From positions 56,482,001-56,546,000 of the forward strand of contig OZ024744.1 in assembly GCA_964016885.1 (NCBI GenBank): a stretch of 64,000 nucleotides of DNA. The letters run 5' to 3'. A program made the translations under genes and the position numbers. This DNA is from Eledone cirrhosa (lineage: Eukaryota). Below, one piece after another: positions 1 to 64,000 of the stretch. Position 1 is the first letter of the stretch. Each line of letters starts with the position of its first letter. The notes under the pieces are model-generated. The model searched no databases and was not told the DNA's origin. It worked only from the letters and a program-made list of their open reading frames with translations.

Positions 1-592
1 TAGCTGAATCTATGGTAGAATTAGAGAAGACATTCCAAACTTGGGAGCAGGGACTAGAAAGAAAGGGTCTCAAAGTCAACCTGACAAAGACTAAGGTCCT
101 TGTAAGTAGACAAGAAAACAGAACCCAGATCCCCTCAGGAAAATGGCCTTGCTCAGTATGTAGGAAAGGTGTAGGTAGGAACTCCATTCTCTGCCCTAAA
201 TGCAAACAATGGGTACACAAGAGATGTAGTAGGATCTCAGGAAGCTTAGCTAAGATTGTAGGCTTCACATGTAGCAGCTGTGCAGGGACAGCAAGCATCA
301 AACAGCCACAGGAAACAAGCACCACCAAACTCTGGTGGGGAGACCCAAGAAGACCTAGGATGAGGTGATAAAAGCCGACCTTACCCAATTACACCTCTCA
401 AAGGCGATGACACACGACCATGACCTCTGGTGTCACGCAGTAATACAGAAGACCCGACTTCCCACAGGTACAAGTCGAAGCTGAAGCATATAGACAATAT
501 GCCCCCACACCCCCAGCTGCAAAGTGGTTGTGGGGGTGCCATGGCACAACAGCACCCAGACCACACTGTAAATGAGGTTGATGTTAGGAAGG
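1..592 (+). mobile_element. RTE-clade LINE (family B) 3' fragment with an internal deletion near 335
   Basis: ORF 12-368 closely matches the 18434-18949 translation (KGLKVNLTKTKVLV, CSVC...HKRC). It then jumps about 470 bp to the GRP/WDEVI C-terminal region and 3' UTR. Confidence 0.9.
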
Positions 593-596
593 TATG

Positions 597-3500
597 ACAA
601 GGTATGACACGGCCAACTGACCTGACATGCCATGAGCAAGGTATGACACAGCCAACTGACCTGACATGCTATGAGCAAGGTATGACACGGCCAACTGACC
701 TGACATGCTATGAGCAAGGTATGACACGGCCAACTGACCTGACATGCCATGAGCAAGGTATGACACGGCCAACTGACCTGACATGCTATGAGCAAGGTAT
801 GACATGGCCAACTGACATGACATGCCATGAGCAAGGTATGACACGGCCAACTGACATGACATGCCATGAGCAAGGTATGACATGGCCAACTGACCTGACA
901 TGCCATGAGCAAGGTATGACACGGCCAACTGACATGACATGCCATGAGCAAGGTATGACATGGCCAACTGACCTGACATGCCATGAGCAAGGTATGACAC
1001 GGCCAACTGACCTGACATGCCATGAGCAAGGTATGACACGGCCAACTGACATGACATGCCATGAGTAAGGTATGACACGGCCAACTGACCTGACATGCTA
1101 TGAGCAAGGTATGACATGGCCAACTGACCTGACATGCTATGAGCAAGGTATGACATGGCCAACTGACCTGACATGCTATGAGCAAGGTATGACACGGCCA
1201 ACTGACCTGACATGCCATGAGCAAGGTATGACATGGCCAACTGACCTGACATGCTATGAGCAAGGTATGACACGGCCAACTGACCTGACATGCTATGAGC
1301 AAGGTATGACATGGCCAACTGACCTGACATGCTATGAGCAAGGTATGACACGGCCAACTGACCTGACATGCCATGAGCAAGGTATGACATGGCCAACTGA
1401 CCTGACATGCTATGAGCAAGGTATGACACGGCCAACTGACCTGACATGCCATGAGCAAGGTATGACATGGCCAACTGACCTGACATGCTATGAGCAAGGT
1501 ATGACATGGCCAACTGACCTGACATGCTATGAGCAAGGTATGACACGGCCAACTGACCTGACATGCTATGAGCAAGGTATGACACGGCCAACTGACCTGA
1601 CATGCCATGAGCAAGGTATGACACGGCCAACTGACCTGACATGCCATGAGCAAGGTATGACACGGCCAACTGACCTGACATGCCATGAGCAAGGTATGAC
1701 ACGGCCAACTGACCTGACATGCTATGAGCAAGGTATGACACAGCCAACTGACCTGACATGCTATGAGCAAGGTATGACACGGCCAACTGACCTGACATGC
1801 TATGAGCAAGGTATGACACGGCCAACTGACATGCCATGAGCAAGGTATGACATGGCCAACTGACCTGACATGCCATGAGCAAGGTATGACACAGCCAACT
1901 GACCTGACATGCTATGAGCAAGGTATGACACGGCCAACTGACCTGACATGCTATGAGCAAGGTATGACACAGCCAACTGACCTGACATGCCATGAGCAAG
2001 GTATGACACGGCCAACTGACCTGACATGCTATGAGCAAGGTATGACACAGCCAACTGACCTGACATGCTATGAGCAAGGTATGACATGGCCAACTGACCT
2101 GACATGCTATGAGCAAGGTATGACACGGCCAACTGACCTGACATGCTATGAGCAAGGTATGACATGGCCAACTGACCTGACATGCTATGAGCAAGGTATG
2201 ACACGGCCAACTGACCTGACATGCTATGAGTAAGGTATGACACGGCCAACTGACATGCCATGAGCAAGGTATGACATGGCCAACTGACCTGACATGCCAT
2301 GAGCAAGGTATGACACGGCCAACTGACCTGACATGCTATGAGCAAGGTATGACACGGCCAACTGACCTGACATGCTATGAGTAAGGTATGACACGGCCAA
2401 CTGACATGCCATGCTATGAGCAAGGTAAGACACGGCCAACTGACCTGACATGCTATGAGCAAGGTATGACACGGCCAACTGACCTGACATGCCATGAGCA
2501 AGGTATGACACGGCCAACTGACCTGACATGCTATGAGCAAGGTATGACACGGCCAACTGACCTGACATGCTATGAGCAAGGTATGACACGGCCAACTGAC
2601 CTGACATGCTATGAGCAAGGTATGACATGGCCAACTGACCTGACATGCTATGAGCAAGGTATGACACGGCCAACTGACCTGACATGCTATGAGCAAGGTA
2701 TGACACAGCCAACTGACCTGACATGCTATGAGCAAGGTATGACACGGCCAACTGACCTGACATGCTATGAGTAAGGTATGACACGGCCAACTGACCTGAC
2801 ATGCTATGAGCAAGGTATGACATGGCCAACTGACCTGACATGCTATGAGCAAGGTATGACACAGCCAACTGACCTGACATGCTATGAGCAAGGTATGACA
2901 CGGCCAACTGACCTGACATGCTATGAGTAAGGTATGACACAGCCAACTGACCTGACATGCTATGAGCAAGGTATGACACAGCCAACTGACCTGACATGCT
3001 ATGAGCAAGGTATGACATGGCCAACTGACCTGACATGCTATGAGCAAGGTATGACACAGCCAACTGACCTGACATGCTATGAGCAAGGTATGACACGGCC
3101 AACTGACCTGACATGCTATGAGTAAGGTATGACACGGCCAACTGACCTGACATGCTATGAGCAAGGTATGACACAGCCAACTGACCTGACATGCTATGAG
3201 TAAGGTATGACACGGCCAACTGACCTGACATGCTATGAGCAAGGTATGACATGGCCAACTGACCTGACATGCTATGAGCAAGGTATGACACAGCCAACTG
3301 ACCTGACATGCTATGAGCAAGGTATGACACGGCCAACTGACCTGACATGCTATGAGTAAGGTATGACACGGCCAACTGACCTGACATGCTATGAGCAAGG
3401 TATGACACAGCCAACTGACCTGACATGCTATGAGCAAGGTATGACATGGCCAACTGACCTGACATGCTATGAGCAAGGTATGACACGGCCAACTGACCTG

Positions 3501-4910
3501 ACATGCTATGAGCAAGGTATGACATGGCCAACTGACATGACATGCCATGAGCAAGGTATGACATGGCCAACTGACCTGACATGCTATGAGCAAGGTATGA
3601 CACGGCCAACTGACCTGACATGCTATGAGCAAGGTATGACACAGCCAACTGACCTGACATGCTATGAGCAAGGTATGACACGGCCAACTGACCTGACATG
3701 CTATGAGTAAGGTATGACACAGCCAACTGACCTGACATGCTATGAGCAAGGTATGACATGGCCAACTGACCTGACATGCTATGAGCAAGGTATGACACGG
3801 CCAACTGACCTGACATGCTATGAGCAAGGTATGACATGGCCAACTGACATGACATGCCATGAGCAAGGTATGACATGGCCAACTGACCTGACATGCTATG
3901 AGCAAGGTATGACACGGCCAACTGACCTGACATGCTATGAGCAAGGTATGACACAGCCAACTGACCTGACATGCCATGAGCAAGGTATGACATGGCCAAC
4001 TGACCTGACATGCTATGAGCAAGGTATGACATGGCCAACTGACCTGACATGCTATGAGCAAGGTATGACACAGCCAACTGACCTGACATGCTATGAGCAA
4101 GGTATGACATGGCCAACTGACCTGACATGCTATGAGCAAGGTATGACATGGCCAACTGACCTGACATGCTATGAGCAAGGTATGACACAGCCAACTGACC
4201 TGACATGCTATGAGCAAGGTATGACACGGCCAACTGACCTGACATGCTATGAGTAAGGTATGACACGGCCAACTGACCTGACATGCTATGAGTAAGGTAT
4301 GACACGGCCAACTGACCTGACATGCCATGAGCAAGGTATGACATGGCCAACTGACCTGACATGCTATGAGCAAGGTATGACACAGCCAACTGACCTGACA
4401 TGCTATGAGCAAGGTATGACACGGCCAACTGACCTGACATGCTATGAGTAAGGTATGACACGGCCAACTGACCTGACATGCTATGAGCAAGGTATGACAC
4501 GGCCAACTGACCTGACATGCTATGAGCAAGGTATGACATGGCCAACTGACCTGACATGCTATGAGCAAGGTATGACACGGCCAACTGACCTGACATGCCA
4601 TGAGCAAGGTATGACACGGCCAACTGACCTGACATGCCATGAGCAAGGTATGACACGGCCAACTGACCTGACATGCCATGAGCAAGGTATGACACGGCCA
4701 ACTGACATGACATGCCATGAGCAAGGTATGACATGGCCAACTGACCTGACATGCCATGAGCAAGGTATGACATGGCCAACTGACCTGACATGCTATGAGC
4801 AAGGTATGACACAGCCAACTGACCTGACATGCTATGAGCAAGGTATGACACAGCCAACTGACCTGACATGCTATGAGCAAGGTATGACATGGCCAACTGA
4901 CCTGACATGC
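597..4910. repeat. 39-bp minisatellite, about 110 units (ATGAGCAAGGTATGACACGGCCAACTGACCTGACATGCT)
   Basis: Direct tandem units with a few variant sites. Two 34-bp units occur near 1830 and 2255. Confidence 0.98.
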
Positions 4911-5448
4911 CTCATAAGAGGACCACCCAGTTTCACACTGTAAACATGGTTGGTATTAGGAAGGACATCTAGCAGTCATAAAACCCTACCTAAGCATGGC
5001 CCCGCTATTAGCAAGGCATGGCATGGCCAACTGGCCAGACCTCCCTGATAATGAGGCCACCCAGCTCCCAAAATATGGTTCCACTGTCCAGACACCTCTT
5101 CATAACAGTGCCACCCAGCTTCACATTTTTAATATGGTTGGTGTTAGAAAGGGCATCCAGCAACTGTAAAAACCCAGCCAACACACAGTCCCGATATGTG
5201 AAAAGTATGAAGCAGCCATTTGGCCAGACTTGGCTCATAACATGACCACCCAGTTCCACACTGTGAACGTGGCTGGTGTTAGGAAAGGCACCCAGCTGTA
5301 AAAATCCCAGCTAAAATACATTTCTGTTTCAGCAAACCATGATGCGGCCAACTGGCTAGACTTGTATCATAAGATGGACGACCCGTCTAACCCATACAAA
5401 CATGGATAAATAGATGTTAAATTGTGATGATGATGATGATGATAATGA
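4911..5448 (+). mobile_element. Degenerate RTE 3' UTR repeats ending in a (GAT)n tail
   Basis: Three diverged copies of the CACACTGTAAA...GGTGTTAGGAAGGGCATCCAGCTGTA block, then CCCATAC...GTTAAA and (GAT)n. Confidence 0.75.
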
Positions 5449-5896
5449 TATGTACATGTAAGTATGTGTGTCTGTCCATATCTGTGTTTGTTTATGTTTT
5501 GTAACTTAGTAGTTAACCAAAGTGAGATCGATAAAATATGTATCAGACTTGAAAAAAAAGGTTACTGGTGCACCAACATGACTGTTGTCTCATGACTGGA
5601 TCCAGTAAAAGAGTAAAGTCTATACTCTGTTAATTAATGAAGAATATTGAAGGATTTATTGAAATTATTAATTATTTCACAACTAAGAGGGTAACTTAAC
5701 AAATGGTTCTTATATAAAATCATCTCAGGAGATTTTAATTTAAATAGGAGCCTATTAAAACTGGTGGTTTTGTTTCATAAAACCACCAGTTTTGGGTAAA
5801 TTGGGATAATAAAGGTTAAGTCTACTACATTTATTTTTCTTTATTTTTTCAAAGGGAAATTGCATTTTATGGAAAATTATCTAATATATATATATA

Positions 5897-6785
5897 TCAT
5901 CATCATCACTTTATGTCCACTTTTCCTTGCTTGCAAGAATGGGACAGGTCCTATTCAGCACAGCATCTCTCCACTTGTCACGGTCCTTCATCATCTCCTC
6001 CGTGAGCTTCAGCAATCTGAGGTCCGCTCTCATCACCTCAGCCCATGTTTTTCGTGGTCTTCCTCTACTGCGTCTTCCTTCTACTGGGATTTCTTGGCAC
6101 TTTTTTACCTAGCGTTCATCCTCCATGTACATCACATATCCATACCATCGCAGTCTTCTCTCCTGCACACTACAGCCTATCCCTCTTATACCCAGTTTCT
6201 TTCTCAACTCGTCCATGCTTGGTCATTCATGCACATTGACATTATACATCCAACAGAGCATGCTTGCTTCATTTCTCTCCAGCCGTCGCATATCCTCTGC
6301 AGTTGCTGCCCATGTCTCACCATGCAGCATTGTGCATCTCATGCAGTCATCATATAACCGGCCTTTCGTACGCAGAGAGAAACCCTTCTTTGTCAACGGA
6401 GGAAGCAGCTCCATAAACTTCTTCCAACCTGTCCTTATTCTAGATACTATGGCCTCGGAACACCCCCTCCCATGCTAATCTGATTTCCTAGGTACCGGAA
6501 GCTTTCAACCACTTTTATAGAACCTATTTACATTTGAAAAATGTGTTTATCACTGCGACTTCTACTGTCTAATTTCCTTGAACATCTACTGCATACATAG
6601 TTTTCCCTACCTGTTAGTTTGCCTGCTGTTCCACTACATCTCTTGTGTACCCAAGATCTGCATTGTGTACATTTTATAGAATTTATACCAGCTCCTTGGC
6701 CATTTCCAGCTCATGGCCATTTCCTTGACAGAATCAGAGTTTTGCCCTCTTTCTTACTTATCAACACTTTTGTCTTAGCTGGATT
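5897..6785 (-). mobile_element. RTE-clade LINE 3' fragment (distinct family E)
   Basis: Minus-strand translation includes KGRLYDDC...LHGETW and RLERNEASML. (CAT)n at the left end is the tail. A sister copy lies at 28228-28792. Confidence 0.85.
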
Positions 6786-6791
6786 CAATAG

Positions 6792-6824
<33 letters not shown>

Positions 6825-6827
<3 letters not shown>

Positions 6828-9499
6828 TAAGGAAGAGCAATTAGAGTCGTATAATATAGAGGAACAGTGGGAATTCCTGAGAGCAAACCTGCTGACGGCG
6901 GCAGACGAAGTCTGTGGCTGGAGCAGGCCTGTAGGTAGGAGGAGAGTAACATGGTGGTGGAACAGTAAGGTGGAGGAGTCAATTAAGGCCAAAAAGCAGG
7001 CTTGGAAAGTATGGCGGGATGGGGGAAGTAGAGAAGACTATCAAGTGGCCAGGAGGGAAGCTAGGAGACAAGTGTACTTCGCAAGAAGGGAAGCAGAGGA
7101 AAGAAAGTTCAAGCATGTTCTACAACGTGAGGACCAAAAACGTGAGGTGTTCAGGATTGCCAGGCAATGTGTCAAGGAAAACCGTGATATTGTCGGGGAG
7201 AAGTGTGTACTTAACGATGATGGCATACTTGCCATCACCGACGCTGATAAGAAGGTAGCTTGGAAGTGTCACTACGAAAGGCTTCTAAATGAGGAGAACA
7301 AATGGGAGAAAGACAGTCTCCCCCAGATCGATCCAATAGAGGGACCAGCAGTGTTAGTTGAAGGTAGTATAATAAGTAAGGCAATCAAAGATATGAAGAC
7401 GGGTAAGGCGGCTGGGCCTTCGGAAATAGTTGCTGAGATGCTGAAGGCATCTGGTTCGGTGGGACACACCATGGTCACCCGGATAGTTAACCAAGTCGTA
7501 CAGAATGGGGTTGTTCCGAAGGAATGGCGTAGCAGCATCATCGTTAACTGCTATAAGGGAAAAGGAGATGCCCTAGATAGGAGTAACTATAGAGGCATTA
7601 AATTAATCGACCAGGTCATGAAGGTCACGGAAAAAGTAATAGCGCAACTAATCAGAGAGAGAATTGATCTAGATGAAATGCAGTTCGGGTTTGTGTCAGG
7701 CAAAAGTACCACAGACGCTCTTTTCATTGTACGACAACTACAGGAGAAGTACCTAGCTAAAAGTAAACCCCTATACTTAGCTTTTGTCGACTTGGAGAAA
7801 GCCTTCGACAGAGTCCCCCGTTCCATTATCTGGTGGTCTCTTAGAAAACTAGGTGTTGACGAATGGCTTGTGAGAGCTATACAAGCCATGTATAAAGAAA
7901 CAGTCAGTAAGGTTAGAATTAACAACGAATATAGTGAAGAGTTTAGCGTAAAAGTTGGTGTCCATCAGGGCTCTGTACTTAGCCCCCTACTATTTATTAT
8001 TGCCCTTCAGGCTATAACAGAGGAGTTCAAGACCGGCTGCCCATGGGAACTCCTATACGCAGATGATCTAACGCTCATAGCTGAATCAATGACCGAACTA
8101 GAGAAGAAATTCCAAACGTGGAAGCACGGCCTAGAATCAAAAGGCCTTAAAATTAACCTGGCTAAGACTAAAGTTCTAGTTTGTAGGAAAGAAAATAAGG
8201 CGGCGGTCCCATCGGGGAAATGGCCATGCTCAGTGTGTAGGAAAGGCGTAGGTAGAAACTCCATTTTATGTCCCAAATGCAAAGTATGGGTGCATAAAAG
8301 ATGTAGTGGGATCACAGGTAAGCTAACTAAGAACATAGATTTTACATGTGGCCGGTGCTCTGGTGCAATAAGTAGCAGCAAGTGCCCACAAAATACTAGC
8401 TCCTTCAACTGCGCAGAGGGTTCTATAGAAATAGTGGACAGCTTCCGTTATCTGGGTGACAAAATCAGCAGTGGGGGAGGGTGCTCTGAAAGTACAGTAG
8501 CTAGAGTCAGAACTGGATGGAAAAAGTTCAGAGAGCTTATACCACTATTAGCCGCTAGAGGGTTCTCCCTAAAAATGAAAGGCAGGTTATACGATGCCTG
8601 CATACGAACAGCAATGCTGCATGGCAGTGAGACCTGGGCATTGTGTGCAGAGGATATACGCAGACTAGAGAGGAACGAAGCTTGCATGCTCCGCTGGATG
8701 TGCAATAGTAATATACGTGAACGGCAAAGCATAAACGAACTAAGGAAAAAATTAGAAATAAGAGGGATCAGATGTTGTTTACTCGAGAGAAGGCTACGTT
8801 GGTACGGTCACGTGATGCGCATGAAAGACGACAGCTGTATAACAAAGTGCAGGGCAATAAAGATAGACGGTAGCCACGGAGTAGGCAGACCCAGAAAAAC
8901 ATGGGACGAGCTGATAAATTCCGACCTCACACGCTTACACCTCTCCAAGACAATGTCACTGGACCGAGACCTTTGGCGGTACTCAGTAATAGAGAAGACC
9001 CGCCTTACCTAAATACAAAGTAAAAACCTACTACAGTCAGTAGGCACCTCTATCAAAACACACCCCCGTCCCTCCACACCACCCCTTTCAATGTAAAGTT
9101 ATGTTGGTCCCACAACATCCAGGCCGAAACAAATGAGATCGTGTAGGTGTCACGACAAAAAACACACAGTCCACGCTGTAAATGTGGCCGTGTAGGCAAC
9201 ACGGTAAAAACCTCCCAGCCCCACACTGTAAATGTGGTTGGTGTTAGGAAGGGCATCCAGCTGTAGAAAACCCGCCAGACAGTCCACGCTGTAATGTGGC
9301 CGTGTAGGCAACATGGTAAAAACCTCCCAGCCCCACACTGTAAATGTGGTTAGTGTTAGGAAGGGCATCCAACTGTAGAAAACCCGCCAGACAGTCCTAT
9401 GCGAGCAAGACAACCACTCTTGCCTCAAGTGGGAAAACCCCCGTCCAAACCCATGCAAGCGTGGAACACGGACGCTAAACCTGATGATGATGATGATGA

Positions 9500-9502
<3 letters not shown>
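6825..9502 (+). mobile_element. 5'-truncated RTE LINE (family A) inserted in (TA)n
   Basis: Collinear and highly similar to 49863-52413. It has a (GAT)n tail and (TA)n on both sides. Confidence 0.96.
6826..9012 (+). pseudogene. Open but N-terminally truncated RTE ORF (RT + PHD-type finger, no APE)
   Basis: NYRGIKL, QFGF, FVDLEKAFD, GVHQGSVLSP, LYADD, FRYLG and RLRWYGHV motifs. Confidence 0.93.
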
Positions 9503-10226
<724 letters not shown>

Positions 10227-10398
10227 ATGAATCTCTCGTCGAGAAGAGAAGTTCCTGCTATATTCTCTGATTACCTTTCAATATACCATACCAGAATTAT
10301 TCAAGTTAATTCTCTGGTATATATCACAGCGATTTTTACATATCGCTCCTGTCGATGAATTTTTATATATATATATATATACACACATATATATATAT

Positions 10399-10450
<52 letters not shown>

Positions 10451-10452
<2 letters not shown>

Positions 10453-10641
10453 GTAGGTCCCGGGTTGAGTCGGGGATAACCACAGTAAGTAAGGTACTCA
10501 ATACATGGCAGAGTAAAATTTTTTTATTTTATAGAAGGAGCTTCTACAGGACTAGTACTGTTTCATTCAGATGAAATCTTCAGGATTTCATCTGAATGAA
10601 ACAGTACTAGTCCTGTAGAAGCTCCTTCTATAAAATAAAAA
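10451..10641 (-). mobile_element. Penelope-like terminal remnant with a 58-bp perfect inverted repeat and partial hammerhead motif
   Basis: Arms at 10521-10578 and 10584-10641. The minus strand reads CTGAAGA-tttcatctgaat-GAAACAGTACTAGTC. TA-flanked. Confidence 0.6.
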
Positions 10642-10727
10642 TATATATATATATATATCAGTTCCCCTCCCACCCATGCAAGCAGGGAAAAAGCGGACGT
10701 AAAATGAAATGAAAATATATATATATA

Positions 10728-11560
10728 AGATGTAGTGGGACCACAGGCAAGCTATCTAAAAATGTAGATTTCATATGTGGCTGATGCTCAGGTGCAGTAA
10801 ATAGCAAGTGCCCAGATGGTTCTATAGAAATAGTAGACACTTTCCGTTACCTGGGTGACAAAATCAGCAGTGGAGGAGGGTGTTCTGAAAGTGCAGTAGC
10901 CAAAGTTAGAACAGGATGGAAAAAGTTCAGAGAGTTAATACTGCTGTTAGCCACAAAAGGTTTCTCTCTAAAAATGAAAGGCAGATTGTATGACACTTGT
11001 ATATGAACAACAATGTTACATAGCAGTGACACATGGGAATTGTGTGCAGAGGACCTGTGCAGATTGGAAAGGAATGAAGCTTACATACTCCATTGGATGT
11101 GTAATAATATACGAATGGCAAAACATAAACGAACGAAGTGCGAAATTAATCAGATGCAATTTGAAAGGAGATTACGTTAGTATGGTCATGTGATGCATAT
11201 GAAAGATGACAGCTGTATAAAAAAGTGCAGGGCAATCAAAAGTAATGGAAGCTACAGAGAAGGAAGATCCAGAAAAACCTGGGATGACATGATAAAATCT
11301 AACCTTGCACACTTACACCTCTTTAAGACAATATCACTGGATCGAGACCCACCTTCCCTTACGTACAAAGTTAAACCTACAGTCAGTAAGCACCTCTTAA
11401 CCAGATATACACCCTAACCCATTACCCTACTCTGTCCTCCCACTTCCACCCACACCACCCTTGCTTTGTAAAGTTATGTTGGTACCACAGAACATCCAGT
11501 CGACGCTGTAAAGTCGTCATGTAGGAGATACTGTAAAAAGGCTCAGAGTCCACACTGTAA

Positions 11561-11565
<5 letters not shown>
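10728..11565 (+). mobile_element. Degenerate RTE LINE 3' fragment
   Basis: FRYLGDKISSGGGCSES and GWKKFREL, with stops and frameshifts. Confidence 0.88.
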
Positions 11566-11653
<88 letters not shown>

Positions 11654-11810
11654 ATGTATATGTATAGATATATTTATATATATGTAGATATATATATTAT
11701 ATCTATATATATGTATAAATAAAAAGTGTTCAAAGAGTCTTTCAGAAACTAAGATAAAATAGATAACTGAATAAAATCAAAATCAAATCAAAACAATAAT
11801 TATTCTCACT

Positions 11811-14800
11811 TTACACCACATTCCTCTACACCCCACATTCCTCTACACCCCACATTACTCTACACACCACATTCCTCTACACCCCACATTCCTCTACACC
11901 CCACATTACTCTACACCCGACATTCCTCTACACCCCACATTACTCTACACCCCACATTCCTCTACACCCCACATTACTCTACACTCCACATTACTCTACA
12001 CCCCACATTCCTCTACACCCCACATTACTCTACACCCGACATTCCTCTACACCCCACATTACTCTACACCCGACATTCCTCTACACCCCACATTACTCTA
12101 CACACCACATTACTCTACACACCACATTACTCTACACCCCACATTCCTCTACACACCACATTCCTCTACACCCCACATTACTCTACACACCACATTACTC
12201 TACACACCACATTGCTCTACACCCCACATTCCTCTACACACCACATTCCTCTACACCCCACATTACTCTACACCCCACATTCCTCTACACCCGACATTCC
12301 TCTACACCCCACATTACTCTACACCCCACATTCCTCTACACCCCACATTCCTCTACACCCCACATTACTCTACACCCCACATTCCTCTACACACCACATT
12401 CCTCTACACCCCACATTACTCTACACCCCACATTACTCTACACTCCACATTACTCTACACACCACATTACTCTACACCCCACATTACTCTACACCCCACA
12501 TTCCTCTACACCCCACATTCCTCTACACCCCACATTCCTCTACACCCCACATTACTCTACACCCCACATTACTCTACACTCCACATTACTCTACACACCA
12601 CATTACTCTACACCCCACATTACTCTACACTCCACATTACTCTACACACCACATTACTCTACACCCCACATTCCTCTACACCCCACATTACTCTACACTC
12701 CACATTACTCTACACACCACATTACTCTACACCCCACATTACTCTACACCCCACATTCCTCTACACCCCACATTCCTCTACACACCACATTCCTCTACAC
12801 CCCACATTACTCTACACCCCACATTACTCTACACTCCACATTACTCTACACACCACATTACTCTACACCCCACATTCCTCTACACCCCACATTCCTCTAC
12901 ACCCCACATTACTCTACACCCCACATTCCTCTACACACCACATTCCTCTACACCCCACATTACTCTACACCCGACATTCCTCTACACCCCACATTACTCT
13001 ACACCCCACATTCCTCTACACCCCACATTACTCTACACTCCACATTCCTCTACACACCACATTCCTCTACACCCCACATTACTCTACACCCCACGTTCCT
13101 CTACACACCACATTCCTCTACACCCCACATTACTCTACACCCCACATTACTCTACACTCCACATTACTCTACACACCACATTCCTCTACACCCCACATTA
13201 CTCTACACCCCACATTACTCTACACCCCACATTACTCTACACCCCACATTCCTCTACACCCCACATTCCTCTACACCCCACATTCCTCTACACCCCACAT
13301 TACTCTACACCCCACATTACTCTACACACCACATAACTCTACACCCCACATTACTCTACACTCCACATTACTCTACACCCCACATTCCTCTACACCCCAC
13401 ATTCCTCTACACCCCACATTCCTCTACACCCCACATTACTCTACACACCACATAACTCTACACCCCACATTACTCTACACCCCACATTACTCTACACACC
13501 AGATTCCTCTACACCCCACATTCCTCTACACCCCACATTACTCTACACCCCACATTCCTCTACACCCCACATTCCTCTACACCCCACATTACTCTACACA
13601 TCACATTACTCTACACACCACATTACTCTACACCCCACATTCCTATACACTCCACATTACTCTACACACCACATTCCTCTATACACCACATTACTCTACA
13701 CTCCACATTACTCTACACACCACATTCCTCTACACACCACATTCCTCTACACCCCACATTACTCTACACCCAACATTACTCTACACACCACATTCCTCTA
13801 CACCCCACATTCCTCTACACCCCACATTACTCTACACCCCACATTACTCTACACACCACATTACTCTACACACCACATTACTCTACACACCACATTACTC
13901 TACACACCACATTACTCTACACACCCCATTACTCTACACCCCACATTACTCTACACCCCACATTCCTCTATACACCACATTACTCTACACACCACATTAC
14001 TCTACACCCTACATTACTCTACACCCCACATTACTCTACACCCCACATTACTCTACACCCCACATTACTCTACACCCGACATTACTCTACACACAACATT
14101 ACTCTACACCCGACATTACTCTACACACAACATTACTCTACACCCGACATTCCTCTACGCACAACATTACTCTACACCCGACATTACTCTACACACAACA
14201 TTACTCTACACCCCACATTACTCTACACCCCATATTACTCTACACCCCACATTCCTCTACACCCCACATTCCTCTACACTCCACATTACTCTACACCCCA
14301 CATTCCTCTACACCCCACATTACTCTACTTCCCACATTACTCTACACCCCACATTCCTCTACACCCCACATTACTCTACACCCCACATTACTCTACACCC
14401 CACATTACTCTACACCCCACATTACTCTACTTCCCACATTACTCTACACCCCACATTACTCTACACCCCACATTACTCTACACCCCACATTACTCTACAC
14501 CCCACATTCCTCTACACCCCACATTCCTCTACACTCCACATTACTCAACACCCCACATTACTCTACACCCCATATTACTCTACACCCCACATTCCTCTAC
14601 ACCCCACATTCCTCTACACTCCACATTACTCAACACCCCACATTACTCTACACCCCCACATTACTCTACTTCCCACATTACTCTACACCCCACATTCCTC
14701 TACACCCCACATTACTCTACACCCCACATTACTCTACTTCCCACATTACTCTACACCCCACATTACTCTACACCCCACATTACTCTACACCCCACATTAC

Positions 14801-16475
14801 TCTACACCCCACATTACTCTACACCCCACATTACTCTACATCCCACATTCCTCTGCACACCACATTAGTCTACACCCCACATTACTCTACACCCCACATT
14901 ACTCTACACCCCACATTACTCTACCGCCCCCACATTACTCTACACACCACATCACTCTACACCCCACATTACTCTACCCCCCACATTAGTCTATACACCA
15001 CATTACTCTATACACCACATTACTCTACACACCACATTACTCTACACCCCACATTCCTCTACACACCACATTACTCTACACACCACATTACTCTACACCC
15101 CACATTACTCTACACTCCACATTACTCTACACTCCACATTACTCTACACACCACATTACTCTACACACCACATTACTCTATACCTCACATTACTCTACAC
15201 ACCACATTACTCTACACCCGACATTACTCTACACCCCACATTACTCTACACCCCAAATTACTCTACACCCGACATTACACTACACCCCACATTACTCTAC
15301 ACCCGACATTACTCTACACCCCACATTACTCTACATACCACATTACTCTACACCCCACATTACTCTACACCCCACATTACTCTACCCCCCCCCCCCCACA
15401 TTACTCTACACACCACATTACTCTACACCCCACATTCCTCTACACCCCACATTACTCTACACCCCACATTACTCTACACTCCACATTACTCTACACTCCA
15501 CATTACTCTACACACCACATTACTCTACACCCCACATTACTCTACACTCCACATTACTCTACACTCCACATTACTCTACACACCACATTACTCTACACAC
15601 CACATTACTCTATACCTCACATTACTCTACACACCACATTACTCTACACCCGACATTACTCTACACCCCACATTACTCTACACCCCAAATTACTCTACAC
15701 CCGACATTACACTACACCCCACATTACTCTACACCCGACATTACTCTACACCCCACATTACTCTACATACCACATTACTCTACACCCCACATTACTCTAC
15801 ACACCACATTACTCTACACTCCACATTACTCTACACACCACATTACTCTACACACCACATTACTCTACACCCCACATTACTCTATACACACCACATTACT
15901 CTACACTCCACATTACTCTACACACCACATTACTCTACACACCACATTACTCTACACCCCACATTACGCTACATCCCACATTACTCTACACCCCACATTA
16001 ATCTACACACCACATTACTCTAGACACCACATTACTCTACACACCACATTACTCTACACACCACATCACTCTACACCCCACATTACTCTACCCCCACATT
16101 ACTCTATACACCACATTACTCTACACCACACATTACTCTACACCCCACATTACTCTACACCCCATATTACTCTACACACCACATTACTCTACACACCACA
16201 TTACTCTACACCGCACATTACTCTACACAACACATTACTCTACACACCACATTACTCTACACACCACATTACTCTACACACCAAATTACTCTACACACCA
16301 CATTACTCTACACACCACATTACTCTACACACCACATTACTCTACACTCCACATTACTCTACACACCACATTACTCTACACTCCACATTACTCTACACAC
16401 CACATTACTCTACACACCACATTACTCTACACCCCAAATTACACTACACACCACATTACTCTACACCCCAAATTA
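11811..16475. repeat. 17-bp minisatellite, about 270 units (CATTACTCTACACCCCA)
   Basis: Tandem units with A/C variants. The ORF has a 17-aa periodicity, equal to three units. Confidence 0.98.
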
Positions 16476-16577
16476 CACATTTGTACCCTTATACATAGCC
16501 ATACACACATGCACACATACATACGTATGTGTGTGTTTATAAATAAATAAATATATATATATATATAAATATATATA

Positions 16578-16988
16578 TCATCATCATCATCATCATCATC
16601 ATCAGGTTTAGCGTCCGTGTTCCACGCTTGCATGGGTTTGGACGGGGGTTTTCCCACTTGAGGCAAGAGTGGTTGTCTTGCTCGCATAGGACTGTCTGGC
16701 GGGTTTTCTACAGTTGGATGCCCTTCCTAACACCAACCACATTTACAGTGTGGGGCTGGGAGGTTTTTACCGTGTTGCCTACACGGCCACATTACAGCGT
16801 GGACTGTCTGGCGGGTTTTCTACAGCTGGATGCCCTTCCTAACACCAACCACATTTACAGTGTGGGGCTGGGAGGTTTTTACCGTGTTGCCTACACGGCC
16901 ACATTTACAGCGTGGACTGTGTGTTTTTTGTCGTGACACCTACACGATCTCATTTGTTTCGGCCTGGATGTTGTGGGACCAACATAAC
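16578..16988 (-). mobile_element. Solo 3' UTR of RTE family A (heavily 5'-truncated insertion)
   Basis: Near-identical reverse complement of about 9098-9500. TA-flanked. Confidence 0.93.
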
Positions 16989-17003
16989 TATATATATATA
17001 TAT

Positions 17004-17138
<135 letters not shown>

Positions 17139-17185
17139 TATATAGATATTATATTATATTATATTAAATTATATATATATTATAT

Positions 17186-17219
<34 letters not shown>

Positions 17220-17224
17220 TATAT

Positions 17225-17600
17225 GTTTCTCCCCGTCTTTCTTCCTCCCGTTCGCTGGGAAAACGGTTTTCATTCTTTCTAACACCGGATTCACTAGCGA
17301 AAGGTCTGTTTTCTCACTCGCTCATATATTCACACAGCTTATGCTGAAAGAATAACTATGTTGCTTGTGTTTATTTCCATCTTCGGTTAGCTTCCCCCTG
17401 TGTTGTTTACTTGTCTCACTCGCTTTACGCGTTTCTATTGTCCTAATAACTTATTTCAGTTATTATCGCTCCAACGTGAGGTATATGATTTTTAATGCGA
17501 TGAAATACCCATGATCGTTTGGTAAATCACTGATGAGGGACTCATTTTATAACATGTTATCCATGTGCAACCAGCAGTATTCTTCTCACCCATATTTTCA
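17225..17600 (+). mobile_element. TA-flanked non-coding element, copy 2 (pseudoknotted-hammerhead family)
   Basis: Pyrimidine-rich 5' part is homologous to copy 3. A short inverted terminal fragment lies at about 17651-17675. Confidence 0.85.
17440..17541 (+). ncRNA. Candidate non-canonical hammerhead ribozyme, copy 2
   Basis: GGTAT-A-TGATTT ... GAA-ATACC ... AAATCA-CTGATGA. Confidence 0.62.
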
Positions 17601-17670
17601 TATATATATGTGTATATATATATATATATGTGTGTGTATATATATATATATAAAACATGAGAAGAAAGAA

Positions 17671-17707
<37 letters not shown>

Positions 17708-17710
<3 letters not shown>

Positions 17711-20256
17711 TCATCATCATCATCATCATCACCGTTATACGTCCGTTCTTCCATGCTAGCATGGGTTAGACGGGCTGTCCTGTTGTGGGCAGTGTCTTTG
17801 TTGGCTGACCCTGCCTTGCTCATATGGGAACTTATTTGGCTTGATTTCTACAGCTGGATGCCCTTCCTAACACCAACCTCATTTACAGTGAGTGCTGGGT
17901 GCTTTTCCGTGGCGCCTACACGTCCACTTTACAGTGTGGGCTGGGTGCTTTTTTGCCGTGGCACCTCCACAACCACCTTGCAGTGGGAGGGTGTGGGGGC
18001 ATATTGTCTATATGCTTCAGCTTGTACCCATGGGAGGTCGGGTACTCTGTATTACTGTGTGACGCCAGAGGTCACGGTCGTGTGTCATCGCCTTTGAGAG
18101 GTGTAATTGGGTAAGGTCGGCTTTTATCACCTCATCCCAGGTCATCTTGGGTCTCCCCACTCCGCGGTTTCCATCGACTTCTAGTGCTCTGCACCTTTTT
18201 ATGCAGCTGTCATCCTTCATACGCATCACATGTCCATACCAACGCAACCGCCTCTCCTGCACACAGCATTTGATTCCTCTTATGCTCAGTCTCTCTCTCA
18301 ATTCATTTATGCTTTGCCGTTCGCATATATTACTATTACACATCCATCGGAGCATGCAGGCTTCGTTTCTTTCTAATCTACGTAAGTCTTCCACCTTCAG
18401 CGCCCAGGTCTCACTACCATGTAACATTTCTGTTCAGATACACGCATCATACAGTCTGCCTTTCATTTTTAGGGAGAAGCCTTTTGCAGCTAGCAGTGGT
18501 AGTAGTTCCCTAAACTTCTTCCATCCTGTTCTTACCCTAGTTATTGTACTTTCTGAACACCCACCTCCGCTGCTAATTCGGTCACCTAGGTAGCAGAAGC
18601 TGTCTACTGTTTCCTCAGAGCCCTCCCAGAGATTGGTGGTACTTGTTTCCTGTGGCTGTTTGCTGTTTGCTGTCCCAGCACAGCTGCTATATGTGAAACC
18701 TACATTCCTAATTAAGCTTCCTGAGATCCCGCTACATCTCTTGTGTACCCATTGTTTGCATTTGGGGCAGAGAATGGAGTTCCTACCTACACCTTTCCTA
18801 CATACTGAGCAAGACCATTTCCCTGAGGGGATCTGGGTTCTGTTTTCTCGTCTACTTACAAGGACCTTAGTCTTTGTCAGGTTGACTTTGAGACCCTTTC
18901 TTTCTAGTCCCTGCTTCCAAGTTTGAAATTTCTTCTCTAGTTCTACCATAGATTCAGCTATAAGTGCGAGGTCATCTGCATACAGGAGTTCCCATGGGCA
19001 TCCAGTCTTAAACTCCTCCGTTATTGCCTGCAGGACTATGATGAACTGGAGAGGGCTAAGAACAGAGCCTGTACGCTAAATTCCTCGCTATAGTTATTGC
19101 TAATCCTAACTTTGCTGACTGCTCCCCTATACATGGCTTGTACAGCTTTCACAAGCCATTCATCTACTCCTAGTTTTCTAAGAGCCCACCAGATTATAGC
19201 ATGTGGAACTCTGTCAAAGGCTTTCTCGAGATCGACGAATGCCAGGTAGAGTGGCTTACTTTTAGCTAGGTACTTTTCCTGTAACTGCCTCACAAGGAAG
19301 AGGGCATCAGTGGTGCCTCTTCCTGGTACAAACCCAAATTGCATCTCATCTAGTTTCATCCGGTCCCTAATCAACTTTGCTATAACTCTTTCTGTTATTT
19401 TCATGACCTGGTCCATCAGCTTTATACCTCTATAGTTTCCTCTATCTAGTACATCACCTTTACCTTTGTAGCAGTTGACAATGATGCTACTGCACCAATC
19501 TTTTGGTATGACACCTTCTAGTATTACCTGGTTAACAATACGTGTGGTTATGGTGTGACCTACAGACCCAGATGCCTTCAGCATCTCGGCAGTTATACCC
19601 GATGGACCGGTTGCCTTCCCCCTCTTCATATCTTTGATTGCCTTACTTACTACGCTACTGCTGGCCCCTCTATAGGGTCTACTTGGGGTAGAGTCTCTTC
19701 TTCCCATGCATTCTCCTCATTTAGTAATCGATCATAATGACTCTTCCATGCATCTTTCTTCTCAGCACTTGTGAGGGCAAGCTCACCTTTATCATTCCAG
19801 ATACACTTCTCTCCAATGACATCACAACTATCTCTGACACACTGCCTCGCAATCTTGAATACCTCCTGTTTCTGGTCCTCACGTTGTAAAACATGCTTGA
19901 ATTTTCTATATCCCCTGCTTCCCTCCCAGCTAAGTATACTTGTTGCCTAGCTTCCCTCCTGGTCTCTATGTAATGTACCCAGCTTCCCCCGTTCTTCCAT
20001 TCTTTCCATGCCTGTCTCTTGGCCTTAACTGCCTCATCTACCTTATTGTTCCACCACCAAGTCACTTTCCTCCTGCCTGTGGTCTTACTCCAGCCACAGA
20101 TCTCATCCATCGCCTCTAGTAAGTTATCTTACTCCAGCCACAGATCTCATCCGTCGCCTCTAGTAAGTTATCTTACTCCAGCCACAGATCTCATCCGTCG
20201 CCTCTAGTAAGTTATCTTACTCCAGCCACAGATCTCATCCGTCGCCTCCAGTAAGT
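17708..20256 (-). mobile_element. 5'-truncated, frameshifted RTE LINE (family B)
   Basis: RT, PHD-type finger and C-terminal pieces lie in ORFs 18017-20110. (CAT)n tail on the left; 44-bp x4 repeat at the 5' junction. Confidence 0.95.
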
Positions 20257-20260
20257 ATAT

Positions 20261-20295
<35 letters not shown>

Positions 20296-20308
20296 TTAAC
20301 GTCTATCT

Positions 20309-20541
20309 TCTATACTAGCATGGGTTAGACGGGAGTTGTCCCACTTGAGGCAAGATTGGTCGGGTGACCGGGTCTCATATACATATATCATCATCATCAT
20401 CATCATCACCGTTTTACGTCCGTTCTTCCACGCTAAAACGGTGATGATGATGATGATGATGATATATGTATATGAGACCCGGTCACCCGACCAATCTTGC
20501 CTCAAGTGGGACAACTCCCGTCTAACCCATGCTAGTGTAGA
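20309..20541. repeat. 108-bp-arm fold-back inverted repeat made of RTE tail fragments
   Basis: Arms at 20309-20416 and 20434-20541, with a 17-nt loop. Confidence 0.92.
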
Positions 20542-20574
20542 TATGTATATATATATATAAATAATAATAATAAT

Positions 20575-20643
<69 letters not shown>

Positions 20644-20679
20644 TACACACATATATATATACATACATATATATATATA

Positions 20680-22309
20680 CAGTGCTCCGCAAAAGTTTAT
20701 AACACATTAGGAAAAATGCGGTTTTAGGTATTTTTAATAAAATTAGGGTATTGAAAATTTAACTACTGATAGAACATATAATGAGGCATTTAATGATACA
20801 ATCATATTTAAAAAAAAAAACAAGGAAATAGCTCATGAAGAAAAATCAATATTTTTATCACGCAAAAGTTTACAACACATTTTATATTTATCGCTTTTTT
20901 TCAAGAAAATTCTTAAATTTTCAGATTTAAAATTCAGTAGAATGTTCTAGATTAGGTTTAAGGTAACGTCTAAGGACTATTAAAAACATTATGTTATTAT
21001 TTGTCTGACAACCATCCTGTAAACATTGACAACCATCCTGTAAACATTGACAACCGTCCTGTAAACATTGACAATATGGGGAAAAATAAACTGATTGATC
21101 AAGACCTCCGTAAACGCATTGTAGACCTTCATACAAATGGTGTTGGTTATAGAAAGATATCTTGTCAGTTAAATGTGCCATTGAGTTCAGTTGGTACTAT
21201 AATTCGTCACTGGAAATCTCATCATTCCATCTGTCCTCTAATTAGTTCTGGTTGTCCTAGAAAGATAACGGAACGTGCAGCTCGGTTATTGACGAGAAAG
21301 GTTAGCAACGAACCTCGGTGTACTCTTAAAAATCTTCAGGATGACCTAGAAGGAAGTGGTGTAAAAGTGAGCACAGATACAATTAGTCGTTCACTTCATC
21401 GATATATCTTCTTGAGGTCTCCAAGGAAAACACCACTTCTTATGAGGAAACACGTTCTTCGTCGATTAAACTTTGCAAATGAGCATCTCATCAAACCTGC
21501 GTCATTTTGGGAAGATGTACTTTGGTCGGACGAAACAAAAATTGAACTTTTTGGTCGAAATGCTGTGGCAAAAGTCTGGAGAAAGAAAGGCACTGAATAT
21601 TCGCCGAAGAATACTATTCCAACTGTAAAATTTGGAGGTGGATCAATCATGGTCTGGGGCTGCTTTAGTGCCATAGGTGTAAAAAATATTGAAATAATAG
21701 AAGGAAGAATGTATGGCGCTTATTATAGAGGTATTTTGCAAAGGAATTTACATCAAAGTGCACATTCTCTCAGCTTAAATCCAGGTTGGTTTTTTCAACA
21801 AGATAACGGTCCAAAGCATACTGCAAAGCTAACACAATCTTGGTTAACTACGAATGGAATAAATGTTCTAAAATGGCCAAGTCAGTCTCCAGATCTTAAC
21901 CCGATCGAAAATTTGTGGAGAGAACTGAAACTCAGAATTCAAAAAAAGAAACCCCAAAATATCCCTGAACTAAAGAAAATTTGTTGTGAAGAATGGAAAA
22001 ATATTAGCCAAGAAACATGCAAGAAGTTTGTAGGAGGCTACTCCAAACGTCTACAGGCTGTAATTAACAACAAAGGTTACGCTACGAAATATTAAGACAT
22101 GATTTAATAAATGTGTTGTAAACTTTTGCGTTATAAAAATACTGATTTTTCTTCATGAGTTATTTCCTTGTTATTTTTTTAAAAATATGATTGTATCATG
22201 AGATGCCTCACTATATGTTCTATCAGTAGTTAAATTTTCATTACCTTAACTTTATTAAAAATACCTAAAACTGCATTTTTCCTAATGTGTTGTAAACTTT
22301 TGCGGGGCA

Positions 22310-22312
<3 letters not shown>
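20680..22312 (+). mobile_element. Full-length Tc1-family DNA transposon (IR/DR type, 1633 bp) in a TA target
   Basis: CAGTG...CACTG ends. The ~200-bp TIRs each carry two GCAAAAGTTTAYAACACATT repeats. TA flanks. Confidence 0.97.
21076..22095 (+). CDS. Tc1-like transposase, 339 aa, DD34E
   Basis: N-terminal HTH region, GCPRK linker, WSDETK, QQDNGPKH and SPDLNPIENLW. There are 34 residues between the second D and the E, and no stops. Confidence 0.95.
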   Translation: MGKNKLIDQDLRKRIVDLHTNGVGYRKISCQLNVPLSSVGTIIRHWKSHHSICPLISSGCPRKITERAARLLTRKVSNEPRCTLKNLQDDLEGSGVKVSTDTISRSLHRYIFLRSPRKTPLLMRKHVLRRLNFANEHLIKPASFWEDVLWSDETKIELFGRNAVAKVWRKKGTEYSPKNTIPTVKFGGGSIMVWGCFSAIGVKNIEIIEGRMYGAYYRGILQRNLHQSAHSLSLNPGWFFQQDNGPKHTAKLTQSWLTTNGINVLKWPSQSPDLNPIENLWRELKLRIQKKKPQNIPELKKICCEEWKNISQETCKKFVGGYSKRLQAVINNKGYATKY

Positions 22313-22403
<91 letters not shown>

Positions 22404-22625
22404 AATTAAGTTAAAGATGTACATCCATATATGTATACTGAAATACTAGTATGTATATGAATACACACCCGTATACATATGTAGATGTACCAAGTTTTTT
22501 CACTGGTCACTTTACTGTGAGTGGCCAGCTATTCTGTATGTAAACACACAGACAAACCGGTTTTTAGAGTCATACTGGTTTTTGAGGAAACACCTTTCCT
22601 CTATTCTCCAGAAAGCCAGACAAGG

Positions 22626-22670
22626 AATATTGAACTAGTTTCGTTGTTGTTACAACTCATCAGCAATATT
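22626..22670 (-). ncRNA. Minimal type I hammerhead ribozyme
   Basis: Reverse complement of 23362-23406. Confidence 0.85.
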
Positions 22671-23361
22671 TACCTATCTTCCGGCCTCTCTAGAGAATCG
22701 TAAAAGCACATATCGTTATATGCTTTTTCTATGAAAATTAGTAGTGGGCAGACTAATTTGCATAGAGTGTGAGTAAGTACCGGTTCAACGGAGACGATAA
22801 AAACAAATAACGAAACGAAATTAAATTTCGTTTCGTTTGTAACTCACTTTTGTATGACTGACGCTTAAACAATTAAGTTAAAGATGTACATCCATATATG
22901 TATACTGAAATACTAGTATGTATATGAATACACACCCGTATACATATGTAGATGTACCAAGTTTTTTCACTGGTCACTTTACTGTGAGTGGCCAGCTATT
23001 CTGTATGTAAACACACAGACAAACCGGTTTTTAGAGTCATACTGGTTTTTGAGGAAACACCTTGAAAAAACTTGGTACATCTACATATGTATACGGGTGT
23101 GTATTCATATACATACTAGTATTTCAGTATACATATATGGATGTACATCTTTAACTTAATTGTTTAAGCGTCAGTCATACAAAAGTGAGTTACAAACGAA
23201 ACGAAATTTAATTTCGTTTCGTTATTTGTTTTTATCGTCTCCGTTGAACCGGTACTTACTCACACTCTATGCAAATTAGTCTGCCCACTACTAATTTTCA
23301 TAGAAAAAGCATATAACGATATGTGCTTTTACGATTCTCTAGAGAGGCCGGAAGATAGGTA

Positions 23362-23406
23362 AATATTGCTGATGAGTTGTAACAACAACGAAACTAGTTC
23401 AATATT
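23362..23406 (+). ncRNA. Minimal type I hammerhead ribozyme
   Basis: AATATTG-CTGATGA-GTTGT-aaca-ACAAC-GAA-ACTAGT-T-CAATATT: 7-bp stem I, 5-bp stem II and palindromic stem III. Confidence 0.87.
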
Positions 23407-23695
23407 CCTTGTCTGGCTTTCTGGAGAATAGAGCAAAGGTGTTTCCTCAAAAACCAGTATGACTCTAAAAACCGGTTTGTCTGTGTGTTTACATACAGAA
23501 TAGCTGGCCACTCACAGTAAAGTGACCAGTGAAAAAACTTGGTACATCTACATATGTATACGGGTGTGTATTCATATACATACTAGTATTTCAGTATACA
23601 TATATGGATGTACATCTTTAACTTAATTGTTTAAGCGTCAGTCATACAAAAGTGAGTTACAAACGAAACGAAATTTAATTTCGTTTCGTTATTTG

Positions 23696-23751
<56 letters not shown>

Positions 23752-23753
23752 TA

Positions 23754-24060
23754 TAAAATACGTAGTTAAGAAAGTCACAACAATGCAGAGGGAAATCTCG
23801 AGGTAGGAAGTGAATGATAGATAGGAGAAACAGGTGAAAGTGAAAAGAAGGGTTACCGTAGTGGAGATTAAATCTCCACTACGGTAACCCTTCTACCTTT
23901 GTTTTGTTTTCATCTTTGTCTCTCTCAATTTTCACTTTCACCTGTTTCTCCTATCTATCATTCACTTCCTACCTCGAGATTTCCCTCTGCATTGTTGTGG
24001 CTTTCTTAACTACGTATTTTACACATTTCACAATGCTTCAAGCAAACTTTAACACCCTCA
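23754..24060 (+). mobile_element. TA-flanked element with nested inverted repeats, related to 53862-54133
   Basis: Outer arms at 23754-23846 and 23929-24021; inner hairpin at 23846-23894. Shares CACAATGCTTCAAGCAAACTT with its relative. Confidence 0.7.
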
Positions 24061-24476
24061 TATAAATATATATATATATAGTATTAAGGATAATATTTAT
24101 GGTTATGTATATACTAAAACCTTTTATAGTTATATATATTTTATTTTAAACCCTAAACAGTGAAAGACAGTAATTTATTACTACCTTATTACCAGTAAGA
24201 TAAATAGCTCAATGTAACAACATCAGTTGTTCTACAAAGCAGTTATATAGAAATTACATGAATCAAAGTTCTGTTTAAACCATTTATTCGCCTACAATTG
24301 TTTCTTCAACACACTGTGCATCGATATATACATATGTTTCTATATGTCTCTTGTGTTGGAAAGGAGGTCAAGTATGTAAAAAATCATTGAAAAACTGCTC
24401 CGAAGACTCCAAACGTCGGTTTGGAAGAAACAATTGTAAGCGAATAAATGGTTTAAACAGAACTTTGATTCATGTA

Positions 24477-24606
<130 letters not shown>

Positions 24607-24729
24607 ATATGTGTGTGTGTATATATATATAAGAGATGGCAACATGAATGGACCTGTTATTTTTCTCTAAAAACATTTTTTCCGATTACGACCTACCCAT
24701 CCCTTCAATCTATCTTATTTCTCATTCTT

Positions 24730-24765
24730 TCTTCTGATGAAGGACTAGCGTCCGAAACGTTAAGA
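24730..24765 (+). ncRNA. Minimal Penelope-type hammerhead ribozyme
   Basis: TCTT-CTGATGA-A-GGAC-tagc-GTCC-GAA-ACGT-T-AAGA, within a TA-flanked segment at about 24631-24850. Confidence 0.75.
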
Positions 24766-25120
24766 CCCTCTTCCTGCTATTTAAAGTGTTAAACTAATAT
24801 ACCCCTTCCATATACTGTACTGATTGTGTTGGTATTTCTGTTTACCTTTTACATATATATATATACATATATTTAGATATATATGCATATGTATGTATAT
24901 ACAAGTATATGATAAAGTTATATCCGTATATATATAGAATAGAGGTAACTGTGACTGCTTATACATTTTTAGTAAACATGTTAAATATACATATTTTCCT
25001 GCAAATTGAAAAATATGATAAACACCTTTAGTTTCCAAGTCTATTGGGGTTTTCTCAGAAGCCATGTATCTCATCTAACCAACCACAAGGAAATACTTAA
25101 CTACCATCATGAGAAATAAT

Positions 25121-25179
<59 letters not shown>

Positions 25180-25204
25180 CTCTCTCTCTTTTTTTCTTCT
25201 TCTT

Positions 25205-26180
25205 CTTGTCTGTATTGTCTGGCCCTTGACAGCACTGGTTCTCATTCCTGGTGTGCACCATTCAGCATCAAACCTATCAAGTGCATGTCTGAGATCACCT
25301 TCTGATGATCTAAGTAATACCATATTGTCTGCAAATTTCAGCCGACTAATCCCTACACTCGTGTCATCTTGATACTACTCCCTACCTGGCTGCACATGTC
25401 AATCCAGTTCATGAAGACTATGAACAGAAGAAATGACAGAACACACTCTCTGTGGTGTCTGACACTCACATTGAATGTTTTCAACTTAGCACCATTTATC
25501 CAAACAAAAATAGGTGGGCATTTGTATAGAAACTTGAAGGCAATAAAAAGCTGTCCATTAATCCCGTAATCCTGCAGGACCTTCCACAACAGGGTCTAAG
25601 GAATCTGGTCATATGTCTTTTCAAGGTCTACAAAATAAGCATAGACCTCTTGACAATACTCCCATGATTTCTAGAAGACCTGTCACAGTGTGAATATTTG
25701 GTTGGCTGAGCTGTGTGTGGGGTGAGAAGAAGAAGAAGAAGAAGAAGAAGAAGAAGAAGAAGAAGAAGAAGAAGGAGGAGGAGGAGGAGGAGGAGGAGGA
25801 GAATAAGAATAAGGATGATGATGAGGAGGAGGGGGGGTGGGAGGGGGAGAAGAATAAGGAGGATGAGGTGGGAGGGGGGGAAGAAGGAGGAGGGGGAAGA
25901 GGAGGAGGAGGAGAAGAAGAAGGAGGAGGAGGATGGGGGGAGGAGAAGAAGAAGGAGAAGGAGGAGAATAAGAATAAGGATGATGATGAGGAGGAGGTGG
26001 TGGGGAGGGGGGAGAAGAAGAAGAAGGAGGGGGGAAGAGGAGGAGGAGAAGGAAGAGGAGGGGGGGGGGGGGAGAAGAAGAAGAAGAAGAAGAAGAAGAA
26101 GAAGACCACACTGTTCTTCAGCAAACTTGGATTCAACAATATTCTTACATCTCTTTGCCAGACACTTAGCATAGACTTTC
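25205..26180 (-). mobile_element. Degenerate RTE-type RT fragment (family D) interrupted by a GA-rich trinucleotide tract at 25724-26104
   Basis: KVYAKCL...EEQCG on one side of the tract; FVDLEKTYD and LWKVLQDYGING on the other. Confidence 0.75.
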
Positions 26181-26960
26181 ATCATCATCCTTGGACTCCT
26201 CTGTGGGCAGTCGGAACTCTCTTGACAATCCCTTTCTACACTGTTTGGTCCTGCATTGCTGTCCCCAGATCCCTTATGTCCAACCCTGAGTATGGTGTCT
26301 GGAAAAGTCAGTTTTCATGAATAGACACATCCAGAGGGATGCCACAGAAGGAGAGATGAAATGATTTCTTTGCCACCACAATGACAGTGACCAGCAAATT
26401 GTAGTCTTTTTTGCTTGAGTCTGAGGGATATTGGAATCAAATCTCCATAGATGGTTTCAAGTGTTGCGTGTGATCTCCTGCTTATGTTTTTGATTCTTCT
26501 GAGCAGATTTCTATATGCTCCATCCAGCCATCTTTCAAGACGAACAGATAAGGTCCATGTTTCTGATCCATATAGAACCAGAATGGATTTAGAAGAGGCA
26601 GGACAACAACTGCTCAAATTCTCTCTATTCACTGCATATTGGAAGAAATGAAAAAACTCAACAGGGAGATCACGATATGTTTTGTCGACTTTTGCAAGGC
26701 GTTTGATTCTATCAGTAGAGATGTTACGTTTAAAATACTACGGAATATCTTCTGGCATTGTTGAGGCAATTGAAGCTCTGTTCAAAAACACCACTGCCAC
26801 CGTTGTATCACCTGATGGTGAGACTGAATCCTTTGAAGTAAAAGCAGGAGTTCTACAAGGTGACATACTTGCCCCTTTTCTCATCTTAGTTGTTCTAGAC
26901 TATATCGTGCATTTCTCGGTAGACAACATGAAGGAGAAAAGACTCCTTCTGAAATGTCAC
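26180..26960. mobile_element. RTE-group LINE (family C) fragment with a 5' inversion
   Basis: Minus strand 26180-26640 gives LYGSETWTL...RLQFAGHC plus a tail. Plus strand 26640-26960 gives FVDF.KAFDSI and GVLQGDILAPFL. Confidence 0.75.
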
Positions 26961-27843
26961 ATAGCCTTTACTGTGATGGCTTAACAAGGTGATTCCTCTA
27001 TAATTAGAGCAATCTCTTTTGTCTTCCTTCTTGGCAGACTGTTCTGCAAGAGAACAGGTTGCACGTTGCAGATAGCAATAAAGCCACCAGATATGATGTT
27101 TAACTGCAATATAAGGGGCTCCTTAAAAGCCAGAAAAATAAGCATCCCTGGATCAAATAGTTGTAAGCTACTAGGAGATATGGAGCAATGATGATACTGT
27201 GAGCTCATAAGAAAACTCTCATAAGCCAGTAATGTATTTACAATGAGGTGAGTAAAAGCTGCCAAATCATAGATCAAACAGCAGTAAGTTACTAGGGGAG
27301 ATGGAACAATGGATGATACTGTTAGCTCTCAAAGAACCTCTCGCAACCCAGCAATAGTTACAACGAGGCCCGTATAACTGCAGTACAGTTCAATGTTTTT
27401 TATCATTATTTTCAAAAATTAATTGCAAATCAGTAGCAGCATCTTTCATTAGAAATATAGCCATAAAAGTGTTAAAAGAAAAAAAAAAAAACATTTCAGA
27501 ACTGACCCTCCTTTTTTTTTAAAGGGGGATTAGGACTACATTATTTAAAGTGCCACTTCGTTAAAACTGTAGGGTGTAATATGAGGGATATTTTCTACTA
27601 TTTCTAGCAAGTCAGTTGACCAAGAAGAGGCCCCGACATTGTATTGCCAACAAAAAACTAGCTTCATTTTGATGTAGACTAAACAATATGTAATTATAAG
27701 CTGTTATTTATTCAACTGAATAGTGGGATTAATCAAGTATGTTGAGAAACTGATGGAAATTATTGATTGCAAAACCAGTTTTTTCCATTACCTATTCCAT
27801 TTTACCAGGAACTTGGGATATCCCTGTAAATTTCATTTGTCAG

Positions 27844-27909
<66 letters not shown>

Positions 27910-27985
27910 TAGAGGTGCAAATTAATTGCGTCTGCAGGCAGTATGCCAAGATGAGCACTTGAAGCTCAGGGGAAGCAGAGTATCA

Positions 27986-28224
27986 ATAATAATATTAAAA
28001 GGGAACAAAGAATCAGTGTTGCATTATATACATATTTAATTACATATTACACTTGGACGTGTGTCTACATGTGAACACATATCCGAGGAGCTTCCGATTC
28101 CAGAGTCAGGATTGAACATTAATCGATCGTTCCACGAGCTGATCGACAGTGAAACATATGTAATATATAATTAAATATGTAAATGATGTAATACTGATTT
28201 TTTGTTCCCTTTTAATATTATTAT
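27986..28224. mobile_element. Small element with ~65-bp imperfect inverted arms and a degenerate hammerhead-like core
   Basis: Arms at about 27986-28050 and 28159-28224. Core reads atat-CCGAGGA...GAA-ACATATGT-A-atat. Confidence 0.5.
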
Positions 28225-28227
28225 ATA

Positions 28228-28792
28228 TATCATCATCATCATCATTTTATGCCCACTTTTCCCTGCTTGCAAGGGTGGGACGGGTCCTATTCAGCACAGC
28301 ATCTCTCCACTTGTCACGGTCCTTTAACATCTCCTCCATGAGCTTCAGCAATCTGAGGTCCGCTCTCACCACCTCAGCCCATGTTTTTCGTGGTCTTCCT
28401 CTACTGCATCTTCCTTCTACTGGGATTTCTTGGCACTTCTTTACCTAGCGGTCATCCTCCATGCGCATCACATGTCCATACCAACGCAGTCTTCTCTCCC
28501 GCACACTACAGCCTATCCCTCTTATACACAGTTTCTCTCTCAACTCGACCATGCTTGGTCATTCACGCACATTGACATTGCACATCCAACGGAGCATACT
28601 TGCTTCATTTCTCTCCAGCCATTGCATATACTCTGCAGTTGCTGCCCATGTCTCACTACCATGCAGCATTGCGCATCTCACACAGTCATCATATAACCGG
28701 CCTTTCGTACGCAGAGAGAAACCGATCTTTGTCAACAGAGGAAGCAGCTCCATAAACTTCTTCCAACACGTCCTTATTCTAGATACTATGGA
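28228..28792 (-). mobile_element. RTE family E 3' fragment
   Basis: Homologous to 5897-6450. Confidence 0.88.
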
Positions 28793-29269
28793 ATGGAAAG
28801 TCAATAATTTTACTAGGTTGTCTCCCTTGATTGTTTTTGAAAACCAGAATTAGTTGTTTAGTTTACATATTGAGACACCAATATGAATAAGAATGGGGGG
28901 GGGGTTGGAAACAATCTAAACAATTAATAAGCAGGTGTGTGGGTATGGGGGGGAGGGGGCGATTATTTGAGACTCAAGAGAATACATAGTAAAAGGCAGT
29001 TTAGATGAAATCTTTTCCATTTCCTTATTTTATATTGCCACTTGTCTTGTTGAAACATGTGTAAGAGTAATAAAATGCCTTAAATATTTTCATCATACTT
29101 TGTCTATGCATTGTTTCAATCATCTGTGCTCTTACATTCAACAACACCTCCAATTGATTTATATCCAAAGTTTTAATTCCTGATTCTATAAGGATTACAC
29201 TCTGGATGAATAGATACATTCTCTTTACTGATTGTTGAACCATATTGAGCAGAGAAATTGGTGTTGGTG

Positions 29270-30312
29270 GTGGTGGTGTGCTGTGGTCTTGGTTGTGGTG
29301 TGGTGTTGTGGTGGTGGTGATGTGGTGTTGGTGGTGTTGTTTGTGTTGTTGGTGGTGTTGGTGGTGTGGTGGTGGTGTGGTGTTACTGGTGTTAGTGGTG
29401 TGGTGTTGGTGGGGGTGTTGGTGGTGTTAGTGGTGTGGTGTTGGTGGGGGTGTTGGTGGTGTGGTGTTGGTGGTGTTGTTTGTGTGTGTTGGTGGTGTGG
29501 TGTTGGTGGTGTTGGCGGTGGAGTTGGTGGTTGGTGTTGTTGGTGGTGTTGGTGGTGTTGTGTTGGTGTGGTGGTGGTGGTGGTGTGGTGGTGGTGGTGG
29601 TAGAGTTGGTGCTTGGTGTTGGTGGTGTGGTGTTGGTTGTGGTGTGGTGTTGGTTGTGGTGGAGGTGGTGTGGTGGTGTGGTGTTGTTGGTGGTGACATG
29701 GTTTGGTAGTAGTGCTGTGATAGTGGTGGTGGTGTGATGGAGATGTTTATGGTAGTGGTGGTAGTTGTGGCAGTGCTGATAGTGTTGGTGGCAGTGGTGG
29801 TGGTGTTAATTGTGGTGTTGACGATGATGATGATGATCCTGTTATGCTCCATATAGTTCTATTCAGTTTGACGTCACCAAGGCGAAAGATAACACTAGTC
29901 ACCTGTAAAGCTTCACACTAACATTCACACACACACACACACATGCACACACACACACACACACTCACACACACACATTTATGCATAAATACATACACAT
30001 ACATACACACTCATACATGTGCATACATACATGCACACACACATATACATACATACACACATACATTCATGCACACATACACATGCACACACACACACAC
30101 ACACATACATACACACATACATACATATACACACACACATGCATACATACACACGTACATACATACACACATACACACATACATACATACATACATACAT
30201 GCATACATACATACATACATACATACACACACGCATACATACATACACACACACATACATACATACATACATACACACACACATACATACACACATACAT
30301 ACATACATACAT
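29270..30312. repeat. (GGT/GTT)-rich low-complexity tract followed by a (CA)/(CATA)n tract
   Basis: Direct inspection: 29270-29836 and 29926-30312. Confidence 0.95.
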
Positions 30313-31042
30313 GGTGGCTGCCAACTCGTTTTCGAGTACGGCCACTACTTTATATCCATGTAGGAGAACCCCTACCGATGCGCTGAACGAGTGTGACTTT
30401 TTAGTCCAGCCAGCGACTTGAAAACTCTGGTACAAACACAACACTTGTGACAATTATTGACACATAGTGCTGGGCCCATGGTACCATGTGATGACAAGTG
30501 CAGAGAGATCTCCAGATATAAAGCAATGCCTGTGCCGTGAAGCTTTTATAGTGAGCAAAGGCACTGCACAAAGCCAGTCCCACTCTCTTAACCAAGATGA
30601 TATTTACCAAAAAGAAGAACAAATCAACATCATTGGATACCATCAGGGTTGCAGTTGTTTTATCAGAGTTTTCCTTCTCCTAGAATTCTACCTTGACAAA
30701 GGCTAAGGGGTCATCTCTCCCGGTGATTTTGGATGGCCATTGACTCTTAAGAGCTCCTTTGCCCTTTGACAGGTTTTGTTTTTAGTCCTGCAGGATGTCC
30801 AAAGTCACCCCCCTCACCAAGAAACCTTGGTGGGGTTGCCAGTTTAGTCGCCAACGACCCGACCATGGGACAGGTTGTACTGGGATACATGTTACCAGTA
30901 GCACATACATACATACACACATACATACATACATACTTACATACATACATACATACACACACACATACATACATACATATATACACACACACATACATAC
31001 ACACATACATACACACATACATACACACATACATACATACAT

Positions 31043-31668
31043 AATGTAAGCCACATTGTTGCCAGCTGTGAAAGAATGTCATCTCGCTACTACCTCCCCA
31101 TGAGACACGATGGGATAGCTAGAACCATCTGGAACGCACTTCGGAAAACAAAATTAACAACAAACGAGGAAGAATATATTGAGACAGATGGCACTAAGGA
31201 ATACTGGTGGAACCTGAAAATAAAAACTGCCACCAAATTAAAGCACAACCGGCCTGATATTGTTGTTTGGGACCACACATTGAAAACGTGTTCTGTTGTG
31301 GAGATCAGCTGCTCACTAGATGTAAACGTTGTCAGAAAAATACAGGGGAAGGAGGACATCTACGGACCATTGATGAGGAGTTTACAAATCCAGTATCCAA
31401 GATACACCTTTAGCTTCATACCCATCATTATTGGAGCTACGGGTTATATACCAACCCGCTTGGACCAAAGTATGACTGAACTTGGATTTGCGGACAAAAA
31501 GTGCAGCTCCCTAATTCATAGTCTACAAATGGCTGCGATAGCTGGCACCTTCAAAATTTGCAAAACATTCTTGCGATTCAAGGGATGACAATTTCTTTTC
31601 TTTTACAACCTTGCCACCAGGAAGGTGGCCGGTCAAAAAAAATATACTCGAAATTAAGAGAAAGAGAT
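31043..31668 (+). mobile_element. 3' end of an RLE-type (R4/Dong-like) non-LTR retrotransposon within (CATA)n
   Basis: HIVASC, RHD and RPDIVV...VEISC restriction-like endonuclease motifs in ORF 31076-31588. (CATA)n on both sides. Confidence 0.82.
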
Positions 31669-31777
31669 ATCATACATACATACACACACACATACATACA
31701 TACATACATACATACACACGCACATACATACACACACACACATACACACACAGATACATATATACATACATACACAC

Positions 31778-31836
<59 letters not shown>

Positions 31837-31837
31837 T

Positions 31838-31872
<35 letters not shown>

Positions 31873-32011
31873 TACATACATACATACATACATACACACA
31901 CACATACATACATACATACACACACACATACATACATACATACATACATACATACACACACACACATACATACACACACGCATACATACATACACACACA
32001 CATACATACAT

Positions 32012-32048
<37 letters not shown>

Positions 32049-32384
32049 TACATACATACATACATAGCATTTACTTTGTTTCTTCTGAGACCATACAAGT
32101 CTTTACAGAAACAAGACAATTTATTTAAAGATAAGAATCTATAAAAAATTGTTTTTTTTCGTTAATTCCTGTCTTTGTAAAGAGTCTGTATAATCAACTT
32201 TACTTTGAAATGGCTTTGGGGGGAAAGACTCGTTCAGATCTGAGCAAGATTTAGCATTACATTGTTGTTTACAGCTCATACTAATGTAGGTTGTACCTGG
32301 TTTTATATGTATGAGGCTGCACCTTATAGGAGGTTTCTCAAGTGTTTTTTTTTTTTATTGATAGGGACCTTCATTTCTATCATG

Positions 32385-32658
32385 TGTCATCATCATCATC
32401 ATCATTGTCATTGTCATTGTCATTGTCATCATCATCATTGTCATTGTCATCATCATCTTTATTGTCATCATCATCATCATCATCACCATCATCATCGTCA
32501 TCATCATCATCATCACTATCATCACCATCATCGTCGTCATCATCATCGTCGTCATCGTCATCGTCATCATCATCATCATCATTATCACCACCTTTGTCAT
32601 CATCATCCTCATCCTCATAATCATCATCATCATCATCAGCATCACCATCATCATCATC

Positions 32659-32693
<35 letters not shown>

Positions 32694-32763
32694 TATTATT
32701 ATCATCACCATTATCACCACCACCACCACGACCATCATCATCAGCATCACCATCATCATCATC

Positions 32764-32798
<35 letters not shown>

Positions 32799-32963
32799 TA
32801 TTATTATCATCACCATTATCACCACCACCACCACGACCATCATCATCATCACCATCATCATCATCTTCATCATCATTATCATCATCATTATCATCACCAT
32901 TATCACCATCACCACCATCATCTTCATCATCATCATCATCATTATCATCACCATTATCATCAT
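32385..32963. repeat. Expanded (CAT)n microsatellite, the tail of the adjacent minus-strand LINE
   Basis: Direct inspection. It abuts an RTE-type terminus. Confidence 0.93.
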
Positions 32964-33056
32964 CCTCTAACCTCCACTTTCCCTGGTAGCAGGAGTTGGG
33001 TGGGCCTTCACAGACCGAGTCAGTACTGAAGTGAATCTACTGAACTTGCAGATAGG

Positions 33057-35214
33057 CCAGGGGTCAGCATTGTACTTACTTGCATATGGTCCCATACTCT
33101 ACTGAGTGCATATTATCAAGGTACCAGCACTAGAGAAGTCCAGGGGTCAGCATTGTACTTACTTGCATATGGTCCCATACTCTACTGAGTGCATATTATC
33201 AAGGTACCAGCACTAGAGAAGTCCAGGGGTCAGCATTGTACTTACTGGCATATGGTCCCATACTCTACTGAGTGCATATTATCAAGGTACCAGCACTAGA
33301 GAAGTCCAGGGGTCAGCATTGTACTTACTTGCATATGGTCCCATACTCTACTGAGTGCATATTATCAAGGTACCAGCACTAGAGAAGTCCAGGGGTCAGC
33401 ATTGTACTTACTTGCATATGGTCCCATACTCTACTGAGTGCATATTATCAAGGTACCAGCACTAGAGAAGTCCAGGGGTCAGCATTGTACTTACTTGCAT
33501 ATGGTCCCATACTCTACTGAGTGCATATTATCAAGGTACCAGCACTAGAGAAGTCCAGGGGTCAGCATTGTACTTACTTGCATATGGTCCCATACTCTAC
33601 TGAGTGCATATTATCAAGGTACCAGCACTAGAGAAGTCCAGGGGTCAGCATTGTACTTACTTGCATATGGTCCCATACTCTACTGAGTGCATATTATCAA
33701 GGTACCAGCACTAGAGAAGTCCAGGGGTCAGCATTGTACTTACTTGCATATGGTCCCATACTCTACTGAGTGCATATTATCAAGGTACCAGCACTAGAGA
33801 AGTCCAGGGGTCAGCATTGTACTTACTTGCATATGGTCCCATACTGTACTGAGTGCATATTATCAAGGTACCAGCACTAGAGAAGTCCAGGGGTCAGCAT
33901 TGTACTTACTTGCATATGGTCCCATACTCTACTGAGTGCATATTATCAAGGTACCAGCACTAGAGAAGTCCAGGGGTCAGCATTGTACTTACTTGCATAT
34001 GGTCCCATACTGTACTGAGTGCATATTATCAAGGTACCAGCACTAGAGAAGTCCAGGGGTCAGCATTGTACTTACTTGCATATGGTCCCATACTCTACTG
34101 AGTGCATATTATCAAGGTACCAGCACTAGAGAAGTCCAGGGGTCAGCATTGTACTTACTTGCATATGGTCCCATACTGTACTGAGTGCATATTATCAAGG
34201 TACCAGCACTAGAGAAGTCCAGGGGTCAGCATTGTACTTACTTGCATATGGTCCCATACTCTACTGAGTGCATATTATCAAGGTACCAGCACTAGAGAAG
34301 TCCAGGGGTCAGCATTGTACTTACTTGCATATGGTCCCATACTGTACTGAGTGCATATTATCAAGGTACCAGCACTAGAGAAGTCCAGGGGTCAGCATTG
34401 TACTTACTTGCATATGGTCCCATACTCTACTGAGTGCATATTATCAAGGTACCAGCACTAGAGAAGTCCAGGGGTCAGCATTGTACTTACTGGCATATGG
34501 TCCCATACTCTACTGAGTGCATATTATCAAGGTACCAGCACTAGAGAAGTCCAGGGGTCAGCATTGTACTTACTTGCATATGGTCCCATACTCTACTGAG
34601 TGCATATTATCAAGGTACCAGCACTAGAGAAGTCCAGGGGTCAGCATTGTACTTACTTGCATATGGTCCCATACTCTACTGAGTGCATATTATCAAGGTA
34701 CCAGCACTAGAGAAGTCCAGGGGTCAGCATTGTACTTACTTGCATATGGTCCCATACTCTACTGAGTGCATATTATCAAGGTACCAGCACTAGAGAAGTC
34801 CAGGGGTCAGCATTGTACTTACTTGCATATGGTCCCATACTCTACTGAGTGCATATTATCAAGGTACCAGCACTAGAGAAGTCCAGGGGTCAGCATTGTA
34901 CTTACTTGCATATGGTCCCATACTCTACTGAGTGCATATTATCAAGGTACCAGCACTAGAGAAGTCCAGGGGTCAGCATTGTACTTACTGGCATATGGTC
35001 CCATACTCTACTGAGTGCATATTATCAAGGTACCAGCACTAGAGAAGTCCAGGGGTCAGCATTGTACTTACTGGCATATGGTCCCATACTCTACTGAGTG
35101 CATATTATCAAGGTACCAGCACTAGAGAAGTCCAGGGGTCAGCATTGTACTTACTGGCATATGGTCCCATACTCTACTGAGTGCATATTATCAAGGTACC
35201 AGCACTAGAGAAGT
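33057..35214. repeat. 83-bp tandem array, 26 near-identical units
   Basis: Period 33057 to 33140. Only two variable sites were seen. Confidence 0.98.
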
Positions 35215-35699
35215 TTTTGTCTCAGTTGTCTCATTTGAAGGGTCTATTCTGCTCTGCGGAGTGTGAAGGTGATGAGAAGGAAGTTGTATGATTTGACAGG
35301 GTGATAAGTAGGGGTGTCGGGGGAGCAGACGTAGTGAGTATGAGAATATGTAAATGGTGATAGTGGTCGAGGTGGGGGCAGTGTGGTCAATAGTGTGGGG
35401 GCAGAGGACACTCATCACTGTGTGGACATATTTTGGCGATGAGTGGGAGGGGGGGGGCACTGTAGTGATGGGGAGAATAGCTAAGTGAAGGGGGCATGGG
35501 CAGATATAGGGGGAACAGGGTGGAGCGGGGAGCTACTAGGGGTGCAATAGAAAGGGTATCTAAGGACTTTAGAGGGGGGAATAGCTAAGGAGTGATACTG
35601 GAGAGGGTATGGATAGGGTGGGGTTGGGTGTAGTGATGGTGAGGATAACTTCTAAAGAGTACTAGTGGAAGTGGAGGACACAGGGGTGGGTGAGATCAC

Positions 35700-36490
35700 A
35701 TTGTATGCTGGTGGCTGGGTCTGCATCATCACAGCATAGTGTCAGCCCTCGCAGTCCTTTGTCATCTTTTTTTTTAGGTTTACCTTCTTAAGGTTTGTCT
35801 TCTCTACTTTGTCCCAAGTATTCCTGGGTCTGCCTCTTCCATGGATCCTGGCCATTGGAGTTTGTCTGCATTTTTTTATGCAGGTGCTAACTTTCATATG
35901 CATCACATGTCCATACCCATGCAGTCTTCTCTCTTGCACACTATCTCTTATACCTAGTTTTTCTCTCAGATCCCTTATGATGCCATTCTTGCACACTAAC
36001 ATTGCACATCCATCGGATCATACTTGGCTAATTTCTTTCCAGCCTTTACAGGTCTTCTGTAGTCAATGAAGCATTGCATTTTTATCATCTGCATACAAGA
36101 GTTCCCATGGGCTGCCAGTCTTAAACTCCTCTGTTATAGACTACAAAATGATAACAAACAGGAGAGGGCTAAAAACAGAATCCTGGGGGACACCTAACTG
36201 CACGCTAAATTCTTTATTATAGTCATTGTTAATCCTAACTTTGATGACTGCTCCTTTATACATGGCTGGTACTGCCTCCGCAAGCCACTCATCTACTTCT
36301 AGTTTCCTAAGAGCCCCCCAGATTATGGCACAGGGGACACTATCAAAAGTTTTCTCCAGGTCAACAAATGCCAAGTAGAGGGGTTTACTTTTAGCTAGGT
36401 ATTTTTCCTGCAGTTTCCTCACAAGAAAGAGGACATCAGTGGTACTTTTACCTGGCACAAATCCAAACTGCATCTCATCTAGTTTAACTC
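35700..36490 (-). mobile_element. Degenerate, internally deleted RTE LINE
   Basis: QFGFVPGKSTTD, FVDLEKTFD, LYADD and RLHGYGHV pieces. Confidence 0.88.
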
Positions 36491-36527
36491 ATATATATAT
36501 ATATGAGTTAAACTAAATGAGATGCAC

Positions 36528-36563
<36 letters not shown>

Positions 36564-36567
36564 ATAT

Positions 36568-37040
36568 AAAAAACATGAGAAAAAGAAGAATACTGCGTGG
36601 TTTGCACATGGGTTACATATGATAAAAATAGTCCTTCGTCAGTGATTTTCCAACCATCATTGGTATTTCATCGCATTAAAAATCAGATACCCCAGGTTGG
36701 TGCGACCAATAATCTAAAAAAAGTTATTGGGACCAGTAATCGCGTAAAGCGAGGGGGACAAGTGAACAACATAGAAGGATAAAAACAAACCAAAGAAAGG
36801 AAATAAACAAGCAACATGGTAGTCCTGGTCAGTATAAGCTGGGTGGATTTCATGAGCGAAAAGTATAGACGTCCGACCTGAGTGAGATGTAAGCAAGAAG
36901 AGAGGCCCACTGTTAGCCAAATGGGAGGAAGTGAGAAGGGGAGAAACAGAAAGTGAGTGAGTGGAAGTGCGAGGAAGCGGTCAGTCGAGAGAAAGTGTAA
37001 CTGACAGAGGGGGTGAAAGAAGGTGAGAGAAACAGAGAAT
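36568..37040 (-). mobile_element. TA-flanked non-coding element, copy 3 (longest copy of the pseudoknotted-hammerhead family)
   Basis: Reverse-complement homology to copies 1 and 2. Confidence 0.85.
36631..36733 (-). ncRNA. Candidate non-canonical hammerhead ribozyme, copy 3
   Basis: GGTAT-C-TGATTTT ... GAA-ATACC ... AAAATCA-CTGACGA on the minus strand. Confidence 0.62.
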
Positions 37041-37508
37041 ATATATATAGGAAAATGTATGACCCCGACGCAGAGCTCAAGCCGTTTCGACAGCTATTTA
37101 TGGACTAAATTAGAATTTTTAGCCTGGTATATATATATTATATTATATATTTATGTTCATACACAGAACAAAACCACTAACTAAGGTTTCAAGGCCCAAT
37201 ATTGACCATATCTCCAGATTGTGAGAGGGAAATTGTGACCTAATATGGTACATTGTTATTAATAATTTAACATTAAAAAGATATATATTGCCATTAAAAA
37301 AGCCATTTAAAAAATCACAGAAGATATTTACGATTCTGCAATATGCGATGGTTTCCACGAACAATTATTATTTAGGTTCTAAGGAATAACTGGGACCGTG
37401 AATGTCGGGACTGGGAATGCCAGGGGCACACTGTGTATATATAGCCTGAAACTAGCTATTGAAACAGCAGGAGTTCAGTCATTGGGTACTGACTCTTTAT
37501 AATATATA

Positions 37509-39340
37509 TCATCATCATCACCGTTTTACGTCCATTCTTCCTCTCTAGCATGGGTTAGATGGGTTGTCCGGTTGTGGGCAGTGTCTGGTTGGTTGACCTT
37601 GTCTTACTCATATGGGAACTGGTTCTGGCTTGATTTCTACAACTGGATGCCCTTCCTAACACCAACCTCATTTACAGTGAGTGTTGGGTGCTTTTTTTTC
37701 CGAGGTGCCTACACGTCCACTTTACAGTGTGGGCTGGGTGATTTTTTTGACGTGGCACCTCCACGACCACCTTGCAATGGGGGGGCATATTGTCTATATG
37801 CTTCAGCTTCGGCTTGTACCCGTGGGGGGGGGGTCTTCTGTAGTACTGCGTGACGCCAGAGGTCACGGCCGTGTGTCATCGCCTTTGAGAGGTGCAATTG
37901 GGTAAGGTCCACTTTTATCAGCTCATCCCAGGTCTTCCTGGGTCACCCCACTCCATGGCTTCTATCGACTTCTAGTGCTCTGCACCTTTTTATGCAGCTG
38001 CCATCCTTCATATGCATCACATGTCCATACCAAAGCAACCTCCTCTCCTGCACACAGCATTTGATTCCTCTTATGCTCAGTCTCTCTCTCAACCTATCCT
38101 TAAGTTCGTCTGGCAACCCCGATTGGGGTGCATAAGCTGATATTATTGTGGCAATTGTTTTATTCAGGACTAGTCTGAGTTTAATGATTCTTACATTCAC
38201 CCTGTTTACTGAGATTACCTTATCTACCCACTTGTCAACTAGTAGAATACCTACACCACCCATCCCATCGTCATTTCCCACCCAGATAAATTTGTAGCAC
38301 TGATTTTTGCCTACAAGGACTCTAGCAGACTCTCCTCTCAATCTAGTCTCTTGCACACAGCATACATCAATTTCCTTTCACTCTAACATCTCTACAATTT
38401 CTCCTGCTCTTCCTTTCATTGTGCTTACATTGATGGTTCCAGCTCGGAGTTTTGGGCGTTTGCCATCATTCGTGGGAAAGGTTAAATTTTTGCAGGGGGT
38501 GTATACTACCTGTCTCTGAATTAAATCTTCTCGTGGGTGCTTGGTAACTTGCGGATTCATATTCATTTATTAATTCGGGGTTGTTCCATTTATCCATACA
38601 TAATGGTAAAGGAATTCTTTGGTGCAGGACTAGAGGGACAGTAGTAGTAATGGCAGAGTTTGTTTGGGCTGGTAAGGGCTAGGAGAACAGTATTAGTAGT
38701 AGTACCAATGGCAGAGTTTGTTGGGGTTGATAATGGGTGGGGGCATGTTGCTGAGGTTTGATTGGTCGAATAGCCTATGGTGGTGTGAGGGGAAATTGTG
38801 AGATAGGTAGCCATCATGGCGTATAACATCACAGGAGATTTGGGTGAAATAAGCCGGTATAAGTAGGCATACTAGACAAGGCGAATATGCAAGGATTTCG
38901 AAGATAGTCATCTAGCTTTGTAAACCTCGAAATATTTAGAAATCCATTTTGCCTTTCAGGAATCAAAAATCTATGTCTGGCTTCGTAAACCTCGAAATGA
39001 ATGAATTAAAAAGAAGGGAGGTAATGGGTAAGGGATAGGGTATGACTTTCGTAGGGAGAGAGGGGGAGACATTATGACCAACGTGCTTTCCTTCGAAAAA
39101 CAAGGTCGTTTTTGGAAGAATTTGGGAAGAGAGGTACCTGTAGAGAAAATAATGTATGGATGTCTGGGATATATTGCGGATGTGTGGAGCAGTCATAAAA
39201 GCCTCTCTTCTCCATGTAGCTGTGTTTTATTGTTGGTTAGTGGTTTCTGTGTGTCTATAATTAAGGCTTCCTTAATTCTTAAATTCCACTAGCTTCCAGA
39301 AGTTCTTATCATTTATTACATATCTAACAATGTTTCATGT
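37509..39340 (-). mobile_element. RTE family B copy keeping the 5' UTR and 3' end but with a large internal deletion at about 38090
   Basis: APE sequence (AYAPQSGLPDELKDR) is fused directly to the C-terminal LRERLSIRG. The 5' part matches 60240-61147. The 5' boundary is approximate. Confidence 0.88.
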
Positions 39341-39769
39341 TTACTATATATATATAATAAATGACTGATAAATTTCAGAAAGTTGGTAAAACGCATACAA
39401 TGTGGTAGAAATAAGAAATATATAAAGAGTAAAGAATGACAAATAAAACAAAGTAAAGTAATGTTTTACCCAATATATTTCAACAATATTTCAGGGCTAA
39501 AACCCTCTTTTCAAACATAGAAAAGAAAGAGTTTAAAACAAAACAAATGATCTTTGTGTTCTTTTTTATGTGGTCTAAGCATCTAAAATATGCATGCATG
39601 TAGCCATTATAGTAGCCAATCTACTTCATCCCTCTCCAATCTATTATTTATTTGTGGCTTTTTCTTGTTGAAGATAATTGCCTTTTTGGTTCCTAAATTT
39701 CCCCCACATTCCTTTCCGTTGTCTCTTTGGTGACCTCAGTGTCTTGATTGCGGTTTCTATCAAGGTGTT

Positions 39770-39916
39770 TTTTTTGACAGAGAGGCTCTCATTGTCATGT
39801 GCTCCTTGATCAGTGTGTACAGCATCCAGACGGTTCTTCTGGTGTACAAGGAACTACATTGTTTACATGTGACCTTGTAGACCACATATGCTCTCATGCA
39901 CTCTTCTGCATTGTTG
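39770..39916 (-). pseudogene. Penelope-like GIY-YIG endonuclease remnant
   Basis: C...VVYKVTCKQCSSLYTRRT...L.T.IKEH fits the VVYxIxCxxCxxxYIGxTxRxLxxRxxEH pattern. Confidence 0.65.
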
Positions 39917-40483
39917 ATGACACACACACACACACACACATATATATACACATAGATACCACATATATTCATTCCTTCATGTATAATATATATTCATGTA
40001 TAATATATATTCATGTATAATATATATTCATGTATAATGCACATCCCTAATAATAGACAATGAAATGCTTTTATATAATACACACCAACGTTTCTTTAGT
40101 ATTAGGATATTTTAAAAAAGAGGAGCATTTAGTAAGATTTATTATAATTGCTGTGCAAATTAAATTTTAAATGTTTACGCATCCAAAACAAAATAAAAAT
40201 CAAATTCGAAAGTGACATTTGAACTTTACTGGTGTAGGTCATATCAGAGAACTTGCTGTAAAACCAATGTTCTGGAAATCCCACGAATATGTTTTTGTCT
40301 AAGAAATCAATTTTATTTGATTATGATGATGTACTTAACTCTTTTTGTTCTAAATTACCTGATACCATCCTTAGTTATTCAGTACTAAGCCATTGATTTT
40401 AGAATGTTTATATCTATCCGAAAACTTTACAACTTCATTTTATGTAAGAACCTTTGGTGAGTTATGTTCCAAGCACCACTTTA

Positions 40484-40700
40484 ATAATTGTTTCTACTTT
40501 TGGCACAAGGCCAGCAATTTGAAGGGAAGGGGAAAGTCGATTAAATTGTGTATCACTGGTACTTTATTTTACCAATCTCATAAGGATGAAAGGCAAAGCT
40601 AACCTCAACAGGATTTGAATTCAGAACATAAAGGAACATAACCATATGCCACAAAGCATGTTGTCCAATGCTTGACTTATATTGCTAATCCATCACATTC
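40484..40700 (-). mobile_element. tRNA-derived SINE with a Nin-like core
   Basis: GGATGAAAGGCAAAG and GGCACAAGGCCAGC blocks are shared with 57837-58028. Confidence 0.75.
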
Positions 40701-41039
40701 ACACCAGCTTAATAATGAGAAAATTAGTTATATGACTAAATCCCTCAAAGTTCTAGAATCTTTTCATAAATTGAAATAGAATATATAAATCTGAGAAATT
40801 GAAAAAACATCTTAACCTTTTTCTATTTCTAACAAGAATATACTGCTTTTGCATTTTAATTATCAAAAGAAGAATATTAGTCTCCTGATTTAATTGGTAA
40901 AACATATAGAAAAAGAAAGCATCATTGGAAAAGACTATAAATGCCATAAATGAGAGGAAAAGGTGGGGAAGAGCAAGGACTATTAGACAAAGGAAGAAAG
41001 ACAAGGGGAAGGGGAGAGGGTGACAGACTCTACATCTAG

Positions 41040-41690
41040 GTCAGAGTAGTATTTTGGCTGTGCCTGCCCAGCAGAGAAAATGGCAAAGGCATTTCTGTGG
41101 ACAATAGCCAGCGACACCTACTATACAGATGGGCTGCTATCGATCCGATTTTATGGAGGAGGTCAGCTGTCTGGGGTCCAAGGATGCTTGAGGTCTCAAC
41201 GGTGACCAGTGCAAAGAGGAAGCAGCCAGACAAGCTCTGGTATTTGCTTGTCTTCCTGTCCTCTGCATTGTGGAGTTTGTGGCTGAAGCAACTAAGTTGG
41301 AGGTGGTGAACATGTCACAGCATGTCACGTCCCAGATGAAGGATTTACCTCCTTCGAATGGGAAGAGAGTAATTCCGTCGGGGCACTTTCTGTCACCTCG
41401 GTCAAAGCTTACTGGCTCCAGTCATTAAGGGAAGCAGGCTGCGTTGTATGCTGTTGAGAATGGCATATCAGGGGAACTGGTATGCGCTCTCATGGCATGA
41501 TAAAGTGTTCTAGTCAAACACATCGACAACAACTCCACAATGGCATTTATGTGGCTCACACACATGGAGGTTGAGGTGTTGGGCCACTCTGATGCAAGTG
41601 CATTTGTCATCAAGAAGGTACTCGTTGATCAGGAGGGCACCAAATTGAGCCACAAGCTTCTGTTTGGCTGTGAGGTGGAATAGAGACAGG
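41040..41690 (-). mobile_element. Degenerate CRE-like RLE non-LTR retrotransposon fragment
   Basis: CEPHKCHCG, LEP...DRKCPDGITLFPFEGGKSFIWDVTC.D and VETSSILGP motifs. Confidence 0.68.
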
Positions 41691-42031
41691 TGATGTGGTG
41701 TTGGTCAAATTAATTAAGAATTATGAGAGATTTAGGGGAATAACTAACTTTCAAGTTACTAATAAAAGACAAATATTTAACTTCTGAAATCAAATATTGG
41801 TTTCTAATTTAGGCACAAAGCGAGAGATTTTGTGGGAGGGGAAAGTTAATTATATCGACTACAGTACTTGACTGGTATGTATGTATGTATGTATGTATGT
41901 ATGTATGTATGTATGTATGTATGTATGTATGTATGTATGTATGTATGTATGTATGTATGTATGTATGTATGTGTGTATGTATGTTTATATGTATATATGG
42001 ACACGTAACTCCTGATAGAGTATTGAGCATT

Positions 42032-42260
42032 TTAACCCTTTAGCATTTAAACTGGCCCTATCCGGCCTACATTCTCTCACTTCTTTCTGTTCAAACCAGC
42101 TGTAACTGGTTGCTCATACTGATGTTAAGGTATTATTCTCAAAATAAATGATATCAAAATCTCATAAATTCGATATTATGTGAGAAAATTGTGTGAGATA
42201 AAGCCTTTACCACAAAAATAGAATAGTATATATAGTGTAATGTAATTGCTAAAGGATTAA
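42032..42260. mobile_element. piggyBac-like MITE
   Basis: TTAA-CCCTTTAGCA ... TGCTAAAGGA-TTAA. Confidence 0.7.
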
Positions 42261-42369
42261 GCCTGGTGGAGCCCCACCCCTCTCCAGGCCTGAGTACAGC
42301 AGATTTCTTCCAGAGAAAGATAGAAAGTAAGAGAGAGAAAATGAGAAAGGGATATAGAGGAATAATCCA

Positions 42370-42750
42370 CTAGACTGGTACTTTTTTATATCAACCTTGA
42401 AAGGATGAAAGGCAAAGTTGACCTCGGTGGGATTTGAACTCGGAGAGCAGAGAGCTGGAACGAATACCATAAAGCATTCTTATCTGACATTCTAACGACT
42501 CTGCCAATTCACTGCCTACTTGACTGGTACCTTATCTTAATGACAGCATAAGGATGAAAGATAAAATTGATGTTCATGGGATTTGAACATAGAACACAGA
42601 AAGTTGGATTAAGTCCCAGAAAGCATTTTGTTTGGTGTCCCAATGCTTCAGCCATTCCATTGTCTTTGCCAAAATCTAATGATATCTATCATGTAATAAT
42701 TGTTTCTACTATTGGCACAAGACCAGTAATTATCCCAGTGTATTACTGGT
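42370..42750 (-). mobile_element. Two adjacent Nin-like tRNA SINE copies
   Basis: GGATGAAAG.CAAA.TTGA...GATTTGAAC (B-box on the minus strand) occurs twice. Confidence 0.7.
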
Positions 42751-43486
42751 GCTGTAATAATGATGCTTCAATTCAACATTGGAATTTAAATTTGAACACT
42801 TTAATAGAGAAGGTTTTGGGTGAGTTTGTGTTTAAGGGGTTAAACCATTCCATCCCGTATTCCCTATGTAATTTTGTAGGACATAAACTGTGTCACCACC
42901 ATACATAAATGCTATCTTCTTAGAGTACAAATTTCTGTATAGATAAAAAAAAATAACAAAGAAAAACTGTTTCATTGTTACCAATATCAGTTTTATTACA
43001 TTATATCAATAATTATGCTCAAAATGTTGGATGTTTAGTTGGGCATTGTTTGGTATGATCTCTAATGTGGATGAATTTATGAAACATAATTGTTTCTACT
43101 TTTTATGAAACATAATAAACATTAAATATACCAGTAGATAATTTGCAACCATTTTGTATTCATAATATTTTGGCTTCGGCCATAGACCTGTATATAAGTT
43201 GCATGTTGCACTGCTTGTAACTTTATTTGTAGCTGTGTTTAAACAATAAACATAGCTGGAATAATCATAATTCATTACTAATACTGTCTATCAAAGTACT
43301 GGGATCATGAATAATAAAAAAGAAGCAATGAGTTTGTATGGTTTATGTCTGGAGTAAACAGTCTAACTTACACTTTTAAATTGTCACTTTTTATTGACTG
43401 ACAACATAATTGTTTTACTGGTGTCAATCATTAGACTATGGTCTTGATGGGGAACCATCTTGAAGGGTTTTATTTGAACATATAGA

Positions 43487-43815
43487 GGCACATGGCTTAG
43501 TGGCTAGAGCCTTGCAATCGAAAGGTTGTGAGTTCAATTCTCAGACCGGGTGATGTGTTGTTTCCTTGAGCAAGACACTTTATTTCACATTGATCCAGTT
43601 TATTCAGCTGTAGAAATGAGATGATAGGGACTGGGGTCGCTATCATTCCACTGCAAAGTGGTCGTGGAGGTGCCACGGCAAAAAAGCACCCAGCACCTAA
43701 CTGTAAATGAGGTTGGTGTTAGGAAGGGCATCCAGCTGTAGAAATCAAGCCAGAATCAGTTCCCGTCCCACCCTTGCAAGCAGGGAAAAGCGGACATAAA
43801 ATGATGATGATGATG
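43487..43815 (+). mobile_element. tRNA-headed SINE followed by an RTE-type 3' tail
   Basis: A-box TGGCTTAGTGG, B-box GAGTTCAATTCT, core CCTTGAGCAAGACACTT, then RTE 3' UTR and (GAT)n. Confidence 0.72.
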
Positions 43816-43896
43816 ATATCGACCCAAGTATTTATTTTTTTCAGTCTGGTACTTAGTTTATCAATACCATTTTGTCAAACCATGTTACAAGACACA

Positions 43897-43993
<97 letters not shown>

Positions 43994-44249
43994 GATGGAC
44001 TTTTCATGTTTTTGTCAACCAAATTTCACTCACAAGGCATTGGTCAACCCAGACTCTTGCTGAAGAGACTGTACAGTGAGACTGTACCCAAACCACATGG
44101 TTATGAAACAAACTATTTAACCACACATTCATACCTGCATCTACTTATGAATTGAATTTAATGAACTTTTTAGAATATAAATTCCTAATATCCACACATT
44201 GATATCATGAATCAATCATTGCAACTGCTTTACAGATGTGTAAGTGTGC

Positions 44250-44999
44250 CATCATCATCATCATCATTGTTTAACGTCCATCTTCCACGCTAGCATAGGT
44301 TTAGACGGGAATTAATCCACTTGAGGCAAGATTGGTTGTCTTGCTCGTATAGGACTGTCTGACAGGTTTTCTACGGCTGGATGCCCTTCCTAACACTAAC
44401 CACGTTTACAGTGTGGACTGGGAGGTTTTTACCGTGTTACCTACACGGCCACATTACAGCGTGGACTGTGTGTTTTTTTGTCGTGACACCTACACGGCCT
44501 CATTTATTTAGGACTGGATGTTGTGGTACCAACATAACTTTACAGAGAAAGGGGTGGTGTTGATGGGGGGGGGGGGGGTATATTTGATTAAGAGGTACCT
44601 ACTGACTAGGTTTCGCTTTGTACTTAGGCAAGGCGGGTCTTCTGTATTACTGCATAGCGCCAAAGATCTCGGTCCAGTGACATTGTGTTAGAGAGGTGTA
44701 AGTGTGTGAGGTTGGAATTTATCAAGTCGTCCCAGGTTTTTCTGGGTCTGCCTACTCCGTAATTTCCATCAATTTTGATTGCCCTGCACTTTTTTTATAC
44801 AGCTGTCATCTTTCATGCGCATCACGTGACCGTACCAACGTAGTCTTCTCTCGAGTAAACAACATCTGACCCCTCTTATTTCTAATTTCTCCCTTAGTTC
44901 GTTTATGCTTTGCCGTTCATGTATATTACTATTACACATCCAGCGGAGCATGCATGCTTCGTTCCTCTCGAGTATGCGCAGATTCTCTGCACACAATGT
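44250..44999 (-). mobile_element. RTE family A 3' fragment
   Basis: LERNEACMLRW...RLRWYGHV plus the 3' UTR. Confidence 0.9.
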
Positions 45000-47554
45000 G
45001 TGTATGTGCATATATATATGTATGTGTGTGTATGTTCATATATATATGTGTGTGTACATCTATATATGTGTGTGTATTTACATATATATATATATCCACA
45101 CAATATCATGAATCAATCATTGCAACTTCTTTACAGATGTAATGCTGCCTCGTTTATGTCCCTGTATCTCAAGCACCACCCTGCTTAACCCTTTTGTTAC
45201 CATACGTTTAACTAAATACACTGTTTCAATTAATTGATGAAGAATTTGGAGGGATTTGCTAAAACTATTAATTATTCCACTATTAAGATATTGTTTGTAA
45301 TATAACTTAACAAAAGGCTCTTTATAAAAATATGTTTGAAGATTTTAATTTACATAAGAACTCTGCAGCTCAGGAGGAAATGGTTTCATTTGGTAGAACC
45401 AGATTTAGTTTTGGCTGGGTTGGTATAAAAATGGTCAAACATGTAAGGTTAAGCTGTAATATTATATTTACTTGTATCTATGGATAGCTACAAGCTATGA
45501 ATGGATAAATGTATGCTATAAGCTTTTGTTCAAACTAGCAGTGTATCTCGGCATTGCACGAGTAAGAACATTGGTAATAGCACCTCCAATGAGAAACGTT
45601 TATTTGTGAGTGCTTGTTAAAAACTCACGAAAATATACCGACAGGAAACTTGTTTTATTTGGAGAAAATAAAGAAGTTGAAAGTACAGTTTAGCTGTCTA
45701 CGTGCATTGTTCATAGAAATATTGTTGAGCCCCTTCTTTTCATACCTCTCTGTTTTGGCCTATTGGAGTAAATGTGAAAGAGAAAGTCACAGGTTAAGTT
45801 GGCAGAAGGTTCCAGTGTCATAGCAGTAAGGCGTAGGCTACTTACCTCAAAAGTTCATTCACACTCTTTCCACTAAGTTACTCTTTCTCTCTATCCCTCT
45901 CGGTGCAGTCCCTTGCGAATTTCTCGCGTAGGCCTGGTGTAGATTTACACCTGATCCATCTGTCCAATGCACATGTCCGCTTTGTATGGCTTTTGGAGGA
46001 AGGAGTGACCAGCAGTATGTTGTTCGGTATTATTACAAAAAGGTGTAGCAGAGAATCCCACGTGAACTAACAGCTCGGGAGTAAACTGCTCCGTTTAGTT
46101 GGTATTTGTTGGTCTACAGTTAGATGAATGGCGCACAAAGGGTTAATGTTTATTGGCAAGAAGTTTTTTTATTAATAAAAGATGGGTTAAAGCGACCTAC
46201 AATGTATCATTCTGCGTTGATGTTAGCGGTTTTCGTTATTGTCAATGGGTTTTTTGGACGGCAAATTCAAGACCCTTCTGTTTCCCCTCAATAAACTGAC
46301 TCCTATGAAGACCATGCCATGTTGGCCTGCAGATGGAAATGCAGAACGCAAAGGTGAAAGTTCAGTGGTAATGGGAGTCCTATGTAGCAGCAGTAACATT
46401 GACATTGCTTACAACGTAACGGATCTTCTGAAACTAAAAACATCAATCTGTGAACGCAGAAGTAAATATTTCGAAGGAAAGCAACAAGACGATACTTTGG
46501 TTCGTGAAGACGTTCCCTGGCAATGAACGGAAAATAGCAAACATAATACGTCATCAATGAGAACCATGTTTGTCATAATGTCGTAATGCAGACAGACATA
46601 CAGACAGATATTATAAGGGCGCGACCTTATAGCTATGTATCTATCTAAAAAGACAGACTAATATATATATATAGAGAGAGAGATGGATAACCGGCGCCTA
46701 ACACGCCTTTAACAACAGAAAATTGAAAAATAAAAGCTGCAGTTAATATCTTTAGACCGCAAGGAATATATAAATGCAAGTTTGAAGTCAATTGGAGTAG
46801 AAATGTGGATTTGTATAGATTTTGCAAAACTTAGGACACACACACAGACAATATCAATTTTATAGATAGCCATGCAAAAGACAAATTCGTTTTTCACATG
46901 TACAAATATATAAATCTTTCTTCAATTTCTTATATAGCAGACAGTGTGGAACATTTTGTTTTAGACATATTCTCAAGTGTTTCTTTTTGTTTTTACCAGT
47001 CCCTTACTGATTTCTCCAAGACAAACAAAAATTTCCACGATATTCAGTGCAACACAATTTAAAACCAGTCACATAACTTGATCTTTTATCTGTAGTGTTT
47101 ACAGTTTAGATTTTTGTCAAGCTGTGTGCATCTAGTACATCATATCACTGTATGTTTTAATATCACTGTATGTTTTAAGAGATGTCTAAAAGAGTTAGCA
47201 CCAGGAAGGGCTGTAAATCATGGCATCCTACCAAGGACCCCATAATGAATATAAATACATATGGGCAGGGAACAGCCAGAATTACCTCATGGGGTCCCCA
47301 CCCTTTCTTGTTAAATCACAAGATGGAGGGGCCTAAGAAAACAAGAGAGTAGTTCATTTCATTTATGATAGCCAAGTGCTTGATGTCCCTTGTTGGTGAC
47401 TGGTAAGTGAGGTTTAGGACATGGACATGGAACATAGGAATGCTAACAGGGAGTATTGAAGAGAAAGTCAGGTTTTGATGGAACCCATGAGGGATATGGG
47501 TATGGTATGAGGAATGGAGAGGATCTTAGAGTTTGCTGATGGGGCTGATATAAT

Positions 47555-47815
47555 ATATAATGAAATTATTGTGTACAGTGCTTAGGTGCACTACAACTCA
47601 TCAAAGGTGCATGTATAGTACATAGAATAATGTACAAATGTCAGGAAAGTGAACAGTGTATGAGTCATGATATACATGTGTGCATCTGTATGAAGCAGGG
47701 ATATCAGGTGGGGTGTTGGCGAATTTCAGGAAGCATGGAGGTTTTAAAGGATACATTGTCTCAGCAACTAACAACTGATGCAAGTAGTTTGTTCCATGCT
47801 TCAGCAACTCTGTTA
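47555..47815 (-). mobile_element. CR1/L2-group LINE 3' end nested in an old RTE relic (about 47330-48380)
   Basis: RVAEAWNKL..SVV.....SFK C-terminal motif. The flanks translate to decayed APE-like sequence. Confidence 0.55.
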
Positions 47816-48399
47816 ATCTGTAACACCCAATTCTAGAAAGAAGAAAATAAAATTGTTAGGAACAATTACCGTGGATCGTCATAACTGTCAGCTACCTGAT
47901 GGTACATGGTCAAGATAGGAGGAAGTTTTCTGATACAGAATTAATCCCAGGGGAAGGGGTTGATACACAGGTTGTTTGTGACAGCAAAGGAAATATGAAC
48001 CAAGGATGAAGGTGTGGAGATTAAAAGAAGCAACAGTGGAGGGAGACTCTAAGAGAAAAACTGAGTATGATAGAAATATGACACGAATTAAGATGAAAGT
48101 GCTTAGAAGTCTCTGAGAGATGGTTTGTTAGAATCTGATAGTGGTGAGTGTGGATGGACAAAAAAGGCTACTGTTACATTTGGAAACATGGCGGTAGGAT
48201 GATTGTAAAGAGAATAGCAGAGAATGAAGCATATGGTAGCAGAAGAGGCAGTGCATCAGGATTACAAGGCAGCCAAAAAAGGCTGCAAAGAAAGAAGTGG
48301 CAAAAGAACATGAGGCACAGAGGAAAGTATTTGGAGAACAGATAGATTCAGAGAAGTGTCAGAGAGAGAGGTTTTTAGAATTGCAAGTCATGGAAGTGA

Positions 48400-48790
48400 A
48401 ACATGGACGTTTTCATCCAAACAACAAAAGCGCCTTGATGGCACCTACACTGGCCTACTTCAACACATTCAGAACATAAGCTGGTGACATCTGACTTTGA
48501 GAGAAATATATGCCAGCCTCCCACGCATATCTGTCGTTGTACGAAAAACGGAGAGTAAGATTTGCTGGCTACAGCCATCGTGCCACCTATGAGGCTGTGT
48601 CCCCATTAGTGCTTTGGAAACCCCAAGCAGTCACTAATAACAGGGGTTACAGGCTCTCCTATTTCGATGTTATCTCCAGAGATACTGGTATTGAAATCCA
48701 GGGCTAGGCAACAGTAATGAATGACAAACCCACAGGGAGATCAATTGTTGAGTTCATTCCGGCTGAGGTCACCGGATGATGATGATGATT
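48400..48790 (+). mobile_element. RTE-group family C 3' fragment
   Basis: RRVRFAGYSHRA...LVLWKP, similar to 26315-26632, with a (GAT)n tail. Confidence 0.7.
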
Positions 48791-48799
48791 TCGATATAT

Positions 48800-51700
48800 G
48801 ATGGATGGATGGATGGATGGACGGACTGCGGAATCCTGGAGAGTGGAAGGGAGAGAAAAATCTGGACGCTCAGAGCGAAAATGCCAAAGTTAAAGTCAAA
48901 TTCACCTCGTGGACGAGAATGCGAGCACTCCTCTTTGTTTCGTCCGCGGATGGCTAACATAACCCTATCTCCCCCCGCCCCCCACCACCCCCACCCTCCA
49001 AACGCAATCCAAAACTTCAGAGTTGGTACCATAAATGTAGGCACCCTAAAGGGTCGCGCTAACGAGGTTGTAGAAATGCTTGAACGTAAGGAGGTCGATG
49101 TTTGTTGTATTCAAGAGACCAGGTGGAGGGGTGGGTCTGCTAGATTCATTGAGGGTAAAAAACGATGTTATAAGCTTTTCTGGGTGGGAAACGACGATGG
49201 GCTGGGTGGAGTAGGAATCATGGTAGCAGAAAAGTGGGCAGATAAGATAATAGACGTAAATAGAGTGAACGACAGAATAATTAAAATACGACTTGTCCTC
49301 AATAGAACTACGGTGACAGTAATATCTGCGTACGCACCCCAATCCGGACTGCCCGGCACTATAAAAGACAGATTCTATGAGACACTGTTGCTAACTACCT
49401 CCCAAATATCTGACAGTGACTATATAATTATTGCAGGCGACCTAAATGGTCACGTTGGACAACATTGTGACGGCTACGACGAAATCCATGGAGGCTATGG
49501 GTTTGGTACTAGAAATGAGGAAGGCTCCAGAATCCTGGAATTCTGTGATGCAAATAACCTAACTATCTGTAACACTAACTTCAAAAAACGTGACAATCAC
49601 CTGATCACCTATAGATCCGGGGAACACACAAGCCAGGTAGATTATATCCTTACCAGAAGACGTGACAGAGTGTCTGTTGTAAACACTAAATCCCTCCCCC
49701 ATGAAGAATGCACCTCCCAACATAGACTGATAATTAGCGACCTCATAGTCAGGACGAGACGTACTCGACAGCAGAAGAGGACTATCCTCAGGAGGAAAAT
49801 ATGGAAACTAAAGGACCCCACAGCCAGAAATAAATTTCAAAGCATATTACTTGATGCTTTCGACAGTAAGGAAGAGCATCTAGAGTCGGACAATATAGAG
49901 GGACAGTGGGAATTTCTGAAAGCAAACCTGCTGTTGGCGACAGACGAAGTCTGTGGCTGGAGCAGGCCTGTAGGCAGGAGGAGAGTAACATGGTGGTGGA
50001 ACAGTAAGGTGGAGGGGTCAATTAAGGCCAAAAAGCAGGCTTGGAAAGTATGGCGGGATGGGGGAAGTAGAGTAGACTATCAAGTGGCCAGGAGGGAAGC
50101 TAGGAGACAAGTGTACTTAGCAAGAAGGGAAGCTGAGGAAAGAAAGTTCAAGCATGTTCTACAACGCGATGACCAAAAACGTGAGGTGTTCAGGATTGCT
50201 AGGCAATGCGTCAAGGAAAACCGTGATATTGTCGGGGAGAAGTGTGTACTTAACGATGATGGCATACTTGCCATCACCGACACTGATAAGAAGGTAGCTT
50301 GGAAGTGTTACTATGAAAGGCTACTAAATGAGGAGAATAAATGGGAGAAAGACAGTCTCCCCCATATCGACCCAATAGAGGGACCAGCAGTGTTAGTCGA
50401 GGGGAGTATAATAAGTAAGGCAATCAAGGATATGAAAACGGGTAAGGCGGCTGGGCCTTCGGAAATAGTTGCTGAGATGCTGAAGGCATCTGGCACGGTG
50501 GGACACACCATGGTCACCCGCATAGTTAACCAAGTCGTACAGAATGGGGTTGTTCCGAAGGACTGGCATAGCAGCATCATCGTTAACTGTTATAAGGGTA
50601 AAGGAGACGCCCTAGATAGGAGTAACTATAGAGGCATTAAATTAATCGACCAGGTCATGAAGGTCACGGAAAAAGTAATAGCGCAACTAATCAGAGAGAG
50701 AATTGACCTAGATGAAATGCAGTTCGGGTTTGTGTCAGGCAAAAGCACCACAGACGCTCTTTTCATAGTACGACAACTACAGGAGAAGTACCTAGCTAAA
50801 GGTAAACCCCTCTACTTAGCTTTTGTCGACCTGGAGAAAGCCTTCGACAGAGTCCCCCGCTCCATTATCTGGTGGGCTCTTAGAAAACTAGGCGTTGACG
50901 AATGGCTTGTGAGGGCTATACAAGCCATGTATAAAGAAACAGTCAGCAAGGTTAGAATTAACAACGAATATAGTGAAGAGTTTAGCGTAAAAGTTGGCGT
51001 CCATCAGGGCTCTGTTCTCAGCCCCCTACTATTTATTATTGCCCTTCAGGCTATAACAGAGGAGTTCAAGACAGGCTGCCCATGGGAACTCCTATACGCA
51101 GACGACCTGACACTCATAGCGGAATCAATGGCCGAGCTAGAGAAGAAATTCCAAACATGGAAGCACGGCCTAGAGTCAAAAGGACTTAAAATTAACCTGG
51201 CTAAGACCAAAGTTCTAGTTTGTAGGAAAGAAAACAAGGCGGCGGTCCCTTCTGGGAAATGGTCGTGCTCGGTGTGTAGGAAAGGCGTAGGTAGAAACTC
51301 CATTTTATGTCCTAAATGCAAAGTATGGGTGCATAAAAGATGTAGTGGGATCACAGGTAAGCTAACTAAGAACATAGATTTTACATGTGGCCGGTGTTCT
51401 GGTGCAATAAGTAGCAGCAAGTGCCCACAAAATACTAGCTCTTTCAATTGCGCAGAGGGTTCTATAGAAATAGTGGACAGCTTCCGTTACCTGGGCGATA
51501 AAATCAACAGTGGGGGAGGGTGCTCTGAAAGTACTGTAGCTAGAGTCAGAACTGGTTGGAAAAAGTTCAGAGAGCTTATACCACTATTAGCTGCTAAAGG
51601 GTTCTCCCTAAAAATGAAAGGCAGGTTGTACGATGCCTGCATACGAACAGCAATGTTGCATGGCAGTGAGACCTGGGCATTGTGTGCAGAGGATATACGC

Positions 51701-52413
51701 AGACTAGAGAGGAACGAAGCTTGCATGCTCTGCTGGATGTGTAACAGTAATATACGTGAACGGCAAAGCATAAATGAACTAAGGAAAAAATTAGAGATAA
51801 GAGGGATCAGATGTTGTTTACTCGAGAGAAGGCTACGTTGGTATGGACACGTGATGCGCATGAAAGTCGATAGCTGTATAACAAAGTGCAGGGCAATAAA
51901 GATAGACGGTAGCCACGGAATAGGCAGACCTAGAAAAACCTGGGACGAGCTGATAAACTCCGACCTCACACACTTACACCTCTCCAAGACAATGTCACTG
52001 GACCGAGACCTTTGGCGGTACTCAGTAACAGAGAAGACCCGCCTTGCCAGTAGGCATCTCTAACAAAATACACCCAGTCCCCCCCCCCCCATCCACACCA
52101 CCCCGTTCTATGTAAAGTTATGTTGGTGCCGCGCCATCCAGGCCGAAACAAATGAGATCGTGTAGGTGTCACGACAAAAAAACACACAGTCCACGCTGTA
52201 ATGTGGCGGTGTTGGCAACACGGTAAAAACCTCCCAGACCCACACTGTAAATGTGGTTGGTGTTAGGAAGGGCATCCAGCTGTAGAAAACCTGCCAGACA
52301 GTCCTATGCGAGCAAGACAATCACTCTTGCCTCAAGTGGGACTACCCCCGTCCAAACCCATGCAAGCGTGGAACACGGACGTTAAACGTTGATGATGATG
52401 ATGATGATGATGA
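48800..52413 (+). mobile_element. Apparently full-length RTE-clade LINE (family A)
   Basis: Single long ORF, repetitive 3' UTR and (GAT)n tail. The 5' boundary is approximate. Confidence 0.95.
48881..52063 (+). CDS. RTE polyprotein: APE endonuclease + reverse transcriptase + PHD-type finger (about 1060 aa; start codon uncertain)
   Basis: TINV, IQETRW, AYAP, GDLNGH, VDYIL and SQH (APE); FVDLEKAFD, QGSVLSP, YADD and YLG (RT). No stops. Confidence 0.95.
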   Translation: MPKLKSNSPRGRECEHSSLFRPRMANITLSPPAPHHPHPPNAIQNFRVGTINVGTLKGRANEVVEMLERKEVDVCCIQETRWRGGSARFIEGKKRCYKLFWVGNDDGLGGVGIMVAEKWADKIIDVNRVNDRIIKIRLVLNRTTVTVISAYAPQSGLPGTIKDRFYETLLLTTSQISDSDYIIIAGDLNGHVGQHCDGYDEIHGGYGFGTRNEEGSRILEFCDANNLTICNTNFKKRDNHLITYRSGEHTSQVDYILTRRRDRVSVVNTKSLPHEECTSQHRLIISDLIVRTRRTRQQKRTILRRKIWKLKDPTARNKFQSILLDAFDSKEEHLESDNIEGQWEFLKANLLLATDEVCGWSRPVGRRRVTWWWNSKVEGSIKAKKQAWKVWRDGGSRVDYQVARREARRQVYLARREAEERKFKHVLQRDDQKREVFRIARQCVKENRDIVGEKCVLNDDGILAITDTDKKVAWKCYYERLLNEENKWEKDSLPHIDPIEGPAVLVEGSIISKAIKDMKTGKAAGPSEIVAEMLKASGTVGHTMVTRIVNQVVQNGVVPKDWHSSIIVNCYKGKGDALDRSNYRGIKLIDQVMKVTEKVIAQLIRERIDLDEMQFGFVSGKSTTDALFIVRQLQEKYLAKGKPLYLAFVDLEKAFDRVPRSIIWWALRKLGVDEWLVRAIQAMYKETVSKVRINNEYSEEFSVKVGVHQGSVLSPLLFIIALQAITEEFKTGCPWELLYADDLTLIAESMAELEKKFQTWKHGLESKGLKINLAKTKVLVCRKENKAAVPSGKWSCSVCRKGVGRNSILCPKCKVWVHKRCSGITGKLTKNIDFTCGRCSGAISSSKCPQNTSSFNCAEGSIEIVDSFRYLGDKINSGGGCSESTVARVRTGWKKFRELIPLLAAKGFSLKMKGRLYDACIRTAMLHGSETWALCAEDIRRLERNEACMLCWMCNSNIRERQSINELRKKLEIRGIRCCLLERRLRWYGHVMRMKVDSCITKCRAIKIDGSHGIGRPRKTWDELINSDLTHLHLSKTMSLDRDLWRYSVTEKTRLASRHL

Positions 52414-53045
52414 AGAGGTATAAGAGGGATCAGATGCAGTATGCTAGAGAAGAGATTGTGCTGGTATGGGCATGTGATATGTATGAAAGTTGACAGCCGA
52501 ATAAAAAGGTGCAGGGCGATCAAAATTGATTGAAGCCTTGGAGTAGGAAGATGCAGGAAGACTTGGGATGAGGTGATAAAAGCTGACCATGCACATTTAC
52601 ATCTCTCAAAGACAATGACACAAGATTGAGATATTTGGCTTTATGCAGTAATACAGAAGACATGCCTCACCATGTGCACAGACTCAAAGATACATCCAGT
52701 AGGCACCTCTTAACCACTATACCCCCACATACCCACTCATGTCCACACCACCCTTACACTGTGAACAAAATATATCCAGCCCACACTGTAATGTGGTCAT
52801 GTAGGAGACACAACAAAAAGCACCCAGCCCACACTGTAAATTGATCATGTAGGAGACATACCAAAAAGCACACAGTCCACACTGCAAATGTGGTTGGCAT
52901 TAGGAAGGGCATCCAGCTGTAGAAACCTAGCCAGAAATAGTCCTATATGAATAAGACATGGTCACCTGATCCAACTTGCCTCAAATGGAACAACCTGTTT
53001 AACCCATGCTAGCATGGAAAAAAAAATAGACGTTAAATGATGATA
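52414..53045 (+). mobile_element. Older RTE 3' fragment directly downstream
   Basis: IRGIRC...WYGHV-like sequence and 3' UTR. Confidence 0.82.
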
Positions 53046-53797
53046 ACTGACTTGATTATCAATTAATTAATGTTAGCTATATATTAACTTTTGTTGATGA
53101 CCGTAATTAATTCAAGGGATATATCAATAATTATGATGTCTTTACTGGATGATTTGATGATCGTTAAGTCACTGATCATATTGAACTATTGTTGACTGCC
53201 CCAATGAATTAAACAAATTTTTGCCACTTCATGACTGCATTCTGTAGAAATATTCTCTGCAACTGATAAAACCAAACTAGCATTGAGCAGGACAGTGTGT
53301 GGTACGATGTAGTAATAACATACATTGTGTGAAGCACCTTGTGGTATTGTAATCTCATCGATCTATTTCATCATCATCATCATTTAACTTCTGATTTCCC
53401 TGCTAGCAAGGGTTGGATGGGTCTACATAGACCAAATCAGTACTGAAGCAGGGACACTGACGTCCCACACAGGCCAAGGAGGTCTGTATCACACTTACGT
53501 ATGATCATTATTGAGTACAGAAGTGAAGTTGTCTTTTGACACAAGCTGAAGGATCCCCCTAATCCCTTGTTTGGCAAGCTTTCTTCAGCTGAATGCCCTT
53601 CCTATCACCAACTACTTTACAGCATGTACTGAATGCTTTTATCATGTAAGTCACCAACTCTAGAGAGGTTGTTGTGTCTTTGACACAGCTGAAGAGTCCT
53701 TTCAACCCTTTTAGTCATGGTTTCTACACCAAGGAGGTGTATATATATATATATATATATATTATTTGCATATTTTAATATATATTTACATATATTA

Positions 53798-53861
<64 letters not shown>

Positions 53862-53864
<3 letters not shown>

Positions 53865-54133
53865 AGAGTATTGAAGTTTGCTTGAAGCATTGTGGAATAA
53901 TAGGTAAATATCTTTAAGTCGTTTGGAAGCCTCGACAATGCAAATGGGTAAATCTCCGGGTAACAAGATTCGGTGGTGGAGAGAGAGATGTAAGTGGGTG
54001 TACGTTGAGATGCGTGGCGTGTATAAGACGTGTAGAGGAATGAAGGCAGAGAATGGACTGACAGCTAGCACCACCCCACTCCCACATTCGGCCAATGTGG
54101 GAGTGGGGTGGTGCTAGCTGTCAGTCCATTCTC
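53862..54133 (-). mobile_element. TA-flanked element related to 23754-24060, ending in a perfect 40-bp-arm hairpin
   Basis: Arms at 54049-54088 and 54094-54133; shared 3' block. Confidence 0.68.
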
Positions 54134-54276
54134 ATATTATTAAGGCGAAATATTGAGTTCTGTTACTCTGGAGTTCCGTGTTTTTATCACAGTGTCATCA
54201 GACAAGAACTGGTGACCATGTGATAAACTAACAAAACTCCAGTGTAACAAGACTCACTATTTAGCCTTAATAAAAT
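54134..54276. mobile_element. MITE-like imperfect palindrome
   Basis: ATTAAGGCGAAATA.TGAGT..TGTTAC.CTGGAGTT with an inverted partner. Confidence 0.6.
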
Positions 54277-54341
54277 GAATATTAAAACTCTACTTTGGTA
54301 TTGAGTATACTTTTCTCTCAGCTGTCAACCACACACGGTTA

Positions 54342-54784
54342 TCTCTCTATATATAAAACGGAAGATGTCTGTCTGTGTGTGTATGATTTTAATGCATTTC
54401 CACATTTCTCTACCGATTTTGATGATTTTTTTTCCAATGTGCTCCAAATTTACCAAGGATGGTCAATGCGTAATAAACTTTGCCAAAAATTTCATGCTTC
54501 TATGAAAAACAATCGATAAAACTAAATACATGCCATAACCCTCTCTCTTACACGCTTAATTCCTCTCACTACTACCCTAAAAAATCTATGAAACTACATA
54601 CATGTTGCAACTCTCTCTATACATATATATATCACACACACACACATATACATCTAAAGAGAGAAAGGGAGATGTAGAGAGTGAGATAGGTCGTTATACA
54701 GAGAGAGATAATCAGATAGATAGAGAGAGAATGGCGACGAACGCTGGTTCACACACACACACACAAACACATATATATATATAA

Positions 54785-54851
<67 letters not shown>

Positions 54852-56692
54852 TGTTCTTTATTGTTCTCCATTCTGTAGAGGAAGAGAGAGAGGGGGTATG
54901 AGTGAGAGCGAGAAAGAGAGAGAGAAGGTATGAGAAAAAAGGGAGAGGGGTTGAGAAAGAAAGAAAGTTTAAGCAAAGAATCGCTGCTTTCAACATTAAC
55001 GGGATCTTCTTAAACTAAAACAAACAATCTGTGAACGCAGAATTAAATATTTTGAGAAACGTTGCAACCGAAGGAAAACAGGAAGACAATATTTTGGTTC
55101 GTGAAGACGTTCCGTGGTAATGAATGGAAAAAAAGCGAGGATAATACGTCGTTATGTGGACCGAGAAGAACAATTTCATGCAAATACGAGACCATGTTTA
55201 TGGTATAAATGGAGTCGTTAGAATAATATTCTATTTAACATAACAGAATGATTTCCAGCCCCGGAGTTTAAAAATGATGTAAATAAAATTGAAAACGAAA
55301 ATGACAGAGGTTATTTAAATAGTTGTTTCTACTTTTGGCACAAGGCCAGCAAATACTCAGTACATTACTGGTACTTTATTTTATCAACTCCGTAAGGATG
55401 AAAGGCAAAGTTAAACTCGACGGGATTTTAACTTTGCCTTAAAATAGTAAAAGTAAATAGTGAAGATTTAGGCCAGTACATATGTATGTGCCGACGGACA
55501 TACACATACATATACATATACATACGCACACACAAATACATACACACACACAAACACACACACGCGCGCGTGCGTGTGTGTGTAAACCTTATGCATTTCT
55601 ACAGTATTTTCACCAAACTTAAGACATAGGTTACTTATGTACTCCGGTTGGTCATGGGCACTTTCATTTTTCCAGATATTGATTATAAGGCCTCCCGGCA
55701 GATAACCCCCTTTAACCACTTCCTTGGAGTCGGCTGAAGCACTGCAGTGCAATGCAACAAAACGTCATAACTTCTGGAGTTTGCAACCGATTTTCACAAA
55801 ACCTAACACATGGGCAACGTTTGTTCTACAGATGAATGTGAAAGGAACTTAACATTGTAACTTTAACAGAGTTACTGAGCCGCCCCGAGCAACGCCGGGC
55901 TTTACTGCTATAGGCGATAAAGTTGTGCAGATAGACAGTCATGCAGAGAGGTGATATAGGCGATAAAGTTGTGCAGACAGACAGTCATGCAGAGAGGTGA
56001 TATAGGCGATAAAGTTGTGCAGACAGACAGTCATGCAGAGAGGTGATATAGGCGATAAAGTTGTGCAGACAGACAGTCATGCAGAGAGGTGATATAGGCG
56101 ATAAAGTTGTGCAGACAGACAGTCATGCAGAGAGGTGATATAGGCGATAAAGTTGTGCAGACAGACAGTCATGCAGAGAGGTGATATAGGCGATAAAGTT
56201 GTGCAGACAGACAGTCATGCAGAGAGGTGATATAGGCGATAAAGTTGTGCAGACAGACAGTCATGCAGAGAGGTGATATAGGTGATAAAGTTGTGCAGGC
56301 AGACAGACAGTCGTGCAGAGAGGTGATAGGCGATAAAATTACATTTTTTTTTTTTTTCATGTCCACCTAATTTCTTTGTTTCAAAATAACTGATAGTTAG
56401 GTTACGCTGATGTTTTTCTCTGAGACAAGTGTTGCAGTGTTTACATTTTCGATTTTTGTTAATAGATTACCAGTGCAGCTTTTATCACCAGCATCTGTTT
56501 TAATATTCGAGTTATGGTTATGTTTTCTTAACTTCATACGGCATACTGTTGGTTGAGGGAATATTAATCAAAAGTACCACATGAAAGTCTACACTGTAGA
56601 CTCTACAGTTTTTAAGCCAAGAAAGGAACTTAACATTGTAACTTTAACACAGCTACTGAGCAACCCCGAGCAACGTCGGGCTTTACTGCTAG
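54342..56692 (+). mobile_element. Non-autonomous Helitron with two 3' terminal modules
   Basis: 5' end A|TCTCTCTATATATAAAA. Hairpin CCCGAGCAACGTCGGG precedes CTAG|T. An earlier copy of the terminus lies at 55841-55910. Confidence 0.75.
55910..56337. repeat. 46-bp tandem array, about 9 units
   Basis: Unit ATAGGCGATAAAGTTGTGCAGACAGACAGTCATGCAGAGAGGTGAT. Confidence 0.96.
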
Positions 56693-56713
56693 TATATATA
56701 TATATATATACAT

Positions 56714-57112
56714 ATTAATTAAACAAATTATTGCCAAATATACTATACATACATTCATGTATACATCGTTATTTCAGAGCACCAATACTGATACCTAATT
56801 TTTGCTGGACCGGCAATTGCTCTGTTTAATCAGCTCCTAGATATTACTGGAATTCTATAGGAGTCCAGAGTCCAGGTTCTATAATTTTAGGCAAAGGCAG
56901 CGGAGTGTGTGGTCTTGATAAATGCTAACAAGCGAGAAACAGACTGTCGATCACTCTCCCTTTGTTTTTGCTGAAAATAAATAAGTGACATAGTCACTAC
57001 TTTAAAACTAATAGAAAATGGTCTTCAAAATGTGTTTAATTAAACATTCAGTATATTGCCAAATATACTATACATACATTCATGTATACATAGCTATTTC
57101 TGAGCACCAATA
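56714..57112 (+). mobile_element. Retrozyme-like element, 325-bp period (about 1.2 units), TA-flanked
   Basis: Direct repeat 56729-56787 = 57054-57112, with an internal hammerhead. Confidence 0.75.
56902..56959 (+). ncRNA. Type I hammerhead ribozyme, U3-A8 core variant
   Basis: GTGGTC-TTGATAA-a-TGCT-aaca-AGCG-a-GAA-ACAG-A-CTGT-C-GATCAC. Confidence 0.7.
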
Positions 57113-57130
57113 TATATATATATATTTATA

Positions 57131-58100
57131 TCATCATCATCATCGTTTAACATCCATTTTCCACATTAGTATTGGTTAGACAAGCTGTCTAGATGTAAAA
57201 CAAGCCAGGTTAGAGGACCATGTTTTTCTCACACAGAACTGATTTTGGCTGGTTTCTATGGTTGGATGCCTTCCCTAATACCAACCACATTTACAGTATG
57301 TACTGGGTGCTTTTTGTTGTGATACCTACACCACCACTTTAACTGTGGACTGGGTGTTTTTTTATCATGACTCCTACACAATTAATTTACAGTGTGGGCT
57401 GGGTGCTTTTTGTCATGACACCTACATGACCACCTTACAGTGTGGATTGGGTACTTTTTTTCATGTCACCATCATGCCCACTTTAGGGTGAGGGCTGGGT
57501 GCTTTTTGCCATGGAACCTACATGACAACTTTACAGTGTGGACTGTGTGCTCATTGTCATGCCACCAAATAACTACTTCATAGTGTAGAATGGGGACTTT
57601 GCACCCCCCCCCCCTTTATACAGCTATCATCCTTCATACAAATCACATGTCCATACCAATGCCATTTCCTCTCCTGCACACTGCATTTGATCCCTTTTAT
57701 GCCTAATTTCTCTCTCAGTGCATTTATACTTTGCTGCTCATGTATATTACTATTAGACATCGATCGAAGCAGAGAAGCTTCTTTTCTTTCCAGTCTTTGC
57801 AGGTCCTCTACATACAGCTCCCAGGTCTTGCTTCTGTGCGGAGGATTGGCAGTATCGGTAGAGGGTTGGACGCCATGCTTTGACGCATAGAGTTACGGTC
57901 CTTGCCATTCTGAGTTCAAATCGCGCCGAGGTTAACTTTGCCTTTCATCCTTTCGGGGTCGATAAAATAAAGTACCAGTAATACACTGGGTAATTGCTGG
58001 CCTTGTGCCAAATGTAGAAACAATTATTGTTTGTACACATGTATCATACAGTCTGCCTTTGATTTTGAGGGGAAAACCTTTTGTAGTTAGCAGCAGTAGA
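57131..58100 (-). mobile_element. Degenerate RTE 3' fragment interrupted by a SINE
   Basis: 3' UTR with multiple ACAGTGTGG repeats and WYGHV. The coding remnant resumes after 58028. Confidence 0.8.
57837..58028 (+). mobile_element. tRNA-derived SINE with a Nin-like core
   Basis: TGGCAGTATCGG, GAGTTCAAATC and CTTTGCCTTTCATCCTTTCGGGGTCGATAAAATAAAGTACCAG. Confidence 0.8.
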
Positions 58101-59419
58101 GAGGATTGTATGGTGTTAAGACCTGTCACACTATCATAGGTGCGTGTTGATTGTGTAGTGGAAAATATAGTTTTTGCAATTTTCTGTGTGTGATTAGAGC
58201 TTGAAGTGTCAAAATCTAGGTTTTTCAACTTAACCAACTGTAAACTGAAATTTATAAGGGGAAATGAGGCGCATCACTGGGAGAAAGGGTGTACATTATA
58301 GAGCTCACCTAGGGCACTAAATATGCAGATTCTGGCTCAACTCATAATAACATTTTCATAGTCCAACCTGTGCTAGCATAGAAAAAGGATATAAATAGTA
58401 ATGACGGTCCCTCTTTTTCTGAGTATTAGTGATTATAACAGACATTGACTTATCCAAACTCCTTCCAACATTTTCTTATCTCTCATTATCCTAACAGTGG
58501 TTCCAGCCCACCTTCTTTATCTCTGTATAATAAGATTTTATAACTGTGAATAAAATGCGGTGTGGTAAATAAACATATGCATATACAGCAAGTCCGAACG
58601 GAACCAAACTCTCACTGTCACTGCCTCCGTCTCTCCTGCTTTCCCAATCTCTCACTATTATGAGCAAATGGAGGCCCACATGCTAGCAATCCTGCAGCCC
58701 TGGCAGAGAAAATAGAGAAGGCGTTTCCCTGGAGGATGGTAAATGGTAAGGGAGATGCACTGGAAGAGCCATTCAAGCTCATGAGGCTCACACCTGTGGG
58801 TAGCAAACTCTGTGCCGATGGTGGTGAGTAGGGCAGTGACCCTAGGGGCAAGGACATCTATGTAAGGTGGCCAATTTGGCAGAATCGTTATAACATTGGA
58901 TATTTGTTCCAGGTTTAGGTATTCTGAGTTCATATCCTACCAAGGTCCACTTTGTCTTTCATCCTTTTGAGTTGTGTTTTGATAGAGAAAACACCCGCAC
59001 ATAGCTGGTACAAACTTATTGTCTTACAGGTGATCATTTCCTAGATTTTACTGGATAAAAGGATGTAGGTATCGGAGGGTGTCTGTATTTGGTCATGTTT
59101 GTATGAACACCTAAAACTCTTAACAAAAGAATGGTACATAACACCAAGTCATACTCAATTGAGAGTGAGGGCTGTTGTTAATTTTAATTTTTTTTTAATA
59201 GTTTATGTCCCCTAGGTAACAAAACATTTACTATTTTTAGTTAATTATCTCAGCATAGCCTTCCATTTAATATGACAACTCACATTGTTGTTTTATTTCC
59301 TTACAGCTGCTGGACACAGACAAACGCACATATATAATATGTATGACCTTCTGATCAAGCAGGTGAAACTCAAGAGTAACAAGACTCATTATTTAACCAT
59401 AGTAAATGAATACATATAT

Positions 59420-60210
59420 AGGACCGAGACCTCTGGCGTTATGCAATAATACAGAAGACCCGACTTCCCTCAGGTACAAGCTGAAGCTGAAGCATATAGA
59501 CAGTATTCCCCTGCCCACTTCCACTGGAAGTTGGTCGTGTAGGTGTCATGACAAAAATCACCTAGTCCACACTAAAAATGGTCGTGTAGGTACCATGGTA
59601 AAAAGCACCCAGTACTCACTGTAAAGTGGTCGTGTAGGCGCCATGATAAAAAGTATCCAGTACTTACTGTAAATGAGGTTGGTGTTAGGAAGGGCATCCA
59701 GCTGTAGAAATCAAACCAAAATCAGTTCTGTATGAGCAAGACATGGTCACCTGACCTGGCATTGCCCACAACAGGAAAACTCATCTAACCCATGCTAGCA
59801 TGTAAGACTGAATGTAAAACGGTGATGATGATGATGTATATATATATTTATCACTATCCCTACTCCATCCTTCCACTCCCGCCAACACCACCCTTTCTCT
59901 ATAAAGTTATGTTGGTACCACAACATCCAGTCCAAACTAATGAGGTTGTGTAGGTGTCACGACAAAAAAAAACAACACAGTCCATGCTGTAATGTGGTTG
60001 TGTAAGTAACACGATAAAAAGCTCCCAGTCCACACTGTAAATATGGTTGGTGTTAGGAAGGGCATCCAGCTGTAGAAAACCTGCCAGACAGTCCTATATG
60101 AGCAAGACAAGGTCACCTGACTAATCTTGCCTCAAGTGGGACAATTCCCGTCTAACCCTTGTTAGCGTGGAAGATAGACGTTAAACGATGATGATGATCA
60201 TGATGATGAT
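59420..60210 (+). mobile_element. Two tandem solo RTE 3' UTRs (family B, then family A-like)
   Basis: Each ends in (GAT)n, at about 59836 and 60210. Confidence 0.85.
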
Positions 60211-60229
60211 ATATATATACATATATATA

Positions 60230-63200
60230 TGCCTCTCACTCTCTCTCTACGAAAGTCATCCCCTATCACTTACCCATTACCTCCGTTCTTCTCTCTCATT
60301 CATTCATTTTGAAGTTTACAAAGTTAGATGAACATCTTCGAAATCCTTGCATATTTGCCTCATCTAATATGCCTACTTATACCGGCTTATTTCACCCAAA
60401 TCTCCTGTGATGTTATACGCCATGATGGCTACCTATCTCACAATTTCCCCTCACACCACCATAGGCTATTCAACCAATCAAACCTCAGCAACATGCCCCC
60501 ACCCATTATCAACCCCAACAAACTCTGCCATTGCTACTACTACTAATACTGTTCTCCTAGCCCTTACCAGCCCAAACAAACACTGCCATTACTACTACTG
60601 TCCCTCTAGTCCTGCACCAAAGAATTCCTTTACCATTATGTATGGATAAATGGAACAACCCCGAATTAATAAATGAATATGAATCCGCAAGTTACCAAGC
60701 ACCCACGAGAAGATTTAATTCAGAGACAGGTAGTATACACCCCCTGCAAAAATTTAACCTTTCCCACGAATGATGGCAAACGCCCAAAACTCCGAGCTGG
60801 AACCATCAATGTAAGCACAATGAAAGGAAGAGCAGGAGAAATTGTAGAGATGCTAGAGTGAAAGGAAATTGATGTATGCTGTGTGCAAGAGACTAGATTG
60901 AGAGGAGAGTCTGCTAGAGTCCTTGTAGGCAAAAATCAGTGCTACAAATTTATCTGGGTGGGAAATGACGATGGGATGGGTGGTGTAGGTATTCTACTAG
61001 CTGACAAGTGGGTAGATAAAGTAATCTCAGTGAACAGGGTGAATGTAAGAATCATTAAACTCAGACTAGTCCTGAATAAAACAATTACCACAATAATATC
61101 AGCTTATGCACCCCAATCGGGGTTGCCAGACGAACTTAAGGATAGGTTTTACATGTGCTTGATGCACACCACTGCCCTAACAAATGACAATGACTTCCTA
61201 ATCATTGCAGGAGACTTTAACGGACATGTTGGGAAACACTGTGATGGCTTCTATAGAGTCCATGGAGGCCACGGGTTTAGCACAAGAAATGAAGAAGGCT
61301 TCAGGCTTCTAGAATTCTGTGACGTCAATGACATATGATATGTAACACAAACTTCAAAAATTTTGACAACCATCTGATCACCTATAGATCAGGGGAGCAT
61401 TCTAGTCAGATAGATTTTATCCTCTGCAGAGGACGTGACAGATGGACGGTTGTAAACACAAAAGCCTTCCCTAGTGAGGAATGTACCTCCCAACATAACT
61501 TAGTTGTCAGCGACCTCATGACGAACTAGACAAACTTGGAAACAGACAGCAACCCGGAGAAGAAAGATCTGGAAGCTGAAAGACCCCTCAGCCAGTAACA
61601 GATTTAAAAATATCTTACTCGACGCCTATGACAGTAAAGAAGAACAGATAGAGACATTCAATGTAGAAGAGCACTGGGAGTTCCTAAAAAATAACTTACT
61701 AAAGGCGACAGACGAGATCTGTGGTTGGAGCAAGACCACAAGCAGGAGGAGAGTGACTTGGTGGTGGAACAATAAGGTAAATGACGCAGTTAAGGCTAAG
61801 AGACAGGCATGGAAAGAACAGGAGAAGCAGGGTAGATTACATAGAGACCAGGAGGGAAGCTAGGCGACAAGTATACTTAGCTAGAAGGGAAGCAGAAGAT
61901 AAAAAATTCAAGCATGTTTTGCAGCGTGAGGACTAGAAACAGGAGGTGTTCGGGATTGCAAAACAGTGTGTCAGAGAGAATTGTTATGTTAGTGGAGAGA
62001 AGTGTGTCCAGAATGATAAAGGTGAGCTTTCCCTCACAAATGCTGAGAAGAAAGATGCGTGAAAGAACCATTATGAAAGATTACTAAATGAGGAGTATGC
62101 ATGGGAGAAAGAGACTCTACTCCAAGTGGACCCTATCGAGGGGCCAGCAGTACAAGTCAGCAGCAGTGTAGTAAGGCAATCACAGATATGAAGACAGGGA
62201 AGGCAACTGGTCCATTAGGTATAGCTGCTGAGATGCTGAAGGCATCTGGGTCGGTAGGTCACACCATAACCACCCGTATTGTTAACCAGGTAATACTAGA
62301 GGGTGTCATACCAAAAGATTGGTGCAGCAGCATCATTGTCAACTGCTACAAGGGTAAAGGTGATGCACTAGATAGAGGAAACTATAGAGGTATAAAGCTG
62401 ATGGACCAGGTCATGAAAGTAACGGAAAGAGTTATAGCACAGTTGATTAGGAACTGGGTAAAACTAGATGAGATGCAATTTGGGTTTGTGCCAGGAAAAG
62501 GCACTGTACAAGCCATGTATAGGGGAGCAGTCATCAAAGTTAGGGTTAGCAATGACTATAGCGAGGAATGTAGCATACAGGTCGGTGTCAACCAGGACTC
62601 TGTTCTTAGCCCTGAAGAGCTTAAGACCGGATGCCCATGGGAACTCCTGTATGCAGATGATCTCACACTTATAGCTGAAACTATAGTGGAACTAGAAGAA
62701 ATTCTAAACATGTAAGCAGGGACTAGAAAGAAAGGGTCTCAAAGTCAACCTGACAAAGACTAAGGTTCTCGTAAGTAAACAGAACCCAGATCCCCTCAGG
62801 GAAATGGCCTTGCTTAGTATGTAGGAAAGGTGTAGGTAGGAACTCCATCCTCTTCCCCAAATGCAAACAATGGGTACACAGGAGATGTAGTGGGATCTCA
62901 GAAAGCTTAGTTAAGAATGTAGGCTTTACTTGTAGCAGATGCACCAGGACAGCAAGCAGCAAATGGCAACAGGAAACAAACACCACCAAAGTCTGGGAGG
63001 GCTCTGTAGAAATAGTAAACAGCTTCTGCTACCTAGGTGACCAAATTAACAGTGGAGGTGGGTGTTTTGAAAGTACAGTAATAAGGGTAAGAATGGGATG
63101 GAAGAAGTTCAAGGAGCTACTATCACTGCTAGCTGCAAAAGGCTTTTCTCTCAAAATGAAAGGCAGACTGTATGATGCATGCATACGGACAGCAATGTTA

Positions 63201-63468
63201 CATGATAGTGAGACCTGGGTGTTGTGTGTTGAAGACTTGCGTAGATTAGAAAGAAACGAAACTTGCATATAGACAATATGCCCCCACCCCCTCCCACTGC
63301 AAAGTGGATGTGTATGCGCCACGGCAAAAAAACACCCAGCCCACACTGTAAATGAGGTTGGTGTTAGGAAGGGCATCCAGCTGTAGAAATCAAACCAGAA
63401 TCAGTTCCCGTATGAACAAGGCATGGTCAGCCAACCGTGGAAGAACGGATGTAAAATGGTGATGATCA
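60230..63468 (+). mobile_element. Near full-length, inactivated RTE family B copy
   Basis: 5' UTR, APE, RT and finger pieces are in order, with many stops, frameshifts and deletions. Confidence 0.93.
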
Positions 63469-63486
63469 TAAGGATCATATATACAT

Positions 63487-63597
63487 TTCTTCTTCTTCTT
63501 CTTCTTCTTCTTCTTCTTCTTCTTCTTCTTCTTCTTCTTCTTCTTCTTCTTCTTCTTCTTCTTCTTCTTCTTCTTCTTCTTCTTCTTCTTCTTCTCT
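63487..63597. repeat. (CTT)n microsatellite
   Basis: Direct inspection. Confidence 0.97.
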
Positions 63598-63629
63598 TCC
63601 TCCTCTCCTCCTCCTTCCAATTATTCAAT

Positions 63630-64000
63630 TATTCCTAAGATGGTCGTGGGGACAGAGCCTCAAACACTCCTTCCAGCAGGTCCTGTCAGAAACAACTATC
63701 TCCAACTGATCTGGCAGGATTACCAAGTGAGACCAGCCAAGCTCATGGATGTTATCCAACCATCTTGCTCGGGGATACCCCTGGGTCTCCTGTTGGTTGG
63801 CTTTGCCCATAAAATCTGTCCAGTGATTGTTTCAAGAGACATTCTAACCTCATGCCCATAGTATTGGAGCTGTGATCTCTCAATTTGGAGAAATAGTGGC
63901 TCTACCTGGCGTGATTCACTGATCTCTGAGTTATGCACTTTATTGAGTAACGTTGGTTCAAAGACCTTTCGGAGGAACCCCATTTCAGCCACTTGTATTC
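63630..64000 (-). mobile_element. RTE-type LINE 3' fragment
   Basis: AEMGFLR...IERSQLQYYGH.VRM and PRARWLD. Confidence 0.8.

Follow-up and report, generated by a model that had tools for sequence, protein, structure and literature searches.

The closest described relatives of the sequence family reported here are the type-SGC hammerheads. In the parts of Eckert et al. (2023; PMC10085705) covered here, hammerheads with the strand order S-G-C are described and assayed. They have a linker of about 3 nt between stem I and stem II as well as an interaction helix, and the RNAs were cleaved during transcription with single-exponential fits. The CUGAnGA block was treated as uninterruptible. Type SGC was found in metatranscriptomes and, in these parts of the paper, is assigned to the genome of no known organism, one weak GCS candidate aside. 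In the literature that we searched, the term type-SGC occurs only in Eckert et al. (2023). Hammerhead variants with additional helices are mentioned elsewhere (PMC13725137, seen in part).

A second line of work concerns Penelope-like elements. Naiads insert into (TA)n targets and, according to the parts of Craig et al. (2021; PMC8557442) consulted, do not carry a canonical hammerhead; some of them contain motifs, termed “core” or “half core”, that none of the descriptors matches. For PAc, a Penelope-like element of the anole, the sections consulted describe uncut RNA as the main template and the ribozyme as protein-assisted (PMC11167929). In a search that covered mainly open-access text and few supplements, we found no report of hammerheads with a non-circular order from Penelope-like elements or from animal genomes, and none of helices inserted at A9/10.1.

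The window, that is, the whole stretch of DNA that we analysed, is 64 kb long. This animal DNA is rich in repeats, among them RTE-like LINEs, a Tc1 transposase and many (TA)n runs; (CAT)n-tailed repeats lend it an octopus-like look. One motif occurs in it three times, at 9601–9702 (+), 17440–17541 (+) and 36733–36631 (−). The three are mutually 80–89% alike, and nhmmer detected no fourth copy within the window. With a probability of roughly 0.75, we consider this motif to be a self-cleaving, non-circularly permuted hammerhead near the 3′ end of a repeat that is likely Penelope-like (Naiad-type), with a stem II that is predicted to draw its partner from an upstream strand clamped to the core.

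The motif is part of a longer repeat. Copy 1 (9541–9762, +) measures 222 bp, is 5′-truncated and has its predicted cut at 9647/9648. Copy 2 (17224–17599, +) is a non-coding dispersed repeat of about 376 bp with (TA)n runs on both sides, and its alignment to copy 3 begins at 17224. Copy 3 (36568–37050, −) is about 480 bp long and has C17 at 36686. All copies share one 3′ end and have three different 5′ ends, all of which abut TA runs. A 22-bp fragment from the 3′ end of the family is found in inverted orientation at 17652–17673 (−), within the TA run that follows copy 2. Each copy is single and none is part of a tandem. The ratio of observed to expected CpG is 1.01, 1.06 and 0.69 in the three copies, compared to 0.38 for the window.

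The neighborhood contains several other repeats. Two RTE-like 3′ ends, at 9091–9543 and 16541–16995, are 97.8% identical and inverted; one adjoins copy 1, the other copy 2, and each has an internal 112-bp duplication. The RTE-like LINE reading frames at 48776–52063 (+) and 6619–9012 (+) are 93.6% identical, and in them a PHD finger follows the reverse transcriptase domain. The frame at 48776–52063 is open (1095 aa). The RTE-like frame has 74 relatives, with identities of up to 53%. An open 364-aa frame at 21001–22095 (+) encodes a Tc1/mariner transposase. Tandem arrays occupy 593–4910 (39 bp x111), 11816–16476 (17 bp x274, with extreme GC skew) and 33057–35214 (83 bp x26, with a 99% match). 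At 10521–10641 there is a perfect 58-bp inverted repeat with a 5-nt center and TA runs on either side.

In all three copies the strands follow the order clamp, hairpin, stem II, interaction, S, G, interaction, C, clamp. Six complementary helices are possible in every copy, with 97% of cells paired. The core nucleotides (C3 U4 G5 A6 N7 G8 A9, G12 A13 A14 A15.1 and U16.1 H17) are complete in each of them. Stem I (6–7 bp) and stem III (5 bp) can form on the flanks of the core in all copies. Stem III consists of GGTAT with ATACC after GAA, and stem I of TGATTT(T) with (A)AAATCA, which precedes CUGAUGA. A linker of 3–4 nt separates stems I and II. H17 is A in copies 1 and 2 and C in copy 3, and N7 is T or C, again differing in copy 3.

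We describe the predicted fold for copy 2, whose strands all lie on the forward strand. The 5′ strand of the clamp helix, GTCC (17440–17443), has its predicted partner in GGAC (17538–17541). In copy 2 the clamp is part of the minimum free energy structure, yet its pair probability is only 0.22. It is followed by the junction hairpin (17444–17465; 8 bp, 6-nt loop, pair probability 0.75–0.87), whose strands are TAATAACT (17444–17451) and AGTTATTA (17458–17465). Next comes a stem II strand supplied from upstream, (A)TCGC, which includes N10.1 (17465–17469) and is complementary to 17497–17501; its probability in the nested model is 0.0. The 5′ strand of the interaction helix, CCAACG (17471–17476), pairs with CGTTTGG (17516–17522), leaving a 1-nt bulge. 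In copy 3 the helix reads CCAACC/GGTTGG, and its general form is CCAAC(C/G)/(G/C)GTTGG, just 5′ of stem I. Block S (17480–17491) holds the stem III strand GGTAT, U16.1 (17484), A17 (17485) and the stem I strand TGATTT, so that the cut is predicted between 17485 and 17486, after AUA. Block G (17497–17509) is made up of GCGA-T (stem II), GAAA (17502–17505) and TACC (stem III) and does not vary among the three copies. Block C (17524–17537), here without a stem II arm, contains AAATCA (stem I), CTGATGA (17530–17536) and a purine (17537).

This arrangement differs from the canonical types I, II and III, which have nested C-G-S strands; none of them is matched by the S-G-C order with its crossing stems. 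Stem I and stem II each cross the remaining helices, which gives three crossing layers. The stem II arm is not attached to CUGAUGA, as GGAC is unable to pair with GCGA, whose actual partner, TCGC, is located on the 5′ side of block S. We also considered a type II reading and rejected it: only about 5 nt separate the downstream GG(T/A)A from CUGAUGA, and U16.1 is missing. Position 10.1 can be C, A, G or T, and hence the 10.1–11.1 pair is often not of the Watson-Crick kind. On this reading, the clamp helix and the hairpin form an insertion between A9 and 10.1.

The initial annotation had described a strand, GTCC-hairpin-TCGC, that bridges the two halves of the core in copy 2. These pairings are present (GTCC 17440–17443 with GGAC 17538–17541, TCGC 17466–17469 with GCGA 17497–17500, plus the hairpin), and its account of copies 1 and 3 agrees with ours. 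It did not include the cleavage block S inside the TCGC/GCGA loop, the non-circular core order S-G-C or the sixth helix, the interaction helix. The annotation placed a four-way junction where stem II would be, and this part has to be revised. In SGC-2 the interaction strand begins 1 nt past the stem II arm. CCAAC has exactly this position relative to TCGC, and TCGC/GCGA is thereby recognized as stem II itself, delivered from upstream. The junction is four-way only if the sheared G12.A9 and A13.G8 pairs are counted as an arm.

Two compensatory changes had been offered in support of the junction. Both are double-sided and both lie in the hairpin, but one is private to copy 2 (C-G to U-A at the closing pair) and the other to copy 1 (A-U to G-C). 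Confined to the hairpin as they are, they say nothing about the junction itself. The copy 2 change also depends on the alignment, as copy 2 is one base shorter there, and the A beside the gap may instead be N10.1 pairing with U11.1. In the three copies all 4 pairs of GTCC/GGAC and all 4 of TCGC/GCGA are invariant. Covariation is absent from the clamp and from stems I, II and III among the window's three copies, and 49 of 500 shuffles equal the three-copy covariation score. A bridging strand in a multi-helix junction is nevertheless supported, not by the hairpin changes but by a contig with TTGC/GCAA in stem II and by the 3′ ends of Naiads, both described below. The bridge is likely a real part of a split-core, non-circularly permuted hammerhead. 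Selection probably acted on master copies, and copy 2 could be a relic that is now silent.

Further copies come from the contigs of four coded sequencing runs, of which 1474, 3, 28 and 4 aligned to copy 1 at 80% likeness. The 1474 contigs are from organism A, and the variant shares given here are summed depth, not copy counts. X5 (three contigs) and X7 (four contigs) have low depth and do not imply that the family resides in those organisms. Among the aligned contigs N7 varies (24% of X1 depth), as does H17 (6%), and none of the listed changes falls on the 11 fixed core bases, which by itself corresponds to a p of about 0.10. The clamp helix has no change whatever. A double change in stem II, giving TTGC/GCAA, occurs in one contig only (X6 record 17), and both of its changes are of the CpG type. 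A single X7 contig contains a double change in the hairpin, 9610G>A with 9621C>T. The change 9638T>C (86%) turns a G.U pair of the interaction helix into G-C. Two X1 variants alter stem I, 9650A>G at 41% of depth and 9652T>C at 40%; neither has a listed partner change, and a block S variant in X5 and X6, GGCATA/TGGCCC, has no visible one. Such partners might be hidden: a change seems to be listed only where long flanks align, and each of two X7 contigs has one unlisted change. A hairpin stem of the copy 2 type recurs in X6 together with 30 of 30 bases of copy 2's 3′ part, which makes it a subfamily marker.

The TA flanks, staggered 5′ ends, shared 3′ end and inverted end piece fit Naiad insertion as described in the parts of Craig et al. 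(2021) consulted. The TA runs are weak evidence, because such runs are common across the window. A scan of 21 of 37 flanking frames near the copies gave 0 relevant Pfam matches to a Penelope reading frame (GIY-YIG plus reverse transcriptase). By word matching only, 10 of 12 exact words of the family were absent from the parts of Craig's supplement covered, and the other 2 stood in unrelated contexts. Kinship with Naiads therefore rests on fold, position and insertion pattern, not on homology.

The fold itself also appears to recur in Naiads. In PMC8557442, the consensi viewed comprised CTGATGA places 1–58 of 62, CTGACGA places 5–23 of 23, CTGAAGA places 5–35 of 43 and CTGAGGA places 5–14 of 25; motifs split at line ends escape this survey, and the parses were made by eye, without statistics. 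On this basis, the same order of six helices is seen close to the 3′ end of at least 9 of 54 Naiad consensi, which fall into six sets without sequence relationship (Naiad-3_Chem; Amil, Aacu, Anas; Naiad-2_Movir; Plae; Naiad-4_Dst; Obim, Ovul). Their hosts are cnidarians, an acanthocephalan, an ostracod and octopus. Plae is one example, with the clamp AGAGG/CCTCT, the hairpin AAATACAT/ATGTATTT, stem II GGCCCC/GGGGCC, the interaction helix CTGCTATG/CATAGCAG and stem I GAGGAG/TTCCTC. Elsewhere in these sets stem II reads GGCTCC/GGAGCC, GACGCC/GGCGTC, GGGGA/TCCCC or GACAC/GTGTC, and the clamp AACTGT/ACAGTT, GGGG/CCCC or ATCTGT/ACAGAT. In eight of the records viewed a C stands directly before GAAA and pairs with a G of the bridging strand. 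Some of the parses are flawed: there are two mismatches in Aacu, the clamp measures only 3–4 bp in octopus, and Esco and Bfor are imperfect. No split-core or related cores were seen by eye at bivalve Naiad ends among the places viewed.

Not all Naiads in this source have the same architecture. In the nematode part of File S5 (PMC8557442), at least six Naiad 3′ ends look by eye like type CSG with a long interaction helix; these are the records around Naiad-1/2/3_Nbra in parts 13–16. The two CSG RNAs of Eckert et al., which come from metagenomic DNA, might derive from nematode-type Naiad elements. Several arthropod Naiad ends in parts 16–19 of the same file contain CUGAnGA cores, for which GCS or other forms are possible. 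Taken together, we lean, somewhat beyond even odds, towards a broader proposal: that this would be a seventh hammerhead topology, opened inside CUGAnGA at A9/10.1 and closed by clamp and hairpin, and that it would be the missing ribozyme of Naiads from cnidarians to octopus, with nematode Naiads using CSG instead.

How might such a ribozyme work? In our proposal, the backbone would be open between A9 and N10.1, and GTCC/GGAC together with the hairpin would re-join the ends on the sheared G.A pairs. One could see the result as the SGC/CSG/GCS strand cycle opened at a further point, A9/10.1. Completion of the fold would have to wait for the synthesis of the final GGAC. The active site is most likely that of a standard hammerhead, with the cut following AUA or AUC. 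Four helices (clamp, II, interaction and III; about 18–20 bp) would connect the two cleavage products. Held by these helices, the products would stay together, so that release is less favored than an RNA that is nicked or re-ligated. The cut site lies within each of the three copies, and the template RNA was therefore likely continuous there, in agreement with the uncut template described for PAc in the sections consulted (PMC11167929). A likely role would be to process or mark the element's RNA in its 3′ region for a reverse transcriptase that a Naiad supplies in trans.

The same observations also suit a different view, which we consider the most serious competitor, if an unlikely one. The fold could be real but selected mainly as a scaffold for protein binding or priming, with cleavage slow, protein-assisted or dispensable. 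Products that remain paired, and three copies that all span the cut site, are what one would expect of such a scaffold. So are the published results on PAc, as far as they were covered here: insertion in vitro persists in hammerhead mutants, the ribozyme depends on the protein, and reads neither start nor end at the site (PMC11167929). Against this view stands the conservation of the catalytic bases across the unrelated Naiad sequences viewed. N7 and H17 are variable, and this contrast suggests that selection acts on the chemistry.

One could also argue that the helices are right but that activity takes two units, as a dimer or in tandem. In that case each RNA would fold its nested part (clamp, hairpin, interaction helix and stem III), and the loop of one, which carries the cut site and the strands of stems I and II, would dock on the junction strands of the other. 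We rate this as slightly less probable than the scaffold. Dimeric hammerheads occur in Penelope elements. Nested folding yields the hairpin, stem III, the interaction helix and, in part, the clamp, and it never yields stem II. In the Naiad-4_Dst and Acropora records viewed, stem III (10–12 bp) is joined to the interaction helix by 0–1 nt on one strand; by rough geometry this link looks too short to reach the tip of stem II, which makes the dimer a serious alternative there. The same geometric difficulty is flagged in the part of Eckert et al. covered here (PMC10085705). In the window family, by contrast, the linkers are 3 and 6–7 nt and the stems short, so that a monomer looks reachable on a rough estimate. 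Single rather than tandem copies, and the co-transcriptional, single-exponential cleavage of SGC RNAs mentioned above, likewise favor the monomer.

Much less probable is that a minimal SGC core works alone, with stem II reduced to a single R-U pair or absent, the upstream 4-mers being due to chance and the hairpin to quasi-palindrome repair. In all three copies the purine following CUGAUGA could pair with U11.1, and both bridging helices are invariant. With the core fixed and the 55 upstream bases shuffled, a bridge arose in 93, 318 and 146 of 5000 shuffles for the three copies, that is, in 2–6%, and a bridge together with an interaction helix in 30, 60 and 40 of 5000. What speaks against the minimal core comes from the Naiads viewed: clamp, hairpin, stem II and interaction helix occur in the same order in six unrelated sets, and the Naiad C11.1 pairs with a G of the upstream strand and is unable to pair with the base after A9.

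The motif might also be no ribozyme at all but a box C/D-like RNA or a product of chance in a repeat rich in A and T; this is very improbable. Rfam gave no match at gathering score, and its scores for C/D-box snoRNAs were weak (E 0.2 and 0.71), at about 21 bits against cut-offs of 65–85. Rfam is silent even on the window's two canonical type I motifs, and the descriptor finds only 0.01 cores per shuffled window.

This descriptor was written post hoc from the three copies, which are homologous, and its matches in the window are exactly these three. In 100 shuffled windows it found 0.01 cores and 0 bridged cores per window. The Rfam search of the window gave weak scores for miRNA and snoRNA near copy 2 and no hammerhead match. 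Nested folding gave z-scores of only −0.2 to −1.9 and a stem II probability of 0. For copy 1 it recovered the hairpin, stem III and the interaction helix, for copy 2 the hairpin, stem III and the clamp, and for copy 3 the interaction helix. With three crossing layers in the fold, such folding is uninformative. A pattern scan of metagenome (at least 120 loci) and viral contigs (114 loci) gave 0 descriptor matches among the matches listed; pattern matches were at chance level, and the best nhmmer E-value among those listed was 0.18.

If our preferred reading, the clamped, split-core hammerhead, is true, then non-circularly permuted hammerheads would move from environmental RNA into animal genomes. 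On the broader proposal they would be high-copy parts of these genomes rather than rarities of metatranscriptomes, and the window family would be a non-autonomous passenger of Naiads. The three-block rule by which hammerhead permutations are enumerated would be broken. The failure of descriptor searches to find a hammerhead in Naiads would be accounted for as well, and this in turn would undercut the claim that Penelope-like elements can proliferate without one. Finally, a ribozyme that keeps its products paired and whose fold awaits the last four bases could be a useful scaffold for engineering.

Canonical hammerheads are also found in the window. A minimal type I hammerhead occurs at 23362–23406 (+) and again at 22670–22626 (−), with a 7-bp stem I and a palindromic stem III. 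These two inverted motifs sit within a complex inverted repeat (22313–23755) that is typical of a Penelope-type end. A second one, at 24730–24765 (+), reads CTGATGA-A-GGAC...GTCC-GAAA. Its stem II, GGAC/GTCC, is the same pair as the clamp, a possible hint at where the clamp came from.

How does the window family compare to known systems? Non-LTR retrozymes (10.64898/2026.07.22.740005, seen in part) are likewise short, non-coding, Penelope-linked repeats with a hammerhead. The hammerheads of retrozymes and of Penelope pLTRs, as described in the parts consulted, are nested type I and lie in tandem units, whereas the window family has a non-circular order and single copies. A U.U at 10.1–11.1 is also found in several of the rows viewed in File S2 of Craig et al. 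(2021), which are type I hammerheads of canonical Penelope pLTRs. Naiads (PMC8557442, parts consulted) share with the window family the (TA)n flanks, 5′ truncation and inverted end pieces; they differ in having a reading frame with an N-terminal GIY-YIG and a C-terminal reverse transcriptase, which the non-coding or truncated copies of the window family do not have. The pseudoknot-containing hammerhead (Zhan et al. 2024, PMC11300833; Perreault et al. 2011, PMC3088659; both seen in part) also has a helix that joins the regions of stems I and II, but it keeps the canonical circular order, with A9 followed by G10.1, and in this the window family differs.

The closest match remains the type-SGC hammerhead, as far as the sources consulted describe it. 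Type SGC, or HRIMA-1, and the window family have the S-G-C order and pseudoknotted stems I–III in common. SGC-2 shares with the window family a short linker between stems I and II (3–4 nt from S to G here) and an interaction strand that starts 1 nt after the stem II arm and pairs just 5′ of block C. In type SGC, however, the stem II arm lies within 1–2 nt of CUGAnGA, whereas in the window family it lies 5′ of S, behind clamp and hairpin. Type SGC is known from metatranscriptomes; the window family is a repeat in animal DNA. With type CSG (Eckert et al. 2023, parts consulted) the window family shares an identical cyclic strand order. The difference is where the cycle is opened: in type CSG stem II is continuous with CUGAnGA and the opening lies between G and C, whereas in the window family it lies inside C.
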